Below are positions 1-64,000 of a DNA stretch of 64,000 bases, piece by piece. Each line of letters opens with the position of its first letter. Positions within the stretch are counted from its first letter, which is position 1. The stretch spans positions 60,574,001 through 60,638,000 of the forward strand of contig NC_043010.1 in NCBI RefSeq assembly GCF_006345805.1. Reading direction: 5' to 3'. This stretch comes from Octopus sinensis. Lineage: Eukaryota. A model generated the notes under the pieces. That model had not been told where the DNA came from and made no database searches. It saw only the letters and a list, made by a program, of their open reading frames with translations. Made by a program: the position numbers and the translations under genes.

Positions 1-77
1 AGAAATTCATTTTTGATTAAATGTTCTCAAGTACAGTGCATTTGTTCTTGTGTTCAAACTAGCCGTATGTATATACA

Positions 78-690
78 GGCATGGCTGTGTGGTAAGAAGC
101 TTGCTTTCCAACCACATGATTCTGGGTTCAGTTCCTCTGTATGGCACCTTATGCAAGTGTCTTCTACTATGGCCTTAGGACATAGTATATATATATTGAG
201 ACCCCCTTCGGTCATGAATGACCGTGGGATTGCACCTAGAAAGTTACCCTCCCAGGCACAAGTCCGGGCAAAGTTTTTCATGGAAGACCAGCAGTCGCCC
301 ATGCATACTGGCCTCCCCTCTCCACACCACCAGTGTTATCCAAGGGAAAGGCAAAGGCCGATACAGCTTGGCACCAGTGATGTCACAACTCATTTCTACA
401 GTTGAGTGAACTGGAGCAACGTGAAATAAAGTGTCTTTCTCAAGAACACAACACGCAGCCCGGTCCGGGCTTCAAACTCACAACTTCACGATCGTAAGCT
501 CAACGCTCTAACCACTGAGCCATGCGCCTTCTGTATATATATATATATATACATACATATATATGTGTGTGTGTGTGTGTTCCCCTGCCATCATTTGACA
601 ACCGATGTTGATGTGTTTACATCCCTGTAACTTGGCAGTTCATCAAAAGAGAATGATAGAATAAATACTGGGCTTACAAAGAATCAGTTC
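78..690 (+). mobile_element. tRNA-derived SINE, split by a nested antisense SINE
   Basis: Head GGCATGGCTGTGTGGTAAGAAGCTTGC...GGTTCAGTTCC at 78-178. The 3' body (TTTGACAACCGATGTTGATGTGTTTACATCCCTGTAACTT...GGCTTACAAAGAAT) resumes at ~590-690 after a (TA)/(GT) tract. Resembles a common octopus SINE as I recall it; not database-checked. Confidence 0.6.
197..531 (-). mobile_element. tRNA-derived SINE
   Basis: Minus strand starts GAAGGCGCATGGCTCAGTGGTTAGAGCG (A box), then GTTTGAAGCCC (B-box-like), then GTGTTCTTGAGAAAGACACTTTATTTCAC. Flanked by (TA)n on both sides. Confidence 0.7.
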
Positions 691-1011
691 TGAAACAAAT
701 AAGAGAATATATCTGCATACATAGAAATACACGAGAGAGAACAAATGAAAGAATGAGCACTCAACACATTTAGTTACATGTCGATGTGGTGTGTGTGTGT
801 GTGTGTGGCTTGTCCATAAGTTACTTGGTGGCATAGCTGGAGCAAGTGCAACATGAAAGGCAACCGGTACTCAATGTATAGTGTTTGGAAACAAGAAGGG
901 TATCCAGCCATGGAAACAATGCTAAGCAATTTGAGTTTAATTCCAAGATATTTAGTATCTCACTTTGGTATTCATCTTTTCTATATTAGTTTACAATACA
1001 TCAGTATACCT

Positions 1012-1204
1012 GAAGGTGGCAAGCTAGCAGATTCATTAGTAACCTGGACAGAATACTGTCAATACATTCTGTGTTGAAATACTGCCAAGGTCAGCTCTGC
1101 CATACATCCTTTCAGTAAAATATGCACCAGTTGAAAACTGGGACCAATGTAATAAACTTAACCCCACCCAGGAAATTGCTGGCCTTCTGCCAAAATTTGG
1201 AACC
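1012..1204 (+). mobile_element. Degenerate SINE, same family as 6823-7008
   Basis: AAGGTGGCAAGCTAGCAGA...CCAAGGTCAGCTCTGCC...CATCCTTTC...ACCAGTTG resembles the copy at 6823. Confidence 0.45.
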
Positions 1205-1548
1205 GTTATTTCAGTTTATATATATTTTTTAAGAAATATGTGAATCTGTTCAGGAGTTATCGTCATTAAACCTGAAATTTTTAATTGCTAACTCTGAAAA
1301 TAGACTGAATTTTCACGGAAAAGCACAATGAAAAACAACGTAAACATGACGTTTACTATTTCAGATTAAGATGGAACGTTTATTCGAGGGAGATAACTCT
1401 CGTTATGTATGGTCTTAAGGATTGTCAGATCTCAGAAGACTATACAAATTGCAGCTAATGGAATAGAAGTTTCACAATGATTATTATAAATAGAATGAAG
1501 TTGGTTAAATTATACATAAACTTTAAATGTGTTTCTGGTGTTTTGTAG

Positions 1549-1590
1549 AAATTTCTCCTGCTGAAATGTGATGAAGAATTCCAGACATGA
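1549..1590 (+). promoter_or_regulatory. Conserved splice acceptor plus 38-nt leader preceding the Pcdh ATG (present in all nine copies)
   Basis: Pyrimidine tract + TAG, then exactly 38 nt to the ATG in every copy (exon starts 1549, 9529, 15772, 22574, 31832, 40873, 48801, 54713, 63623). Similarity between copies drops just upstream of the AG. Confidence 0.8.
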
Positions 1591-4500
1591 CAGCATATAT
1601 TGGTCTACTGTGTCTTCTACATTTACTGATCACCCTTGTACTGTCCATAGATATTACATACCATGTCAAGGAAGAAGACAGACCTCACACCTATATTGGA
1701 GACATTGCTGTTGACTCCAACTTATCACACCCTCTCACACATCAACAACACACTCTCATTACATTTACACAACTACAAAGGACAGTCGAGAGTGGTTCTC
1801 ACTTATTTAATGTCACCAACTCAGGAAAACTATACACTACTCAAACACTGGACGCTGAGTCTCTGTGTACCTACAACAAGGAATGTTCCAGAATAGTTAA
1901 AGTAGCTGTGAGAAAAGGACAAACCTTTATGAAAATCCTTAAAATAAAAATATTGATACAGGACATCAATGACCATTCTCCAGAATTTCCACAGAATGAA
2001 GTTGAAATTGCATTTTCTGAGAGAGACAGTAAAGGAACTAGAATATCTCTTCTAAACGCAATTGATAAAGATATTTCAATAAGAAATTCCCAACTTAAAT
2101 ATATGATTGAAAAAAGCAAGAGTGAACCATTTTCTCTCTCTGTCACAAAACAGGATGGTATTTTCATACCTGAACTCATACTAGAAGAAACATTAGATAG
2201 GGAACTTCAAGACTCATATATTTTAGCAGTTCAAGCTAAAGATGGAGGAAACCCTCCCAAAACAACTACACTCAAGGTACACATATCTGTAACAGATGTC
2301 AATGATAACACACCTGTATTTTCCCAGAAAGTCTACAATATCTCTATAAATAATTCACATCAAAGACATTTACCAATTCTTACTTTAAAAGCCACAGATA
2401 AAGATTCTGGACTCAATGGAAAGATTTCTTATCATTTCAACCATAAAACATCTCAAAATATACAGAAATATTTTGTATTAAATAAGAAAACTGGAGATTT
2501 ATTTTTAGATGATAAATTTCAATTTACTAAAAAGCAATCTTATAAATTGTTTATTGAAGCAAGGGATGGAGGACAGTCACCCAAAAAATCTGTTACCAGA
2601 GTTCAGCTTCATGTAATTAATAATGAGAATAATGCTCCATTGATAAATATAGATTTTGTATCTCCTTTATCAGAGAGTTCAGCAGCTGTTTCGGAAGCAA
2701 GTAAAATTGGTAGTTTTATAGCTTATGTTATGGTCACTGACACTGATAGTGGACCTAATGGTGAGGTTATCTGTGATTTAAAACATGATAAATTTAAACT
2801 TGCCAAAATTGATTCTAAAGAATATAAAATGATTGTTAAGGGCCATCTTGACAGAGAAATAAGGGACCACTATAAAGTATCTATTGTGTGTCATGACATG
2901 GGGTCACCTCAACTAGAAAGTAAAAAATATTTCTCTGTCAAAGTAACTGATGTCAATGATGTAGAACCACATTTTACCAAAGAGACATTCCAATTCCTCA
3001 CTTATGAGAACCAGAAAGTTGACTTCCCTATTGGCTTCATCAATGCTACAGACCCTGATCTTGGAGATGGAGGCCAACTTACATATTCTATCATCAATGA
3101 TAACAACAATGATAACATTCCTTTCCAACTGACAAAATATGGATTCATTTCTACATCACAACCAATAGATCGAGAAATGAAAGACATCTATAAGTTCCAG
3201 GTTTTAGTGAAAGATAATGGAACACCTTCTCTCAATGACACTGCCAATATTGTTATTGAGATTCTAGATAAAAATGATAATGCTCCGTATTTTACGTTTC
3301 CTAATAATGACCCTACAATCTCGATGTCCACTACCATCCACACAGTAAGAAGGACATCACAATTCTGAGAGCATCTGACAAAGACACTGGAAACAATGCT
3401 TTCCTCACATATGGAATACTGAGATCCAATGATAAAAACCTGTTTACAGTGAACTCACACACTGGTGTGTTATCTTTCTCTCGCACAGTTTACCAAAATG
3501 ATGCAGGAACATATGAGCTGCAGTTTATAGTGAAAGACGGTGGTACTCCAGTTCAATCAGCAACAACTGCTATCATACTAACACTGTTTGTTAGTAATGA
3601 TACAACTCCAATGTTGACTGCTGTGCCATTCCAGTCTGGTCACGACCTGAATATGACTTGGGTAATTATCATTGTAGCAGCAGCTGTAATACTATCTGTG
3701 GCTATTGTAGTGTCCATAACACTGTGTGTTTTCAGATGTATTAATCACACAAATAACTCACCCACAACAGCAGAGAATCCCAACTTTCTCTCTCAGACTG
3801 AGATGAGACAATTACTGTATCAGACTAACAATCCTGTTGCAATAACGAGAAATGCAGAAGAGATATTTAACCGAAATCTTCAGACAATAAAATCTAAAAG
3901 TCAGTTTTTTCTGGAGATGGAACAGACACCAGATGAGTGGAAATTCTCAACAACACAAAGGAGACTTCCACCTGTGCCTCAGGTAAATATTATTTTAATT
4001 GATTTTTCGGAAATGATATATCACAGTTGTGGTTATAACAGTTATGTTCTAGTTTGTATATTTTTTCCTTTTCTTTCTAGAAATGTAAAAGCTTTCCTAT
4101 CAGTTTACACCTTTCAGAATTAGTAGAATTATTTCATTTAACAACTAAACTTGTTTCTCTAATTCTTTTATACAAATAAATTATTGAATATTAATAATTC
4201 TGATGGTCTGATTGTATTACCCTTCCTTGTGTCTTACCTGGGGCATTCTAGAATATAAATGCAAAAGTTTCTTCTTTTTAGCCTAATGATTCACCCTGCT
4301 TTGTTTTCTAATCCACAGAGATGTGATTCAATCCATAGTCAAGGACGTCGCACCAGTTCCATCATGTCTTACAACAGTGACACCTTAACATCCCAAAAGG
4401 ACAGAGAAGCTAGCAAGAGTAATGGCAAGACTAAACCATATGATGAGATACCTGCAGAACCAGGTAACTTTTATCAAAACATAACATATAAATGTAATTG

Positions 4501-4707
4501 CCTTTATTACTGTAGGACAATATATAATGTTATGCTTAGTGTAATATAAGATCAATGTTTCTATCTTTATATATTGGAGTTGTTATATTGAAATGTAATT
4601 TGTGTGTGTGTATTTGATATTTTACAGAATATACCAATGACAATCCAGTGGCAGCCACAATACTAAAGGGACAACAAATACAAGATACGTATCTACAGCC
4701 AACATAG
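1587..4707 (+). CDS. Pcdh: Protocadherin copy A (6 EC + TM + tail); one 1-nt frameshift near 3314
   Basis: join(1587..3982,4319..4463,4628..4707). Signal peptide, EC1 C-x5-C motif ([12 protein letters not shown]), DxNDxxP linkers, DRE and DxD motifs, [33 protein letters not shown] vs CCCTTAC in intact copies splits the ORF (1587..3368 and 3449..4123). Confidence 0.88.
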
Positions 4708-5502
4708 TAGATGTTCCATGACTATTGTTAAATGATTCTCTCACACACCAAATCTTATACAATACTTTATATTCATATAAAAATATCAACTCTATGTTTC
4801 TTTCACACATTACACGCATAGAAGGCCTTACAGTGGTATCTATTATCATCCCTTTTTTACATCTCTGATACACTAAATATTACAAAACACCCAACTCTAC
4901 ATTACCATAGTTAATTATTATTAAACATTTATTTTACTGTCAGTTTTAGTATAGACATTTCACTAAAACTTAGATAAATTAACCTGATTCATCCTAGAAT
5001 GTTTAGTTTTTGTAGCTTTTAGTTTGATATCAATTCTATGTTTAATTAATATCATCTATTTTGTTTTATTGAGTGTTTTTAAAATTTTACTAATTAACAG
5101 TAGCTACAATTTAAGGGCGGCATACTGTTATCTATATTGAAAACATTAAAAGTTTTGTTAAATATTGAAATTTAAAGGGATTCATATTTTAGGAAGTATA
5201 AAGTAGAAAATGTCAGAAAAATAAGATTGTTCTTTTTTTTTACTTGGGAATACTTTTGTTTCTCCTAATTTACTTCGTTTACAGTTCCTCTAATCATGAA
5301 AACTTCTTAAATAATGAAATTTTTGTTGACTTACTCTAAAATTAATTTGTTTCTGATAGAAATCCTGATTATGTATTCTTATAGTGAAGTTAATATCAAG
5401 AAATATTATTATAAATCTTATATTTTAATACAAATCTCTTATTTCCTAACATTAGATATATAAATTTAGTGTTTTTATTAAATAGAAAAAATGAAGTTGC
5501 TT

Positions 5503-6190
5503 CTGTTTAACATGACTTCTCTTATTCAATGTGTTTGTGTGACACAGACCACATTGCAGTAATTTCCTATTGGATGAGAGAAATTTTCTCTATTTCTTTC
5601 AATATTGAAAGTGAGGCTGATAGCTTTTTTCTTTGTTCATCATACACACAATTGTGTGTGTGTGTGTGTGTGGAGGACATAGGGTTGTAACTAGCACACA
5701 CCAGCATCTGGCTAACATCTCACCTCCCACTACATACAGCAACTGTCACACTATTATATCAGCAGTTACACAGGAACAGCAGCAGCAGCTGCAGTAACAC
5801 AGGAACACTACTACAACAGCAGCAGTACCACTATAATACCACTACAGCAGTAGCAGCAGCAGTTAGAGTGGAACACTACAGCAGGATACACATCATCCAT
5901 CACACACAACTACAGTGAAGGATTAAACAATGCAGGTAAGTCTCTCTCTCTCTCCCTTTCTTCTCTTTATTATCTTTTCATATTCATTATAACATTTATA
6001 TTATTTGTGTTTCTTAATGAAAGACAGGGTAAGGATAATATCTAAAATGTCTGCCATGTTGTATATATACAGGGACTGGGACAGTGGAGGATCGAGAGAT
6101 CTAGCCATCACTTCCACCATTAACAACAACATCTGTAATAGACATTGTAATATAATTACTTCAAACTGCATTACGTCTTTTAACGTCAGA
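5503..6190 (+). promoter_or_regulatory. Conserved non-coding block 1 (candidate promoter + leader exon for copy B)
   Basis: ATTGG at 5569, palindrome CTTTCAATATTGAAAG 5596-5611, (GT)n, CAG-rich segment, donor CAG|GTAAGT at 5935/5936, second donor-like AGG|GTAAGG at 6028/6029. The block is near-identical in 8 units. Confidence 0.55.
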
Positions 6191-6440
6191 ATCAATCCTT
6201 ATTAATGAGATATTAAACTATATATATTGCTCTGATATTTCTTATGTATAATGGTTTAATATATTCCAAACTAGGTGTATATATATTTATTTCACTGTCG
6301 GAAAACATTGACTGATAACCAATAAGACTGGCTGTTAGTAATGCATGTCAGTGTATTGTATATCTGTTTTTGTCATAATAATTTACTAATTAAATCTTAA
6401 TCTTTCTCTACCTTCAGTGAACTCTAGCACATTGCTAATC

Positions 6441-6442
<2 letters not shown>

Positions 6443-6513
<71 letters not shown>

Positions 6514-6574
6514 TATTTGAAATATCTATCATATATTTCTTTGTATTTTCTAATAAAACTAAAAATGTTTTTAA

Positions 6575-6617
<43 letters not shown>
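6443..6617. repeat. (TA)n and (ATT)n microsatellites
   Basis: (TA)n ~6443-6512 and (ATT)n ~6575-6617, read directly. Confidence 0.95.
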
Positions 6618-6822
6618 TTTATTAAGAAACTGGTGATAATTATTATTTAGTGTAGGTTTGCTGTTTAAGATATTTTGTGCAAGATATAAGCCAATGATAT
6701 TATCACATGTTGTTAAAATATATCAAGTCTGAAAACAAGAGATGAATGTTGAAAATTGATCAGAAATAATCTCATCTTCTTTCTACAAATTAACATACAC
6801 CACATTATTATAGTTTTTCTTT

Positions 6823-7008
6823 AAAGTGGTGAGCTGGCAGAACCGTTAGCATACCAGGGAAAATGCTTAGCGGTATTTCATCTGCCGCTACATTCTGAGT
6901 TCAATTTCTGCCAAGGTCGACTTTGCCTTTCATCTTTCTGGGGTTGCAGAAATATGTACCAGCTACACACTGGGGTTGATATAATCAACTAGCCCTCTTC
7001 CCCCAAAA
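6823..7008 (+). mobile_element. SINE
   Basis: AAAGTGGTGAGCTGGCAGAACCGTTAGC...TTCTGAGTTCAATTTCTGCCAAGGTCGACTTTGCCTTTCATC...CTGGGGTTGATATAATCAACT. Related copies at 1012, 30540, 54207, 63140. Confidence 0.65.
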
Positions 7009-7018
7009 ATGTATATAA

Positions 7019-7069
<51 letters not shown>

Positions 7070-7098
7070 AATGTGTATATATATATATATGTATATAA

Positions 7099-7164
<66 letters not shown>

Positions 7165-7190
7165 GTAGGTTGCTATATGTATATATATAT
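7009..7190. repeat. Compound (TA)n/(TG)n microsatellite
   Basis: Read directly; includes recurring TGTATATAAATGTG units. Confidence 0.9.
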
Positions 7191-7397
7191 GTAGGTTGCT
7201 CCTTAAAATATCTTTAAAATCAAAATGGTTACAGCTGTTTGTGGCTTCTTTGTACATTTATGTTGCAATTAATGAAAATTAGTGATACTGGTTACAGTTT
7301 TCCAATGGATGAAACATTAGTTTACTGCATTTTTGATGATGAGTGAAAAGATAGTGTCAGTAACTTGGTATTGAGCAAATTTTCTTGGACAGGTTCT

Positions 7398-7541
7398 GGT
7401 GTTAGGAAGGGCATCCAGCTGTAGAAACACTGCCAGATCAGACTGGGCCTGGCGCAGCCTTCTGGCTTCCCAGACCCCCGTTGAACCGTCCAACCCATGC
7501 CAGCATGGAAAACGGACGTTAAACGATGATGATGATGATGA
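7398..7541 (+). mobile_element. 3' end of RTE-type LINE/SINE with (GAT)n tail
   Basis: GGTGTTAGGAAGGGCATCCAGCTGTAGAAAC...CCATGCCAGCATGGAAAACGGACGTTAAACGATGATGATG. The same 3' end recurs at ~31540-31655 and, inverted, at ~61925-62080. Confidence 0.65.
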
Positions 7542-7884
7542 TATATATAATCTCATCTGAGACATTGTATTAGTTGATGGACAAAATTCTTGTGAGGATG
7601 TGAGCATTAGAAATACAGAATGTGAGAGCTACCTATATATACACATATGTATGTACATATGCATGTATACATATGTATAATACATACATATGTACAAACA
7701 TAAATATATATATGCACACATACATTTATATGCATACATGTGTGTATACACTATGTACACATGGTTGTACATATGTACTCAATTGTTTATGTATATGTAC
7801 CTGTAACTGTACCTATGTAAATATATAGATATATATCATTTGCTGGTATGTTGAAACTACCTATATATACATATATACTATAAT

Positions 7885-8520
7885 CATCATTATCATCATC
7901 ATATGATTATTTCCCATGTTATCATGAGATTGATGGTGATAAACCAGTTGACTGCACCAAACTCCAGTGTCTGCTTTAGTATTGTTTCTAAGTCTGGATT
8001 CCATTTCTAAAGCCAACTGCTTTACTGAGTGTACTGGGTGCTATTTATTTGGCACCAGCACTAGTGAGGTCACCAGATGACCAAGTGACTTGCAAGACAA
8101 AAACAATTGAAGGGTGAGTAATATTGAGGGGAGTGGCTTTATGCCAGGTAATGAGAGGCTGAAGTATGATAGAGGGACTGGAACAGGTGTGTTGCTGTAA
8201 AAAGTTATATGGTAGAAAGAAGATGGTTGGGAAGATGTGTTAGAGCATACCTTGGGTAGGTAAGTCTGTGGTAATGTGAGAGGTGAGTGGCAGATGGATA
8301 GAGATAGAGTTTAAGGGAAATGCAGTGAGTGGTGAACACTGTGGAATCCTTGTCAATTATAAATATCAGATAGAGGGGAAGGTGGTGAAAGTAGGTGTGG
8401 GTGCTAGCAAAGAGGATGTGGAGTGAGGGGTGGAGTGGGTGGAAGAACGATGCACAGGGGCAGAGACAAAGTCAGGCATACATAAGGGTGGGGTAAATGG
8501 TGACAGATGATCTTGGCTTA
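7885..8520 (-). mobile_element. Decayed RTE-related interspersed repeat
   Basis: (ATC)n at the left end and similarity (inverted) to 30870-31655, e.g. CAAGTGACTTGCAAGACAAAA. Confidence 0.5.
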
Positions 8521-9566
8521 TGGGAAGAGGATTACCATTCACAAAATGAGGTGTGTAGAGATAAAGTTGGGAGAATTACTCAAGGGAGATAACTCTCGTT
8601 ACGTATTTCTAGATGGCCCTTTGCTGTCCAAAATGATTGCTAATTGTAGTATTTTATATATAAAAAGGTGAAAGAAAAACAAACAGTGCTTCAGTTCTGT
8701 GTTTGTGCATATGCATACATTTATATGTATGAATAGGACAGTGTGCAGCGAATGCGGTTTTCTATACTTTGTCACAATCTGCTTCCTTCCTTTTTAAGTG
8801 TTTCTGTTTATATGTGTGTGTGTATAAATGCACATGTCTATAATTCTATTTTCTATGTATCTTTCTAAGTAAACATACACAAACAGATATATATCAGTCA
8901 AATACATAAGAATATTTTACACAAACACAAACACAAACTTTCACATTCCTCTCTTTTACATGCAGATACATATACACACACAGTGTTGAAGCGCTGCTTG
9001 ATTTTTGTTTCACTGTTGACCTTTCACCATTCCACTTCCATCGGTGGATCACCCTTTCCTTTCTCATTCCTATGTTGTGACAGATAAATATACAAGAGTA
9101 TTATTATAGTAGAAGATACACAATGCTCTCTTTGCCTCTTCCTTTTTCTCTCTCATTGCTATTACTTTCTCTCACTCTCCCTCAGTCATGGCTATTACTT
9201 TCACTACTTCTCCTTCACTGAATTACTATTTTGGCTCCTCTCTCTTCACCATTCATGCGTACTGCATGATTTTGGACAAATATATATATATATATATATG
9301 TATACAAATATATATATATATATATATGTGTATACAAATATATACAAACAATATGCTCATTATTATATTTGGAGATTATCTTGTAGATTATCAGACATGA
9401 GAAGACTATTCAATTGGGACTAATGAAACATTTTTACAAATAAACATAGAAGTGTCACAGTCGTTTTTATAAATATAATTTGGTTTACATTCTACATAAG
9501 CTTTAAATATCTTTGCTGTCTTTTGTAGAAATTTCTCCTGCTAAAGTGTGATGAAGAATTCCAGAC

Positions 9567-12500
9567 ATGACAGCATATATTGGTCTACTGTGTCTTCTAC
9601 ATTTACTGATCACCCTTGTACTGTCCATAGATATTACATACCATGTCAAGGAAGAAGACAGACCTCACACCTATATTGGAGACATTGCTGTTGACTCCAA
9701 CTTATCACACCCTCTCACACATCAACAACACACTCTCATTACATTTACACAACTACAAAGGACAGTCGAGAGTGGGTCTCACTTATTTAATGTCACCAAC
9801 TCAGGAAAACTATACACTACTCAAACACTGGATGCTGAGTCTCTGTGTACATACAACAAGGAATGTTCCAGAATAGTTAAAGTCGCAGTGAGGAAAGAAG
9901 AAACATTTATGAAAATTTTAAGGATAAAAATATTGATAGAAGACATCAATGACCATTCACCAGAATTTCCACAGAATGAAGTTGAGATTGAATTTTCTGA
10001 AAGAGACAGAAAAGGGGAAATGGTCTCCCTTCTAAATGCCATTGATCAGGATATTTCAGTCAAAAATTCTCAAATTACATATATAATTAAGAAAAGTAAA
10101 AGAGAACCATTTTCTCTCTCACTCACAAAACACAAAGGTATTTTCACACCTGAAATAATTCTAGAAGACAGATTAGACAGGGAAGTAAAAGACTCATATA
10201 TGTTGACCCTAGAAGCTAAAGATGGAGGAAACCCTCCCAAAACAGCTACACTCAAGGTACACATATCAGTAATAGATGTCAATGATAACATACCTGTATT
10301 TTCACAGGAAGTATACAACATCTCTATAATTAATTCACATCAAAGACATTTACCAATTCTTACTTTAAAGGCCACAGATCAAGATTCTGGACAAAATGGA
10401 AAGATATCTTTTCACTTCAACCATAAAACGTCTCGAAATATTCAGAAATATTTTGCATTAAATGAGAAGTCTGGAGATCTATTTTTACGTGATAATTTTC
10501 ATTTCAGTAAAAAGCAATCTTATAAATTATTTGTAGAAGCAAGAGATGGAGGGAAGCCACCAAAAAAGACTGTTGCAGCAGTTCAAATTAACATAATTAA
10601 CAACAAAAATACTGCTCCATTGATAAATATTGATTTTGTATCTCCTTTATCAGAGAGTTCTGCAGCTGTTTCGGAAGCAAGTAAAATTGGTAGTTTTATA
10701 GCTTATGTTATGGTCACTGACACTGATAGTGGACCTAATGGTGAGGTTATCTGTGATTTAAAACATGATAAATTTAAACTTGCCAAAATAGATTCTAAAG
10801 AATATAAAATGATTGTTAAGGGCCCTCTTGACAGAGAAATGAGGGACCACTATAAAGTATCTATTGTGTGTCATGACATGGGGTCACCTCAACTAGAAAG
10901 TAAAAAATATTTCTCTGTCAAAGTAACTGATGTCAATGATGTAGAACCACATTTTACCAAAGAGACATTCCAATTCCTCACCTATGAAAACCAGAAAGTT
11001 GACTTCCCTATTGGCTTCATCAATGCTACAGACCCGGATCTTGGAGATGGAGGCCAACTTACATATTCTATCATCAATGATAACAACAATGATAACATTC
11101 CTTTCCAACTGACAAAATATGGATTCATTTCTACATCACAATCAATAGATCGAGAAATGAAAGACATCTATAAGTTCAAGGTTTTAGTGAAAGATAATGG
11201 AACACCTTCTCTCAATGACACTACCAATATTGTTATTGAGATTCTAGATAAAAATGATAATGCTCCGTATTTTACGTTTCCTAATAATGACCCTTACAAT
11301 CTAGATGTCCACTACCATCCACACAGTAAGAAGGACATCACAATTCTGAGAGCATCTGACAAAGACACTGGAAACAATGCTTTCCTCACATATGGAATAC
11401 TGAGATCCAATGATAAAAACCTGTTTACAGTGAACTCACACACTGGTGTGTTATCTTTCTCTCGCACAGTTTACCAAAATGATGCAGGAACATATGAGCT
11501 GCAGTTTATAGTGAAAGACGGTGGTACTCCAGTTCAATCAGTGACAACTGCTATCATACTAACACTGTTTGTTAGTAATGATACATCTCCAATGTTGACT
11601 GCTGTGCCATTCCAGTCTGGTCACGACCTGAATATGACTTGGGTAATTATCATTGTAGCAGCAGCTGTAATACTATCTGTGGCTATTGTAGTGTCCATAA
11701 CACTGTGTGTTTTCAGATGTATTAATCACACAAATAACTCACCCACAACAGCAGAGAATCCCAACTTTCTCTCTCAGACTGAGATGAGACAATTACTGTA
11801 TCAGACTAACAATCCTGTTGCAATAACGAGAAATGCAGAAGAGATATTTAACCGAAATCTTCAGACAATAAAATCTAAAAGTCAGTTTTTTCTGGAGATG
11901 GAACAGACACCAGATGAGTGGAAATTCTCAACAACCCAAAGAAGACTTCCACCTGTACCTCAGGTGAATATTATTTTACATCTCTTATATCCTTTTGATT
12001 ATAAATACAAAAGTATTTAATCAATTATTGATGTGCATTCAAATATTTCTTTCAAATATCTATTTCAGATTCTCATGTGTATGAAATGTTTCATTCCTTT
12101 GTGACATTCTGAATTAATTGTTCTTTGGTGTCCTAGTGATAGCAAAATACAATATTCATTATCTAAATAGAATATGTTTTATATGAGAACTGTTTTATTA
12201 GGAGTCATCTGAACTTATATTGATATAAGATTCATTTTTCTATAATCGACAGAGATGTGATTCAATCCATAGTCAAGAACGTCGCACCAGTTCCATTATG
12301 TCTTACAACAGTGACACCTTAACATCCCAAAAGGACAGAGAAGCTAGCAAGAGTAATGGCAAGACTAAACCATATGATGAGATACCTGCAGAACCAGGTA
12401 ACTTTTATCAAAACATAACATATAAATGTAATTGCCTTTATTACTGTCGGACAATATATAATGTTATGCTTAGTGTAATATAAGATCAATGATTCTATCT

Positions 12501-12641
12501 TTATATATTGGAGTTGTTATACTGAAATGTAATTTGTGTTTGTATATTTGATATTTTGCAGAATATACCAATGACAATCCAGTTGCAGCCACAATACTAA
12601 AGGGACAACAAATACAAGATACCTATCTACAGCCAACATAG
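9567..12641 (+). CDS. Pcdh: Protocadherin copy B, intact, 873 aa predicted
   Basis: join(9567..11963,12253..12397,12562..12641). The 799-codon open exon ends PPVPQ|GT (phase 0). Exon 2 is 145 nt (phase 1 out); exon 3 ends YLQPT*. Confidence 0.93.
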
Positions 12642-13465
12642 TAGATGTTCCATGACTATTGTTAAATGATTCTCTCACACATCAAATCTTATACAATACT
12701 TTATATTCATATAAAAATATCAACTCTATGTCTCTTTCACACATCACATTTAAAGGGCCTTAAAGTAGAATCTATTATGACCCTTAATTTACAGTAAATA
12801 TTTCAAAAATCCTACTCTTCATTACCAAAGAACATTGTTATAGAATATTTATTTTCCTCTCAGTTTTCTTTTAGCCATTTCACTAAACATTGGTTAATTC
12901 ATTTGAGTCGTTCTAGAATGTTTAGTTATGGTAGCTTTTTTGATACCAATTCTCCCATTCATTATTATCATACTAAACTGTTTTCTAATATTTCCTTTTA
13001 TATTCAGTTTTTCTTAAATTTTATTAATTAACAGCTACCAGTAATTTAGCACTGAATATTTACCTATATTGCTAACATACTAAAACTACCAGCTCATATT
13101 TGAAGTTGTCTTTGTTATTGATTTTCAAATGTTTCATATTTTATGAAATGTTACAGAAAATATGAGAAAATCATGTGCATTTAAATATTTTTAACTTGGA
13201 AATATTTTTGTTTCTCCTAATTTACTTAGTTTACAGTTTATCTATTCATGTAAACTTCTTAACTAAAGATTTCTTTTGTGACTTAATCTAAAAACAATTT
13301 CTTTCTGATAGAAATTCTGAATACATATTCTTTATAGTGAAGTTAATAACTCATTAAATATCAAGAAATATTATAAATCTAATATTTTAATACAAATCTC
13401 TTATTTCCTAGCATTAGATATATAAATTTAGTGTTTTTATTACATATCAGCTTTGAAGTTCCTTT

Positions 13466-14110
13466 TGTTTAACATGATTTCTGTTACTTGATGTGTTTGT
13501 GTGACACAGACCACATTGCAGTAATTTCCTATTGGATGAGAGAGATTTCCTATATTTCTTTCAATATTGAAAGTGAGGCTGATAGCTTTTTTCTTTGTTC
13601 ATCATACACACAATTGTGTGTGTGTGTGTGAAGGACATAGAGTTGTAACTAGCACACACCAGCATCTGGCTAACATCTCACCTCCCACTACATACAGCAA
13701 CTGTCACACTATTATATCAGCAGTTACACAGGAACAGCAGCAGCAGCAGCGGTAACACAGGAACACTACTACAACAGCAGTAGTACCACTATAATACCAC
13801 TACAGCAGCAGCAGCAGCAGGAGTGGAACACTACAGCAGGATACACATCATCCATCACTCACAACTACAGTGAAGGATGAAACAATGCAGGTAAGTCTCC
13901 CTCTCTCTCTCTTTCTCTTTATTATCTTTTCATATTCATTATAACATTTATATTATTTGTGTTTCTAGTGAAAGACAGGGTAAGGATAATATCTAAAATG
14001 TCTGCCATGTTGTATATATACAGGGACTGGGACAGTGGAGGATCGAGAGATCTAGCCATCACTTCCACCATTAACAATAACTGCAGTAGTCATTGTAATA
14101 TAATTACTTC
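13466..14110 (+). promoter_or_regulatory. Conserved non-coding block 2
   Basis: ATTGG 13531, palindrome 13558-13573, donor CAG|GTAAGT 13890/13891. Confidence 0.55.
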
Positions 14111-15109
14111 TTGATGGACTAATTATTTTTATGTCAATATCACACATCTTACAAGAGATATTAAAATATATACTTTGTTATTATATATTATGTATGCAAT
14201 ATAGATGTAATATAATCTGAAGTAGACATGTATATATATATTTATCAATTTGTAGACAACATTTATTAATAACCAATAAGACTGGGTGTTAATAATGTAT
14301 GTTATTATAGTTTCTATCTGTTTTGTCATAATTCACTAATTAAATCTAAATTTTTCTCTAGTTTTAATGAACTTTTATCAGATCATTAATATCCCTATGT
14401 ATATATAACTTATTAAGTATCCATTATATATCTTTGTGTATAATAAACTAAGTATATTTCATCACCATCATTATTATTATGAAGATGTTGATAAATAAAA
14501 TTTAGTGTAGTTTTGTTATTTTAAGGTATTTAGTGTGAGATATAAACTGATGATATTGTCATGTGTTGTTAAAATATATTAACTCTGACAACAAGAGATG
14601 AATGTTGTAGATTTGTTAAGAATTGATTAGAAAAAGTAACATCTTCTTTCTACAAACTATCATTCTTCACATTATTGTAGTTATTTAGTTAAAAAAAAAA
14701 CAACAAAACAAATATATTATATGTAGCAGTATGACATAAAAACTAAGTATTGTATATACATAGTGATTTAAATGATTTTTATTACATTTCCCTGGATAAA
14801 TTGATCTAAATATCTCGTAGATAATTTTTTCATTCATAACTTTCACTGAAATATTTTATAATCCCTATCTATATATCATTAAAATTTATTGTGAACTAAT
14901 AGACAACATTTTATGATCTATTTTGTTGGTGTTATACCCCTCTGTCAAGTTTCAATGAAATGTTTTTCAATAAATTATTTGAATTCAAGTTTAATGTAAA
15001 GTATTTCTTGAAAATATTGGATTAATAATGCTACAAAATATTCTGTGTCAAATTATCAACACCTTTTGATCCACCTATTAAGTCTATGATAACAATGTTT
15101 CCATTTTCC

Positions 15110-15357
15110 CTTCAGAATTTGTGGATGCCGTATGCCATCCCTCATCAAACACACCTAAATATTTGTAGTCTTGAATACATACCCAGCTTTTGCTTTCCTC
15201 AGAATCAGTGTCAGTGGTATCAAGCACAGTACAAAGATCAGTAGAGACAATCAGTCCCCTTGGAAGATGCCCCTTCTACTTTCTACTGTCCCTAAACTTC
15301 TTCCGTATGACATCAAGTCTGTCCTCTAATTCCCCATACTTTTTCCAAGCAATCCTT
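15110..15357 (-). mobile_element. R4/Dong-like non-LTR retrotransposon RT fragment
   Basis: Minus strand reads KGIFQGD*LSLLIFVLCLIPLTLILRKAKAGYVFK, then YKYLGV. These are non-LTR RT motifs. The fragment abuts the (ATT)n tract at 15358-15417. Confidence 0.7.
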
Positions 15358-15809
15358 ATTATTATTATTGTTATCGTTATTGTTATTATCATTATTATTG
15401 TTATTATTATTATTATTGCATATGGATTTATCATAGAGTTTCTGTTATCAGTCACAGTGTTGTAACAAGCAATTTCAATATATTTCAAGATACTTGTTGT
15501 CCCATTTGAGTATATCAGTAAATATAAATTTTTAACAAAGCCATTAATCAATTCAGAAATTCTCAACATTGTGATTACATCATCATAGTTTTTAAAAATT
15601 ACTCTAAATATACCTCTAGCTAAATATTGTGGATGGACATTTTTAAATTGTTCACTTCAGTCAAATGAAATGTTTTCAGATTTAATTAATAATACATACA
15701 CAATGGTTATAATTATAGTTTATTTTATTAAATTTTATTTACTCTTTAAGTATTGTTGTTGTGTTTTGTAGAAATTTCTCCTGCTAAAGTGTGATGAAGA
15801 ATTCCAAAC

Positions 15810-18800
15810 ATGACAGCATATATTGGTCTACTGTGTCTTCTACATTTACTGATCACCCTTGCACTGTCCACAGATATTACATACCATGTCAATGAAGAAG
15901 GCAGACCTCACACCTATATAGGAGACATTGCTGTTGACTCTAACTTATCACACCCTCTCACACATCAACAACACACTCTCGTTACATTTACACAACTACA
16001 AAGGGCAGTCGATAGTGGTTCTCACTTATTTAACGTCACCAACTCAGGAAAACTATACACTACTCAAACACTGGATGCTGAGTCTCTGTGTACATACAAC
16101 AAGGAATGTTCCAGAATAGTTAAAGTAGCAGTGAGGAAAGGAAAAACTTTTATGAAGATTCTAAAAATTAAAATATTAATAGAAGACATCAATGACCATT
16201 CTCCAGAATTTCCACAGAATGAAGTTGAGATTGAATTTTCTGAGAAAGAGAGAAAAGGGGAAATGGTCTCCCTTCTAAATGCCATTGATCAGGATATTTC
16301 AGTCAAAAATTCTCAAATTACATATATGATTAAGAAAAGTAAAAGAGAACCATTTTCACTTTCTGTCACAAAACATGATGGTATTTTTATACCTAAACTC
16401 ATTCTAGAAGACAGATTAGACAGGGAAGTAAAAGATTCATATATGTTGATCTTGGAAGCTAAAGATGGAGGGAATCCTCCCAAAACAGCTACACTCAAGG
16501 TACACATAACTGTGACAGATGTCAATGATAATACACCTGTATTTTCACAGAAACTCTACAACATTTCTGTAAGCAATTCACATCAAAGACACTTACCAAT
16601 TCTTACTTTAAAAGCCACAGATCAAGATTCTGAGGATAATGGGAAAATTTCTTATCATTTCAACCATAAAACGTCTCGAAATGTCCAGAAATATTTTGTG
16701 TTAGATAAGAAAACTGGAGATTTATTTTTACATGACAAATTTCATTTTAGTAAAAAACAATCTTATAAATTATTTATTGAAGCAATGGATGGAGGTAAGC
16801 CACCAAAAAAGTCTGTTGCAGCAGTTCAGATTCAAATAATTAACAACAGAAATAATGTACCCATGATTAATATAGATTTTGTATCTCCTTTATCAGAGAG
16901 CTCAGCAACAGTTTCAGAAGACAGTGAAGTAGATAGTTTTATAGCTTATGTTATGGTCACTGACACTGATAGTGGACCTAATGGTGAGGTTATCTGTGAT
17001 TTAAAACATGATAAGTTTAAACTTGCTAAAATAGATTCTAAAGAGTATAAAATGGTTATTAAAGGTCATCTTGACAGAGAAATAAGGGACCACTATAAAG
17101 TATCTATTGTGTGTCATGACATGGGGTCACCTCAACTAGAAAGTAAAAAATATTTCTCTGTCAAAGTAACTGATGTCAATGATGTAGAACCACATTTTAC
17201 CAAAGAGACTTTCCAATTCCTCACCTATGAAAACCAGAAAGTTGACTTCCCTATTGGCTTCATCAATGCTACAGACCCTGATCTTGGAGATGGAGGCCAA
17301 CTTACATATTCTATCATCAATGATAACAACAATGATAACATTCCTTTCCAACTGACAAAATATGGATTCATTTCTACATCACAATCAATAGATCGAGAAA
17401 TGAAAGACATCTATAAGTTCAAGGTTTTAGTGAAAGATAATGGAACACCTTCTCTCAATGACACTGCCAATATTGTATTGAGATTCTAGATAAAAATGAC
17501 AATGCTCCGTATTTTACGTTTCCTAATAATGACCCTTACAATCTCTTTCCTCAATATGGAATACTGAGATCCAATGATAAAAACCTGTTTACAGTGAACT
17601 CACCCACTGGTGTGTTATCTTTCTCTCGCACAGTTTTACCAAAATGATGCAGGAACATATGAGCTGCAGTTTATAGTGAAAGACGGGTGGTACTCCAGTC
17701 AATCAGCAACAACTCTGCTATCATACTAACACTGTTTGTTAGTAATGATACATCTCCAATGTTGACTGCTGTGCCATTCCAGTCTGGTCACGACCTGAAT
17801 GACTGGGTAATTATCATTGTAGCAGTCAGCTGTAATACTATCTGTGGCTATTGTAGTGTCCATAACACTGTGTGTTTTCAGATGTATTAATCACACAAAA
17901 CTCACCCACAACAGCAGAGAATCCCAACTTTCTCTCTCAGACTGAGATGAGACAATTACTGTATCAGACTAACATCCTGTTGCAATAACGAGAAATGCAG
18001 AAGAGATATTTAACCGAAATCTTCAGACAATAAAATCTAAAGTCAGTTTTTTCTGGGATGGAACAGACACCAGATGAGTGGAAATCTCAACAACAACACA
18101 AAGGAGACTTCCACCTGTGCCTCAGGTAAATATTATTTTACATCTCTGATATCCTTTTGATTATAAATACAAAAGTATTTAATCAATTATTGATGTGCAT
18201 TCAAATATTTCTTTCAAATATCTATTTCAGATTCTCATGTGTATGAAACGTTTCGTTCCTTTGGTTAAAATTTCTGGCTTTTCTGTGACATTCTGAATTA
18301 ATTGTTCTTTGTTGTCCTAGTGATAGCAAAACACAATATTCATTATCTAAATAGAATACACTTTATATAAGAAATGTTTTATTAGGAGTGATCTAAACTT
18401 GTATTGATATCAGATTCCTTTTTCTATAATCAACAGAGATGTGATTCAATCCATAGTCAAGAACGTCGCACCAGTTCCATCATGTCTTACAACAGTGACA
18501 CCTTAACATCCCAAAAGGACAGAGAAGCTAGCAAGAGTAATGGCAAGACTAAACCATATGATGAGATACCTGCAGAACCAGGTAACTTTTACCGAAACAT
18601 AACATATAAATGTAATTGCCTTTATTACTGTAGGACAATATATAATGTTATGCTTAGTGTAATATAAGATCAATGTTTCTATCTTTATATATTGGAGTTG
18701 TTATATTGAAATGTAATTTGTGTTTGTATATTTGATATTTTGCAGAATATACCAATGACAATCCAGTTGCATCCACAATACTAAAGGGACAACAAATACA

Positions 18801-18825
18801 AGATACCTATCTACAACCAACATAG
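15810..18825 (+). pseudogene. Pcdh: Protocadherin copy C; ~77-nt deletion in EC6 plus many 1-nt indels (pseudogene or assembly error)
   Basis: join(15810..18125,18437..18581,18746..18825). Open for 559 codons, then a frameshift near 17475 and a deletion at ~17544 (ACAATCT joined to CTTTCC). Family identity is certain; pseudogene status is not. Confidence 0.6.
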
Positions 18826-19610
18826 TAGATGTTCCATGACTATTGTTAAATGATTCTCTCTCACACCAAATCTCATACAATACTATATATTCATATAAAA
18901 ATATCAACTCTATGTTTCTTTCACACATCACACATAAAAGGCCTTACAGTGGCATCTACTATGACTCCCAATTTACATCTCTGATACATGAAATACAAGA
19001 AATGACTACATTACTTTAGTTATTTTATAAGATAGTTATTTTACTCTTAGTTTTGCTATAGAAGTTTCACTAAACATATATAAATTAATTAGGGTCATCC
19101 TAGAATTTTCAGTTATAGTATTTATTGGTTTGATATCACTTCTACCATTAATTAGTTTCATACTAACTTATACCATGGTTTTACATTTTTTTCCATTTTG
19201 TGTTTTGTTCACACCACTTTATCTTTTATATTCTGTGTATATTGAATTTTATTAATCGATTAATATCAGTATAGATGAATAACTGTTGGTGCCCACAAAA
19301 TGCAATAAAGTGCTGTCACCTATATTCATAACATACTGAAATGATCTACTCATTTAAAAATTGAAATTGAAATGTTTTATATTTTATGAAATATGACATA
19401 GAAAATATCATGTGAACTTCTTAAATAATGAAATCTTTGATGACTTCTTCTAAAATCATTTTGTTTCTAATAGGAATCCTGAATATGTATTCTTATAGTG
19501 AAGTTATAAATAACCCATCAACTATCAAGAAATATTATTATAAATCTTATAGTTTAATACAAATATATGTAATGTAGTGTTTTGTTGAAGAAAAAATGTG
19601 ATGTTCTTTC

Positions 19611-20280
19611 TGTTTAACATCATTTCTCTTGTTTGATGTGTTTGTGTAACACAGACAACATTGCAGTAATTTCCTATTGGATGAGAGAGATTTTCTATAT
19701 TTCTTTCAATATTGAAAGTGAGGCTGATAGCTTTTTTCTTTGTTCATCATACACACAATTGTGTGTGTGTGTGTGTGTGTGTGGAGGACATAGAGTTGTA
19801 ACTAGCACACACCAGCATCTGGCTAACATCTCACCTCCCACTACATACAGCAACTGTCACACTATTATATCAGCAGTTACACAGGAACAGCAGCAGCAGT
19901 AACACAGGAACACTACTACAACAGCAGCAGTACCACTATAATACCACTAGCAGTAGCAGCAGCAGTTGGAGTGGAACACTACAGCAGGATACACATCATC
20001 CATCACACACAACTACAGTGAAGGATTAAACAATGCAGTAAGTCTCCCCCTCTCTCTCTCTTCTTTCTTATATCTTTTCATATTCATTATAACATTTATA
20101 TTATTTGTGTTCTAATGAAAGACAGGGTAAGGATAATATCTAAAATGTCTGCCATGTTGTATATATACAGGGACTGGGACAGTGGGGATCGAGAGATCTA
20201 GCCATCACTTCCACCATTAACAACAACAACTGCAGTAGTCATTGTAATACAATTACTTTGAACTGGATTACGTCTTTGAA
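19611..20280 (+). promoter_or_regulatory. Conserved non-coding block 3
   Basis: ATTGG 19676. Donor reads ATGCAGTAAGT at ~20038, one G shorter than in other copies. Confidence 0.5.
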
Positions 20281-20611
20281 TCACACACACATGTATATAT
20301 ATATATATATTATATATATATATAGATATATATATATGTATTGCTACAATATATAGTACACATTATTTGTTTAAACTAGTCTAAATTAGATATATATATA
20401 AACATTTAGCTATCACAAAACATTGACTGATAGCCAACAAGACTGGGTGTTGATAATGTATGTTGATATAGTTCATATCTTTGTTCTCGCGATATATCCC
20501 TAATAAAATCCTAATTTTCTCTAGCTTTAATTAACTCTAACGGATCATTCATATCCTTATATATGTGTGTGTGTGTGTGTATGTAAATACATATATTTAT
20601 AGATATATATC

Positions 20612-20651
<40 letters not shown>

Positions 20652-20744
20652 CTACTGAATATCCATTGTGTATTTTTTTGTATATAATAAACCAAGAATA
20701 TTTATCCTCGTCAACACCATCATTATTATTATTATTATCATTAT

Positions 20745-20883
20745 GTATTTTCCTCCTTTCAATTTACATCTACATTTCTTGCTAAGTGTCTTCCCGACTT
20801 CTTGGGCAAAGAAACTCATTGAATACATTTGGAGGCCATTTAGATCAACACATGCGATTGCTCATTTACAAAGCCAAGTTATG
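20745..20883 (-). mobile_element. Short 3' fragment of an R4/Dong-like LINE
   Basis: GTGTCTTCCCGACTTCTTGGGCAAAGAAACTCAT matches 47590-47622. Sits inside the unit's (ATT)n tract. Confidence 0.55.
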
Positions 20884-22611
20884 TAAAGATGTTGGTCAAT
20901 ATTATTTCGTGTAGATTTGTTATTTAAGATATTTAGTGTGATATATAAAGCAATTATATTGTCATGTGTTGTTAAAATATATTAATCCTGACAACAAAAG
21001 ATGAATATTGAGAATTATTCAGATATAATATCATTTCTCTACAAATTAACAAACATTTCATTATTACAGTTGTTAATACGCCATTATGTAAACTGTTGGT
21101 CAATATTATTGTTCGTGTAAATTTGGTTATTTCAGATATTTAGTGTGATCTATAACGCATTATATTGGTCATTGTTGTTCAAATATATTAATCTGATAAA
21201 GAACACAAGATGAATATTGAGAATGACTCAAAGATAATATACATCATTTCTATATCTCTCTACAAATTAACCAACATTTCATTATTACAGTTGTTAATTC
21301 TATATATAATATAACAGAAATACTTATATATATAAAATCTAAATGTTATATGTAAATAGGGATTAAATTACTTTAATTACAATTAATTTGATAAGAAAGA
21401 TATCTACATATTTCATGAAGATAATTATACATCTTTTTCCATCAAAAACATATAACTCCACCATTTTATAATTCCCATTTTTGTAAATTATTTCCACATA
21501 ATTTTATAATCTATTCTTTGTCAGTTATTTGTGAAATAAGTCAACAAGACATCTTCTATCCAGGTTATTAGGTTTCTTAGATACACTTATCCTACATTTC
21601 TGTGAAACAGGTATATTATTATCAAATGTCTTTCAACCCCTTTCATACCAACTTGCCTCTAATTGTGCCAGGTTTATGATGAACTATTAACTTCCTTCTT
21701 AAAGTGCTTTAAATTAAAGCTTTCCATTCAATTTCATCTTGATTTGTGTTCCAATCACCAGATTCATTTTGACAAAGTTATTTACTAAATTTTTTGCTGT
21801 ATTTTGAAATTGATCGAAACAAAAGCAATGTATTCCAACAGAAATACGGTAACAAAAGAGAGAAATTCCAACCAACAAGACACAATAAAGTACATTTAGT
21901 TATCATGTCCTTATCTTTCGCTCTGCAACCTAAACTTCATTAATTAAATATCTCGAGAGACTACTGTTCATTAATTTCACAATATATTTTACTTCTCTCT
22001 TTTGATTAGGACCTACCATCAGCTTAGATGGTAGGTCTAATTGTAGAATTAGACCTACCATCAGCTTAGAGTAGAATTGCTGTTGTTTTCATATTGTATA
22101 TATCATTAATCTCCAAAGACTAAAATCTTTCTCTGTGATGTAAATTTAAAGGGTTTTAATATTTCCTTGTCAGAGTCTGCATTATTCAAGCTGTCAACAT
22201 TCTGTCATCATTTCTGGTTTATTATATTCAGGATTACTTTATCAAGTATATTCATCTATTTGTAAGACTGTAGAATCAGATTTAAAGGTTGGGCTGCCTT
22301 TTACTACCACAGACAGAATGACCATATAAAAGTTCTTACATTGGCTCAGACCATCACTTTACATCACATATCAAAGTCTGGTTCTCAGCTAGATGGAGGC
22401 ATGGTATAACTGCAACAATAACGTTATGTTTGTAAACTATTAGTTTAAAGTTTTAAGTTTAGCTTCAGGGAATATAACAAAGTACAATGAATAACATCTA
22501 CACAATGACTGCTTTATTTTAGTTTATTTTATTGAATTTTATTTAGACTTTCAATGTCTGTTATGTTTTGTAGAAAACTCTCCTGCTAAAGTGTGATGAA
22601 GAATTCCAGAC

Positions 22612-25600
22612 ATGACACCATATATTGGTCTACTGTGTCTTCTACCTTTACTGATCACCCTTGTACTGTCCATAGATATTGCATACCATGTCAAGGAAGA
22701 AGACAGACCTCACACCTATATAGGAGACATTGCTGTTGACTCCAACTTATCACATCCTCTCACGCATCAACAACACACTCTCATTACATTTACACAACTA
22801 CAAAGGACAGTCGAGAGTGGTTCTCACTTATTTAATGTCACCAACTCAGGAAAACTATACACTACTCAAACACTGGATGCTGAGTCTCTCTGTACATACA
22901 ACAAGGAATGTTACAGAACTGTGAAGGTGGCAGTGAGGAAAGGAAAAACGTTTATGAAGATTCTAAGGATAAAAATATTAATAGAAGACATCAATGACCA
23001 TTCTCCAGAGTTTCCACAGAATGAAGTTGAAATTGAATTTCTCGAAAGCCAATTTAAAGGTACTAAAATCTCACTTTTAAATGCCATTGATCAAGATATT
23101 TCAATAAAGAATTCTCAAATTACATATATGCTAAAAAAAAGTAAAAGAGAACCATTTTCTCTCTCAGTCACAAAACAGGATGGTATTTTTATACCTGAAC
23201 TGACTTTAGCAGATAAATTAGACAGGGAACTAAAATATTCATATATGTTGACACTGGAAGCTAAAGATGGAGGAAACCCTGCCAAAACAGCTACACTCAA
23301 GGTACACATATCTGTAACAGATGTCAATGATAACACACCTGTATTTTCACAGAAACTCTACAACATCACTATAAGTAATTCACATCAAAGACATTTACCA
23401 ATTCTTACTTTAAAAGCCACAGATCGAGATTCTGGAGACAATGGAAAGATTTCTTATCATTTCAACCATAAAACATCTCAAAATGTCCAGAAATATTTTG
23501 TATTAGATAAGAAAACTGGAGATTTATTTTTACATGATAATTTTCATTTCAGTAAAAGGCAATCTTATAAATTATTCATTGAAGCGCAGGATGGCGGCAA
23601 CCCTCCTCTAAAGACAGTAGCTAGAGTTCACATTTATGTGATTAATAATAGGAATGCTGCTCCATTGATAAACATAGATTTTGTATCTCCTTTATCAAAG
23701 AGCTCAGCAGCAGTTTCAGAAGACAGTGAAGTAGATAGTTTTATAGCTTATGTTATGGTCACTGACAATGATAGTGGACCTAATGGTGAGGTTATCTGTG
23801 ATTTAAAACATGATAAGTTTAAACTTGCCAAAATAGATTCTAAAGAGTATAAAATGATTGTTAAGGGCCATCTTGACAGAAATAAGGGACCACTATAAAG
23901 TATCTATTGTGTGTCATGACATGGGGTCACCTCAACTAGAAAGTAAAAAATATTTCTCTGTCAAAGTAACTGATGTCAATGATGTAGAACCACATTTTAC
24001 CAAAGAGACATTCCAATTCCTCACCTATGAAAACCAGAAAGTTGACTTCCCTATTGGCTTCATCAATGCTACAGACCCTGATCTTGGAGATGGAGGCCAA
24101 CTTACATATTCTATCATCAATGATAACAACAATGATAACATTCCTTTCCACTGACAAAATATGGATTTATTTCTACACACAACCATATAGATCGAGAAAT
24201 GAAAGACATCTATAAGTTCAAGGTTTTAGTGAAAGATAATGGAACACCTTCTCTCAATGACACTGCCAATATTGTTATTGAGATTCTAGATAAAATGACA
24301 ATGCTCCGTATTTTACGTTTCCTAATAATGACCCTTACAATCTCGATGTCCACTACCATCCACACAGTAAGAAGGACATCACAATTCTGAGAGCATCTGA
24401 CAAAGACACTGGAAACAATGCTTTCCTCACATATGGAATACTGAGATCCAATGATAAAAACCTGTTTACAGTGAACTCACACACTGGTGTGTTTATCTTT
24501 CTCTCGCACAGTTTACCAAAATGATGCAGGAACATATGAGCTGCAGTTTATAGTGAAAGACGGTGGTACTCCAGTTCAATCAGCAACAACTGCTATCATA
24601 CTAACACTGTTTGTTAGTAATGATACATCTCCAATGTTGACTGCTGTGCCATTCCAGTCTGGTCACGACCTGAATATGGACTTGGGTAATTATCATTGTA
24701 GCAGCAGCTGTAATACTATCTGTGGCTATTGTAGTGTCCATAACACTGTGTGTTTTCAGATGTATTAATCACACAAATAACTCACCCACAACAGCAGAGA
24801 ATCCCAACTTTCTCTCTCAGACTGAGATGAGACAATTACTGTATCAGACTAACAATCCTGTTGCAATAACGAGAAATGCAGAAGAGATATTTAACCGAAA
24901 TCTTCAGACAATAAAATCTAAAAGTCAGTTTTTTCTGGAGATGGAACAGACACCAGATGAGTGGAAATTCTCAACAACACAAAGGAGACTTCCACCTGTG
25001 CCTCAGGTAAATACTATTTTACATCTCTGATATCCTTTTGATTATAAATACAAAAGTATTTAATCAATTATTGATGTGCATTCAAATATTTCTTTCAAAT
25101 ATCTATTTCAGATTCTCATGTGTATGGAACGTTTCGTTTCTTTGGTTAAAATTTCTGGCTTTTCTGTGACATTCTGAATTAATTGTTCAGATATTTTCGG
25201 TTTGAATGGCAGTTTTTTCTAGCGGTGTCATATGAAATTGTCACCCATAATTATGACCCTAGTATCGATCTATTGCATTTCAATCTATTTTAGGGTTAGG
25301 GGTGGGGGAAGGGTATCTTCTTTTCTTCACAAATGTAAATAAACCCAATCTGTTTCTTAAACGAGGGACATATTCATACGGCACAGAATGTTGTTTACCT
25401 TAATGGACGTCAGTGATTGGTTGAAATTGCAGAAATTGAAGAAAAAAACAAAAAATACCTTACAAACTGTAGAATTTTCTCAATAAAGCCAAGAGAAAAA
25501 GATGTTTTATAAACACTCTCTACCAGTATACGAAGTTTAACATTTTTTAGTTACCTAGAAATTATGATAAAAACTGCCGTTCAAACCGAAAAGATCCAAT

Positions 25601-26125
25601 TGTTCTTTAATGTCTTTGTGATAGCAAAGCACAATATTCATTATCTAAATGGAATACACTTTATATAAGAACTGTTTTATTAGGAGTGATCTAAACTTGT
25701 ATTGATATAAGATTCCTCTTTCTATAATCCACAGAGATGTGATTCAATCCATAGTCAAGGACGTCGTACCAGTTCCATCATGTCTTACAACAGTGACACC
25801 TTAACATCCCAAAAGGACAGAGAAGCTAGCAAGAGTAATGGCAAGACTAAACCATATGATGAGATACCTGCAGAACCAGGTAACTTTTATCAAAACATAA
25901 CATATAAATGTAATTGCCTTTATTACTGTAGGACAATATATAATGTTATGCTTAGTGTAATATAAGATCAATGTTTCTATCTTTATATATTGGAGTTGTT
26001 ATATTGAAATGTAATTTGTGTGTTTGTATATTTGATATTTTGCAGAATATACCAATGACAATCCAGTGGCAGCCACAATACTAAAGGGACAACAAATACA
26101 AGATACCTATCTACAGCCAACATAG
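22612..26125 (+). CDS. Pcdh: Protocadherin copy D; several small frameshifts after ~23880
   Basis: join(22612..25006,25735..25879,26046..26125). Open for ~425 codons; the remainder matches intact copies apart from 1-2 nt indels. Confidence 0.8.
25189..25597. mobile_element. MITE with ~28-bp TIRs and 8-bp TSD, in intron 1 of copy D
   Basis: TIRs AGATATTTTCGGTTTGAATGGCAGTTTT / AAAACTGCCGTTCAAACCGAAAAGATCC. TSD AATTGTTC at 25181-25188 and 25598-25605. The empty site is visible in introns of B and C. Confidence 0.85.
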
Positions 26126-26940
26126 TAGATGTTCCATGACTATTGTTAAATGATTCTCTCACACACCAAATCTTATACAATACTATATATTCATATAAAA
26201 ATATCAACTCTATGTCTCTTTTACACATCACATTTAAAGGGCCTTAAAGTAGAATCTATTATGACCCTTAATTTACAGTAAATATTTCAAAAATCCTACT
26301 CTTCATTACCAAAGAACATTGTTATAGAATATTTATTTTCCTCTTGTTTTCTTTTAGCCATTTCACTAAACATTGGTTAATTCATCTGAGTCGTTCTAGA
26401 ATGTTTAGTTATAGTAGCTTTTTGATACCAATTCTCCCATTCATTATTATCATACTAAATTATTTTCTGTTTTTCTTTTATATTCAGTTTTTCTAAAATT
26501 TTATTAACAGTTACTGCTAATTTAGATATAACAATTCACCTATATTGCCAACATACTAAAACTACCAGCTCACATTTGAAGTTTTCTTAGGTATTGATTT
26601 TCAAATGTTTCATATTTTATGAAATATTACAGAAAATATGAGAAAATCATGTGCATTTAAATATTTTTAACTTGGAAATATTTTTGTTTCTCCTAATTTA
26701 CTTAGTTTACAGTTTATCTATTCATGTAAACTTCTTAACTAAAGATTTCTTTTGTGACTTAATCTAAAAACAATTTCTTTCTGATAGAAATTCTGAATAC
26801 ATATTCTTTATAGTGAAGTTAATAACTCATTAAATATCAAAAGATATTATAAATCTAATATTTTAATACAAATTTCTTATTTCCTAGCATTAGATATATA
26901 AATGTAGTGTTTTTATTAAATAGAAAAAGTGATGTTGCCT

Positions 26941-27600
26941 CTGTTTAACATGAATTCTGTTGTTTGATGTGTTTGTGTGACACAGACAACATTGCAGTAA
27001 TTTCCTATTGGATGAGAGAGATTTTCTATATTTCTTTCAATATTGAAAGTGAGGCTGATAGCTTTTTTCTTTGTTCATCATACACACAATTGTGTGTGTG
27101 TGTGTGGAGGACATAGAGTTGTAACTAGCACACACCAGCATCTGGCTAACATCTCACCTCCCACTACATACAGCAACTGTCACACTATTATATCAGCAGT
27201 TACACAGGAACAGCAGCAGCCAGCTGCAGTAACACAGGAACACTACTACAACAGCAGCAGTATACCACTATAATACACACAGCAGCATAGCAGCAGCAGT
27301 TGGAGTGGAACACTACAGCAGGATACACATCATCCATCACACACAACTACAGTGAAGGATTAAACAATGCAGGTAAGTCTCTCTCTCTCTCTCTCTTTTC
27401 TCTTTATTATCTTTTCATATTCATTATAACATTTATATTGTTTGTGTTTCTAATGAAAGACAGGGTAAGGATAATATCTAAAATGTCTGCCATGTTGTAT
27501 ATATACAGGGACTGGGACAGTGGAGGATCGAGAGATCTAGCCATCACTTCCACCATTAACTACAATAACTGCAGTAGTCATTGTAATATAATTACTTCTT
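26941..27600 (+). promoter_or_regulatory. Conserved non-coding block 4
   Basis: ATTGG 27007, donor CAG|GTAAGT 27372/27373. Confidence 0.55.
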
Positions 27601-28740
27601 GATGGACTAATTATTTTTATGTCAAAATCACACATTTAACAAGAGATATTAAACTATATATTTTGTTATTATATATTACGTATGCAATATAGGTGCAATA
27701 TAATCTGAAGTAGATGTGTATATATATATTTATCAATTTGTAGACAACATTTATTAATAACCATTAAAACTGGGTTTTAATAATGTCCGTTATTATAGTT
27801 GGTATCTTTTTTGTCAGAATTAATTCACTAATTAAATCTAAATCTTTCTCTAGTTTTAATGAACTTTTACCAGATCATTAATATCCCTATGTATATATAC
27901 CTTATTAAGTATCAGTTATATATATCATTGTGTATAATAAACTAAGTATCTTTCATCACCATCATTATTATTATGAAGATGTTGATAAATAAAATTTAGT
28001 GTAGTTTTCTTCAGGATCTCATTCCTTGATTAGGGTACTCTTGTCTAGCTAAATGTTGTATGTTTTCAAGAGCTTTTCTTTAAAGAACGTGGCTTTAGCA
28101 CATTTCTCAAGGCGAAACTCCATTTCAATATTGTCACTAATTTAACAATAAAAGTCATTCCAGTTATTAATCACATTTTGTGAAAACCTCAAGATCATCC
28201 ATATAAAGTGGGCTATTGATTGATCTGTCATATTCTGTACCCATGTCTTGTGTCATTCAACAGCTTACTTACAAGAATAAGAGCCAGGTGGTATTAGAGA
28301 ATCACATTGTATCAGTGTCACCAGCATTCACAGAACTTGTCTTTGAATCTGATATTCAGTTTGTCTTCTAGAGCTTCATATTATTTGATAGAAAATTTGC
28401 TATAACTGAAGAGATTATATAAATTTCCAAGCATTTCTATCTAATGCTTTTTTATAATCAATCCATTCAATGAAAAAATGTTTGTGTTATTTGTGGCATT
28501 CCTTTGGAATTATTTTATTGATTAAAAGCTGGTCTGCACACCCATACAAGCCACATTTACAGCCACTGTGTTTATTGGGGACTGTTTCTTTATCCATTTG
28601 AAAGTTATATATGTGTTCAATAACAATGAATGTTAGTATTTTCTACATGGTTGTTTTTGGTGGATAGTTTTAGAGGTTTTTAGTCTAATTGCTTTTGGAA
28701 GGTATCTTACCCCATTTACTAGCGAGGGAGAAATTTTCTG

Positions 28741-29065
28741 ATGGTCTTCATCATTTAATGCCAGTTTTCCATACAGGCATGAATTGGACAGTTTGAAGGG
28801 AGCTGGTATGGTCAAGAGCTACACCAAGCTGCATTGTCTGTTATGGTATGGTTTTTATTGCTGGATGCCCTGCCTAACACCACTCACTTTACAGAGTGTG
28901 CTTTTCATATGGCACCAATACCATGCTTTTTGCATGGTACCAGCACTGACAGTGTCACATGGCACTGGCACTGACAACGTCACTGTGTAACTTGTTCCCT
29001 TTCCAGCTGAAGGTGTTTTTGTCTTGCAACTTCCTCAGTGACCTTGTTGGTTCTAATGCCAGTCA
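28741..29065 (-). mobile_element. RTE-related repeat 3' portion
   Basis: CATCATTTAATGCCAGTTTTCCATAC...GCTGGATGCCCTGCCTAACACC is the inverse of the 7398-type 3' end. Confidence 0.55.
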
Positions 29066-30400
29066 TGCACAATAATATTAAACAGCTAGATCACTCCCTC
29101 CTGGAATTGAAGGAGAGCATTCAGCCAGCAATTATGGACTCTCATTTGGTGATTTCCACTTACCAGGTTTTCTCAGTACAATCCTGACATCTTCAATAGA
29201 AACCCCTTCATATATCCATTCTATATTATGCTCAGTATCTCTGACTTGCTAGTGAATCCATGTTCTTCCCAGATTAATTTCTAAAACTTTTGTATTTCTT
29301 CCTCGGTGGATGTGGTTTTAATAGTTGTATTAACTTTTGCAATTTTCTTTCACAGTTTATAGAATTGTTTTGTAACAAACTGTTTTCCTTGAAGATGTTT
29401 GACCATTTTTCAGGCCTCTTTTATACATCTTGCTTTTGTTTGAATCATTTGCTTGATTTTGTTCCCAAATTGCTTCATCAATTTCATTTGACCTTCTTAT
29501 GCCATATTTTCTTTCCACTTTCTTAGCTTTTGGTACCTTAACATTTTTTTTTGCTCTTTATATTCTTTAGCATTTCAATATCGGATCTAAGTACATTAAT
29601 TTTATTTCTAATTCTCCCTTGCCATGATGGTTTCCTGTTCGTCTGTTCAGTCTTTCTATTTATTTGAATCCCACAAAATCCAGTGGTCATTGAAGTTGCA
29701 GCATTGAGGAGATTATTCAGTGAGATGGATTTTATGAATGCATATTCCTTACTTATGATTCTACCATATTTTGTTGCAATTCTCATGGAGACCATTGTGA
29801 TCTCACATTTCAGTGTTTCACATTCATACACTCTGACAGAACTTTTGTCCTGAGATTATCATATTCAGTCTCTTACCACTCCCAGTGTAATCAATTTCAT
29901 TTACATCAGCCCCAGTGGTAAATTCTTGAGATACCTCTTTTGGGGTGTTTTGCACTATAATTTGTTTTCTCATTTGTATGGCCTTAGGCCTCAATATCTA
30001 TTTGAATTTGTTTGATATTTATGTCAGTCAACAGCTTATTCTTTATGATGGTCCTGCAAACATTAGCTGATTTCCTGCTATCTGTATTTTATCTGTTGAT
30101 ATGATTTTTTTCTTTCTTCAGTCTAACTTTGTTTTGTATTCAGTCTACCTAACGGAAAATACATTCTAGAATGGGCAGGTTTTCTTCCTTTGTGCATCTA
30201 GTTTTATAACATGTTGATGGTATGCACGAAGGGGCCATTGTCTTAAGGTATCTCTCTAAAAAAGCAATCATGTTGCGTGTTTTGGAAAGAGATCAACCCA
30301 TTAGCAATCTCGTCCACTTTAGATTGGTTTGACTCTTAGAAACGTGTTCTTTTCTACTACTAAGACCAATACAGGATGTGTTATCTTTTGTAGACATTTT
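29066..30400 (-). mobile_element. Decayed R4/Dong-like LINE, region upstream of RT
   Basis: Minus peptides RKPSWQGRIRNKINVLRSDIEML and KQMIQTKAR...KQFYK resemble the pre-RT region of R4-clade ORFs; multiple stops. Confidence 0.5.
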
Positions 30401-30539
30401 CTTTGTACTTCAATAATCATCATCATCATCATCATCATCATCAACAACAACATTATTGCTATTAAGAACATGGAGAGCTGGCAAAAACATTAGCACTCTG
30501 AGCATATTACTATGTGGCATTTTTTCCTGCTTTAAGTTA

Positions 30540-30662
30540 GGGTTCAAATAGCACCAAGGTTGGCATTGCCTTCCATCCTTTTGGGGAAAATAAAATAAGT
30601 ACTGGCTGAGCAATCAGCTTACACCTCGCTGAAATTCCTGGCCTCATACCAAAAATTGAAAC
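30540..30662 (+). mobile_element. SINE fragment (6823 family)
   Basis: GGTTCAAATAGCACCAAGGTTGGCATTGCCTTCCATCCTTTTGGGG. Confidence 0.45.
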
Positions 30663-30869
30663 CATTATTATAATTATTATCATCATTATCATTATTATTA
30701 TTATTGCATATGGCTTTAAAATAGAGTTTCTGTTATCAGTCACAGTGTTGCAACAAGCAATTTCAATATAATTCAAGATATTTAATGTCCCATTTCAGTA
30801 TATCAGTAAATATTAATTTTTAACAAAGCCATTCAGAAATTATCAACATTTCAAAGGACCTCACTACTC

Positions 30870-31655
30870 TTCTTCAGCTATTCTCCATCTCCATCTCCAA
30901 ATACTTGCTCACTGCTACCCCAGGGTTTTACCACTCACTGATCCCTTTCCCTGAAACTCGGCTTCTTTGGCAATGTCCTGCCACTTATATTATGACCTTC
31001 GACCCTCAAGGGTATACCCTGGTACTCGCCACCATCTATATCTCTCTTCTTTTACTCAACCATTCCATTTATATCATGATCCCTGTCCCTGTGAGTATAC
31101 CTGGCACTTTGGTGCCACCATCTCTATCCTGCTGCCTCCCACTCTCTCTCTCTCCTTCTCCTGCTCTTTCCTCAGGTTGTGTAACAACGTATCTCCTTTA
31201 CAGCAGCACACCTATTTCTGTCCTCATTTCTGATCTCTCTCCCCCACCCCTGGCCAAGTAAGCTTGTACTTCATCTACAGCAAGACACCTATTTCTGTAT
31301 CTCTGTCTCACTATCACTTTTCATCATCTGAGAAAAGATCACCTCCTCCAATGCACCCTCCTCTCTCAAAATATTTTTGTCTTGCAGGTTACTCAGTGAC
31401 CCTGTTAGTGTAGGTGCCACTTAAAAAGCATCCAGTCCAAACAGTAAAGTGGTTGGTATTTCGAAGGGCATCCAGCTGTAAAGACCTTGCGAAAACTGAC
31501 CTTGCCTGTGCTTGTGCCATGTAAAGACCACTCTGCTGGGTGGTTGGTGTTAGGAAGGGCATCCAGCTATAAAAACTTTGCTTAAGCAGATTTCAGCTCC
31601 TATCTAACCATTCCACCATGCCAGCCTGGAATGCAGACATTAAATGGTGCTGATA
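30870..31655 (+). mobile_element. RTE-related interspersed repeat
   Basis: Pyrimidine-rich body ending in a duplicated GGAAGGGCATCCAGCT motif and CCATGCCAGCCTGGAATGCAGACATTAAATGGTG. Confidence 0.55.
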
Positions 31656-31869
31656 TAGCGAATATTCACTTAGTCTTTTCCAAGAGGGTAACCCTTGCTA
31701 AATATTCAGGATTAACATTTTAAGGGAGTGTATTCAGATCTAATTAATAATACTTACATGATGACTATTAAAATTATAATTATTTTATTGAATTTTGTTT
31801 AGCCTTTAAATATCATTGTTGTCTTTTATAGCAATTTCTCCTGTTGAAATGTGATGAAGAATTCCAGAC

Positions 31870-34800
31870 ATGACACCATATATTGGTCTACTGTGTCTTC
31901 TACATTTACTGATCACCCTTGTACTGTCCATAGATATTACATACCATGTCAAGGAAGAAGACAGACCTCACACCTATATAGGAGACATTGCTGTTGACTC
32001 CAACTTATCACACCCTCTCACACATCAACAACACACTCTCATTACATTACACACTACAAAGGACAGTCGAGAGTGGGTTCTCACTTATTTAATGTCACCA
32101 ACTCAGGAAAACTCTATACACTACTCAAACACTGGATGCTGAGTCTCTGTGTACATACAACAAGGAATGTTCCAGAACAGTTAAAGTCGCAGTGAGGAAA
32201 GGAACAACTTTTATGAAAATTTTAAGGATAAAAATATTAATAGATGACATCAATGATTATTCCCCAGAATTTCCACAGAATGAAGTTGAAATTGCATTTT
32301 CTGAGACAGACAGTAAAGGAACTAGAATATCTCTTCCAAATGCAATTGATAAAGATATTTCAATAAAAAATTCTCAAATTACGTATACAATTAAGAAAAG
32401 TAAGAGAGAACCATTTTCTCTCTCTGTTACAAAACACAAAGGTATTTTCACACCTGAAATAATTCTGGAAGACAAATTAGACAGGGAACTCAAAGATTCA
32501 TATATGTTGACCTTGGAAGCTAAAGATAGAGGGAACCCTCCCAAAACAGCTACACTGAAGATACACATATCTGTAACAGATGTTAATGATAACATACCTG
32601 TATTTTCACAGGAAGTCTACAACATCACTATAAATAGTTCACATCAAAGACATTTACCATTCCTTACTTTAAAAGCCACAGATCAAGATTCTGGACAAAA
32701 TGGAAAGATTTCTTTTCATTTCAACCATAAAACGTCTCGAACTGTCCAGAAATATTTTGTATTAGATAAGAAAACTGGAGATCTATTTTTACATGATAAT
32801 TTTCATTTTAGTAAAAAGCAGTCTTATAAATTATTTGTAGAAGCAAGAGATGGAGGGAAGCCACCAAAAAAACTGTTGCCACTGTTCAAATTCACATAAT
32901 TAACAACAAAAATACTGCTCCATTGATAAATATAGATTTTGTATCTCCTTTATCAGAGAGTTCAGCAGCAGTTTCAGAATCAAGTAAAATTGGTAGTTTT
33001 ATAGCTTATGTTATGGTCACTGACACTGATAGTGGACCTAATGGTGAGGTTATCTGTGATTTAAAACATGATAAATTTAAACTTGCCAAAATAGATTCTA
33101 AAGAATATAAAATGATTGTTAAGGGCCATCTTGACAGAGAAATAAGGGACCACTATAAAGTATCTATTGTGTGTCATGACATGGGGTCACCTCAACTAGA
33201 AAGTAAAAATATTTCTCTGTCAAAGTAACTGATGTCAATGATGTAGAACCACATTTTACCAAGAGACATTCCAATTCCTCACCTATGAAAACCAGAAAGT
33301 TGACTTCCCTATTGGCTTCAATCAATGCTACAGACCCTGATCTTGGAGATGGAGGCCAACTTACATATTCTATCATCAATGATAACAACAATGATAACAT
33401 TCCTTTCCAACTGACAAAATATGGATTTATTTCTACATCACAATCAATAGATCGAGAAATGAAAGACATCTATAAGTTCAAGGTTTTAGTGAAAGATAAT
33501 GGCACCTTCTCTCAATGACACTGCCAATATTGTTATTGAGATTCTAGATAAAAATGATAATGCTCCGTATTTTACGTTTCCTAATAATGACCCTTACAAT
33601 CTAGATGTCCACTACCATCCACACAGTAAGAAGGACATCACAATTCTGAGAGCATCTGACAAAGACACTGGAAACAATGCTTTCCCTCACATATGGAATA
33701 CTGAGATCCAATGATAAAAACCTGTTTACAGTGAACTCACACACTGGTGTGTTATCTTTCTCTCGCACAGTTTACCAAATGATGCAGGAACATATGAGCT
33801 GCAGTTTATAGTGAAAGACGGTGGTACTCCAGTTCAATCAGCACAACTGCTATCATACTAACACTGTTTGTTAGTAATGATACATCTCCAATGTTGACTG
33901 CTGTGCCATTCCAGTCTGGTCACGACCTGAATATGACTTGGGTAATTATCATTGTAGCAGCAGCTGTAATACTATCTGTGGCTATTGTAGTGTCCATAAC
34001 ACTGTGTGTTTTCAGATGTATTAATCACACAAATAACTCACCCACAACAGCAGAGAATCCCAACTTTCTCTCTCAGACTGAGATGAGACAATTACTGTAT
34101 CAGACTAACAATCCTGTTGCAATAACGAGAAATGCAGAAGAGATATTTAACCGAAATCTTCAGACAATAAAATCTAAAAGTCAGTTTTTCCTGGAGATGG
34201 AACAGACACCGGATGAATGGAAATTCTCAACAACACAGAGGAGACTTCCACCTGTGCCTCAGGTAAATGTATATTTTAAACATTCCTCTATTTTGATAGC
34301 AAATTTTTGGCATTCTTCAAAATATGTTTTAAGTTTGTAGTGACATTTACAGGTTCTGTCCCAATTCTTATATCTTCCCTATAAAAGACAGTGTCTTTTA
34401 CATAATTTTACATTTTTCAGAAGGAATAGATTTAAGATTTACATCCATATCATTAAACTAGTGTCTTTGTTTTGTTTATTCTGCCCTCTTAAATAATTCT
34501 TAACTTAGAAAATGTTTAATTATAATATTTCCAATTTTTAAAAGAGGAATTTTTTTTTTGTGTTTTGCCAGGAACATTCTAGAATACAAATAGAAATGCT
34601 TTTATTTAACATAATGTTTTGTTCTGTTTTCTAATCAACAGAGATGTGATTCAATCCATAGTCAAGATCGTCGTACCAGTTCCATCATGTCTTACAACAG
34701 TGACACCTTAACATCCCAAAAGGACAGAGAAGCTAGCAAGAGTAATGGTAAGACTAAACCATATGATGAGATACCTGCAGAACCAGGTAACTTTTACCGA

Positions 34801-35030
34801 AACATAACATATAAATGTAATTGCCTTTATTACTGTAGGACAATATATAATGTTATGCTTAGTGTAATACAAGATCAATGTTTCTATCTTTATATATTGG
34901 AGTTGTTATATTGAAATGTAATTTGTGTTTGTATATTTGATATTTTGCAGAATATACCAATGACAATCCAGTGGCAGCCACAATACTAAAGGGACAACAA
35001 ATACAAGATACCTATCTACAACCAACATAG
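31870..35030 (+). CDS. Pcdh: Protocadherin copy E; multiple 1-nt frameshifts
   Basis: join(31870..34262,34642..34786,34951..35030). All domains are present across shifted ORFs (31870, 32192, 32923, 33285, 33499, 33891). Confidence 0.78.
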
Positions 35031-35792
35031 TAGATGTTCCATGACTATTGTTAAATGATTCTCTCACACACCAAATCTTATACAATACTTTATATTCATA
35101 TAAAAATATCAACTCTATGTTTCTTTCACACATCACACACATAGAGGGCCTTACATTGGTATCTATTATGACCCCTGATTTAAATCTCTAATGCATTAAA
35201 TATTACGACCACATTACCTTTTATTACATAGTTGATTATTATAAAATAGTTATTTTACTTGCAGTTTTTGACATTTCACTAAACATTGGCAAATTAATCT
35301 GAGTCATCCTAAAATGTTTAGTTCTGTTATGTTTTAGTTTGACACCAATTCTAACATGTACCTTCTGCTGTTTCAATTTTATTTACAATCTTTCCTGTAG
35401 CATTTTGTATCAATTCTAGAAGTACTTTTACTAATTACCAGATGGACAATTGTTTTAGAGGTAAATAGCTCACCTTTAAAAGTAAATATAAATAGCATAC
35501 TACAAACACCTAATCATATTTGAACTTTTGTTAAATTTTAAAATTGTGAAGTTTCATCTCTTACAAAGTGGCATATTGAAAATAAATTAGAATATTTCTA
35601 GAAAATAATTTTTGCATCCAAAATAATTTATTTGAAAATATTTTCATTTCCACAATTAAGACTAGTTTTATTTAAACTTAAAATTATCTAAGTAATATAA
35701 TTATATAGTTTGTATTTTTCCTACAATTTTTTTATTTCTTAACACTAAATATTTAAGTAGTAATATTATGATCTGTAAACTGTCAATCTGCT

Positions 35793-36490
35793 TCTGTGTA
35801 ACATGACTTCTTTTGTTTGATGTGTTTGTGTGACACAGACAACATTGCAGTAATTTCCTATTGGATGAGAGAGATTTTCTATATTTCTTTCAATATTGAA
35901 AGTGAGGCTGATAGCTTTTTTCTTTGTTCATCATACACACAATTGTGTGTGTGTGTGTGTGTGGAGGACATAGAGTTGTAACTAGCACACACCAGCATCT
36001 GGCTAACATCTCACCTCCCACTACATACAGCAACTGTCACACTATTATATCAGCAGTTACACAGGAACAGCAGCAGCACAGTAACACAGGAACACTACTA
36101 CAACACAGCAGCAGTACCACTATAATACCACTACAGCAGCAGCAGCAGCAGTTGGAGTGGAACACTACAGCAGGATACACACATCATCCATCACACACAA
36201 CTACAGTGAAGGATTAAACAATGCAGGTAAGTCTCTCTCTCTCTCCTTCTCTCTCTTTCTCTTTATTATCTTTTCATATTCATTATAACATTTATATTGA
36301 TTTGTGTTTCTAATGAAAGACAGGGTAAGGATAATATCTAAAATGTCTGCCATGTTGTATATATACAGGGACTGGGACAGTGGAGGATCGAGAGATCTAG
36401 CCATCACTTCCACCATTAACACAACAAGAACTGCAGTAGTCATTGCAATACAATTACTTTGAACTGGATTACGTCTTTTAATGTCAGAAT
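35793..36490 (+). promoter_or_regulatory. Conserved non-coding block 5
   Basis: ATTGG 35860, donor CAG|GTAAGT 36226/36227. Confidence 0.55.
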
Positions 36491-38829
36491 CACACAAGAT
36501 ATTATATGTCTATGTATATATAATGCATATATATATATATATTTATAAGTAAATATATAGAGAAAGAAAAAGTATGAATTGCAGTATATTATATACATGA
36601 CATTAATGAAAAATAATTTAAATTTACTTATATAGTTCATTTTCTGACAGATGTATATATATATCTGTCAAAAAACATTGATTGATAGCCAATAAGACTG
36701 AGTGTTGGTAATGAATGTCAATATAGTTTATATCTGTTTTGTTTTAATAATTATACTGATTAAATCTTCAAGTTTCTATAGCTTTAATTAACTTTAACAG
36801 ATCTCTCCTCTAATATCTCTCTCTTTATATATATCCCGTTAAATATCCATTATACATTCCTTTGTATAATACACTATGAATATTTGTTAGTATTATTATT
36901 ATTGTTAAGGTGGTGATAAATATAATTTAGTGTAGATTTGCTATTTAAGCTATTTGTTGTGAGATATAAACTGATGATATTGTCATGTGTTGTTTAAATA
37001 TATTAACTTTGACAAGAGATGAATGTTAAGAATTGATCAGAAATAATATCATCTTCCTACAAGCTAACAGACATCACATTATTATAGGTCTTCTTTGCTA
37101 AATATAATGTAACAGAAACATTTTATGTTTACAAAATCTAAATAGTATATGCAAATAGGAATTAAATATCTACATATTTCATAAAGATGATTATACATAT
37201 TTTACCATTAACAACATTCATGCCAACATTTTTGTATCCATAAAAAATCTCATTGTAAAATATTTCTGCATATTTTTATAAACTGTTCTGCTTTGATATT
37301 AATCCCACTGCATTAGGTTTTAATCATTATTGTGTCAATATAATTTCAATATACTATGAAATATCAGTATAGTTTGAAGAGTAGTTTCACATAAAATATT
37401 CCTGGAAGATATTGGTTGATTATATGAAAGATATATCTTCAACCCAGAATATCATTTTTTGAATCTTTAGCTTTGTGAGTCCAAACTCTTTATTTCTCAA
37501 GATTATTACACATTGACTTTATTATGACTTTGATCCATTCCAGATAGGGTCCAGTCTATGATCCTAGGTATGTTTTCTATATCTCTCTAATCCCTAATGA
37601 TTGACACTTTTCCCTACCTAGCAGTTTTAAAGGGTCTTAATATTTCTCTCTAAAGACAATATATCATTCAATCTATCTATAAACTTTCACAGCAGGATGC
37701 CCTTCCAAATGCCAACCACCTCACTGTGTGGACTGGATGCTTTCTTACACTAACCACAAATCCTACTCTTTCCTCTTCAGAATTTCTGTCCTCAAGAATT
37801 CCCTTTTTTTTTTCCTGCTGCTATTAACTTTGTACTTTCCAAGAAAATTATTGACTGTATTGACCTCACTGATGTGAGAGGGCTTGCGAGACCCTTAAGT
37901 ACAGCCCTTTCCTCCACACTTAACCATTTTCAAGATAACTTTGACCGATCTGTTCTCAATACATGCATTCCAACTTTAAAAATCTATTTAAATTTTAAGG
38001 TTTCTCCTTTCATTCAATGAAGGCAATAATATTGTAAAGGTTAGTTATTATCAGTTGAATTGACCACACAAAGTGTGTAGGGCATCTTTTGTTGACTTCT
38101 GTTGAATGGAAAGACATATTTGATCCTTACAAAACAGGGATCAGAAGTAATAAACATTTTCCAGATGCTTTTATCTAGGCCGAAATAATGTCTTCACCAC
38201 TTAACCCTTTCTAACCTCTTCTACTTCACCAAAAGATAGAATAGAGATACAAGACCACCAACTAAATCTATTGTTCACAATGATATGTCTGTCTTTCTGG
38301 ATAGTTATAAAAGCAAGCACACCCCAAGCAAAAATCAGTTAATCACAGTCAGTGACAACTCACCGAGTTCAGTCGCATGATGACGACTCAATGACAACAA
38401 AGTCTGGCTGACCAGCTACAACCTTGGTCAGAGGGAGAAATGAAGTTTACTGTCAGCAACTGTGAGACAACACCCTACAACTCACACTAGCTCTAACTCT
38501 GTTCTCTTACAACATCAGTCTATCTCTCTCTGTAATTACAACTAAACAATGCACAGAACACATGTTTGCATGCTTTAGGATTTATCATAACCTGCCTGTC
38601 ACGGCAAGATATTGTAACGTAATGGTAAATAAATATTTCCTTAAAAACTTCATGCACTGTTCATCTTTCACATCCTACAGTATGCAATTATAACAACAAA
38701 TTTTTATTGTTACAACTACTGACATCGACATCATCATTATATTGTGTAACTAATCAATTTCTCCCACTACAAGTGGTGACCTCGACTCCTATTAAAAACT
38801 TTATCATCACAGGTACATAGGCAATACAG

Positions 38830-38988
38830 ACAGACAAGCACACACATACATACACAAAAGAAAAAATACATGACCATATACGCACACTCCACACACACAA
38901 ACACATGAATATGCAGAATACATACATACAAACGTACACATGCATCCATATATATATGCATACACACACGCATGCATACATACGTACA

Positions 38989-39019
<31 letters not shown>

Positions 39020-39050
39020 GTGTATACACATGCACACAAACAAACAAACA
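38830..39050. repeat. (CA)/(TACA)n low-complexity tract
   Basis: Read directly. Confidence 0.85.
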
Positions 39051-39708
39051 GAACACAGCTCTGATAACGGACAGTCAAGAATTATTGAAAAGATTGTAAG
39101 AAGCAACGAAAATTTTAAGAAAAAATATAAATGAGTGGAAATTGACCCTTTGAGTGTATTAATTAATAAGGCATTAAAACAGAATGAGTGTTCCCAGACT
39201 ACGAAATATGCTTTAACACACAAATTCGCATAAAGAATTTTGCAAACCAAGTAGAAAAATGAAACAAGAAAGTTGCAAGTTTATTCCAGGGAGGTAACTC
39301 TGCATATTTCTGGGAACGTAATTACGACGGAGTGTTCAGATATTTAATATTCGAAGTTGAAATTTTTCAATTTACCAAGATTAACCGTGAATATGGGAGG
39401 AAAACATTCCTTCAGGGAAAGATTGAGATTTGTTAAAAGTAAAATTTAATTAAAAAGCCTGAAATAAAGGAAAATACCTATCAAATTTTGTCTAACTTTT
39501 AGGGAAAAAAAGGAAAATGCATTATGAGAGTTGATGTGGTCTTATATCAAATTGTGAAAGCAACAGAGAATGCTTTAGCTATATTAGACCTTTTCATGTC
39601 AAAAAATCTCCTCAGTTGGCAAGATGAAGTGAGACACACAGACACACACTCTCTGTCTCTCTAAATGTAGTGGTCCTGAAAAGATCTAATAACAATCAAA
39701 CTTAATAC

Positions 39709-39982
39709 ATTGCTATATTTAAGAGATGAGGAATTATGTACCTTATTTACATTATTTACATTTGATGGATATTTGTCCTCATCTTGTTTATTAGCACAAC
39801 GTTTCCGCTGATATACCCTCCAGCTTTTATCAGGTGTCTTGGTGAAATTTTGAACTTGGGTTCTTATTCCTAAGGTATTTTTCCATATTATTATTATTAT
39901 TATTATATTATTATTATTATTATTATTATTATTTTGTTATTATTATTATCATTCAGGTCACTGCCTGTAATCGAACTATGCT
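39709..39982 (-). mobile_element. SINE-like element with (AAT)n and degenerate minimal hammerhead; head truncated
   Basis: Minus strand: GTTCGATTACAGGCAGTGACCTGAAT, (AAT)n, then GACAC-CTGATAA-AAGCTGGAGGGTATATCAGCG-GAAACGTT-GTGCT (39793-39838). Confidence 0.7.
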
Positions 39983-39992
39983 ATATGCCAGT

Positions 39993-40063
39993 GGGCATAT
40001 GGCGTAGTGGTTAAGAGCGTGGGCTACTAACCCCAACATTCCGAGTTTGATTCCAGGCTGTGA

Positions 40064-40101
<38 letters not shown>

Positions 40102-40213
40102 TAAATAATACCAACAACAACAACTTCGAAAAATACCTTAGGATTGAGAACCCCAAAAGTTCAAAATTTCCCCAAGACACCCGAGTTTTGATTCCAGGCT
40201 GTGACCTGAATAC

Positions 40214-40252
<39 letters not shown>

Positions 40253-40408
40253 CAACAACAACAACTTCGAAAAATACCTTAGGATTGAGAACCCCAAAAG
40301 TTCAAAATTTCCCCAAGACACCCGATGAAGGCTGGAGGGTATATCAGCTGAAACGTTGTGTTGACAACAAACAAGATGTAAATATCCATCAAATATAAAT
40401 AATGAACA
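39993..40408 (+). mobile_element. tRNA-headed SINE with (AAT)n, 140-bp internal tandem duplication and minimal hammerhead motif
   Basis: A box TGGCGTAGTGG, B-box-like GAGTTTGATTCC. Duplication 40041-40180/40181-40321. Hammerhead-like GACAC-CCGATGA-AGGCTG..CAGCT-GAAACGTT-GTGTT at 40317-40362. Confidence 0.75.
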
Positions 40409-40910
40409 ATCAATCTTATCAAGTACCTTCAAATCCAAAAATACTTCCATACAGCATTTTCTTATTTTCAAAATTTTCACTTCATCAAGTCCATTAAAAT
40501 TGTCTACATTAGAAATTGCTTTTAAATTTTAGACACCCTAAAATGAGGGATGGTGTTTCTGATGGTTTCATCAATAATCTGGGTTCATCACAGATTTCCA
40601 ACTCACATTATATTTGAGACATTACCATGTTTCAGAATAATAACCAGAAGTTTTTCTTTCTCTCGTAGTGCTCACATGGTAATGCACATTCTCAGAGCAT
40701 ATGAGTTTCTTTTTGTATCACTTCAGTTCTTCATTTTTGTTTCAGGTGGTGAGATGGGTAACTTTTTCATTACTTTTCACTCTGTTGGAAATAACATTTA
40801 CACCATAAATATTATAATTTTCTTTTATTTAATTATTCCATAGTCTTTACATATGTTTGTTGTCTTTTGTAGCAATTTCTCCTGCTAAAGTGTGATGAAG
40901 AATCCCAGAC

Positions 40911-43900
40911 ATGACACCATATATTGGTCTACTGTGTCTTCTACATTTACTGATCACCCTTGTACTGTCCATAGATATTACATACCATGTCAAGGAAGAA
41001 GACAGACCTCACACCTATATAGGAGACATTGCTGTTGACTCCAACTTATCACACCCTCTCACACATCAACAACACACTCTCATTACATTTACACAACTAC
41101 AAAGGACAGTCGAGAGTGGTTCTCACTTATTTAATGTCACCAACTCAGGAAAACTATACACAACTCAAACACTAGATGCTGAGTCTCTGTGTACATACAA
41201 CAAGGAATGTTCCAGAATTGTTAAAGTAGCAGTGAGGAAAGAAGAAACATTTATGAAAATATTGAAGATAAAAATTTTGATAGAAGACATCAATGACCAT
41301 TCTCCAGAATTTCCAGAGAATGAAGTTGAAATTCGATTTTCAGAAAGAGATAGAAAAGGAGATAAAATCCCAATTCTAAATGCCATTGATGAAGATATTT
41401 CCATAAAAAATTCTCAGATTACTTATATGATTAAGGAAAGTAAGAGAGAACCATTTTCTCTCTCTGTTACAAAGCGTGACAGTATTTTCATACCTGAATT
41501 AATTCTAGAAGATAAACTAGATAGGGAGGTAAAAGACTCATATATGTTGAACCTGGAAGCTAAAGATGGAGGGAATCCTCCCAAAACAGCTACACTCAAG
41601 GTACACATATCTGTGACTGATTTTAATGATAACATACCTGTATTTTCACAGAAACTCTACAACATCTCTATTACTAATTCACATCAAAGACATTTACCAA
41701 TTCTTACTTTAAAAGCCACAGATCAAGATTCTGGAGACAATGGAAAGATTTCTTACCATTTCAACCATAAAACATCTCGAAATATCCAGAAATATTTTGT
41801 ATTGGATAAGAACACTGGAGATATATTTTTACATGATAATTTTCATTTCAGTAAAAAGCAGTCTTATAAATTATTTATAGAAGCAAGAGATGGAGGGAAT
41901 CCCCCTCTCAAATCAGTAGCCAGAGTTCACATTTATGTTATTAATAACCAGAATAATGCTCCATTAATAAATATAGATTTTGTATCTCCTTTAACAGAGA
42001 GCTCAGCAGCAGTTTCAGAAGCAAGTAAAATTGGTAGTTTTATAGCTTATGTTATGGTCACTGACACTGATAGTGGACCTAATGGTGAGGTTATCTGTGA
42101 TTTAAAACATGATAAGTTTAAACTTGCCAAAATAGATTCTAAAGAATATAAAATGATTGTTAAGGGCCACCTTGACAGAGAAATAAGGGACCACTATAAA
42201 GTATATATTGTGTGTCATGACATGGGGTCACCTCAACTAGAAAGTAAGAAATATTTCTCTGTCAAAGTAACTGATGTCAATGATGTAGAACCACATTTTA
42301 CCAAAGAGACATTCCAATTCCTCACATATGAAAACCAGAAAGTTGACTTCCCTATTGGCTTCATCAATGCTACAGACCCGGATCTTGGAGATGGAGGCCA
42401 ACTTACATATTCTATCATCAATGATAACAACAATGATAACATTCCTTTCCAACTGACAAAATATGGATTTATTTCTACATCACAACCAATAGATCGAGAA
42501 ATGAAAGACATCTATAAGTTCAAGGTTTTAGTGAAAGATAATGGAACACCTTCTCTCAATGACACTGCCAATATTGTTATTGAGATTCTAGATAAAAATG
42601 ATAATGCTCCGTATTTTACGTTTCCTAATAATGACCCTTACAATCATGATGTCCACTACCATCCACACAGTAAGAAGGACATCACAATTCTGAAAGCATC
42701 TGACAAAGACACTGGAAACAATGCTTTCCTCACATATGGAATACTGAGATCCAATGATAAAAACCTGTTTACAGTGAACTCACACACTGGTGTGTTATCT
42801 TTCTCTCGCACAGTTTACCAAAATGATGCAGGAACATATGAGCTGCAGTTTATAGTGAAAGACGGTGGTACACCAGTTCAATCAGCAACAACTGCTATCA
42901 TACTAACACTGTTTGTTAGTAATGATACATCTCCAATGTTGACTGCTGTGCCATTCCAGTCTGGTCACGACCTGAATATGACTTGGGTAATTATCATTGT
43001 AGCAGCAGCTGTAATACTATCTGTGGCTATTGTAGTGTCCATAACACTGTGTGTTTTCAGATGTATTAATCACACAAATAACTCACCCACAACAGCAGAG
43101 AATCCCAACTTTCTCTCTCAGACTGAGATGAGACAATTACTGTATCAGACTAACAATCCTGTTGCAATAACGAGAAATGCAGAAGAGATATTTAACCGAA
43201 ATCTTCAGACAATAAAATCTAAAAGTCAGTTTTTTCTGGAGATGGAACAGACACCAGATGAGTGGAAATTCTCCACAACACAGAGGAGACTTCCACCTGT
43301 GCCTCAGGTAAATATTATTTTGGGTAATAGATGTTTTTGTTTTATTTCTTATTATTTTAAGAGTATTTTATTCTTTATTCACATACGCACAATTATTACT
43401 ACAGAAAACTCACATTCAGTCCCTCTTGTGTACAAAATTTTTTGTCTTTAGTTAATATTTTTTGTATAGCTTTTGCCATTTGAATTGATTATTTTGTATA
43501 ATGTCACAGATATCAAAACAGTTACAGTATTCATTATAGAAATGCAATACACTTTATATACAAACAAATAATTAGGAGTGATCTAAACTTGTATTGATAT
43601 AAGATTCCTCTTTCTATAATCAACAGAGATGTGATTCAATCCATAGTCAAGGACGTCGCACAAGTTCCATCATGTCTTACAACAGTGACACCTTAACATC
43701 CCAAAAGGACAGAGAAGCTAGCAAGAGTAATGGCAAGACTAAACCATATGATGAGATACCTGCAGAACCAGGTAACTTTTATCAAAACATAACATACAAA
43801 TGTAATTGCCTTTATTACTGTAGGACAATATATAATGTTATGCTTAGTGTAATATAAGATCAATGTTTCTATCTTTATATATTGGAGTTGTTATATTGAA

Positions 43901-44015
43901 ATGTAATTTGTGTTTGTATATTTGATATTTTGCAGAATATACCAATGACAATCCAGTTGCAGCCACAATACTAAAGGGACAACAAATACAAGATACCTAT
44001 CTACAGCCAACATAG
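40911..44015 (+). CDS. Pcdh: Protocadherin copy F, intact, 873 aa predicted
   Basis: join(40911..43307,43627..43771,43936..44015). 799-codon first coding exon with canonical GT-AG introns. Confidence 0.93.
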
Positions 44016-44855
44016 TAGATGTTCCATGACTATTGTTAAATGAGTCTCTCACACATCAAATCTTATACAATACTTTATATTCATATAAAAATATCAACTC
44101 TATGTTTCTTTCACACATCACACATAAAGGGCTTTACATTGGCATCTGTTATGACCCCTAATTTACATTTCTGAAGCATTAAATACTAGAAACACCTTAT
44201 TTTTATATTACCATAGTACATTAGTATAAAATAATTATTTTACTTTCATTTTGGTATAGGCGTTTTACTAAACATAGATAAATTAATCTGGGTCATCCTA
44301 GAATGTTTAATTGTAGCATCTTTTAGTTTAACACCAATTCTAACATGTATCTTCTGCTGTTTTACCTTTATTTACAACTTTTATCTGCATTTCCTTTCTC
44401 TATCAGCTCTAGAAGTACTTTTACTAATTACCAGATGGATAATTGTTTTAGAGGTAAATGGCAGACCTCTAAAAGTAAAGATAAATACCAGCACCTAATC
44501 ATTTTTGAACTTTAGTTAAATTTTATAAATTGAAAAGTTTCATCTTTTACTAAGTCAGATAGTGAAGGTAGATTAGAATATTTCTGGAAAATTCATTTTG
44601 GCTTTCAAAATAATTCTTTGGAAATATTTTCATTTTTACAATTAGAATTAGTTTACTTTAAACTTTAATTAAAATAAACTTTAAAAGTGGTCAAATTTTG
44701 GTTGTCTTTACTAAAATTTACATCTCTCTTAAAAAGAAAAAAACGATTTACAGTTGTATGATAATAAGTTTTGAATTTTTCATGCAAATTTTTAGTTTCT
44801 CAACATGAAATGTGTAATATATTGTTATTATTACATATCAGTTATGGAGTTGCTT

Positions 44856-45550
44856 CTATTTAACATGGATTCTGTTACTTGATGTGTTTGTGTGACACAG
44901 ACCACATTGCAGTAATTTCCTATTGGATGAGAGAGATTTTCTATATTTCTTTCAATATTGAAAGTGAGGCTGATAGCTTTTTTCTTTGTTCATCATACAC
45001 ACAATTGTGTGTGTGTGTGTGTGTGGAGGACATAGAGTTGTAACTAGCACACACCAGCATCTGGCTAACATCTCACCTCCCACTACATACAGCAACTGTC
45101 ACACTATTATATCAGCAGTTACACAGGAACAGCAGCAGCAGCAGCAGTAACACAGGAACACTACTACAACAGCAGCAGTACCACTATAATACCACTACAG
45201 CAGCAGCAGCAGCAGTTGGAGTGGAACACTACAGCAGGATACACATCATCCATCACACACAACTACAGTGAAGGATTAAACAATGCAGGTAAGTCTCTCT
45301 CTCTCTCTCCTCTCTCTTTCTCTTTATTATCTTTTCATATTCATTATAACATTTATATTATTTGTGTTTCTAATGAAAGACAGGGTAAGGATAATATCTA
45401 AAATGTCTGCCATGTTGTATATATACAGGGACTGGGACAGTGGAGGATCGAGAGATCTAGCCATGACTTCCACCATTAACAACAGCAAGAACTGCAGTAG
45501 TCATTGTAATTCAATTACTTTGAACTGGATTATGTCTTTTAATGTCAGAA
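44856..45550 (+). promoter_or_regulatory. Conserved non-coding block 6
   Basis: ATTGG 44922, donor CAG|GTAAGT 45288/45289. Confidence 0.55.
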
Positions 45551-45910
45551 TCACACAAGACTCATTAAACAAGAGATATTAAATTATATACATTGTTATG
45601 ATATATTTCATATATAATATTGGTCTAATATAGTCCAAACTAGATGTATATATATATATTTATTTCAGTGTCAGAAAACGTTGATTAAAAGTCAATAAGA
45701 CTGGATGTTAATAATGTATGTCAATATAGTTTATATCTGTTTTGTTATAATAATTCACTAATTAAATCCTAATCTTTCTTTAGTTTTAATGACCTCTAAC
45801 ACATTATAAATTTTTCTTTATATATAATTATATATGTGTGTGTGTATTTAATCCATGTTAAATATCCATTATATATCTCTTTGTATAAAAGAAACAAAGA
45901 CTTTGTCACC

Positions 45911-47512
45911 ATTCTTGTTGTTGTTCTTTTCCTTCTCAGACTGCTCGGTCTTGTTTGCTCCAGTAGATTCTGTGAGAGTGGACAGCATCCTGCTGTCAGA
46001 GGTCTCACAGGGTCTCTTTCTGCACATTATAAGCTTTGATACTTGGTTGTTAATTATCATAGGAGATATTCAGACATTTAACATTCAAGTACCAATCTCA
46101 AAATCCTAGCTGTCCCCAGTAGAGCAGTTTTTTTGGGTTTTCTCTGATCTCATGTCAATTCCAATTTCTTGACATATTTCTTGAACTTTGTTGTTAGTGC
46201 TCTGAGTGCCCCTACAACTACTGGAATGACAGACACTCTCCCCATAGACCACATTCTTGCAATTTTGTTTTTTTAGTAGTCTGTACTTTTCCATCTTTTC
46301 TAGTTCTTTGTCACTTATGCATTCAGCCCCAGGTATTGCATTATCTATAATCTTGATTTCCTTTTTCTCCTTCATCTACCACAACAGTGTCTGGTCTCCG
46401 AGCATTGATTAGGAAGTCACAGTGAATTGCAAAATGCCACAGTATCTTATATTCATTGTTCATACCATTTCCATGCTCTGTCCAGGCCATACTTTTCACA
46501 TAGTCTCCAGTGAACAAACTTAGCCATGTTATCATACCTCCTTTTGTACTTTTGGGCCAGCTTACTACACTCACTCACAATATGCGAGATTCTTTTATTT
46601 TTGCTGCCACACATCCTACAAAGGAGTAATTCACTGCTCTTATCTATTTGGAACTTGTTGTAGTTAGTTTTCAGAGCATGTTCCTGAGCACTGCATTTCA
46701 ATGCCACAGGGATCCTTTCAGATCACTTTTTCTTAGCCATCTCCAAGCATTGATCTTGTCTTTTCCTTCAATTTCTCTCAAGTATTGCCCATGCAGTGAT
46801 TTCATTTTCCAGTTGTTTACTCTTTCTTCTTCATGTTGTTTCTTAAATGTTTTGTGGTTGCATCACATTTTCAGTGGGTATTTTATTATTATGTGTAACT
46901 GTAAGAAGCAAGGATTCTCTTTGCTGTTTGATGTACCATGCCAGACTTTTCTTCTCATTGTCAACACAGATCTTGCATCCTATAAGGCCTCTTCCTTCCC
47001 TGTTCCAAGGCACATACAGCCTGTCGCTATTGCGTTTGGGGTGTAGTTTCTTGTTAATTGCCGTCACTTTTCTGCTTTTTCTGACCATTTCTTCTAGCTT
47101 GTTCTTTGTCCACCTAACAACACCTGCATGATATCATATTAAAGAAACAGCCCATGTCTTCATTGCCCTGATCTACCATTGAGCCTACTTCCCATAATTA
47201 ATTTGGTTCTTCTGAGATATTCTTGCTTAAAGCTTTCCTTCATTTTGTCATATTCCAAAATCCCCAAATACTTTTATACATTTGTCTCAATATCCCTGAT
47301 TTTCTTGCCGTTGGGTAGTTCTACACTAGTAGACACCACTTTGCCTTTCCATATCATAAGCATACCACACTTTTTAGTTCCAAATTCCATTTCAGTATCC
47401 TTACTGAATATCTGCACTGTTGAAACTAGGTCGTTTATTTTATGTCCAGTCTTCCCAAAGATCTTTAAGTCATATATAACAGGTGATTTAATTTTCTTCT
47501 ACTTTTCAAGGA

Positions 47513-47515
<3 letters not shown>
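45911..47515 (-). mobile_element. 5'-truncated, decayed R4/Dong-clade LINE (RT C-terminus, zinc knuckle, restriction-like endonuclease)
   Basis: Minus peptides LHPKRNSDRLYVPWNREGRGLI, CRMCGSKNKRISHIVSEC (CCHC), RRPDTVVVD, IIDNAIPG, KELEKMEKY, QKTALLGTARILR. (AAC)n-like tail near 45915. Confidence 0.85.
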
Positions 47516-47544
<29 letters not shown>

Positions 47545-47547
47545 TAC

Positions 47548-47950
47548 TTTTTTTTTTCTTCTTTCAAATTTGCTTCCATTTCTTGCCGAGTGTCTTCCCG
47601 ACTCCTAGGGCAAAGAAACTCATAGTATACATTGGTAGGCCATTAAACTAAACTCAATAGTTCATTCATTTTTTTTTCTTTAAGTTAAATTAAAATACAT
47701 GGGTAGTAATAATTCTCACATCGACAATGCTCTTCTCAATACGTGTGATGTACCAGTTAAGACAATCTTTTGCACTTCTTGCAGGGATGGTAAGCCAGGG
47801 ATCATTCTCATATAATTTTCGGTTCCCTTCTTGATCATTCCTAGTGCTCCTACGATCATTGATATTGTAACCGCCTTGAGATGCCACATTTTCTCAATTT
47901 CAATGAATAGGTCTTTATATTTTCTGAGCTTGTCAAACTCTTTCGCTGAA
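47548..47950 (-). mobile_element. Second, short 3' fragment of an R4/Dong-clade LINE
   Basis: Minus strand reads SAKEFDKLRKYKDLFIEIEKMWHLKAVTISMIVGALGMIKKG...LQEVQKIVLTGTSHVLRRALSM*. Bounded by (ATT)n on both sides. Confidence 0.8.
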
Positions 47951-47952
47951 GA

Positions 47953-48006
<54 letters not shown>

Positions 48007-48838
48007 GATGGCAATATATATAAGTTGGTGTAGATTTGTTATTTAAGATATAATTTATTGAGATGTGAATTAAATTGGAAATTTATATTTGTGATGTTAA
48101 TGAATACACAAGCATTTTTTAATTCTGTGAATTAATGTGTATATTTCTAGTTATAATGTCAGTTTATTCCTAAAGGTTTAATTATACTAAATTTTAAATA
48201 TTTAGTTTCATTTAACACTTTCATTACCAACCTGGTTGAAACTGCCTCTGGCTCTTGTTTTCATAAGTTTTGAATTAAAATCTTCCACCAAACCTTAGAC
48301 ACAATTTATGTTCCTAACACTAGCTGAATGATAACTAAGTTATTTTACTAAATTCTTTGTTATATTTAAAGTAATTGAAAGAAATACAGAGCATCTCAAA
48401 ATAAATGCAGTAACGAATGGGTAAAACAATGTATTGCATCTGTTCCAACAAATATTTTGGTGAGTGTATAAATCTCATTACAACAAAAACTATTTGTTCA
48501 CTAATTGTCAAAGTCAAATAAACACAGAACCTACAACACATTGTTTCACACATAGTAATGTCTTTTATATAAGGAATTCTGAATGATAAATAATGAGACA
48601 TATTGACAATTCAGATCAGGCTGTTTTATTCTGTAGAGATAAGCCTACCCATTAATGACTGTCACGTCAGGAAGAGATGGTTATAAAAATGGAATGTCGC
48701 ATGTAACATAGAATATTTACATATGTATATGTATATAACATCAACCCATTATTGTTTCTATAAGAAATTTTACTTTCTCTATTCCTCTTTTCTTTTGTAG
48801 CAATTTCTCCTGCTAAAGTGTGATGAAGAATCCCAGAC

Positions 48839-51800
48839 ATGACAGCATATATTGGTCTACTGTGTCTTCTACATTTACTGATCAACCTTGTACTGTCCAT
48901 AGATATTACATACCATGTCAAAGAAGAAGACAGTCCTCACACCTATATAGGAGACATTGCTGTTGACTCCAACTTATCACACCCTCTCACACATCAACAA
49001 CACACTCTCATTACATTTACACAACTACAAAGGACAGTCGAGAGTGGTTCTCACTTATTTAATGTCACCAACTCAGGAAAACTATACACTACTCAAACAC
49101 TGGATGCTGAGTCTCTGTGTACATACAACAAGGAATGTTCCAGAATATTTAAAGTAGCAGTGAGGAAAGGAAAAACATTTATGAAGATTTTAAGGATAAA
49201 AATGTTAATAGAGGACATCAATGACCATTCGCCAGAATTTCCAAAGGACGAAGTTAAGATTCATTTTTCAGAAAGGGATAGTAAAGGAAGTAAAATTTCA
49301 CTGCTGAATGCTATTGATGAAGATATTTCAATAAAAAATTCTCAAATTACATACATGATTAAGAAAACTAAAAGAGGACCATTTTCTCTCTCAGTCACAA
49401 AGAGACGTGATGGTGTCTTCATACCTGAATTAATATTGGAAGACAAATTAGACAGAGAAATCAGAAACTCATATATGTTGACACTGGAAGCTAAAGATGG
49501 AGGCTACCCTCCAAAAACAGCTATACTCAAGGTACACATATCTGTAACAGATGTCAATGATAACACACCTGTATTTTTACAAGAAGTGTACAACATCTCT
49601 ATAAGTAATTCACATCAAAGACATTTACCAATCCTTACTTTAAAAGCCACAGATCAAGATTCTGGACAAAATGGAAAGATTTCTTACCATTTGAACCATA
49701 AAACATCTCGAAATATCCAGAAATATTTTGCGTTAGATAAGAAAACCGGAGATCTATTTTTACATGATAATTTTCATTTTAGTAAAAAGCAATCATATAA
49801 ATTATTTATTGAAGCACAGGACGAAGGAAATCCACCCTTAAGTTCTGTAACCAAAGTCCAGATTCACATAATTAATAACCAGAATACTGCTCCATTGATA
49901 AATATAGATTTTGTATCTCCTTTAACTGAGAGTTCAGCAGCAGTTTCAGAAGACAGTGAAGTAGATAGTTTTATAGCTTATGTTATGGTCACTGACACTG
50001 ATAGTGGACCTAATGGTGAGGTTATCTGTGATTTAAAACATGATAAGTTTAAACTTGCCAAAATAGATTCTAAAGAATATAAAATGATTGTTAAGGGCCA
50101 TCTTGACAGAGAAATAAGGGACCACTATAAAGTATCTATTGTGTGTCATGACATGGGGTCACCTCAACTAGAAAGTAAAAAATATTTCTCTGTCAAAGTA
50201 ACTGATGTCAATGATGTAGAACCACATTTTACCAAAGAGACATTCCAATTCCTCACCTATGAAAACCAGAAAGTTGACTTCCCTATTGGCTTCATCAATG
50301 CTACAGACCCGGATCTTGGAGATGGAGGCCAACTTACATATTCTATCATCAATGATAACAACAATGATAACATTCCTTTCCAACTGACAAAATATGGATT
50401 TATTTCTACATCACAACCAATAGATCGAGAAATGAAAGACATCTATAAGTTCAAGGTTTTAGTGAAAGATAATGGAACACCTTCTCTCAATGACACTGCC
50501 AATATTGTTATTGAGATTCTAGATAAAAATGATAATGCTCCGTATTTTACGTTTCCTAATAATGACCCTTACAATCTCGATGTCCACTACCATCCACACA
50601 GTAAGAAGGACATCACAATTCTGAGAGCATCTGACAAAGACACTGGAAACAATGCTTTCCTCACATATGGAATACTGAGATCCAATGATAAAAACCTGTT
50701 TACAGTGAACTCACACACTGGTGTGTTATCTTTCTCTCGCACAGTTTACCAAAATGATGCAGGAACATATGAGCTGCAGTTTATAGTGAAAGACGGTGGT
50801 ACTCCAGTTCAATCAGCAACAACTGCTATCATACTAACACTGTTTGTTAGTAATGATACATCTCCAATGTTGACTGCTGTGCCATTCCAGTCTGGTCACG
50901 ACCTGAATATGACTTGGGTAATTATCATTGTAGCAGCAGCTGTAATACTATCTGTGGCTATTGTAGTGTCCATAACACTGTGTGTTTTCAGATGTATTAA
51001 TCACACAAATAACTCACCCACAACAGCAGAGAATCCCAACTTTCTCTCTCAGACTGAGATGAGACAATTACTGTATCAGACTAACAATCCTGTTGCAATA
51101 ACGAGAAATGCAGAAGAGATATTTAACCGAAATCTTCAGACAATAAAATCTAAAAGTCAGTTTTTTCTGGAGATGGAACAGACACCGGATGAGTGGAAAT
51201 TCTCCACAACACAGAGGAGACTTCCACCTGTGCCTCAGGTAAATATTATTTTGGGTAATAGATGTTTTTGTTTTATGTCTTATTATTTTAAGAGTATTTT
51301 ATTCTTTATTCACATACGCACAATTATTACTACAGAAAACTCAACTTCAGTCCCTCTTGTGTACAAAATTTTTTGTCTTTAGTTAATATTTTTTGTATAG
51401 CTTTTGCTGTTTGAATTGATTATTTTGTATAATGTTACAGATATCAAAACAGTTACAGTATTCATTATAGAAATGCAATACACTTTATATACAAACAAAT
51501 AATTAGGAGTGATCTAAACTTGTATTGATATAAGATTCCTCTTTCTATAATCAACAGAGATGTGATTCAATCCATAGTCAAGGACGTCGCACCAGTTCCA
51601 TCATGTCTTACAACAGTGACACCTTAACATCCCAAAAGGACAGAGAAGCTAGCAAGAGTAATGGCAAGACTAAACCATATGATGAGATACCTGCAGAACC
51701 AGGTAACTTTTATCAAAACATAACATATAAATGTAATTGGCTTTATTACTGTAGGACAATATATAATGTTATGCTTAGTGTAATACAAGATCAATGTTTC

Positions 51801-51946
51801 TATCTTTATATATTGGAGTTGTTATATTGAAATGTAATTTGTGTGTGTGTATTTGATATTTTGCAGAATATACCAATGACAATCCAGTGGCAGCCACAAT
51901 ACTAAAGGGACAACAAATACAAGATACCTATCTACAGCCAACATAG
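48839..51946 (+). CDS. Pcdh: Protocadherin copy G, intact, 874 aa predicted
   Basis: join(48839..51238,51558..51702,51867..51946). 800-codon first coding exon (one extra residue in EC2, KRRDG). Confidence 0.93.
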
Positions 51947-52715
51947 TAGATGTTCCATGACTATTGTTAAATGATTCTCTCACACACCAAATCTTATACA
52001 ATACTTTATTTTCATATAAAATATCAACTCTATGTCTCTTTCACACATCACAAATAAAGGGCTTTACATTGGCATCTGTTATGACCCCTAAGTTACATTT
52101 CTGATGCATTCAATGCTAGAAATACCATACTTTATATTACCACAGTACATTAGTATAAAATTATTTTTTTTCCTTCATTTTGGTATAGGCATTTCACTAA
52201 ACATAGATAACTTCATCTGAGTCATCCTAGAATGTTTAATTGTAGCATCTTTTAGTTTAACACCAATTCTAACATGTAGCTTCTGCTGTTTTACCTTTAT
52301 TTACAACTTTTGTCTTTGCATTTTTTCCCTGTATCAACTCTAGAAGTACTTTTTCTAATTACCAGATTGAGAATTATTTTAGAGAAATAGCATACTACAA
52401 ACACCTAATCATATTTGAACTTTTGTTGAATTTTGAAATTGCAAAGTTTCATCTCTTACAAAGTCAGATATTGAAGATAAATTGATTTGGAAATATTTTC
52501 ATTTCCACACTTAAAATTAGTTTAATTTAAACTTTAATTAAAATGAACTTTAAAATTTATCAAGTTTTTGGTTGTCTTTACTAAAATTTACATCACTCTG
52601 CAGATATATTTAAAATTGTATAATAATAAGTTTTAAATTTCTCATGAAAATATTTAATCTCTGGACAGAAACTATGTAATATATTGTTATTATTACATAT
52701 CAGCTATTAAGTTCC

Positions 52716-53134
52716 TTCTGTTTAACATGACTTCTCTTGTTCGATGTGTTTGTGTGACACAGACAACATTGCAATAATTTCCTATTGGATGAGAGAGATT
52801 TTCTATATTTCTTTCAATATTGAAAGTGAGGCTGATAGCTTTTTTCTTTGTTCATCATACACACAATTGTGTGTGTGGAGGACATAGAGTTGTAACTAGC
52901 ACACACCAGCATCTGGCTAACATCTCACCTCCCACTACATACAGCAACTGTCACACTATTATATCAGCAGTTACACAGGAACAGCAGCAGCAGTAACACA
53001 GGAACACTACTACAACAGCAGCAGTACCACTATAATACCACTACAGCAGCAGCAGCAGCAGTTGGAGTGGAACACTACAGCAGGATACACATCATCCATC
53101 ACACACAACTACAGTGAAGGATTAAACAATGCAG

Positions 53135-53175
<41 letters not shown>

Positions 53176-53400
53176 TATTATCTTTTCATATTCATTATAA
53201 CATTTATATTATTTGTGTTTCTAATGAAAGACAGGGTAAGGATAATATCTAAAATGTCTGCCATGTTGTATATATACAGGGACTGGGACAGTGGGGATCG
53301 AGAGATCTAGCCATCACTTCCACCATTAACAACAACAACAACTGCAGTAGTCATTGTATTCAATTACTTTGAACTGGATTACGTCTTTTAATGTTAGAAT
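52716..53400 (+). promoter_or_regulatory. Conserved non-coding block 7
   Basis: ATTGG 52784, donor CAG|GTAAGT 53134/53135. Confidence 0.55.
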
Positions 53401-54206
53401 CACACAAGACAACATTATACAAGAGATATTAAACTATATGCATTGCTATGTTATATTTTATATTAAATTTTGATGTTATAAGTCCAAACGAGGTATATTA
53501 ATGTAATTGTCAGAAAACATTAATTGATATCTAATAAGACTGGCTGGTAATAATGTATGTTAGTATAGTTTCTTTCTGTATTGTTGTTATAATTCACTAA
53601 TTTAACCTTAATCTATATTTAGGTTTAATGAACTCTAGCAGATAATAAGTATTTCTTTATATATACCCTGTTAAATATCCATTATGTGTTTCTGTGTATA
53701 CAAAAAGCTACGACTTTGTCTTCATCGTCATCATCAATGTTATTTTTTAATATATTTATTAAGATTATTATCATTATTAAGATGGTGATAAATATAAGCT
53801 GAAGTAGATTTGTTTTTTAAGATATATATATATTTTATTGAAATGTGAATTAAATTAAAAATAAGTATTTGTGATGTTAATTATCTTACAAGCATTTTTT
53901 TACAATGTGACTTAATATGTATATTTTTAGCTATAATGTAAATTAATTCATAGGTGTTTAATTGTACTAAACTTTAAAATACTTAGTGTTTCATTTAAAC
54001 AATGTACTGCATCTGTCCTGACCAATATTTTGGTGAGACTGTATATCTCAATACAACAAAACTATTTGTTCAGTACTTATCAAACTCAAATAAGCACTGA
54101 ATCTTCAAAACATTGCTTTCACATAGTGAGACATAATATTGTCTTCAAATGAGTAAGTCTGAAAGATAAATAATGAGACATATTGAGAATTCAGTATAAA
54201 AGCTAC

Positions 54207-54416
54207 TATGAAGGTGACAGCTAATAGAATTGTTAGCTTGCCGGGAAAAATGCTCAGCAGCATTTCATCCATTTTTACATTCTGAGTTCCAATATTGCCA
54301 GGGCCAGCATTGCTTTTCATCCTTTCAGGATCAGTAAATTCAGTACCAGTTGAGCACTGGGGTACATGTAATCGATTTACCCTTTTCCCAAAGCTTGCTG
54401 GCATAATTTGAAACCC
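54207..54416 (+). mobile_element. SINE with target-site duplication
   Basis: TSD GTATAAAAGCTAC at 54194-54206 and 54417-54429; body of the 6823 family. Confidence 0.75.
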
Positions 54417-54542
54417 GTATAAAAGCTACCATGGTGCTTGTATATTCCACAAAGATAACTCTTACTCATTAATGAATTTTGCATCAGGAAAAGATGGTTT
54501 TAAAATTGTACAGTTAGGTGTAATAGAATGTATTTACAAATT

Positions 54543-54645
<103 letters not shown>

Positions 54646-54750
54646 CCATTGACCTGTTTGCTATTATTTGCATAAGTTATTTTATTTTCAATACTGCTGT
54701 TGTCTTTTGTAGCAATTTCTCCTGCTCAAATGTGATGAAGAATTCCAGAC

Positions 54751-57720
54751 ATGACAGCATATATTGGTCTACTGTGTCTTCTACATTTACTGATCACTCT
54801 TGTACTGTCCATAGATATTACATACCATGTCAAGGAAGAAGGCAGACCTCACACCTATATAGGAAACATTGCTGTTGACTCCAACTTATCACACCCTCTC
54901 ACACATCAACAACACACTCTCATTACATTTACACAACTACAAAGGACAGTCGAGAGTGGTTCTCACTTATTTAATGTCACCAACTCAGGAAAACTCTACA
55001 CTACTCAAACACTGGATGCTGAGTCTCTGTGTACATACAACAAAGAATGTTCCAGAATAGTTAAAGTCGCAGTGAGGAAAGAAGAAACATTTATGAAAAT
55101 TTAAGAATAAAATATTAATAGAAGACATCAATGACCATTCTCCAAAATTTCCAAAGAATGAAGTCACAATTCAGTTTTTTGAAAGAGACAGTAAAGGAGA
55201 TAAAATACCTCTTCCAAATGCAGTTGATGAAGATATTTCGATAAAGAATTCTCAAATTAGATATACAGTTAAGAAAAGTAAAAGAGAAGCATTTTCTCTC
55301 TCTATCACAAAGCGACATGATGGTGTATTCATACCTGAATTAATATTAGAAGATAAATTAGACAGGGAAGTGAAAGACTCATATATGTTCACTCTACAAG
55401 CTACAGATGGAGGAAATCCTCCCAACACAGCTACAATCAAGGTACACATATCTGTAACAGATGTCAATGATAATACACCTGTATTTTCACAGAAACTCTA
55501 CAACATCTCTATAAGTAATTCACATCAAAGACATTTACCAATCCTAACTTTAAAAGCCACAGATCAAGATTCTGGAGACAATGGAAAGATTTCTTATCAT
55601 TTCAACCATAAAACATCTCGAAATATCCAAAAATATTTTGTATTAAATAAGAAGACCGGAGATCTATTTTTACATGACAATTTTCAGTTTAGTAAAAAGC
55701 AGACATATAAATTATTTATTGAAGCACAGGATGAAGGGAGTTCACCCTTAAGTTCTGTAACCAAAGTCCAGATTCACATAATTAATAACCAAAATACTGC
55801 TCCATTGATAAACGTAGATTTTGTATCTCCTTTATCAGAGAGCTCAGCAGCAGTTTCAGAAGCAAGTAAAATTGGTAGTTTTATAGCTTATGTTATGGTC
55901 ACTGACACTGATAGTGGACCTAATGGTGAGATTATCTGTGATTTAAAACATGATAAATTTAAACTTGCCAAAATAGATTCTAAAGAATATAAAATGGTTG
56001 TTAAGGGCCATCTTGACAGAGAAATGAGGGACCACTATAAAGTATCTATTGTGTGTCATGACATGGGGTCACCTCAACTAGAAAGTAAAAAATATTTCTC
56101 TGTCAAAGTAACTGATGTCAATGATGTAGAACCACATTTTACCAAAGAGACATTCCAATTCCTCACCTATGAAAACCAGAAAGTTGACTTCCCTATTGGC
56201 TTCATCAATGCTACAGACCAAGATCTTGGAGATGGAGGCCAACTTACATATTCTATCATCAATGATAACAACAATGATAACATTCCTTTCCAACTGACAA
56301 AATATGGATTCATTTCTACATCACAATCAATAGATCGAGAAATGAAAGACATCTATAAGTTCAAGGTTTTAGTGAAAGATAATGGAACACCTTCTCTCAA
56401 TGACACTGCCAATATTGTTATGAGATTCTAGATAAAAATGATAATGCTCCGTATTTTACGTTTCCTAATAATGACCCTTACAATCTCGATGTCCACTACC
56501 ATCCACACAGTAAGAAGGACATCACAATTCTGAAAGCATCTGACAAAGACACTGGAAACAATGCTTTCCTCACATATGGAATACTGAGATCCAATGATAA
56601 AAACCTGTTTACAGTGAACTCACACACTGGTGTGTTATCTTTCTCTCGCTCAGTTTACCAAAATGATGCAGGAACATATGAGCTGCAGTTTATAGTGAAA
56701 GACGGTGGTACTCCAGTTCAATCAGCAACAACTGCTATCATACTAACACTGTTTGTTAGTAATGATACATCTCCAATGTTGACTGCTGTGCCATTCCAGT
56801 CTGGTCACGACCTGAATATGACTTGGGTAATTATCATTGTAGCAGCAGCTGTAATACTATCTGTGGCTATTGTAGTGTCCATAACACTGTGTGTTTTCAG
56901 ATGTATTAATCACACAAATAACTCACCCACAACAGCAGAGAATCCCAACTTTCTCTCTCAGACTGAGATGAGACAATTACTGTATCAGACTAACAATCCT
57001 GTTGCAATAACGAGAAATGCAGAAGAGATATTTAACCGAAATCTTCAGACAATAAAATCTAAAAGTCAGTTTTTTCTGGAGATGGAACAGACACCAGATG
57101 AGTGGAAATTCTCAACAACACAAAGGAGACTTCCACCTGTGCCTCAGGTAAATATTATTTTGGATAATTGATGTTTCTCTGCTTATTATTATAAAGGTAG
57201 AAGTATTTTATCCATTATTCACGTATGTACAGTTATTACTGCAAAAAAACTCAACTTCAGTCCCTCAGACTGTTTTATTAGGATTGATCTAAACTTGTAT
57301 TTATACAAGATTCCACTTTCTACTATCCACAGAGATGTGATTCAATCCATAGTCAAGACGTCGTACCAGTTCCATCATGTCTTACAACAGTGACACCTTA
57401 ACATCCCAAAAGGACAGAGAAGCTAGCAAGAGTAATGGCAAGACTAAACCATATGATGAGATACCTGCAGAACCAGGTAACTTTTATCAAAACATAACAT
57501 ATAAATGTAATTGCCTTTATTACTGTAGGACAATATATAATGTTATGCTTAGTGTAATACAAGATCAATGTTTCTATCTTTATATATTGGAGTTGTTATA
57601 TTGAAATGTAATTTGTGTTTGTATATTTGATATTTTGCAGAATATACCAATGACAATCCAGTGGCAGCCACAATACTAAAGGGACAACAAATACAAGATA
57701 CCTATCTACAGCCAACATAG
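54751..57720 (+). CDS. Pcdh: Protocadherin copy H; frameshifts near 55102, 56418 and 57356
   Basis: join(54751..57147,57333..57476,57641..57720). Exon 2 is 144 rather than 145 nt; otherwise colinear with intact copies. Confidence 0.82.
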
Positions 57721-58485
57721 TAGATGTTCCATGACTATTGTTAAATGATTCTCTCACACACCAAATCTTATACAATACTATATATTCATATAAAAATATC
57801 AACTCTATGTTTCTTTCACACATAAGGGGCCTATATTGGCATCTCTTATAACCCCCAATTTACCCCTTGATACTTTAAATTTCAACAAAAACCCTAGATT
57901 ACCATAGTACATTATTATAAAATAGTAATTTTACTCTCAGTTTTCTTTTAAGGATTTCATTAAAAATAGATAACTTAATTGAATCATCTTAAAATTTTAT
58001 TCATACTATGTTTTCGTTGGAGACCAATTCTAACATATACCTTCTGCTATTTTACTTTTATTTACAACTTTTCTCTTAGCCTTTTCTTTTTTTCAACTCT
58101 AGAAGTATTTTTACCAATTACCATCCTTATAGATGGATAATTGTTGTAGTGGTAAATAGTTCACCTTTAAAAGTTTAAGATAGATAGCATACTACAAACA
58201 CATAGTTTTGTTAAATTTTAAAATTGAAAACATCAAATATTGGAGATAGATTAGAATATTTCTAAAAAATCCATTTTTGTTTTCAAAATGATTATTTGGA
58301 AAATTTTCATTTCCATGTTTAAAATTAGGTTAATTTATACTTGAATTGAAACAAACTTTGAAAGTAGTCAAAATATGGTTGTCTCTACTAAAATTTTCAT
58401 CTGTTTGAAAAAAAAAGATTTTTAGTTTCTTAGCATGAAATATGTAATATAGTAATATTATTACATATCAACTATGAAGTTCCTT

Positions 58486-59165
58486 TTGTTTAACATGATT
58501 TCTGTTACTTGATGTGTTTGTGTGACACAGACATCATTGCAGTAATTTCCTATTGGATGAGAGAGATTTTCTATATTTCTTTCAATATTGAAAGTGAGGC
58601 TGATAGCTTTTTTCTTTGTTCATCATACACACAATTGTGTGTGTGTGTGTGTGTGTGGAGGACATAGGGTTGTAACTAGCACACACCAGCATCTGGCTAA
58701 CATCTCACCTCCCACTACATACAGCAACTGTCACACTATTATATCAGCAGTTACACAGGAACAGCAGCAGCAGTAACACAGGAACACTACTACAACAGCA
58801 GCAGTACCACTATAATACCACTACAGCAGCAGCAGCAGCAGTTAGAGTGGAACACTACAGCAGGATACACATCATCCATCACACACAACTACAGTGAAGG
58901 ATTAAACAATGCAGGTAAGTCTCCCTCTCTCTCCCTTTCTTCTCTTTATTATCTTTTCATATTCATTATAACATTTATATTATTTGTGTTTCTAGTGAAA
59001 GACAGGGTAAGGATAATATCTAAAATGTCTGCCATGTTGTATATATACAGGGACTGGGACAGTGGAGGATCGAGAGATCTAGCCATCACTTCCACCATTA
59101 ACAACAACTGCAGTAGACATTGTAATATAATTACTTCAAACTGGATTATGTCTTTTAATGTTAGA
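58486..59165 (+). promoter_or_regulatory. Conserved non-coding block 8
   Basis: ATTGG 58552, donor CAG|GTAAGT 58914/58915. Confidence 0.55.
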
Positions 59166-59432
59166 ATCATACAAGACACATTATACAAGAAATATTAGAC
59201 TATATACATATGTATTGCTATGATATATTTTACATACAATAGTGGTCTAATTTAATCCAAACTACCTGCATATAAATTTATTTAACCGTTAGAAAACACT
59301 GATTGATAGCCAATAACATTGTGTGTTAATAACGTATGTCAGTATAGTTTCTATCTGTTTTGTCGTAATAATTCACTAATTAGCTTTAATGAACTGTAAC
59401 AGAACATTAATATCTATCTTTATGTGTATGTA

Positions 59433-59464
<32 letters not shown>

Positions 59465-60495
59465 CATGCCTTGTTAAATATCCATTCTATATTTCTTTGT
59501 ATATAATAAACTAAGAATATTTCATTATCATCATCATCATCTCATTATTACTATTTTTATTATTTAGACGGCAATAAATATAATTTAGTGTTGATTTACT
59601 TTTTAAGATATTTAGTGTGTAATATAAACTGATGATATTGTCCTGTGTTGCTAAAATATATTAACTCTGACAACAATTGATGAATTCTGAAGATTTGTTG
59701 AGAATTTTATGAGAATACCATCATCTGCTTTCTACAAACTGACATTACATTGTTATAGTTATTATAATATAACAAAATATTTCTCAAATATATTATATGT
59801 AGCAGTATGTTATGAAGCCTACTTATCGTTTGTAGTAAATATTGTTTAAAATAGTTTTGTTGTGATTTATTCAATTTAAAATTTCCACATATTATATGGA
59901 AATTATGATTTTTTTTTTTAAGCAATTTGCGTTTTATTATCTTAATCTTTCTTTTATTAAAGATACGTTGTAAAACATTTCTACATAATTTTATAAATTA
60001 TTTTGTCCCTGTTATTAATGTCACTATATCATTTTTAATAATTGTTGTCAAAATATGTATTATGAAGAAAGTTTTCTGCATCCCACAACAAGATTATTTA
60101 AGTTCTGTCACTAGAACAATATTTCTTTCTTCCTTCAAATTCCAACCCACTCAGTACTTTCACTAACATAGAGCTTAACCATATCATTAGTGCTCCATCC
60201 ACTCATTGAACTCCCACCATCTACTATTATTTTGTTCCTTATGCACCTTTTTTCCTATGATTCACTATTAGCAAAGAACTAGAACAATATCTTTCTCTGT
60301 GTTTATTATACACTGTTAAAAAGCTAATGCAGTACACATTTTTACTGTGCAATTTTGTAAACACTAGTGAACCATTCCTACTTGTTGTTCAACATTTATT
60401 ATTATATTTTACATACATTAACACCCAGCTATGGATCCAGTGCTTAAAAGAAGTGCTTCGCACAAACGTCTCTCAGACACACAGCGTTCAAATTA

Positions 60496-60726
60496 AGAGT
60501 GGGTGCTGAAAAGTTCCTGGCTTTAAGTAAAAGAAAATACAATAAATTATGGCTTTATTCAATATATTCTCTCTTATTCAACACATTCAACATATTCCCT
60601 CTCAGATTTACAAAATGCAGTGGTCATTCAGTTGTTCTAAGCCCTGTAAAAGAACTCAGAAGGTTGGACCTCCAACCAGACCTTTCATAATACCCTTAAA
60701 GCAAGGAACTTTTCAGCACCCCCTCA
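60496..60726. mobile_element. Tc1/mariner-type MITE
   Basis: TIRs GAGTGGGTGCTGAAAAGTTCCTGGCTTTAAG / CTTAAAGCAAGGAACTTTTCAGCACCCCCTC. TA dinucleotides flank at 60494-60495 and 60727-60728. Confidence 0.8.
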
Positions 60727-61924
60727 TATTTCAGAAAATCAAATTTATTTGTAAAGAACAATGTTTGGTGTTTGAGTTTTATGCTACAAGAACTGTCTCC
60801 TTTATGCATTGAAACATGGCTGGGACCATATTAGGTCAGATAATTACAATAAATGAAGAGAAACTAGTAAAATGGCTTGCTAGTGTTTACCAAAACCTTA
60901 TGCCTCTTCTAGCACCACCAAAATAAGAGAAGTATGCCAAATTTAGTGGTGGAATTCAGTACCTGGCCATAGGTAACTGAAGGTAGACTATACTATTAAG
61001 AAATAACATTTTCTTATGTATTTTAAATGGATACAAATTGCTCTTACACCATGTGATGTGTATGAATGTTTGTGTGATCTCTATTAGTCACTTTCTCACT
61101 ATTCAATCTGCACTCATCCTCTCTTGTTCTCTGTGCCATGTCACGTGTGTTACAAGAGATGTTATTTGACTTACCTGTATCCACACAGCCCTACCCCATC
61201 CTTATCACTCTACATCCCTTGCCCATCATACAACCAATGTGTAAGGGATTATGTCACCCAATACATTCCACCATTATTCTTTTTGTACTGCCAGTCATTT
61301 GTCATCACTCTCTTTCCTCAGAACCACTTGTTATTGACATCTGTCACTCACACTTACCAATGTTCTCCTCTATTACCATCCATCACCCTCCCTCTCTCAA
61401 CCTTTAATCACTCACTCAACTCAATCACTCTTTTTCTTCTTCTATCCTGTCATCCCCTTGTCATTTGTGTTATGATGGACATGACAACCTCTCTAGTGCA
61501 GGTGTCACAATAACATACGCACAGTCCACTCTGTAAAGTGGCTAGTGAATGAGTTGAGGCATTAAGCCATAGACACCTGAACAAAAATGAGACATACAAG
61601 TGAGATATAGTCTTCTGAACCATTGTAGAGGACTGTAAACTCTGAATATAACTAGACTCAGACTTTTCCAACAGGTTCTAGCATAGAAAAGAGATGCAGA
61701 ATGGCATTGAGGATAATGTGTGGAAGTTATTAGGTAAAGTTTGTCCTCTGGTAGTTTAGCGGATAATAAGAATATTTAAAATAGCAACCATCAAAATGCG
61801 GTGTCACCGTGACCCTGAAAGGATCACAAGAAATAGCTTAAATAAGAACAAAAGGGCTTCACATCAATACTGCTAAGAAATCACTCATTAAAGCCAACAT
61901 GCTACAGTTTGGAACAGAACCATC

Positions 61925-62690
61925 TTCATCATCATCATCATCATCATCGTTTAACATCCCCCTTCCATGCTGGCATGGGGTGGACAGTTTGACAGGAGTT
62001 GTCCAGGTGGGAGCCTGCACCATGCTTCTAAGTGTGTTTGGCATGGTTTTTACAGCTGGATGCCCTTCCTAACACCAACCACTCCATAGAGTGGGCTGAG
62101 TGCTTTTTATGTGACACTTGCACAGATGAGGTCAGTTTTGGCATGGTATTTTACAACAGGATGCCCTTCCAAATGCCAATCACTTTACAATCCAGTGTCA
62201 TTTCCTCTGTGAGGCAACACATCCTGAGATCAGTTCTCACCATTTCATCCCATGTCTTCCTGGGTCTCCCTTTTCCACAGACACCATCCACTTTCAGTGA
62301 CAGACACTTCTTTATACAACTGTCTTCATTCATACACATCACATGTCCAAACCATCATAGTCTTCTCTCTTGCATGCTGCATTTGATTCCTTTTATACCC
62401 AACTCTTCTCTCAACACATTTGCGCTTTATCATCCATGCACATTGACACTGCATATCCAGTGGAGCATACCACTGTTGTTCCTCTCTAGTCTACAAGTGT
62501 CCTCTGCATTCAGAGCCCATGTCTCACTGCCATGGAGTATAGCTATTCATATACATGCATCATACAATCTACCTTTCAAGCTAAAAGAGAGTCCTTTTGT
62601 TGCCAACAGAGGTAATAGCTCTCTGAAATTTCTCCATCCTATTTGTATTCTAGAAACAATACTTTCAGAGCATACACCAACACCCCACCA
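61925..62690 (-). mobile_element. 5'-truncated RTE-clade LINE
   Basis: Minus peptides GWRNFRELLPLL, LHGSETWALNAED, ERRL*WFGHV, KGRPRKTWDEMVRTDL. (GAT)n tail at ~61925-61948. Confidence 0.85.
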
Positions 62691-63139
62691 CCCCATTGCT
62701 AATTTGGTACCTGTTTATAGCCAGTTACACTGGCCATTGGGGAGTTAGGTATCCTGGTTATGAACACAATACAGAGCTAGAGATTGCTCTTACTTTCAAG
62801 TGTAATCTTTTAGCTACAATTTTTAATATATATAATGTGTGTGTGTGTAAATACACACACACTTTATATGGTCAATTAATTCATAGGTGTTTAATTGTAC
62901 TAAATTTTAAAATACTTAGTGTTTCATTTAAACAATGTACTGCATCTGTCCCGACCAATATTTTGGTGAGACTGTGTATCTCAATACAACTAAAACTATT
63001 TGTTCAGTACTTATCAGAGTCAGATGAGCACTGAATCATCGAAACATTGCTTTCGCATAGTGACACATAATATTGTTTTTAAATGAGTTAGTCTGAAAGA
63101 TAAATAATGAGACATATTGATAATTCAGTATAAAAGCTA

Positions 63140-63348
63140 TGAAGGTGATGGGATGGTGGAATTGTTAGCTTGCCAGGCAAAATGCTCAGTGGCATTTCAT
63201 CCATTTTTACATTCTGAGTTCCAATATTGCCAGGGCCAACATAGCATTTCATCCTTTCGGGTTCAATAAATTCAGTACCAATTGAGCACTGGAGTACATG
63301 TAATCAATTTACCCTTTTCCCCAAGTTTGCTTGCAAAATTTGAAACCT
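63140..63348 (+). mobile_element. SINE with TSD, paralogous insertion to 54207-54416
   Basis: TSD GTATAAAAGCTA at 63128-63139 and 63349-63360; same flanks as the 54207 copy. Confidence 0.75.
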
Positions 63349-63497
63349 GTATAAAAGCTACCATGGTGCTTGTATATTCCACAAAGATAACTCTTACTCA
63401 CTAATGAATGTCACATCAGGAAAAGATGGTTTTTAAATTGTACATTTGGGTATAATAGAATGTATTTACAGATATATATGTGTGTGTGTGTGTATAC

Positions 63498-63536
<39 letters not shown>

Positions 63537-63660
63537 CATATATATATATATATTAACATTGACCTGTTTGCTATTATTTCCATAAGTTATTTTATTTTCA
63601 ATACTGCTGTTGTCTTTTGTAGCAGTTTCTCCTGCTGAAATGTGATGAAGAATTCCAGAC

Positions 63661-64000
63661 ATGACAGCATATATTGGTCTACTGTGTCTTCTACATTTAC
63701 TGATCACCCTTGTACTGTCCATAGATATTACATACCATGTCAAGGAAGAAGACAGTCCTCACACCTATATAGGAGACATTGCTGTTGACTCCAACTTATC
63801 ACACCCTCTCACACATCAACAACACACTCTCATTACATTTACACAACTACAAAGGACAGTCGAGAGTGGTTCTCACTTATTTAATGTCACCAACTCAGGA
63901 AAACTATACACTACTCAAACACTGGATGCTGAGTCTCTGTGTACATACAACAAGGAATGTTCCAGAATAGTTAAAGTAGCAGTGAGGAAAGGAAAGACAT
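63661..64000 (+). CDS. Pcdh: Protocadherin copy I, 5' end only (signal peptide + most of EC1), runs off the window
   Basis: ATGACAGCATATATTGGT... ([11 protein letters not shown]...VAVRKGKT), open to 64000, with the conserved acceptor at 63622/63623. Missing from the ORF track, presumably because no stop codon lies in the window. Confidence 0.9.
   Translation, partial: MTAYIGLLCLLHLLITLVLSIDITYHVKEEDSPHTYIGDIAVDSNLSHPLTHQQHTLITFTQLQRTVESGSHLFNVTNSGKLYTTQTLDAESLCTYNKECSRIVKVAVRKGKT

Follow-up and report, generated by a model that had tools for sequence, protein, structure and literature searches.

Octopus protocadherins are a textbook example of neuronal recognition molecules that expanded independently, and to our knowledge almost nothing is known about the control of their expression. 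The described translational controls by upstream open reading frames (uORFs) include stop-start arrangements for termination-reinitiation, in which a stop codon overlaps the next start (AUGA or UGAUG), and the uORF1/uORF2 logic of GCN4 and ATF4. Reinitiation at zero spacing is inefficient. Conserved-peptide uORFs form another class, which includes the AdoMetDC MAGDIS uORF, the fungal arginine attenuator peptide and the plant CPuORFs. Genome-wide, upstream AUGs (uAUGs) were found to be selected and uORF coding regions to be mostly neutral (PMC7889888). Cephalopod protocadherin arrays have been described as multi-exonic genes in the same orientation that are homogenised by gene conversion and have no shared constant exons (PMC9068888; array descriptions also in PMC6339937). 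Here we describe an octopus array in which each gene, judging from sequence and gene models, probably carries a short uORF that runs from the end of a non-coding exon 1 to the gene's own start codon. A literature search found no papers that link uORFs to cephalopod protocadherins or describe this uORF.

The window, i.e. the whole stretch of 64 kb that was analysed, is a tandem protocadherin array of Octopus sinensis with nine head-to-tail gene copies (Table 1) and a G+C content of 27-39%. All units showed the same order, with a leader and big exon followed by two small C-terminal exons and a conserved intergenic block. The leader comprises 38 nt, the big exon about 2.4 kb (ending in ...PPVPQ before a GT donor) and the C-terminal exons 144 nt and 78 nt, the latter with the stop codon. 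The 799-aa product of gene 2 showed 92% identity to 'protocadherin beta-15-like' of Octopus sinensis, up to 92% identity to O. vulgaris and about 82% to Argonauta hians. Every unit encoded its own copies of both C-terminal exons, and we did not find the one shared constant set of vertebrate-type variable-to-constant splicing. This unit structure agrees with published cephalopod protocadherin arrays (PMC9068888, PMC6339937). Among the eight complete genes the big exon was intact only in genes 2, 6 and 7 and was frame-disrupted or stop-containing in the other five, which are either pseudogenes or the result of indel errors in the assembly. All five genes with broken big exons nevertheless have perfect leaders and exon-1 blocks. 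Identity within the window therefore mostly reflects recent duplication or gene conversion and not selection, and the evidential weight rests on the comparison of Octopus with Argonauta only.

Table 1. Features of the protocadherin array, numbered from the first letter of the window (here and in the text, a slash marks a splice boundary)
Feature	Position	Strand	Remarks
Main ATGs, genes 1 to 9	1587, 9567, 15810, 22612, 31870, 40911, 48839, 54751, 63661	+	
Gene 1 leader and ATGA	1549..1590	+	38 nt after TTTTGTAG acceptor
Gene 2 leader and ATGA	9529..9570	+	big exon intact; predicted partner donor 5935, intron 3593 nt
Gene 3 leader and ATGA	15772..15813	+	
Gene 4 leader and ATGA	22574..22615	+	AAAACT variant (K T L...)
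Gene 5 leader and ATGA	31832..31873	+	
Gene 6 leader and ATGA	40873..40914	+	big exon intact
Gene 7 leader and ATGA	48801..48842	+	big exon intact
Gene 8 leader and ATGA	54713..54754	+	
Gene 9 leader and ATGA	63623..63664	+	gene extends past the window; source of models P0128 and P0004
Second upstream ATG (gATGaag)	1571..1573 (gene 9 equivalent 63645)	+	invariant in all Octopus copies
Disrupted big exons	1587-3982, 15810-18125, 22612-25006, 31870-34262, 54751-57147		first in-frame stops at aa 593, 559, 428, 90, 117
Conserved intergenic block, gene 2	5404..6507	+	
Homologous blocks, other seven units	13385, 19566, 26861, 35716, 44777, 52673, 58426		
ATG-free stretch, 353 nt	5577..5929	+	upstream of uATG; CCAAT-like ATTGG 5569-5573 just upstream
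Exon-1 end, gene 2	5930..5937	+	uATG 5930-5932, CAG, GT donor, within GGATTAAACAATGCAG/GTAAGT
Exon-1 end ATGCAG, gene 3	13885..13890	+	extra out-of-frame ATG 14 nt before donor
Exon-1 end, gene 4	20033..20037	+	1-nt deletion, ATGCA/GTAAGT; predicted uORF becomes MQKLSC and stop (6 aa)
Exon-1 end ATGCAG, gene 5	27367..27372	+	
Exon-1 end ATGCAG, gene 6	36221..36226	+	
Exon-1 end ATGCAG, gene 7	45283..45288	+	
Exon-1 end ATGCAG, gene 8	53129..53134	+	
Exon-1 end ATGCAG, gene 9	58909..58914	+	

A pattern search of the window for the 3' end of the leader plus ATGA returned nine occurrences on the + strand, with 0 expected by chance. In all nine units the 38-nt leader directly follows the TTTTGTAG acceptor, and alignment showed that similarity between units begins abruptly at the polypyrimidine tract and TAG acceptor and continues through the leader into the signal-peptide codons. 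From the acceptor, frame 0 reads (K/Q)(F/T)LLLKCDEE(F/S)QT and a stop in 9/9 leaders. This stop, TGA, consists of the main ATG and the next A, and ACATGA was present in every unit of the window. The initial annotation had pointed out both the frame and the overlap of its TGA with the protocadherin ATG, and translation confirmed them. It had also listed codons that vary among the nine leaders, and the same sites were recovered, namely Leu5 (CTG/CTA/CTC/TTG), Lys6 (AAA/AAG), Gln12 (CAG/CAA) and Gln1 (CAA/CAG). Frame 1 of the leader contains a stop in eight of nine copies, and frame 2, the protocadherin frame, reads TGATGA in all nine. An N-terminal extension of protocadherin, which had already been dismissed on the same grounds, is thereby ruled out. 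The leader was also present in Argonauta, and its length of 38 nt was kept in 16/16 Octopus and 9/13 Argonauta leaders (one of these nine from a more diverged gene in L007).

Several further elements were observed in and around the leader. The second upstream ATG (Table 1) opens an out-of-frame ORF of about 47 codons across the protocadherin start and sits within the 15-aa uORF described below. Public model P0004 begins at the gene 9 copy of this internal ATG, skips one base at 63756 and regains the protocadherin frame. Four of the nine leaders (1566-1571, 31849-31854, 54730-54735 and 63640-63645) contain AAATG and with it a minimal start-stop (ATG TGA) in the protocadherin frame; the other five read AAGTG. 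The start-stop element AAATGTGA was rejected as a fixed feature, being present in only 4/9 window copies (AAA vs AAG), and since it is polymorphic it is probably non-functional. Long (TA)n and (TG)n microsatellites were found at about 54551-54650 and 63461-63560, within intron 1 of genes 8 and 9 and roughly 100-200 nt ahead of the leader.

Each intergenic region contained a conserved block of about 1.1 kb with the consensus donor GATTAAACAATGCAG/GTAAGT. Across all eight units the core of this block, about 650 nt, was near-identical, and its identity in Argonauta was still about 70%. Between paralogs this core, which takes in about 220 nt of intron past the donor, varies less than the coding sequence for the middle cadherin repeats. 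Further elements of the block were the conserved ATTGG, a (TG)n microsatellite at about 5652-5673 and, in the majority of copies, a TATA-like CTATATTT. We infer that it comprises promoter, exon 1 and proximal intron 1, with promoter and transcription start near the conserved ATTGG, where the ATG-free stretch begins; the block is probably a promoter plus regulatory element. The ATG-free stretch itself is probably the body of a 5'UTR exon. The Octopus copies had no other ATG over about 350 nt upstream of the uATG, where about 5 were expected (per-copy P about 0.005 by shuffling); in Argonauta about 260 nt were free of other ATGs, against about 3 expected (P about 0.04). Such a pattern would be expected of a 5'UTR exon under selection against stray start codons.

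We compared 27 exon-1 donor sites with 16 distinct sequences, taken from O. sinensis (window, L001), O. vulgaris (L003, L009), A. hians (L002, L004, L006-L008) and a sister subfamily with 73% identity (L005). The ATG at -6 to -4, A at -3 and the GT were invariant in 27/27 sites, whereas positions -30 to -16 were only 44-75% conserved and the second codon after the uATG varied (CAG, CAA, AAG, CTG). The uATG lies inside GATTAAACAATG, an invariant motif of 12 nt that exceeds a Kozak context in length and might be bound by protein on DNA or RNA. In the O. vulgaris ortholog of gene 4 the exon-1 end was intact (L009 7288-7293, AATGCAG/GT vs AATGCA/GT in the window), and the 1-nt deletion in gene 4 may be an assembly error. 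Two phase-0 donors had been proposed to feed frame 0 of the leader, and both are present, the block-exon donor as ATG CAG/GTAAGT (gene 2, Table 1) and the big-exon donor as ...CCT CAG/GTAAAT at 3982. All coding junctions are phase 0 (5930-5935 in the window with 4319, 12253 and equivalents). If exon 1 (ATG CAG/) were spliced directly to the first of the C-terminal exons, a tail-only product of 76 aa, MQ+RCDSIHSQ...YLQPT, would result; the idea is purely speculative, and the product was in no gene model.

The junction of block and leader was found in an annotated model. P0128, which starts at 63661 in gene 9, has the tail ...SEGLNNA/EISPAKV and a stop, in which the block exon is joined exactly to the leader acceptor. 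At the nucleotide level this tail (...ITHNYSEGLNNA/EISPAKV) connects the block CAG/ to /AAATTTCTCC..., translated in another frame. The independently annotated O. vulgaris model P0136 ends in KISPAKV and a stop at the same leader acceptor, via a dubious 6-nt micro-exon. This micro-exon (TCCAAA, L003 7142-7147) is flanked by AG and GTAAGT, and P0136 uses it to link the first C-terminal exon to the leader of the next gene. Its GT is missing in most O. sinensis copies (CCAAACTAG), and the micro-exon is probably an annotation device. The block donor and the leader acceptor were the only strongly conserved splice signals between block and coding exon in both genera. It is thus likely, on sequence and gene-model grounds, that the leader is a spliced 5'UTR segment and the block exon ending in ATG CAG/GT its partner. 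The earlier suggestion that the block exon feeds the leader is supported by the junction in P0128 (a gene model), by the uATG at 27/27 sites in three species and by the presence of the leader in Argonauta. A search with the exon-1/leader translation found no translated transcript fragments of exon 1, and the five protein clusters examined contained genome-derived models only and no assembled RNA contigs. The position of model P0149 was not found when sought. The Argonauta model P0008 (953 aa) was rejected as a block-to-leader tail, its extension being a duplicated C-terminal exon.

We predicted uORFs by pairing each leader with the nearest upstream donor in 29 genes of three species (16 Octopus, 13 Argonauta); for five of the 29 the donor was outside the fetched locus and ATGCAG was assumed. 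A uORF of 15 aa with stop-start overlap was predicted in 23 of the 29 genes, among them, with the 1-nt deletion at 20037 disregarded, every one of the 16 Octopus genes. In one Argonauta gene an in-frame 6-nt deletion leaves a uORF of 13 aa with the same overlap. TGA thus overlaps the main ATG in 24/29 genes, counting gene 4, though its assembly copy loses the overlap by the 1-nt deletion. In three Argonauta genes the uORFs have 6-9 aa and end 8-23 nt before the main ATG, and in two with leaders of 34 and 25 nt they have 52-55 aa and run out of frame into the CDS. A premature stop (three) or a frame-shifting length (two) was accordingly present in 5/13 Argonauta leaders. The predicted frame has the stop that a uORF requires, at or before the main CDS start and out of frame with the CDS, and as in other stop-start pairs the upstream stop overlaps the downstream AUG. 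In the sister subfamily with 73% identity (L005) the exon-1 ATG is kept and the leader has 22 or 37 nt, which would give a long overlapping uORF. In a subfamily with 56% identity (L010) the leader measures 40 nt, and within 10 kb an exon-1 motif was not recognised. As far as these comparisons go, the stop-start design appears common and old, yet not inviolable.

The best overall explanation, to which we assign a probability of about 0.6, is a junction-spanning, position-dependent cis uORF that would serve as a brake common to the subfamily; most likely it is an ordinary translational brake and not a conserved hidden peptide. In each protocadherin gene the leader would make up the 3' portion of the 5'UTR. 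A non-coding and AUG-free exon 1 of about 300 nt would lie 1.4-5.6 kb upstream in the conserved promoter/exon-1 block and would end in an AUG in good context (A at -3), one codon and a consensus donor (AACAATG CAG/GTAAGT). Splicing to the leader would then create a uORF across the junction, with 15 codons in Octopus, the start MQ(K/Q) and a UGA that shares bases with the main AUG (AUGA). The context of the main AUG is G at -3 and A at +4, that of the uAUG A at -3. Scanning ribosomes would initiate mostly at the uAUG, cross the internal out-of-frame AUG of the leader while elongating, and terminate right where the main AUG lies. Translation of the main ORF would depend on leaky scanning or inefficient zero-distance reinitiation. 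Because reinitiation at zero spacing is inefficient the net effect would be repression, possibly tunable, for which the position of the uORF would matter and the peptide would not. RNA structure or a known RNA family is not a competing explanation, since the spliced exon-1 end with leader and signal-peptide region showed no folding advantage over shuffled sequences (z = -0.01), the conserved piece of intron that follows the donor gave z = -0.35, and Rfam families had no match in the window.

If the uORF is translated, one translational brake would act on a whole subfamily of at least 29 genes in two octopod genera. It would arise only through splicing of a non-coding first exon, and would offer a simple testable handle on post-transcriptional control of these genes. 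If it is not translated, the finding is that of an ordinary conserved 5'UTR exon junction.

The frame had originally been described as conserved synonymously, which would fit a selected 15-aa product, i.e. a micropeptide or the nascent chain of a peptide-dependent ribosome-stalling uORF. We consider such selection quite improbable. Substitutions were counted by parsimony on neighbour-joining trees, with a null in which each event was moved to another site with the same ancestral base. For the nine window copies this gave 6 silent and 5 replacement changes (null silent 3.2, P=0.055), so that the original count of about 6 silent versus 3-4 replacement changes was about right but the excess is not significant alone. 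The 16 Octopus copies showed a nominal silent excess in frame 0 (9 silent vs 8 replacement, null silent 4.4-4.7, P=0.007-0.014) and none in the other two frames. Five codons moreover encode Leu at uORF residue 7 across the genera (CTG, CTA, CTC, TTG, TTA), and the C-terminal ...C(D/N)E(E/K)FQT is largely retained in Argonauta. However, the seven Argonauta copies with 38-nt leaders showed 9 silent and 32 replacement changes (null silent 6.9-8.1, P=0.22-0.42), an omega of about 0.9 and events spread flat over codon positions (14/15/12). All 23 copies together gave 18 silent and 45 replacement changes (null silent 11.9-13.4, P 0.02-0.09), with frame 1 about level with frame 0 (frame 1 P 0.06-0.12). 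With more paralogs the silent excess hence stayed nominal in Octopus and disappeared in the divergent Argonauta set, and the claim of synonymous conservation is not supported. The test is low-powered on short sequences, as even the true CDS frame gave only P=0.04 over its first 120 nt (23 copies).

Where the changes fall also speaks against selection on the peptide. Per site we counted 2.5 events for the 5' half of the leader, 0.86 for the 3' half and 0.51 for the CDS next to it; evolution of the 5' half is thus about 5 times faster than that of this CDS, and the 3' 20 nt beside the AUG change at about the CDS rate. Third positions of the 3' half were also conserved, which points to constraint at the nucleotide level, and some Argonauta copies carry nonsense changes and frame-shifting indels. 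The purifying selection and the freedom from nonsense and frameshift variants that characterise conserved-peptide uORFs were therefore not found here, with a test of low power. The constraint seems to sit near the main AUG and on the uAUG, and not on the amino acids, a pattern that agrees with a selected uAUG and a neutral uORF coding region (PMC7889888). At the other extreme, the uORF might be altogether incidental to a plain 5'UTR leader, with the exon-1 ATG kept as part of a 12-nt DNA or RNA motif, GGATTAAACAATG, and the leaders similar through gene conversion and constraint on the start-codon context. This explanation is possible, and we hold it to be rather unlikely. The motif resembles what we take to be a K50-homeodomain GGATTA site beside a SOX-type AACAATG site, and it might alternatively be a splicing enhancer. 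The invariant stretch from -15 to -4 exceeds the needs of a start context, the whole block of about 650 nt including about 220 nt of intron is near-identical among paralogs, and perfect leaders are retained by broken genes, in line with the gene-conversion homogenisation reported in cephalopod protocadherin arrays (PMC9068888). The stop-start arrangement was also lost in several Argonauta genes and in the sister subfamily, and an open frame of 13 codons is unremarkable by itself (chance about 0.4 by our rough estimate from base composition). In contrast, the AAATAATG copies break the SOX-like core and yet keep the ATG with A at -3, and the ATG is always 3 nt from the donor, even where an insertion shifts GATTA (Argonauta TACAACAATG copies). 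The ATG-free stretch of 250-350 nt, too, stops precisely at the uATG. Whatever conserved it, scanning ribosomes will make use of an AUG that has a good context and lies in a spliced leader.

Read-through from the upstream gene into the leader had been proposed as a further source of frame 0, giving either a short alternative tail after PPVPQ or a stop-start bicistronic RNA; this we regard as extremely unlikely. The big-exon donor at 3982 is in phase 0 and fits the frame, chained models exist in three species (P0160 and P0127, P0137, P0148 and P0152 among them), and in P0128 the final coding exon of gene 9 is connected with the block exon and leader that come next. The alternative tail, however, was absent from every gene model examined, and no chained model has a junction between the PPVPQ donor and the leader acceptor. 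The fused models are joined in other ways, with a weak donor inside the stop codon (ACATA/GTAGAT) that is missing in two Argonauta genes, and with internal acceptors or the 6-nt micro-exon, which look like frame-keeping devices. Exons are near-identical between units, which makes the mapping of spliced reads ambiguous, and each gene has its own CCAAT-like conserved upstream region. A combined scheme was judged highly doubtful. In it the block exon would be both a first exon and an internal exon of read-through RNAs, and the stop-start uORF would gate translation of the downstream protocadherin on multi- or single-gene RNA, a control in every unit that is possibly peptide-dependent.

The public gene models of these arrays showed several irregularities. 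Models that chain two to six neighbouring genes were found in O. sinensis, O. vulgaris and O. bimaculoides (P0160 with 3333 aa, P0127 with 1794 aa, P0137, P0142, P0148 with 4355 aa and P0152 with 5758 aa). Their junctions have the donor within the stop codon and acceptors within the block exon or the signal-peptide codons, and they stem either from genuine read-through or from an artefact that near-identical repeats produce. In O. vulgaris many models (759-767 aa; L009 3323, 10001 and 17894, L003 20934) begin at an internal Met (MKIL...) about 115 codons past the conserved MTAYIGLL start, though leader and ATG exist in the DNA. This looks like systematic 5' truncation in annotation. Among the public models several begin from an incorrect AUG, stop within the leader or fuse adjacent genes, and a translated uORF would point to a systematic hazard in the annotation of such loci.

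The junction-spanning uORF and the stop-start overlap are both known kinds of element. Regulatory uORFs of animals (PMC7889888) share with the octopus leader an AUG with an in-frame stop at or before the main start, a start that is conserved while the peptide drifts, and the depletion of other uAUGs. The octopus uAUG differs in lying on the last six bases of exon 1, so that the uORF exists only after splicing. The design is also repeated in dozens of tandem paralogs, and its translation is here predicted. As in stop-start pairs and the GCN4 and ATF4 leaders, the octopus uORF stop overlaps the main AUG, by two bases, and a length of 15 codons permits reinitiation; like uORF2 of ATF4, an inhibitory out-of-frame AUG overlapping the CDS is also present. 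Unlike in ATF4 and GCN4, this inhibitory AUG is inside the first uORF and not after it, and the zero spacing is expected to make reinitiation poor. We know of no eIF2 dependence or tethering sequence for the octopus uORF. With the conserved-peptide uORFs it shares its shortness and a partly kept C-terminal ...CDEEFQT beside the stop, whereas conservation of the amino acids was unsupported once Argonauta was included and some copies have nonsense and frameshift variants. The array resembles vertebrate clustered protocadherins in its tandem large ectodomain exons, each with a conserved upstream element, and in having homogenised ends and diversified middle cadherin repeats. Shared constant exons are reportedly not used by cephalopods (PMC9068888), and the octopus unit differs from the vertebrate one in having its own two C-terminal exons and a non-coding first exon. 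What appears to be new is the setting, a design that the sequences suggest is common to a tandem octopod protocadherin subfamily, retained between Octopus and Argonauta and absent from a more distant subfamily.

What the first reader, a model, noticed from the sequence alone, without database searches (positions are those of the whole stretch)
5503..5941. Near-identical candidate promoter plus leader exon repeated once per gene: substrate for stochastic promoter choice?
A ~700-bp non-coding block is conserved about as strongly as the coding exons in all eight units. It holds an inverted CCAAT box, perfect 16-bp palindromes CTTTCAATATTGAAAG (5596-5611) and ACACACAATTGTGTGT (5644-5659), a (GT)n of about 4-11 units, an E-box CATCTG (5705), a CAG-rich segment and a consensus donor. 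The longest frame is broken by TAG in block 1 and TGA in block 2, so it is unlikely to be coding. Every Pcdh ATG is preceded by an acceptor that needs an upstream donor. Equivalent promoters differing mainly in repeat length would be the functional analogue of the vertebrate conserved sequence element used in isoform choice.
Basis: partly seen in the sequence, partly recalled or inferred. Interest (0 to 1): 0.8.

Follow-up and report, generated by a model that had tools for sequence, protein, structure and literature searches.

The report
Repeated octopus protocadherin promoter–leader module
Each gene in this Octopus sinensis protocadherin array is preceded by a nearly identical ~650-bp non-coding block that very probably supplies an untranslated first exon, and likely the promoter, for the next gene; whether it drives random isoform choice is untested.

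Summary
The window is Octopus sinensis chromosome CM016872.1, about 60.574-60.638 Mb. It holds nine head-to-tail protocadherin (Pcdh) genes and eight copies of a non-coding block, one per gap. Every listed motif sits at the stated coordinates.

The conserved core is about 650 bp (5500-6150).

The block is not part of the upstream coding sequence. Each Pcdh ends in two small exons about 1.2 kb before the donor.

The block ends in a perfect donor, CAG|GTAAGT, found on the + strand only here. An NCBI gene model splices 170 nt of the block across an 11-kb intron to the acceptor 38 nt before the next ATG. The block recurs in Argonauta hians, and its 3' end recurs in more distant Pcdh subfamilies.

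Best reading: proximal promoter, non-coding exon 1 and a conserved intron-proximal element, homogenised by gene conversion. The leader exon is well supported. The promoter is inferred, because no TSS data exist and the NCBI model enters the block from the upstream gene.

Stochastic choice is untested. There is no CGCT or CTCF-like motif and only one CpG. The palindromes and E-box are not conserved in Argonauta.

The parts
5500..6150 (+). Block copy 1: homogenised core. Holds the putative promoter, the leader exon and a conserved post-donor element. Lies upstream of the Pcdh starting at 9567.
   Evidence: Sliding identity among the 8 copies rises from 63-80% to 87-100% at about 5500 and falls below 80% after about 6150. 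Alignment A1.
13462..14098 (+). Block copy 2, upstream of the Pcdh at 15810.
19607..20247 (+). Block copy 3, upstream of the Pcdh at 22612. A 1-bp deletion at the donor gives GCA|GTAAGT.
26938..27586 (+). Block copy 4, upstream of the Pcdh at 31870.
35791..36448 (+). Block copy 5, upstream of the Pcdh at 40911.
44853..45509 (+). Block copy 6, upstream of the Pcdh at 48839.
52715..53358 (+). Block copy 7, upstream of the Pcdh at 54751.
58483..59125 (+). Block copy 8, upstream of the Pcdh at 63661.
   Evidence: Identical to L007 823-1465.
5500..5765 (+). Copy 1, 5' half: inferred proximal promoter. Contains inverted CCAAT (5570-5574), palindrome 1 (5596-5611), the 22-nt cross-species footprint AAAGTGAGGCTGATAGCTTTTT (5608-5629, with a GATA-type TGATAG core), palindrome 2 plus (GT)9 (5644-5672) and CATCTG (5705-5710).
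   Evidence: Coordinates. Substitution divergence is 0.5-5.6% among copies. Footprint. Promoter function is inferred, not shown.
5756..5771 (+). ATATCAGCAGTTACAC: 16 nt invariant in all Octopus and Argonauta copies examined. It is either an initiator-like TSS motif (GCAGTT) or the internal acceptor CAG|TTACAC used by NCBI model P0128.
   Evidence: for invariance. for acceptor use in the model.
5766..5935 (+). Copy 1: minimal leader exon, 170 nt. It is CAG-rich and non-coding, and ends with the upstream start codon ATG CAG (5930-5935).
   Evidence: The equivalent 170 nt (L007 9958-10127) is an exon of NCBI model P0128. The frame is broken in 5 of 8 copies. The 26-nt footprint GAACACTACAGCAGGATACACATCAT lies at 5871-5896.
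5936..5941 (+). 5' splice donor GTAAGT. With the preceding CAG it forms the full consensus.
   Evidence: CAGGTAAGT occurs 7 times on the + strand, only in the block, against 0.63 expected. It is conserved as CAA|GTAAGT in Argonauta and AAG|GTAAGT in the O. vulgaris 70% subfamily.
5966..6150 (+). Conserved element just inside intron 1. Includes the 22-nt run ATTATCTTTTCATATTCATTAT (5969-5990), invariant in Octopus and Argonauta.
   Evidence: Divergence is 1.2% among copies. A 22-nt invariant run has expectation about 0.002. No excess RNA structure, z = -0.34.
1549..1586 (+). 38-nt leader between the acceptor TAG| and the ATG of Pcdh unit 1. Its block lies upstream of the window.
9529..9566 (+). 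38-nt leader after the acceptor, Pcdh unit 2. Inferred splice partner of the copy 1 donor. It completes the 15-codon upstream ORF (uORF), whose TGA overlaps the main ATG.
15772..15809 (+). 38-nt leader, unit 3.
22574..22611 (+). 38-nt leader, unit 4.
31832..31869 (+). 38-nt leader, unit 5.
40873..40910 (+). 38-nt leader, unit 6.
48801..48838 (+). 38-nt leader, unit 7.
54713..54750 (+). 38-nt leader, unit 8.
63623..63660 (+). 38-nt leader, unit 9. This gene is the one modelled as P0128.

Best explanation
The block is the 5' regulatory and leader module of the Pcdh gene that follows it.

Proposed parts, in copy 1 coordinates:
- The upstream ~265 bp (5500-5765) is the proximal promoter.
- Transcription starts somewhere between about 5620 and 5766. 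One candidate is the invariant GCAGTT motif at 5763-5768.
- The CAG-rich stretch up to 5935 is an untranslated exon 1.
- This exon is spliced from the consensus donor CAG|GTAAGT, across a 1.6-11 kb intron full of microsatellites, to the acceptor 38 nt before the Pcdh start codon.
- The ~200 bp after the donor is a promoter-proximal intronic control element.

The joined leader carries a 15-codon upstream ORF (uORF). It runs ATG CAG | 13 codons, and its TGA stop overlaps the main ATG (ATGA). It probably throttles translation.

The copies stay near-identical through gene conversion, the same process that homogenises the EC4-to-cytoplasmic coding part.

Status of each step:
- Shown: copy number, positions, sharp-edged homogenisation, non-coding nature, donor and acceptor conservation, and cross-species and cross-subfamily recurrence.
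- Shown by an annotation only: the donor-to-acceptor splice.
- Inferred: the TSS and promoter, uORF function, and any role in isoform choice.
For: 1. There are eight copies, all on the + strand, one per inter-gene space.

2. The upstream gene is already complete before the block. Big exon donor at 43307, small exons at 43627-43771 and 43936-44015, then TAG. This gives an 873-aa protein that matches NCBI models of 873-874 aa over 100% of its length. The stop lies 1.19-1.27 kb before the block's donor.

3. The core has sharp edges. Substitution divergence is 0.5-5.6% across its sub-blocks (11.8% in the short CT repeat after the donor) against 24-30% in the flanks. Fourfold sites show 24% in EC1-3 and 2.5% in EC4-cytoplasmic. 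So about 24% is the unhomogenised level, and the block is a conversion tract.

4. The block is non-coding, matches no Rfam family and has no excess RNA structure in the exon or the post-donor part.

5. The perfect donor occurs on the + strand only in the block. An acceptor lies exactly 38 nt before all nine ATGs.

6. NCBI model P0128 is the window's ninth gene. L007 1-6340 equals window 57661-64000 at 100% identity. The model contains the 170-nt block exon (L007 9958-10127) and then an 11.2-kb intron to the acceptor at L007 21287. It stops at the TGA in the next gene's leader. An 11-kb intron that adds only 7 codons is unlikely without read support; this last point is inference.

7. Argonauta hians has one block per inter-gene space, with AACAATGCAA|GTAAGT. 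Between the two species only the coding exons, the block and the 38-nt leader align. Four identical runs of 15 nt or more are seen against 0.46 expected, P = 0.0014.

8. The 3' ~100 nt of the exon plus the donor recur once per inter-gene space in an O. vulgaris subfamily with 70% protein identity (L003 at 6612, 17155 and 21599). A weaker match (E = 0.0014) occurs in a 64% subfamily, at L004 8188-8265, 1.74 kb before that gene's ATG. No Pcdh coding sequence lies in the 10 kb upstream of that ATG. This ties the exon to the downstream gene.

9. The uORF length, frame and ATGA overlap hold in all 12 Octopus leaders examined and in all 3 Argonauta units (two, the third read by eye). Unique variants are 6 synonymous to 4 non-synonymous in the uORF frame, against 2 to 8 in the other two frames.

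10. The 265 bp upstream of the minimal exon are as uniform as the exon itself. They carry a CCAAT box (8 of 8 copies; 2 of 3 in Argonauta) and a 22-nt cross-species footprint.
Against: - No transcript 5' end could be obtained. Searches for transcript-derived ORFs found nothing for this subfamily.
- The only transcript-like evidence, model P0128, enters the block through an internal acceptor (CAG|TTACAC) from a donor inside the upstream gene's stop codon. It therefore shows the block as an internal exon, not a first exon.
- Octopus-Argonauta substitution divergence of the block is 26-33%. That is not lower than fourfold-site divergence in the homogenised coding parts, 22%. Most of the block is therefore not under strong constraint. 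Its alignability owes much to concerted evolution, and only short footprints stand out.
- The palindromes and E-box are not conserved in Argonauta.
- The 5' half is not recognisable in the 70% and 64% subfamilies.
- There is no TATA about 30 bp before the candidate initiator, and the CCAAT box is about 190 bp upstream of it (sequence).
- The block sits at a nearly fixed distance from the upstream stop (1188-1273 bp) but 1.6-11.2 kb from the downstream ATG.
Confidence: 0.6

Rival explanations
1. The block is an internal 'bridging' exon of read-through transcripts. Transcription starts far upstream, or at the previous gene, and runs through the poly(A) site. Splicing goes from a donor inside the previous gene's stop codon into the block and on to the next Pcdh exon. 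In this reading the block holds no promoter. Its conserved 5' half would be intronic splicing control.
For: - Model P0128 has exactly this exon chain.
- Other annotation models fuse neighbouring genes: P0127 at 1794 aa, P0146 at 3146 aa, and a 3333-aa product at L007 21325.
- The acceptor motif ATATCAGCAG|TTACAC is invariant in Octopus and Argonauta.
- The block keeps a near-fixed distance from the upstream stop.
Against: - The frame through the block is broken in 5 of 8 copies, so it adds no conserved protein tail.
- A chained mRNA would leave the downstream Pcdh ORFs untranslatable.
- The fused models use assorted ad hoc junctions. This is typical of annotation chaining in near-identical tandem genes.
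- The CAG| acceptor is absent from the 70% subfamily copies.
- The leader-like exon in L004 has no Pcdh coding sequence in the 10 kb upstream of its gene's ATG.
- 265 bp at 94-100% identity upstream of an acceptor is a lot for a splicing element.
Confidence: 0.2
2. The block is a separate regulatory or non-coding unit rather than the sense promoter. It could be an enhancer or insulator, an antisense promoter, or a non-coding RNA gene. The donor and acceptor pairing would then be incidental.
For: - Conservation extends about 200 bp beyond the donor, with a 22-nt invariant run.
- The conserved footprints are scattered and resemble clustered factor binding sites.
- Vertebrate Pcdh alpha exons carry antisense promoters (own knowledge; Canzio 2019, listed in PMC10658181).
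Against: - No Rfam match and no excess RNA structure outside the palindromes.
- The perfect donor, the upstream ATG and the uORF frame are conserved across species and subfamilies.
- An annotation uses the donor.
Confidence: 0.1
3. The block has no function of its own. It is a by-product of gene conversion, perhaps started at the (GT)n tract and palindromes, that happens to homogenise this stretch.
For: - Between-species divergence of the block (26-33%) is about the synonymous level.
- (GT)n tracts are known recombination-prone sequences (own knowledge).
- Copies next to frameshifted genes are as uniform as the others.
Against: - The same stretch is homogenised, with similar limits, in Argonauta.
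- Footprints are significantly longer than chance.
- The consensus donor and the acceptor spacing are conserved in subfamilies where the rest has diverged.
- The Pcdh big exon needs an upstream exon, because its ATG follows an acceptor.
Confidence: 0.04

Closest known systems
Vertebrate clustered protocadherin variable-exon promoters with the conserved sequence element (CSE, a CTCF site)
   Same: One promoter-type module per isoform unit in a head-to-tail Pcdh array. The module is a repeated conserved non-coding element. Coding parts are homogenised by gene conversion while the EC1-3 region stays diverse. The mosaic here mirrors that pattern.
   Different: - The vertebrate CSE is about 20 bp with a CGCT box, at a fixed short distance upstream of the variable exon's ATG, and binds CTCF (PMC7811963).
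- Here there is no CGCT, no CTCF-like motif within 2 mismatches and one CpG in 654 bp.
- The octopus module is about 650 bp and includes a separate untranslated exon and a 1.6-11 kb intron.
- Each octopus unit is a whole gene with its own 3' exons. There are no shared constant exons.
Chelicerate shortened Dscam arrays expressed by alternative promoter choice
   Same: Tandem duplicated recognition-receptor units, each thought to use its own promoter (cited in PMC6339937).
   Different: A different gene family, with 5' variable cassettes spliced to shared exons. No sequence relationship was tested.
Concerted evolution (segmental gene conversion) in tandem gene arrays, as described for vertebrate Pcdh clusters and suggested for cephalopod Pcdh coding sequences
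   Same: Sharp-edged tracts with about 1-3% divergence, even at fourfold sites, lie next to about 24% divergent stretches. Copies within a species are more alike than copies between species. Gene conversion in cephalopod Pcdh genes is suggested in PMC9068888.
   Different: Here one tract covers a non-coding promoter and leader region. I found no description of that for cephalopods.
Upstream ORFs whose stop overlaps the main start codon (ATGA, termination-reinitiation type)
   Same: A 15-codon uORF ends in a TGA that overlaps the Pcdh ATG. Length and frame are conserved in two octopod genera.
   Different: The uORF is split by the intron, so it exists only after splicing. Translation and any regulatory effect are untested. 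The more distant subfamily copy in L004 lacks this upstream ATG.

Membership tests
Vertebrate-type Pcdh promoter CSE / CTCF site | Conserved ~20-bp element with a CGCT box | tested here: not met
   The only CpG in the 654-bp core is in ATCGAG. There is no CGCT.
Vertebrate-type Pcdh promoter CSE / CTCF site | Match to the CTCF core consensus (CCASYAGRKGGCR) | tested here: not met
   No match within 2 mismatches in any block. The whole window has 2 matches against 6.5 expected. The nearest stretch, CCAGCATCTGGCT, has 3 mismatches.
Vertebrate-type Pcdh promoter CSE / CTCF site | Fixed short distance upstream of the variable exon's ATG, with no intervening intron | tested here: not met
   The donor-to-ATG distance is 1.6-11.2 kb and varies between units.
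Vertebrate-type Pcdh promoter CSE / CTCF site | One element per isoform unit, in the same orientation | tested here: met
   Eight blocks for nine genes, all on the + strand.
Vertebrate-type Pcdh promoter CSE / CTCF site | CTCF/cohesin binding and looping to a distal enhancer | not testable with these tools
   Needs ChIP and Hi-C in octopus neurons.
RNA polymerase II promoter plus non-coding first exon | Transcription start site inside the element | not testable with these tools
   No CAGE, RACE or long-read data were reachable. Transcript-ORF searches were empty.
RNA polymerase II promoter plus non-coding first exon | Exon ends in a functional donor that is spliced to the acceptor of the coding exon | tested here: met
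   The consensus donor is unique to the block. The acceptor lies 38 nt before all ATGs. The junction is used in NCBI model P0128. Read support for that model could not be inspected.
RNA polymerase II promoter plus non-coding first exon | Core or proximal promoter motifs at canonical spacing (TATA at -30, Inr, CCAAT at -60 to -100) | tested here: inconclusive
   A CCAAT box is present in 8 of 8 copies and an Inr-like GCAGTT is invariant. They lie about 190 bp apart and there is no TATA at -30.
RNA polymerase II promoter plus non-coding first exon | The element goes with the downstream gene, not the upstream one | tested here: inconclusive
   For: the L004 leader-like exon has no Pcdh coding sequence in the 10 kb upstream of its gene's ATG, and the uORF frame is conserved. 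Against: the block keeps a fixed distance to the upstream stop, and P0128 links it to the upstream gene. At the array end in L001 the block is truncated, which is uninformative.
Protein-coding 3' exon of the upstream Pcdh | Open, conserved reading frame across copies | tested here: not met
   There are stops or frameshifts in 5 of 8 copies and indels of 1, 2 and 4 bp. The CAG repeats are replaced by CTA repeats in Argonauta.
Known structured non-coding RNA | Rfam covariance-model match or excess folding energy | tested here: not met
   The best Rfam hits score 17-18 bits against gathering thresholds of 65-100. Fold z-scores are -1.2, -0.7 and -0.3 outside the palindromes.
Gene-conversion (concerted evolution) tract | Paralogues much more alike than the neutral level, with sharp tract edges, and within-species identity above between-species identity | tested here: met
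   Divergence is 0.5-5.6% inside the core sub-blocks against 24-30% outside. Fourfold sites show 2.5% against 24%. Between species the block differs by 26-33%. The same pattern occurs in Argonauta.

The most novel reading that the evidence does not exclude
Gene conversion keeps the promoters and leaders of the array members sequence-equivalent. The cell therefore cannot tell the genes apart by their factor binding sites. Which Pcdh is expressed would then be set by a stochastic or position- and chromatin-based choice. That choice would work without CTCF-type sites or CpG methylation, because the block has one CpG and no CTCF-like motif. A conserved, splice-dependent uORF overlapping the start codon would add a second, translational gate. 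This would be an independently evolved counterpart of vertebrate Pcdh promoter choice.
Probability: 0.15. Interest if true: 0.8.

Novelty: new variant of a known kind. Interest (0 to 1): 0.5.

Why it matters
How cephalopods regulate their hundreds of protocadherin genes is an open question. Reviews call the clusters 'still-enigmatic' and expect vertebrate-like stochastic processes, but without data (PMC10658181). I found no description of their promoters.

This analysis gives a concrete, testable gene architecture for one array:
- a homogenised module of about 650 bp with defined footprints
- a leader exon
- a long first intron
- a conserved uORF

It shows that concerted evolution reaches the non-coding 5' module as well as the coding sequence. 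It points to exact sequences for 5' end mapping, ATAC-seq, reporter tests and single-cell long-read assays.

It also flags that current annotations fuse neighbouring genes through this exon. That affects expression counts for the family.

Tried and rejected
- Transcript evidence. A search with the first 134 aa of the Pcdh found only five proteins. The two Logan contigs among them (L005, L006) belong to other subfamilies or species and share no leader with the block.
- A word-index search with the block-encoded peptide found nothing. The full HMMER scan gave one low-complexity hit.
- Known RNA families: none found.
- RNA structure: only the palindromes fold better than shuffles. The exon and post-donor part do not.
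- CTCF-like motif: none found.
- I asked whether a block's mutations track the intactness of its upstream or downstream gene. There was no pattern.
- Array-end test. In L001 the last gene is followed by a truncated block fragment fused to a Pcdh pseudogene piece, so it cannot show which gene owns the block.
- Uniform purifying selection on the whole block is rejected. Between-species divergence is at the synonymous level. Only short footprints are significant.
- The block as a coding C-terminal extension is rejected.
- The block as a transposable element was considered and set aside. It occurs once per unit, in fixed order and orientation, in two genera.
- The literature searches found no prior description.
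Full report
**What the window is.**
The large + strand ORFs are cadherin-repeat proteins (Pfam Cadherin, E about 1e-75). A spliced 873-aa product matches Octopus sinensis 'protocadherin beta-15-like' models at 94% identity over its full length.

Locus L007 is CM016872.1:60,631,661-60,658,969 from assembly GCA_006345805.1. Its first 6340 bases are 100% identical to window 57661-64000. The window is therefore O. sinensis chromosome CM016872.1, about 60,574,001-60,638,000.

It holds nine head-to-tail Pcdh genes. Their ATGs are at 1587, 9567, 15810, 22612, 31870, 40911, 48839, 54751 and 63661.

**Check of the observation.**
The block is present eight times, always on the + strand, once between each pair of consecutive genes. 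All named motifs are at the stated coordinates and occur in all eight copies. The (GT)n tract has 4-11 units.

Copies also differ by 1-, 2- and 4-bp indels. The block is therefore non-coding.

A pyrimidine tract plus TAG| acceptor lies exactly 38 nt before each of the nine ATGs. The full consensus donor CAGGTAAGT occurs on the + strand only in the block, seven times against 0.63 expected. The eighth copy has a 1-bp deletion that still leaves GCA|GTAAGT.

The two 16-bp palindromes account for 16 of the 19 non-trivial perfect palindromes in the window.

The block has sharp edges at about 5500 and 6150.

**Anatomy of a repeat unit.**
A conservation profile over unit 6 and direct reading give this order:
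- acceptor
- 38-nt leader
- big exon, 40911-43307
- small exon, 43627-43771
- small exon ending in TAG, 43936-44015
- about 0.85 kb of poorly conserved spacer
- the block, 44853-45509
- a variable stretch of 1.6-11 kb, rich in microsatellites, up to the next acceptor

So the other conserved patch downstream of each big exon is the pair of C-terminal coding exons of that gene. The gene is complete before the block begins.

**Why the copies are so alike.**
Fourfold-degenerate sites differ by 24% in the EC1-3 part of the big exon. They differ by only 2.5% in the EC4-to-cytoplasmic part and 4.9% in the first 300 nt.

The alignable flanks of the block differ by 24-30%. The core sub-blocks differ by 0.5-5.6%, apart from 11.8% in the short CT repeat after the donor.

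Uniformity at synonymous sites cannot come from protein-level selection. These are gene-conversion tracts, and the block is one of them. Argonauta shows the same mosaic, with weaker homogenisation of the block (82-96%), peaking around the donor.

**Is the block functional or only homogenised?**
An nhmmer profile of the core finds one copy per inter-gene space in Argonauta hians, at 250-294 bits. Between an Octopus unit and the Argonauta locus, only the coding exons, the block and the short leader can be aligned.

There is an important caveat. Block divergence between the two genera is 26-33%. That is not lower than fourfold-site divergence in the homogenised coding parts, 22%. Most of the block therefore evolves at roughly the synonymous rate. 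Its alignability owes much to concerted evolution in both lineages.

Constraint shows up instead as footprints. Comparing the two species' consensus sequences gives these identical runs:
- 26 nt, GAACACTACAGCAGGATACACATCAT, 5871-5896
- 22 nt, AAAGTGAGGCTGATAGCTTTTT, 5608-5629
- 22 nt, ATTATCTTTTCATATTCATTAT, 5969-5990
- 16 nt, ATATCAGCAGTTACAC, 5756-5771
- 14 nt across the donor

Four runs of 15 nt or more are seen where 0.46 are expected, P = 0.0014.

Palindrome 1 reads CTCTCAATACTCAAAG in Argonauta, palindrome 2 is broken, and CATCTG survives in one of three copies.

**Evidence that the 3' part is an exon spliced to the next gene.**
First, NCBI model P0128 (938 aa) is the window's ninth gene. 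After ...YLQPT it leaves the last coding exon at a TA|GT inside the stop codon. It enters the following block at CAG|TTACAC, reads 170 nt to AATGCAG|GTAAGT, then jumps 11.2 kb to the acceptor before the next gene's ATG. It stops at the TGA in that leader. I could not inspect the read support. An 11-kb intron that adds seven codons is unlikely to be a purely ab initio choice; this is inference.

Second, the donor with the preceding ATG is conserved as AACAATGCAA|GTAAGT in Argonauta. It appears as GATTAAACAATGAAG|GTAAGT, once per inter-gene space, in an O. vulgaris subfamily with only 70% protein identity. In a 64% subfamily, a weaker leader-like match (E = 0.0014) with CAGCAGTTACAAAGAACA...CAA|GTAAGT lies 1.74 kb before the ATG.

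Third, joining donor and acceptor creates a 15-codon upstream ORF (uORF), MQ[QK]FLLLKCDEE[FS]QT. Its TGA overlaps the main ATG. Its length, frame and overlap hold in all 12 Octopus leaders examined and in all three Argonauta units (two computed, the third read by eye from the sequence). Its unique variants are 6 synonymous to 4 non-synonymous, against 2 to 8 in the other two frames. The numbers are small, so this is suggestive only.

**Promoter or internal exon?**
This is the weak point. These observations favour a promoter:
- The 265 bp upstream of the minimal exon are as uniform as the exon. They carry a CCAAT box and a 22-nt footprint.
- The conserved zone has the shape of a promoter region, with exon 1 in the middle and a conserved intron-proximal element.
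- The frame through the block is not conserved, so it is not a real C-terminal extension.
- A chained multi-gene mRNA could not express the downstream ORFs.
- The fused annotation models use varied ad hoc junctions.
- The L004 leader-like exon has no Pcdh coding sequence in the 10 kb upstream of its gene's ATG.

These observations count against a promoter:
- There are no 5' end data.
- P0128 shows the block as an internal exon.
- The internal acceptor motif is invariant across genera.
- The block sits at a fixed distance from the upstream stop.
- The promoter motifs are not at canonical spacing.

I put 'leader exon of the downstream gene' at about 0.85. I put the full statement, 'promoter plus first exon', at about 0.6.

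**Comparison with what is known.**
Functionally the module resembles the per-exon promoters of vertebrate clustered Pcdh genes. It is not a member of that family of elements. There is no CGCT box, no CTCF-like motif within 2 mismatches and one CpG in 654 bp. A separate untranslated exon and a long intron replace the short fixed distance to the ATG (PMC7811963).

Cephalopod Pcdh genes are known to be whole-gene duplicates without shared constant exons, with gene conversion suggested for the coding sequence (PMC9068888). I found no description of their promoters, leader exons or uORFs. A review lists their regulation as open (PMC10658181).

**Verdict.**
The feature is real, repeated and non-coding. 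It is homogenised, and it is conserved in footprints across octopod genera.

It is best read as the 5' module of each Pcdh gene: likely promoter, untranslated exon 1 and a proximal intronic element. Gene conversion keeps the copies uniform.

Stochastic promoter choice remains a hypothesis that the near-identity of the copies makes worth testing.

Noticed in passing
window 40911-43307 (and the other big exons): The big Pcdh exon is a conversion mosaic. Fourfold-site divergence is 4.9% in nt 1-300, 24% in nt 301-1100 (EC1-3) and 2.5% in nt 1101-2397 (EC4 to cytoplasmic). The same mosaic occurs in Argonauta. It parallels the vertebrate pattern of a diverse recognition region with homogenised membrane-proximal parts.
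   Followed up: partly
window 1587-3982, 15810-18125, 22612-25006, 31870-34262, 54751-57147: Five of the eight complete big exons (units 1, 3, 4, 5, 8) carry 1-13 small indels and early stops relative to the intact units 2, 6 and 7. Unit 3 also lacks 78 bp. They are either pseudogenes or long-read assembly errors. Their neighbouring blocks are no less uniform.
   Followed up: partly
window 5930-5935 + 9529-9570 (and equivalents): A splice-dependent 15-codon uORF, MQ[QK]FLLLKCDEE[FS]QT, has a TGA that overlaps the main ATG (ATGA). It is conserved in length and frame in Argonauta. Unique variants are 6 synonymous to 4 non-synonymous, against 2 to 8 in the other frames.
   Followed up: partly
window 9551-9553 and equivalents (GTGATGAAG within the 38-nt leader): A second upstream ATG in the leader is out of frame and overlaps the main ORF. 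Protein P0004 from the cluster begins in this frame (MKNSRHD...) and then shifts into the Pcdh frame.
   Followed up: no
L007 6001-21309 and 21325 onward; proteins P0127, P0137, P0142, P0146: Public annotations of O. sinensis and O. vulgaris fuse neighbouring Pcdh genes into products of 1067-3333 aa, or truncate them to 759-760 aa. The junctions are assorted, and several use the TA|GT inside the stop codon. This points either to read-through transcription or to chaining artefacts in near-identical tandem genes. Expression counts for this family may be affected.
   Followed up: partly
window 43772-43935 and equivalents: The 164-bp intron between the two small C-terminal exons is as uniform among copies (97-99%) as the exons themselves. 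The conversion tract therefore spans 43600-44100 as a whole.
   Followed up: no
L001 13420-13700: At the end of the array the last gene is followed by a degenerate, truncated piece of the block (...GATAGCTTTTTTCTTTGTTCATCATACACACAATT). It is joined directly to a fragment of the 3' end of another Pcdh big exon. This marks an old rearrangement breakpoint at the (AC)n/(GT)n palindrome.
   Followed up: no
window 5757-5812 and 5858-5896: The leader exon contains internal repeats of a motif, CAGTTACACAGGAACA / CAGTAACACAGGAACAC / CAGTTAGAGTGGAACAC. More distant subfamilies have a single copy. The exon seems to have grown by internal duplication and CAG expansion.
   Followed up: no
L006 1-323 (Logan SRR8281666 contig): A likely Pcdh transcript contig from another cephalopod, at 52% protein identity, has a 323-nt 5' UTR that begins with a GCAGCAGCAGTGGCAGTAGAAGAAGCA stretch. 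This resembles the block's CAG-rich leader in composition. The similarity is not significant (nhmmer E = 0.11).
   Followed up: no
window 6444-6512, 7026-7190, 9280-9344 and similar: Intron 1 of each unit is filled with long (AT)n, (TTA)n and related microsatellites, and differs in length from 1.6 to 11 kb between units. The spacer between the stop codon and the block stays at about 0.6-0.9 kb.
   Followed up: no

What the first reader, a model, noticed from the sequence alone, without database searches (positions are those of the whole stretch)
10008..10162. EC2-EC3 are patchworks of short cassettes shared by different pairs of paralogs
B 10008-10084 is identical to C 16251-16327 (KGEMVSLLNAIDQDISVKNSQIT). 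About 40 nt later, B 10125-10162 is identical to E 32429-32466 (KHKGIFTPEIIL), while E matches A at the start of EC2 (IAFSE..SKGTRISL). A and D share KQDGIFIPEL. D and F share GGNPPLK.VARVHIYVINN. G and H share [25 protein letters not shown]. No single tree fits, which points to short-tract conversion that shuffles specificity determinants into new combinations, i.e. germline generation of recognition codes.
Basis: partly seen in the sequence, partly recalled or inferred. Interest (0 to 1): 0.72.

Follow-up and report, generated by a model that had tools for sequence, protein, structure and literature searches.

The report
Octopus protocadherin array: cassette-shuffled EC2-EC3
In a tandem array of octopus protocadherin (neuronal adhesion) genes, most of each gene is kept nearly identical between copies. 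The stretch encoding EC2-EC3 (extracellular cadherin repeats 2 and 3) is instead an old, diverse island, re-patterned by short copy-and-paste exchanges between copies, some within about the last 2.5 million years.

Summary
The window is Octopus sinensis CM016872.1:60,574,001-60,638,000 and holds eight complete three-exon protocadherin genes (A-H) plus the start of a ninth (I). B 10008-10084 equals C 16251-16327, and B 10125-10162 equals E 32429-32466, both exactly.

Variation is confined to exon-1 nucleotides 301-1140 (end of EC1, EC2, EC3, start of EC4). Synonymous divergence (dS) there is 0.43, against about 0.04-0.06 elsewhere. This matches the regional concerted evolution known from vertebrate protocadherin clusters.

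Inside that island the history is reticulate:
- The PHI recombination test gives p<=0.0002 in this array and in the independent O. vulgaris assembly.
- Site compatibility decays within about 50 nt.

Cross-species and haplotype comparisons date some exchanges to after the species split. Positional counterparts differ by 0.1% to 11% in the island. Differences fall in patches that carry other paralogues' states. A probable alternative haplotype carries a different 50-90 nt cassette at one locus.

- B's two cassettes are one tract of about 160 nt shared with a paralogue outside the window.
- The B-E match is not significant alone.
- Genes E, F and G are hybrids made by unequal crossing-over.

A role in binding specificity is inferred, not tested.

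The parts
1587..3982 (+). Gene A, large coding exon (EC1-EC6, transmembrane segment, start of cytoplasmic tail). Variable island about 1887-2726.
   Evidence: tblastn map; projected alignment. One 1-nt deletion at 3314 relative to the intact O. vulgaris orthologue vA. Island distance to vA 0.032.
4319..4704 (+). Gene A, its own exons 2 (4319-4462) and 3 (4627-4704).
   Evidence: tblastn of the C-terminal tail of P0001. The same pair follows every gene: B 12253-12396 / 12561-12638; C 18437-18580 / 18745-18822; D 25735-25878 / 26045-26122; E 34642-34785 / 34950-35027; F 43627-43770 / 43935-44012; G 51558-51701 / 51866-51943; H 57333-57475 / 57640-57717.
9567..11963 (+). Gene B, large coding exon, intact reading frame. 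Variable island 9867-10706.
   Evidence: Its flanks are orthologous to O. vulgaris vB, yet the island differs from vB by 9.8%. At the differing sites vB carries C-specific states and B carries E/vX/u3 states.
15810..18125 (+). Gene C, large coding exon. Variable island 16110-16949.
   Evidence: It has 16 indels, including a 77-nt deletion, relative to intact vC, all in the homogenised part. Island distance to vC 0.008.
22612..25006 (+). Gene D, large coding exon. Variable island 22912-23751.
   Evidence: Island distance to vD 0.020. D/vD is the conserved donor type of the patch found in upstream paralogue u4.
31870..34262 (+). Gene E, large coding exon with 12 indels. Variable island about 32171-33009. 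Hybrid gene.
   Evidence: Its 3' flank matches the 3' flank of O. vulgaris v8, and its 5' flank has no counterpart in the O. vulgaris loci. The segment at exon positions 374-495 is A/vA-like.
40911..43307 (+). Gene F, large coding exon, intact. Variable island 41211-42050. Hybrid gene.
   Evidence: Pfam Cadherin x5 plus Cadherin_2; best PDB matches are EC1-6 protocadherins. Its 5' flank matches that of v9 and its 3' flank that of v7.
48839..51238 (+). Gene G, large coding exon, intact. Variable island about 49139-49981. Hybrid gene.
   Evidence: Its 5' flank matches that of v8; its 3' part and 3' flank match v9.
54751..57147 (+). Gene H, large coding exon with 3 single-base deletions. Variable island about 55051-55891.
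   Evidence: Island distance to O. vulgaris v10 0.008.
63661..64000 (+). Gene I, first 340 nt of the large exon, cut by the window end.
   Evidence: The full gene was read in L006. Island distance to v11 0.008.
10008..10084 (+). 77-nt tract in B, identical to C 16251-16327 (peptide RKGEMVSLLNAIDQDISVKNSQITY, start of EC2).
   Evidence: Exact and maximal. 35 consecutive concordant variable sites, p<2e-4. Also exact in O. vulgaris vC and in O. sinensis u3.
16251..16327 (+). The same 77-nt tract in C. It is conserved in the O. vulgaris orthologue, so C is the likely source type.
10125..10162 (+). 38-nt tract in B, identical to E 32429-32466 (peptide TKHKGIFTPEII).
   Evidence: Exact. Not significant alone. 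O. vulgaris vB lacks it and has C-like states at exon positions 549-589.
32429..32466 (+). The same 38-nt tract in E.
   Evidence: The motif is also present in O. vulgaris vX and vU3.
10004..10162 (+). The larger B tract (exon positions 438-596) shared with out-of-window paralogue u3.
   Evidence: B = u3 exactly at positions 438-518 (81 nt) and 557-596 (40 nt), with 4 mismatches over 159 nt.
2010..2052 (+). A-type start-of-EC2 segment (AFSE..SKGTRISL), shared with E 32294-32336.
   Evidence: 1 mismatch in 43 nt. Mosaic painting assigns E positions 374-495 to vA/A. O. vulgaris vX does not carry it.
32294..32336 (+). The A-type segment inside E.
49833..49881 (+). 49-nt tract at the end of EC3 in G, identical to H 55743-55791.
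   Evidence: 25 concordant variable sites, p=8e-4. It is probably older than the species split, because the matching O. vulgaris genes encode the same [17 protein letters not shown] peptide (P0125 and P0123) and show few differences here.
55743..55791 (+). The same 49-nt tract in H.

Best explanation
The window is part of a head-to-tail array of complete three-exon protocadherin genes in Octopus sinensis. Two regimes of ectopic recombination between the copies act on it.

The first regime is long-tract homogenisation. It keeps the first 300 nt of the large exon, everything from early EC4 to the cytoplasmic tail, and exons 2-3 nearly identical between copies.

The second regime acts on an 840-nt island covering the end of EC1, EC2, EC3 and the first residues of EC4. 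The island escapes homogenisation and is about ten times older at synonymous sites. Exchange still happens inside it, but in short tracts of roughly 40-160 nt. These tracts paste a segment of one paralogue into another without moving the flanks, which marks non-crossover gene conversion. Occasional unequal crossovers inside gene bodies add to this and make hybrid genes.

The result is a set of genes whose EC2-EC3 regions are different combinations of a limited stock of segment types.

Shown here: the two regimes, the reticulate history, the post-speciation timing of several events, conserved donors and retained flanks.

Inferred: that selection for distinct binding specificities, or divergence-limited heteroduplex formation, keeps long tracts out of the island; and that the new combinations change homophilic recognition.
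For: Array and gene structure:
- Nine tandem copies, each with its own exons 2 and 3.
- Six-cadherin-repeat protocadherin by Pfam and by PDB sequence matches.

Two regimes:
- Nucleotide diversity is 0.08-0.26 in exon positions 301-1140, against 0.004-0.05 elsewhere.
- dS is 0.43 in the island, against 0.057 and 0.038 in the flanking parts. dN/dS is about 0.22-0.29 everywhere.

Reticulation inside the island:
- PHI gives p<=0.0002 in the window's genes and, independently, in 12 O. vulgaris genes (z=-8.6).
- Incompatibility reaches its plateau by about 50 nt.
- Run tests are significant for B-C and G-H.
- The 3SEQ-like test is significant after correction.

Timing and direction:
- The window is collinear with O. 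vulgaris at about 96% identity.
- The island distance of 14 positional pairs ranges from 0.001 to 0.111. The rest of the exon stays at 0.003-0.016. The index of dispersion is 28, chi-square p about 1e-70, and 1e-51 without E, F and G.
- At sites where B differs from vB, vB has C-specific states and B has E/vX/u3 states.
- u4 differs from vU4 at 13 sites within 61 nt, and all 13 equal D/vD.
- Three versions of one 50-100 nt cassette exist at the u3 locus: the chromosome copy, unplaced contig VCDQ01010532.1 and O. vulgaris. The next 180 nt are essentially identical, and the upstream flanks are orthologous.

Non-crossover character: B's flanks match those of vB.

Crossover events: E, F and G have 5' and 3' flanks from different O. 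vulgaris units, and O. vulgaris has one more gene.
Against: - Both assemblies derive from noisy long reads (O. vulgaris from ONT), and no raw reads were examined.
- The O. sinensis copy has about 40 indels in five genes, so its local quality is imperfect.
- Direction of transfer is inferred by parsimony from two species without an outgroup.
- For most divergent patches in B, E, F and G, no single donor was found among the 32 copies sampled. Unsampled donors, overlapping events or non-orthology therefore remain possible.
- The allelic status of the unplaced contig is not proven. Its upstream flank has roughly 25 substitutions in about 1,290 aligned nt, counted by eye (about 98% identity), and the chromosome copy carries extra inserted sequence.
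- Incompatibility is already 27-33% at under 10 nt, so recurrent mutation also contributes.
- No functional data exist for octopus protocadherin binding.
Confidence: 0.8

Rival explanations
1. Assembly artefact. The mosaics are chimeric consensus or mis-polishing among ~94%-identical tandem copies in a noisy long-read assembly.
For: A, C, D, E and H carry 1-16 indels relative to intact O. vulgaris orthologues. Published gene models fuse neighbouring genes. The O. sinensis assembly has many scaffolds and gaps (table quoted).
Against: - The 77-nt tract is present exactly in the independently assembled O. vulgaris vC.
- PHI is equally significant in the O. vulgaris array alone.
- Five positional pairs agree to 0.1-1.1% across the island, so both consensus sequences are accurate there.
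- The indels sit almost entirely in the paralogue-identical part, not in the island.
- The genes with the most divergent islands (B, F, G) are the ones with no indels.
Confidence: 0.05
2. Duplication and unequal crossing-over only. The combinations arise from crossovers within gene bodies during array expansion and contraction, not from short non-crossover conversion.
For: E, F and G have flanks from different O. vulgaris units, and the two arrays differ by one gene. Many painted segments are hundreds of nt long and 5-6% diverged from the best donor.
Against: - B, u3 and u4 keep orthologous flanks or backbone yet carry internal patches of 40-160 nt bounded on both sides by orthologous sequence. 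That would need a double exchange, which amounts to conversion.
- Compatibility decays within about 50 nt, far shorter than one breakpoint per gene would give.
Confidence: 0.12
3. Convergent or parallel substitution. Selection repeatedly drives the same few residues at interface positions, which mimics shared cassettes.
For: D and F encode the same 19-residue motif with 10 of 57 nt different. A limited set of peptide types recurs across about 40 proteins. Even in clean orthologue pairs, most differences use states seen in other paralogues.
Against: - Exact nucleotide identity over 77, 81 and 49 nt, including synonymous sites, in a region with dS of 0.43.
- dN/dS is about 0.22, with no excess of replacement changes.
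- The PHI permutation test is not misled by site-specific rate or state bias.
Confidence: 0.03

Closest known systems
Regional gene conversion in vertebrate clustered protocadherin (Pcdh alpha/beta/gamma) loci. Sources: Noonan et al. 2004 as cited in PMC4978886 and PMC6339937; fugu, PMC1852091; Xenopus, PMC4978886.
   Same: A tandem same-orientation array of six-cadherin-repeat protocadherin coding units. The C-terminal ectodomains and the cytoplasmic part are homogenised, seen as low dS. EC2-EC3 carry the highest dS and the phylogenetic signal (PMC4978886 table quoted).
   Different: - There are no shared constant exons. Every octopus gene has its own exons 2-3 (also stated for cephalopods in PMC9068888).
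- The N-terminal 100 residues of EC1 are homogenised too.
- Vertebrate EC2-EC3 are described as not, or seldom, undergoing conversion. Here short-tract exchange inside EC2-EC3 is statistically clear and partly post-dates a split of about 2.5 million years.
Cephalopod protocadherin expansions. Sources: Albertin et al. 2015 as cited in PMC6339937; Albertin et al. 2022, PMC9068888; Styfhals et al. 2019, PMC6339937.
   Same: [quoted passage not shown] 'Homogenization through gene conversion' has been proposed for them.
   Different: The papers I could search mention conversion only in general terms. I found no domain-resolved analysis, no EC2-EC3 island, and no report of cassette exchange or cassette polymorphism.
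Diversifying interlocus gene conversion in other recognition gene families, such as MHC class I/II and other tandem receptor arrays (from my own knowledge; general theory reviewed in PMC3924837).
   Same: Short tracts copied between paralogues create new combinations of pre-existing polymorphic segments in the binding region, while other parts of the genes are homogenised.
   Different: This is a different protein family with a different presumed function (homophilic neuronal adhesion rather than ligand or peptide binding). There is no evidence here for balancing or positive selection (dN/dS about 0.22).

Membership tests
Protocadherin (six-repeat, delta-2 / clustered-like) | Six extracellular cadherin repeats | tested here: met
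   Pfam gives five Cadherin stretches plus the N-terminal Cadherin_2 domain. Sequence matches run end to end with EC1-6 structures 6vg1, 6e6b and 6vg4.
Protocadherin (six-repeat, delta-2 / clustered-like) | Single transmembrane segment followed by a cytoplasmic tail | tested here: met
   A hydrophobic run, [25 protein letters not shown], follows EC6 in the translation. The tail continues into exons 2-3. This was read from the sequence; no transmembrane predictor was run.
Vertebrate-type clustered protocadherin locus | Many variable first exons spliced to shared constant exons | tested here: not met
   Each of the eight genes is followed by its own copies of the two short C-terminal exons.
Vertebrate-type clustered protocadherin locus | Regional homogenisation that spares EC2-EC3 | tested here: met
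   dS is 0.43 in exon positions 301-1140, against 0.038-0.057 outside.
Vertebrate-type clustered protocadherin locus | Own promoter with a conserved sequence element for stochastic choice | tested here: inconclusive
   Paralogue similarity upstream of the ATG stops at a splice-acceptor-like TTTTGTAG about 40 nt upstream. No promoter element was identified and no expression data were used.
Interlocus (ectopic) gene conversion | Phylogenetic incompatibility that increases with distance between sites | tested here: met
   PHI gives p<=0.0002 in two independent arrays. Incompatibility rises from 0.27-0.33 at under 10 nt to 0.55-0.58 beyond 50-100 nt.
Interlocus (ectopic) gene conversion | Identity tracts longer than expected from the pair's overall similarity | tested here: met
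   B-C has 35 sites (p<2e-4) and G-H has 25 sites (p=8e-4). B-E is not significant alone.
Interlocus (ectopic) gene conversion | Recipient keeps its flanks (non-crossover) and donor stays unchanged | tested here: met
   B's flanks match those of vB. The upstream flank of u3 is orthologous in three haplotypes. Donors C/vC and D/vD are conserved between the species.
Interlocus (ectopic) gene conversion | Direct observation of events (pedigree, sperm typing, phased population haplotypes) | not testable with these tools
   The only indirect evidence is one probable alternative haplotype.
Programmed or somatic diversification systems (for example templated conversion of immune receptor genes) | Dedicated machinery, somatic timing, pseudogene donor bank | not tested
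   Nothing in the window suggests it. The differences seen are germline differences between assemblies.

The most novel reading that the evidence does not exclude
Cassette exchange within EC2-EC3 is frequent enough that octopus populations segregate many alternative EC2-EC3 combinations at each protocadherin locus. Individuals would then differ in their repertoire of adhesion specificities. Exclusion of long conversion tracts from the island, together with tolerance of short ones, would be a selected feature that lets the array explore new recognition specificities. It would be convergent with, but mechanistically distinct from, the vertebrate clustered protocadherins.
Probability: 0.3. Interest if true: 0.8.

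Novelty: new variant of a known kind. Interest (0 to 1): 0.62.

Why it matters
Cephalopods and vertebrates expanded protocadherins independently. Whether the octopus genes work as a neuronal recognition code is an open question.

The octopus array shows the same signature as the vertebrate clusters: a diverse EC2-EC3 island between homogenised flanks. This is sequence-level support for a convergent recognition role. It also marks the island as the part of the protein to test.

The finding also qualifies the textbook statement that EC2-EC3 escape gene conversion. Here short tracts do enter the island, reshuffle it and may be polymorphic. This offers a concrete route by which new adhesion specificities can arise quickly.

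On the practical side, the current gene models and orthology assignments in this array are unreliable. Trees built from EC2-EC3 cannot be read as gene histories.

Tried and rejected
- An exact-product look-up of the F open reading frame in public assemblies found nothing.
- Noonan et al. 2004 (PMC353213) is not held, so its content is cited only through other papers.
- A search for 'cephalopod + protocadherin + concerted evolution' returned no paper.
- I first treated vX, v7 and v8 as positional orthologues of E, F and G, based on order and spacing. Flank mapping showed the region is rearranged and those genes are hybrids. They are therefore excluded from the orthologue-based argument.
- I first assumed the O. 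vulgaris assembly was made from high-accuracy reads. The paper shows it is ONT-based, so I describe it as 'independent', not 'high-accuracy'.
- Protein P0133 seemed to show a different EC3 in u3. Its gene model spans 14.8 kb across two exon-1 copies (u3 and u2) and so appears to join parts of two genes. I used DNA instead.
- Single-donor assignment failed for most large clusters of differences in B, E, F and G.
- Rfam found no RNA family in the window.
- I did not run structure prediction or map variable residues onto a dimer model.
Full report
WHAT IS THERE

The window holds nine head-to-tail copies of one gene on the + strand. They are A 1587, B 9567, C 15810, D 22612, E 31870, F 40911, G 48839 and H 54751, with I starting at 63661 and cut by the window end.

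The large exon (2397 nt in F) encodes a signal peptide, six cadherin repeats, a transmembrane segment and the start of the tail. Pfam finds five Cadherin stretches plus the N-terminal Cadherin_2 domain. The best solved-structure matches are EC1-6 protocadherins 6vg1, 6e6b and 6vg4. The exon ends at a GT donor after PPVPQ. Every gene is followed by its own two short exons encoding the last 74 residues, so there are no shared constant exons.

The closest database proteins are 'protocadherin beta-15-like' of Octopus sinensis, O. vulgaris and Argonauta hians. A fetched O. sinensis locus is 100% identical to window 53661-64000. This places the window at GCA_006345805.1 CM016872.1:60,574,001-60,638,000.

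CHECKING THE OBSERVATION

Both exact identities are real and cannot be extended.

Against chance, a permutation test on runs of concordant variable sites gave these results:
- B-C is significant: 35 sites, p<2e-4.
- G-H is significant: 25 sites, p=8e-4.
- The 38-nt B-E run is not significant alone, because B and E are the most similar pair overall.

D and F share a 19-residue peptide but differ at 10 of 57 nt, so that sharing is old.

TWO REGIMES ALONG THE EXON

Variation is confined to exon positions 301-1140 (residues 101-380). That covers the end of EC1, all of EC2 and EC3, and the first residues of EC4. Mean pairwise difference is 0.08-0.26 there and 0.004-0.05 elsewhere, with sharp edges.

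Synonymous divergence is 0.43 in this island, against 0.057 upstream and 0.038 downstream. dN/dS is 0.22-0.29 in all three parts. The copies are therefore old. Their flanks have been homogenised by concerted evolution, and the island has escaped it. There is no sign of bulk positive selection.

This is the pattern described for vertebrate clustered protocadherins, where EC2-EC3 have the highest dS and are said not, or seldom, to undergo conversion (PMC4978886, PMC1852091).

RETICULATE HISTORY INSIDE THE ISLAND

Among the eight window genes, 53% of informative site pairs are incompatible with any single tree. Incompatibility rises from 0.27 for sites under 10 nt apart to a plateau of about 0.55 beyond 50 nt. 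The PHI statistic lies 6 standard deviations below its permutation mean, p<=0.0002.

A 3SEQ-like test identifies B as a mosaic of C-like and E-like sequence, p=1e-4, or 0.018 after correction for 168 triplets. Nearest neighbours change every few tens of nucleotides.

INDEPENDENT ASSEMBLY AND TIMING

The O. vulgaris chromosome OX597827.1 (GCA_951406725.2) is collinear with the window at about 96% identity, intergenic DNA included. It is an ONT-based assembly from a different pipeline. The two species diverged about 2.5 million years ago (both points from PMC10700109).

PHI is just as significant in 12 O. vulgaris genes alone: z=-8.6, p<=0.0002. The orthologue vC carries the same 77-nt tract exactly. 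The mosaic is therefore not an artefact of one assembly.

I extended both arrays to 17 O. sinensis and 15 O. vulgaris copies. The island distance of the 14 positional pairs is 0.001, 0.008, 0.008, 0.008, 0.011, 0.020, 0.032, 0.042, 0.067, 0.076, 0.090, 0.095, 0.098 and 0.111. The rest of the exon stays at 0.003-0.016. The counts are grossly over-dispersed: index of dispersion 28, chi-square p about 1e-70. Without the rearranged genes E, F and G the value is still 1e-51.

Differences fall in patches. At most differing sites, both states occur in other paralogues.

INDIVIDUAL EVENTS

1. Gene B. Its flanks are orthologous to those of vB, but its island differs from vB by 9.8%. At the differing sites vB carries C-specific states while B carries E/vX/u3 states.

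2. B and u3. B matches u3, a paralogue about 37 kb upstream and outside the window, exactly at positions 438-518 and 557-596, with 4 mismatches over 159 nt. The O. vulgaris counterpart of u3 lacks the first part (19 differences in positions 435-530), and vB lacks the second part.

3. Gene u4. It differs from its O. vulgaris counterpart at 13 sites within 61 nt. All 13 equal D/vD, which is conserved between the species. This is a clean D-to-u4 transfer.

4. Gene E. It carries an A-type segment at the start of EC2 that O. vulgaris vX does not have.

5. The u3 locus in three haplotypes. The unplaced O. sinensis contig VCDQ01010532.1 has an upstream flank orthologous to that of u3. By my eye count in the alignment, it shows roughly 25 substitutions against the chromosome copy and about 45 against O. 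vulgaris. Its island is identical to u3 over 180 nt except for two sites. Yet it carries a wholly different cassette of about 50 nt, and O. vulgaris has a third version. If this contig is the other haplotype of the sequenced animal, cassette variants are segregating within the species.

CROSSOVERS AS WELL

Unique intergenic tiles place the flanks as follows:
- E's 3' flank matches the 3' flank of v8.
- F's 5' flank matches that of v9, and its 3' flank that of v7.
- G's 5' flank matches that of v8, and its 3' flank that of v9.

O. vulgaris also has one more gene in this stretch. E, F and G are therefore hybrids made by unequal crossing-over inside gene bodies. I do not count them as orthologue comparisons.

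MECHANISM

The best-supported reading is ordinary ectopic recombination in the germline, acting in two regimes. Long tracts homogenise the flanks. Only short tracts, roughly 40-160 nt, succeed inside the diverged island, with occasional crossovers.

Why long tracts are excluded is inferred, not shown. Either homogenised islands are selected against, or 12-16% divergence limits heteroduplex formation. The two explanations are not exclusive.

That the shuffled segments set binding specificity is an analogy with vertebrate protocadherins, whose EC2:EC3 antiparallel interface encodes specificity (PMC5001838). It is untested in octopus.

COMPARISON AND NOVELTY

Gene conversion in protocadherin clusters is well known in vertebrates. 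It has been suggested in general terms for cephalopods (PMC9068888, PMC6339937).

I found three things that are not described in the searchable literature:
- the domain-resolved picture in octopus;
- evidence that EC2-EC3 themselves are re-patterned by short tracts;
- post-speciation and probably segregating cassette replacements.

I rate this as a new variant of a known kind.

CAVEATS

- No reads were examined.
- Both assemblies come from noisy long reads.
- The window's A, C, D, E and H carry 1-16 indels relative to intact O. vulgaris genes. Almost all are in the paralogue-identical part, where short-read polishing cannot work, so they look like consensus errors rather than pseudogenes.
- Polarity rests on two species.
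- Many patches lack an identified donor.
- The haplotig status of the unplaced contig is unproven.

Noticed in passing
window 3314; 17476-18089; 23878-24678; 32047-33843; 55101-56421: Genes A, C, D, E and H have 1, 16, 7, 12 and 3 indels relative to their intact O. vulgaris counterparts, including a 77-nt deletion in C. Almost all lie in the part of the exon that is near-identical between paralogues. This suggests unpolished long-read consensus errors rather than true pseudogenes.
   Followed up: partly
window 29600-54000 versus L001, L004 and L005: The E-F-G segment is rearranged relative to O. vulgaris. E's 3' flank matches that of v8. F's 5' flank matches v9 and its 3' flank matches v7. G's 5' flank matches v8 and its 3' flank matches v9. 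O. vulgaris has one more gene. This implies unequal crossovers within gene bodies and hybrid genes.
   Followed up: yes
about 40-47 nt upstream of each ATG (e.g. 40864-40871, 9520-9527): Similarity between paralogues begins abruptly at a conserved polypyrimidine/TTTTGTAG motif that looks like a 3' splice acceptor. The large coding exon is therefore probably not the first exon. The 5' exon(s) and promoters were not located.
   Followed up: no
window 29601-31600, 38001-38800, 39601-40400; tandem repeat at 40041-40325: These intergenic stretches have no counterpart in the fetched O. vulgaris loci. There is a 141-nt unit repeated twice upstream of F, and base composition is strongly skewed at 28-32 kb and 46-48 kb. 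They are probably insertions of repeats or mobile elements.
   Followed up: no
exon positions about 1105-1125, e.g. window 16914-16934 (C), 42015-42035 (F): A two-state cassette sits at the start of EC4: SEASKIGSF versus SEDSEVDSF. It is distributed across paralogues of both species independently of the EC2-EC3 types. C, D and G have EDSEVD, and 19 versus 22 of the retrieved proteins carry each form.
   Followed up: partly
L007, L006, L005 and L009; proteins P0123, P0133, P0137, P0145 and P0148: Public gene models in this array often fuse two to four neighbouring genes, or appear to join the start of one gene to the end of another. The intact genes B, F and G had no exact protein match in the searches. 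Annotation-based counts and orthology for this array are unreliable.
   Followed up: partly
window 45113-45209, 52981-53055, 58761-58835: A 31-nt repeat (ACAGCAGCAGCAGTAACAC...) recurs about 1.1 kb downstream of exon 3 of F, G and H. The extra C-terminal tail of model P0138 (YYTGTAAAAAVTQEHYY...) may be read from the corresponding region downstream of gene I. This was not checked.
   Followed up: no
L009 (O. sinensis unplaced contig VCDQ01010532.1) versus L007 8500-10700: This contig looks like the alternative haplotype of the u4-u3 region just upstream of the window. Its flank has roughly 25 substitutions in about 1,290 aligned nt (about 98% identity, counted by eye). It lacks extra sequence that is inserted in the chromosome copy, and it carries a different EC2 cassette.
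   Followed up: partly
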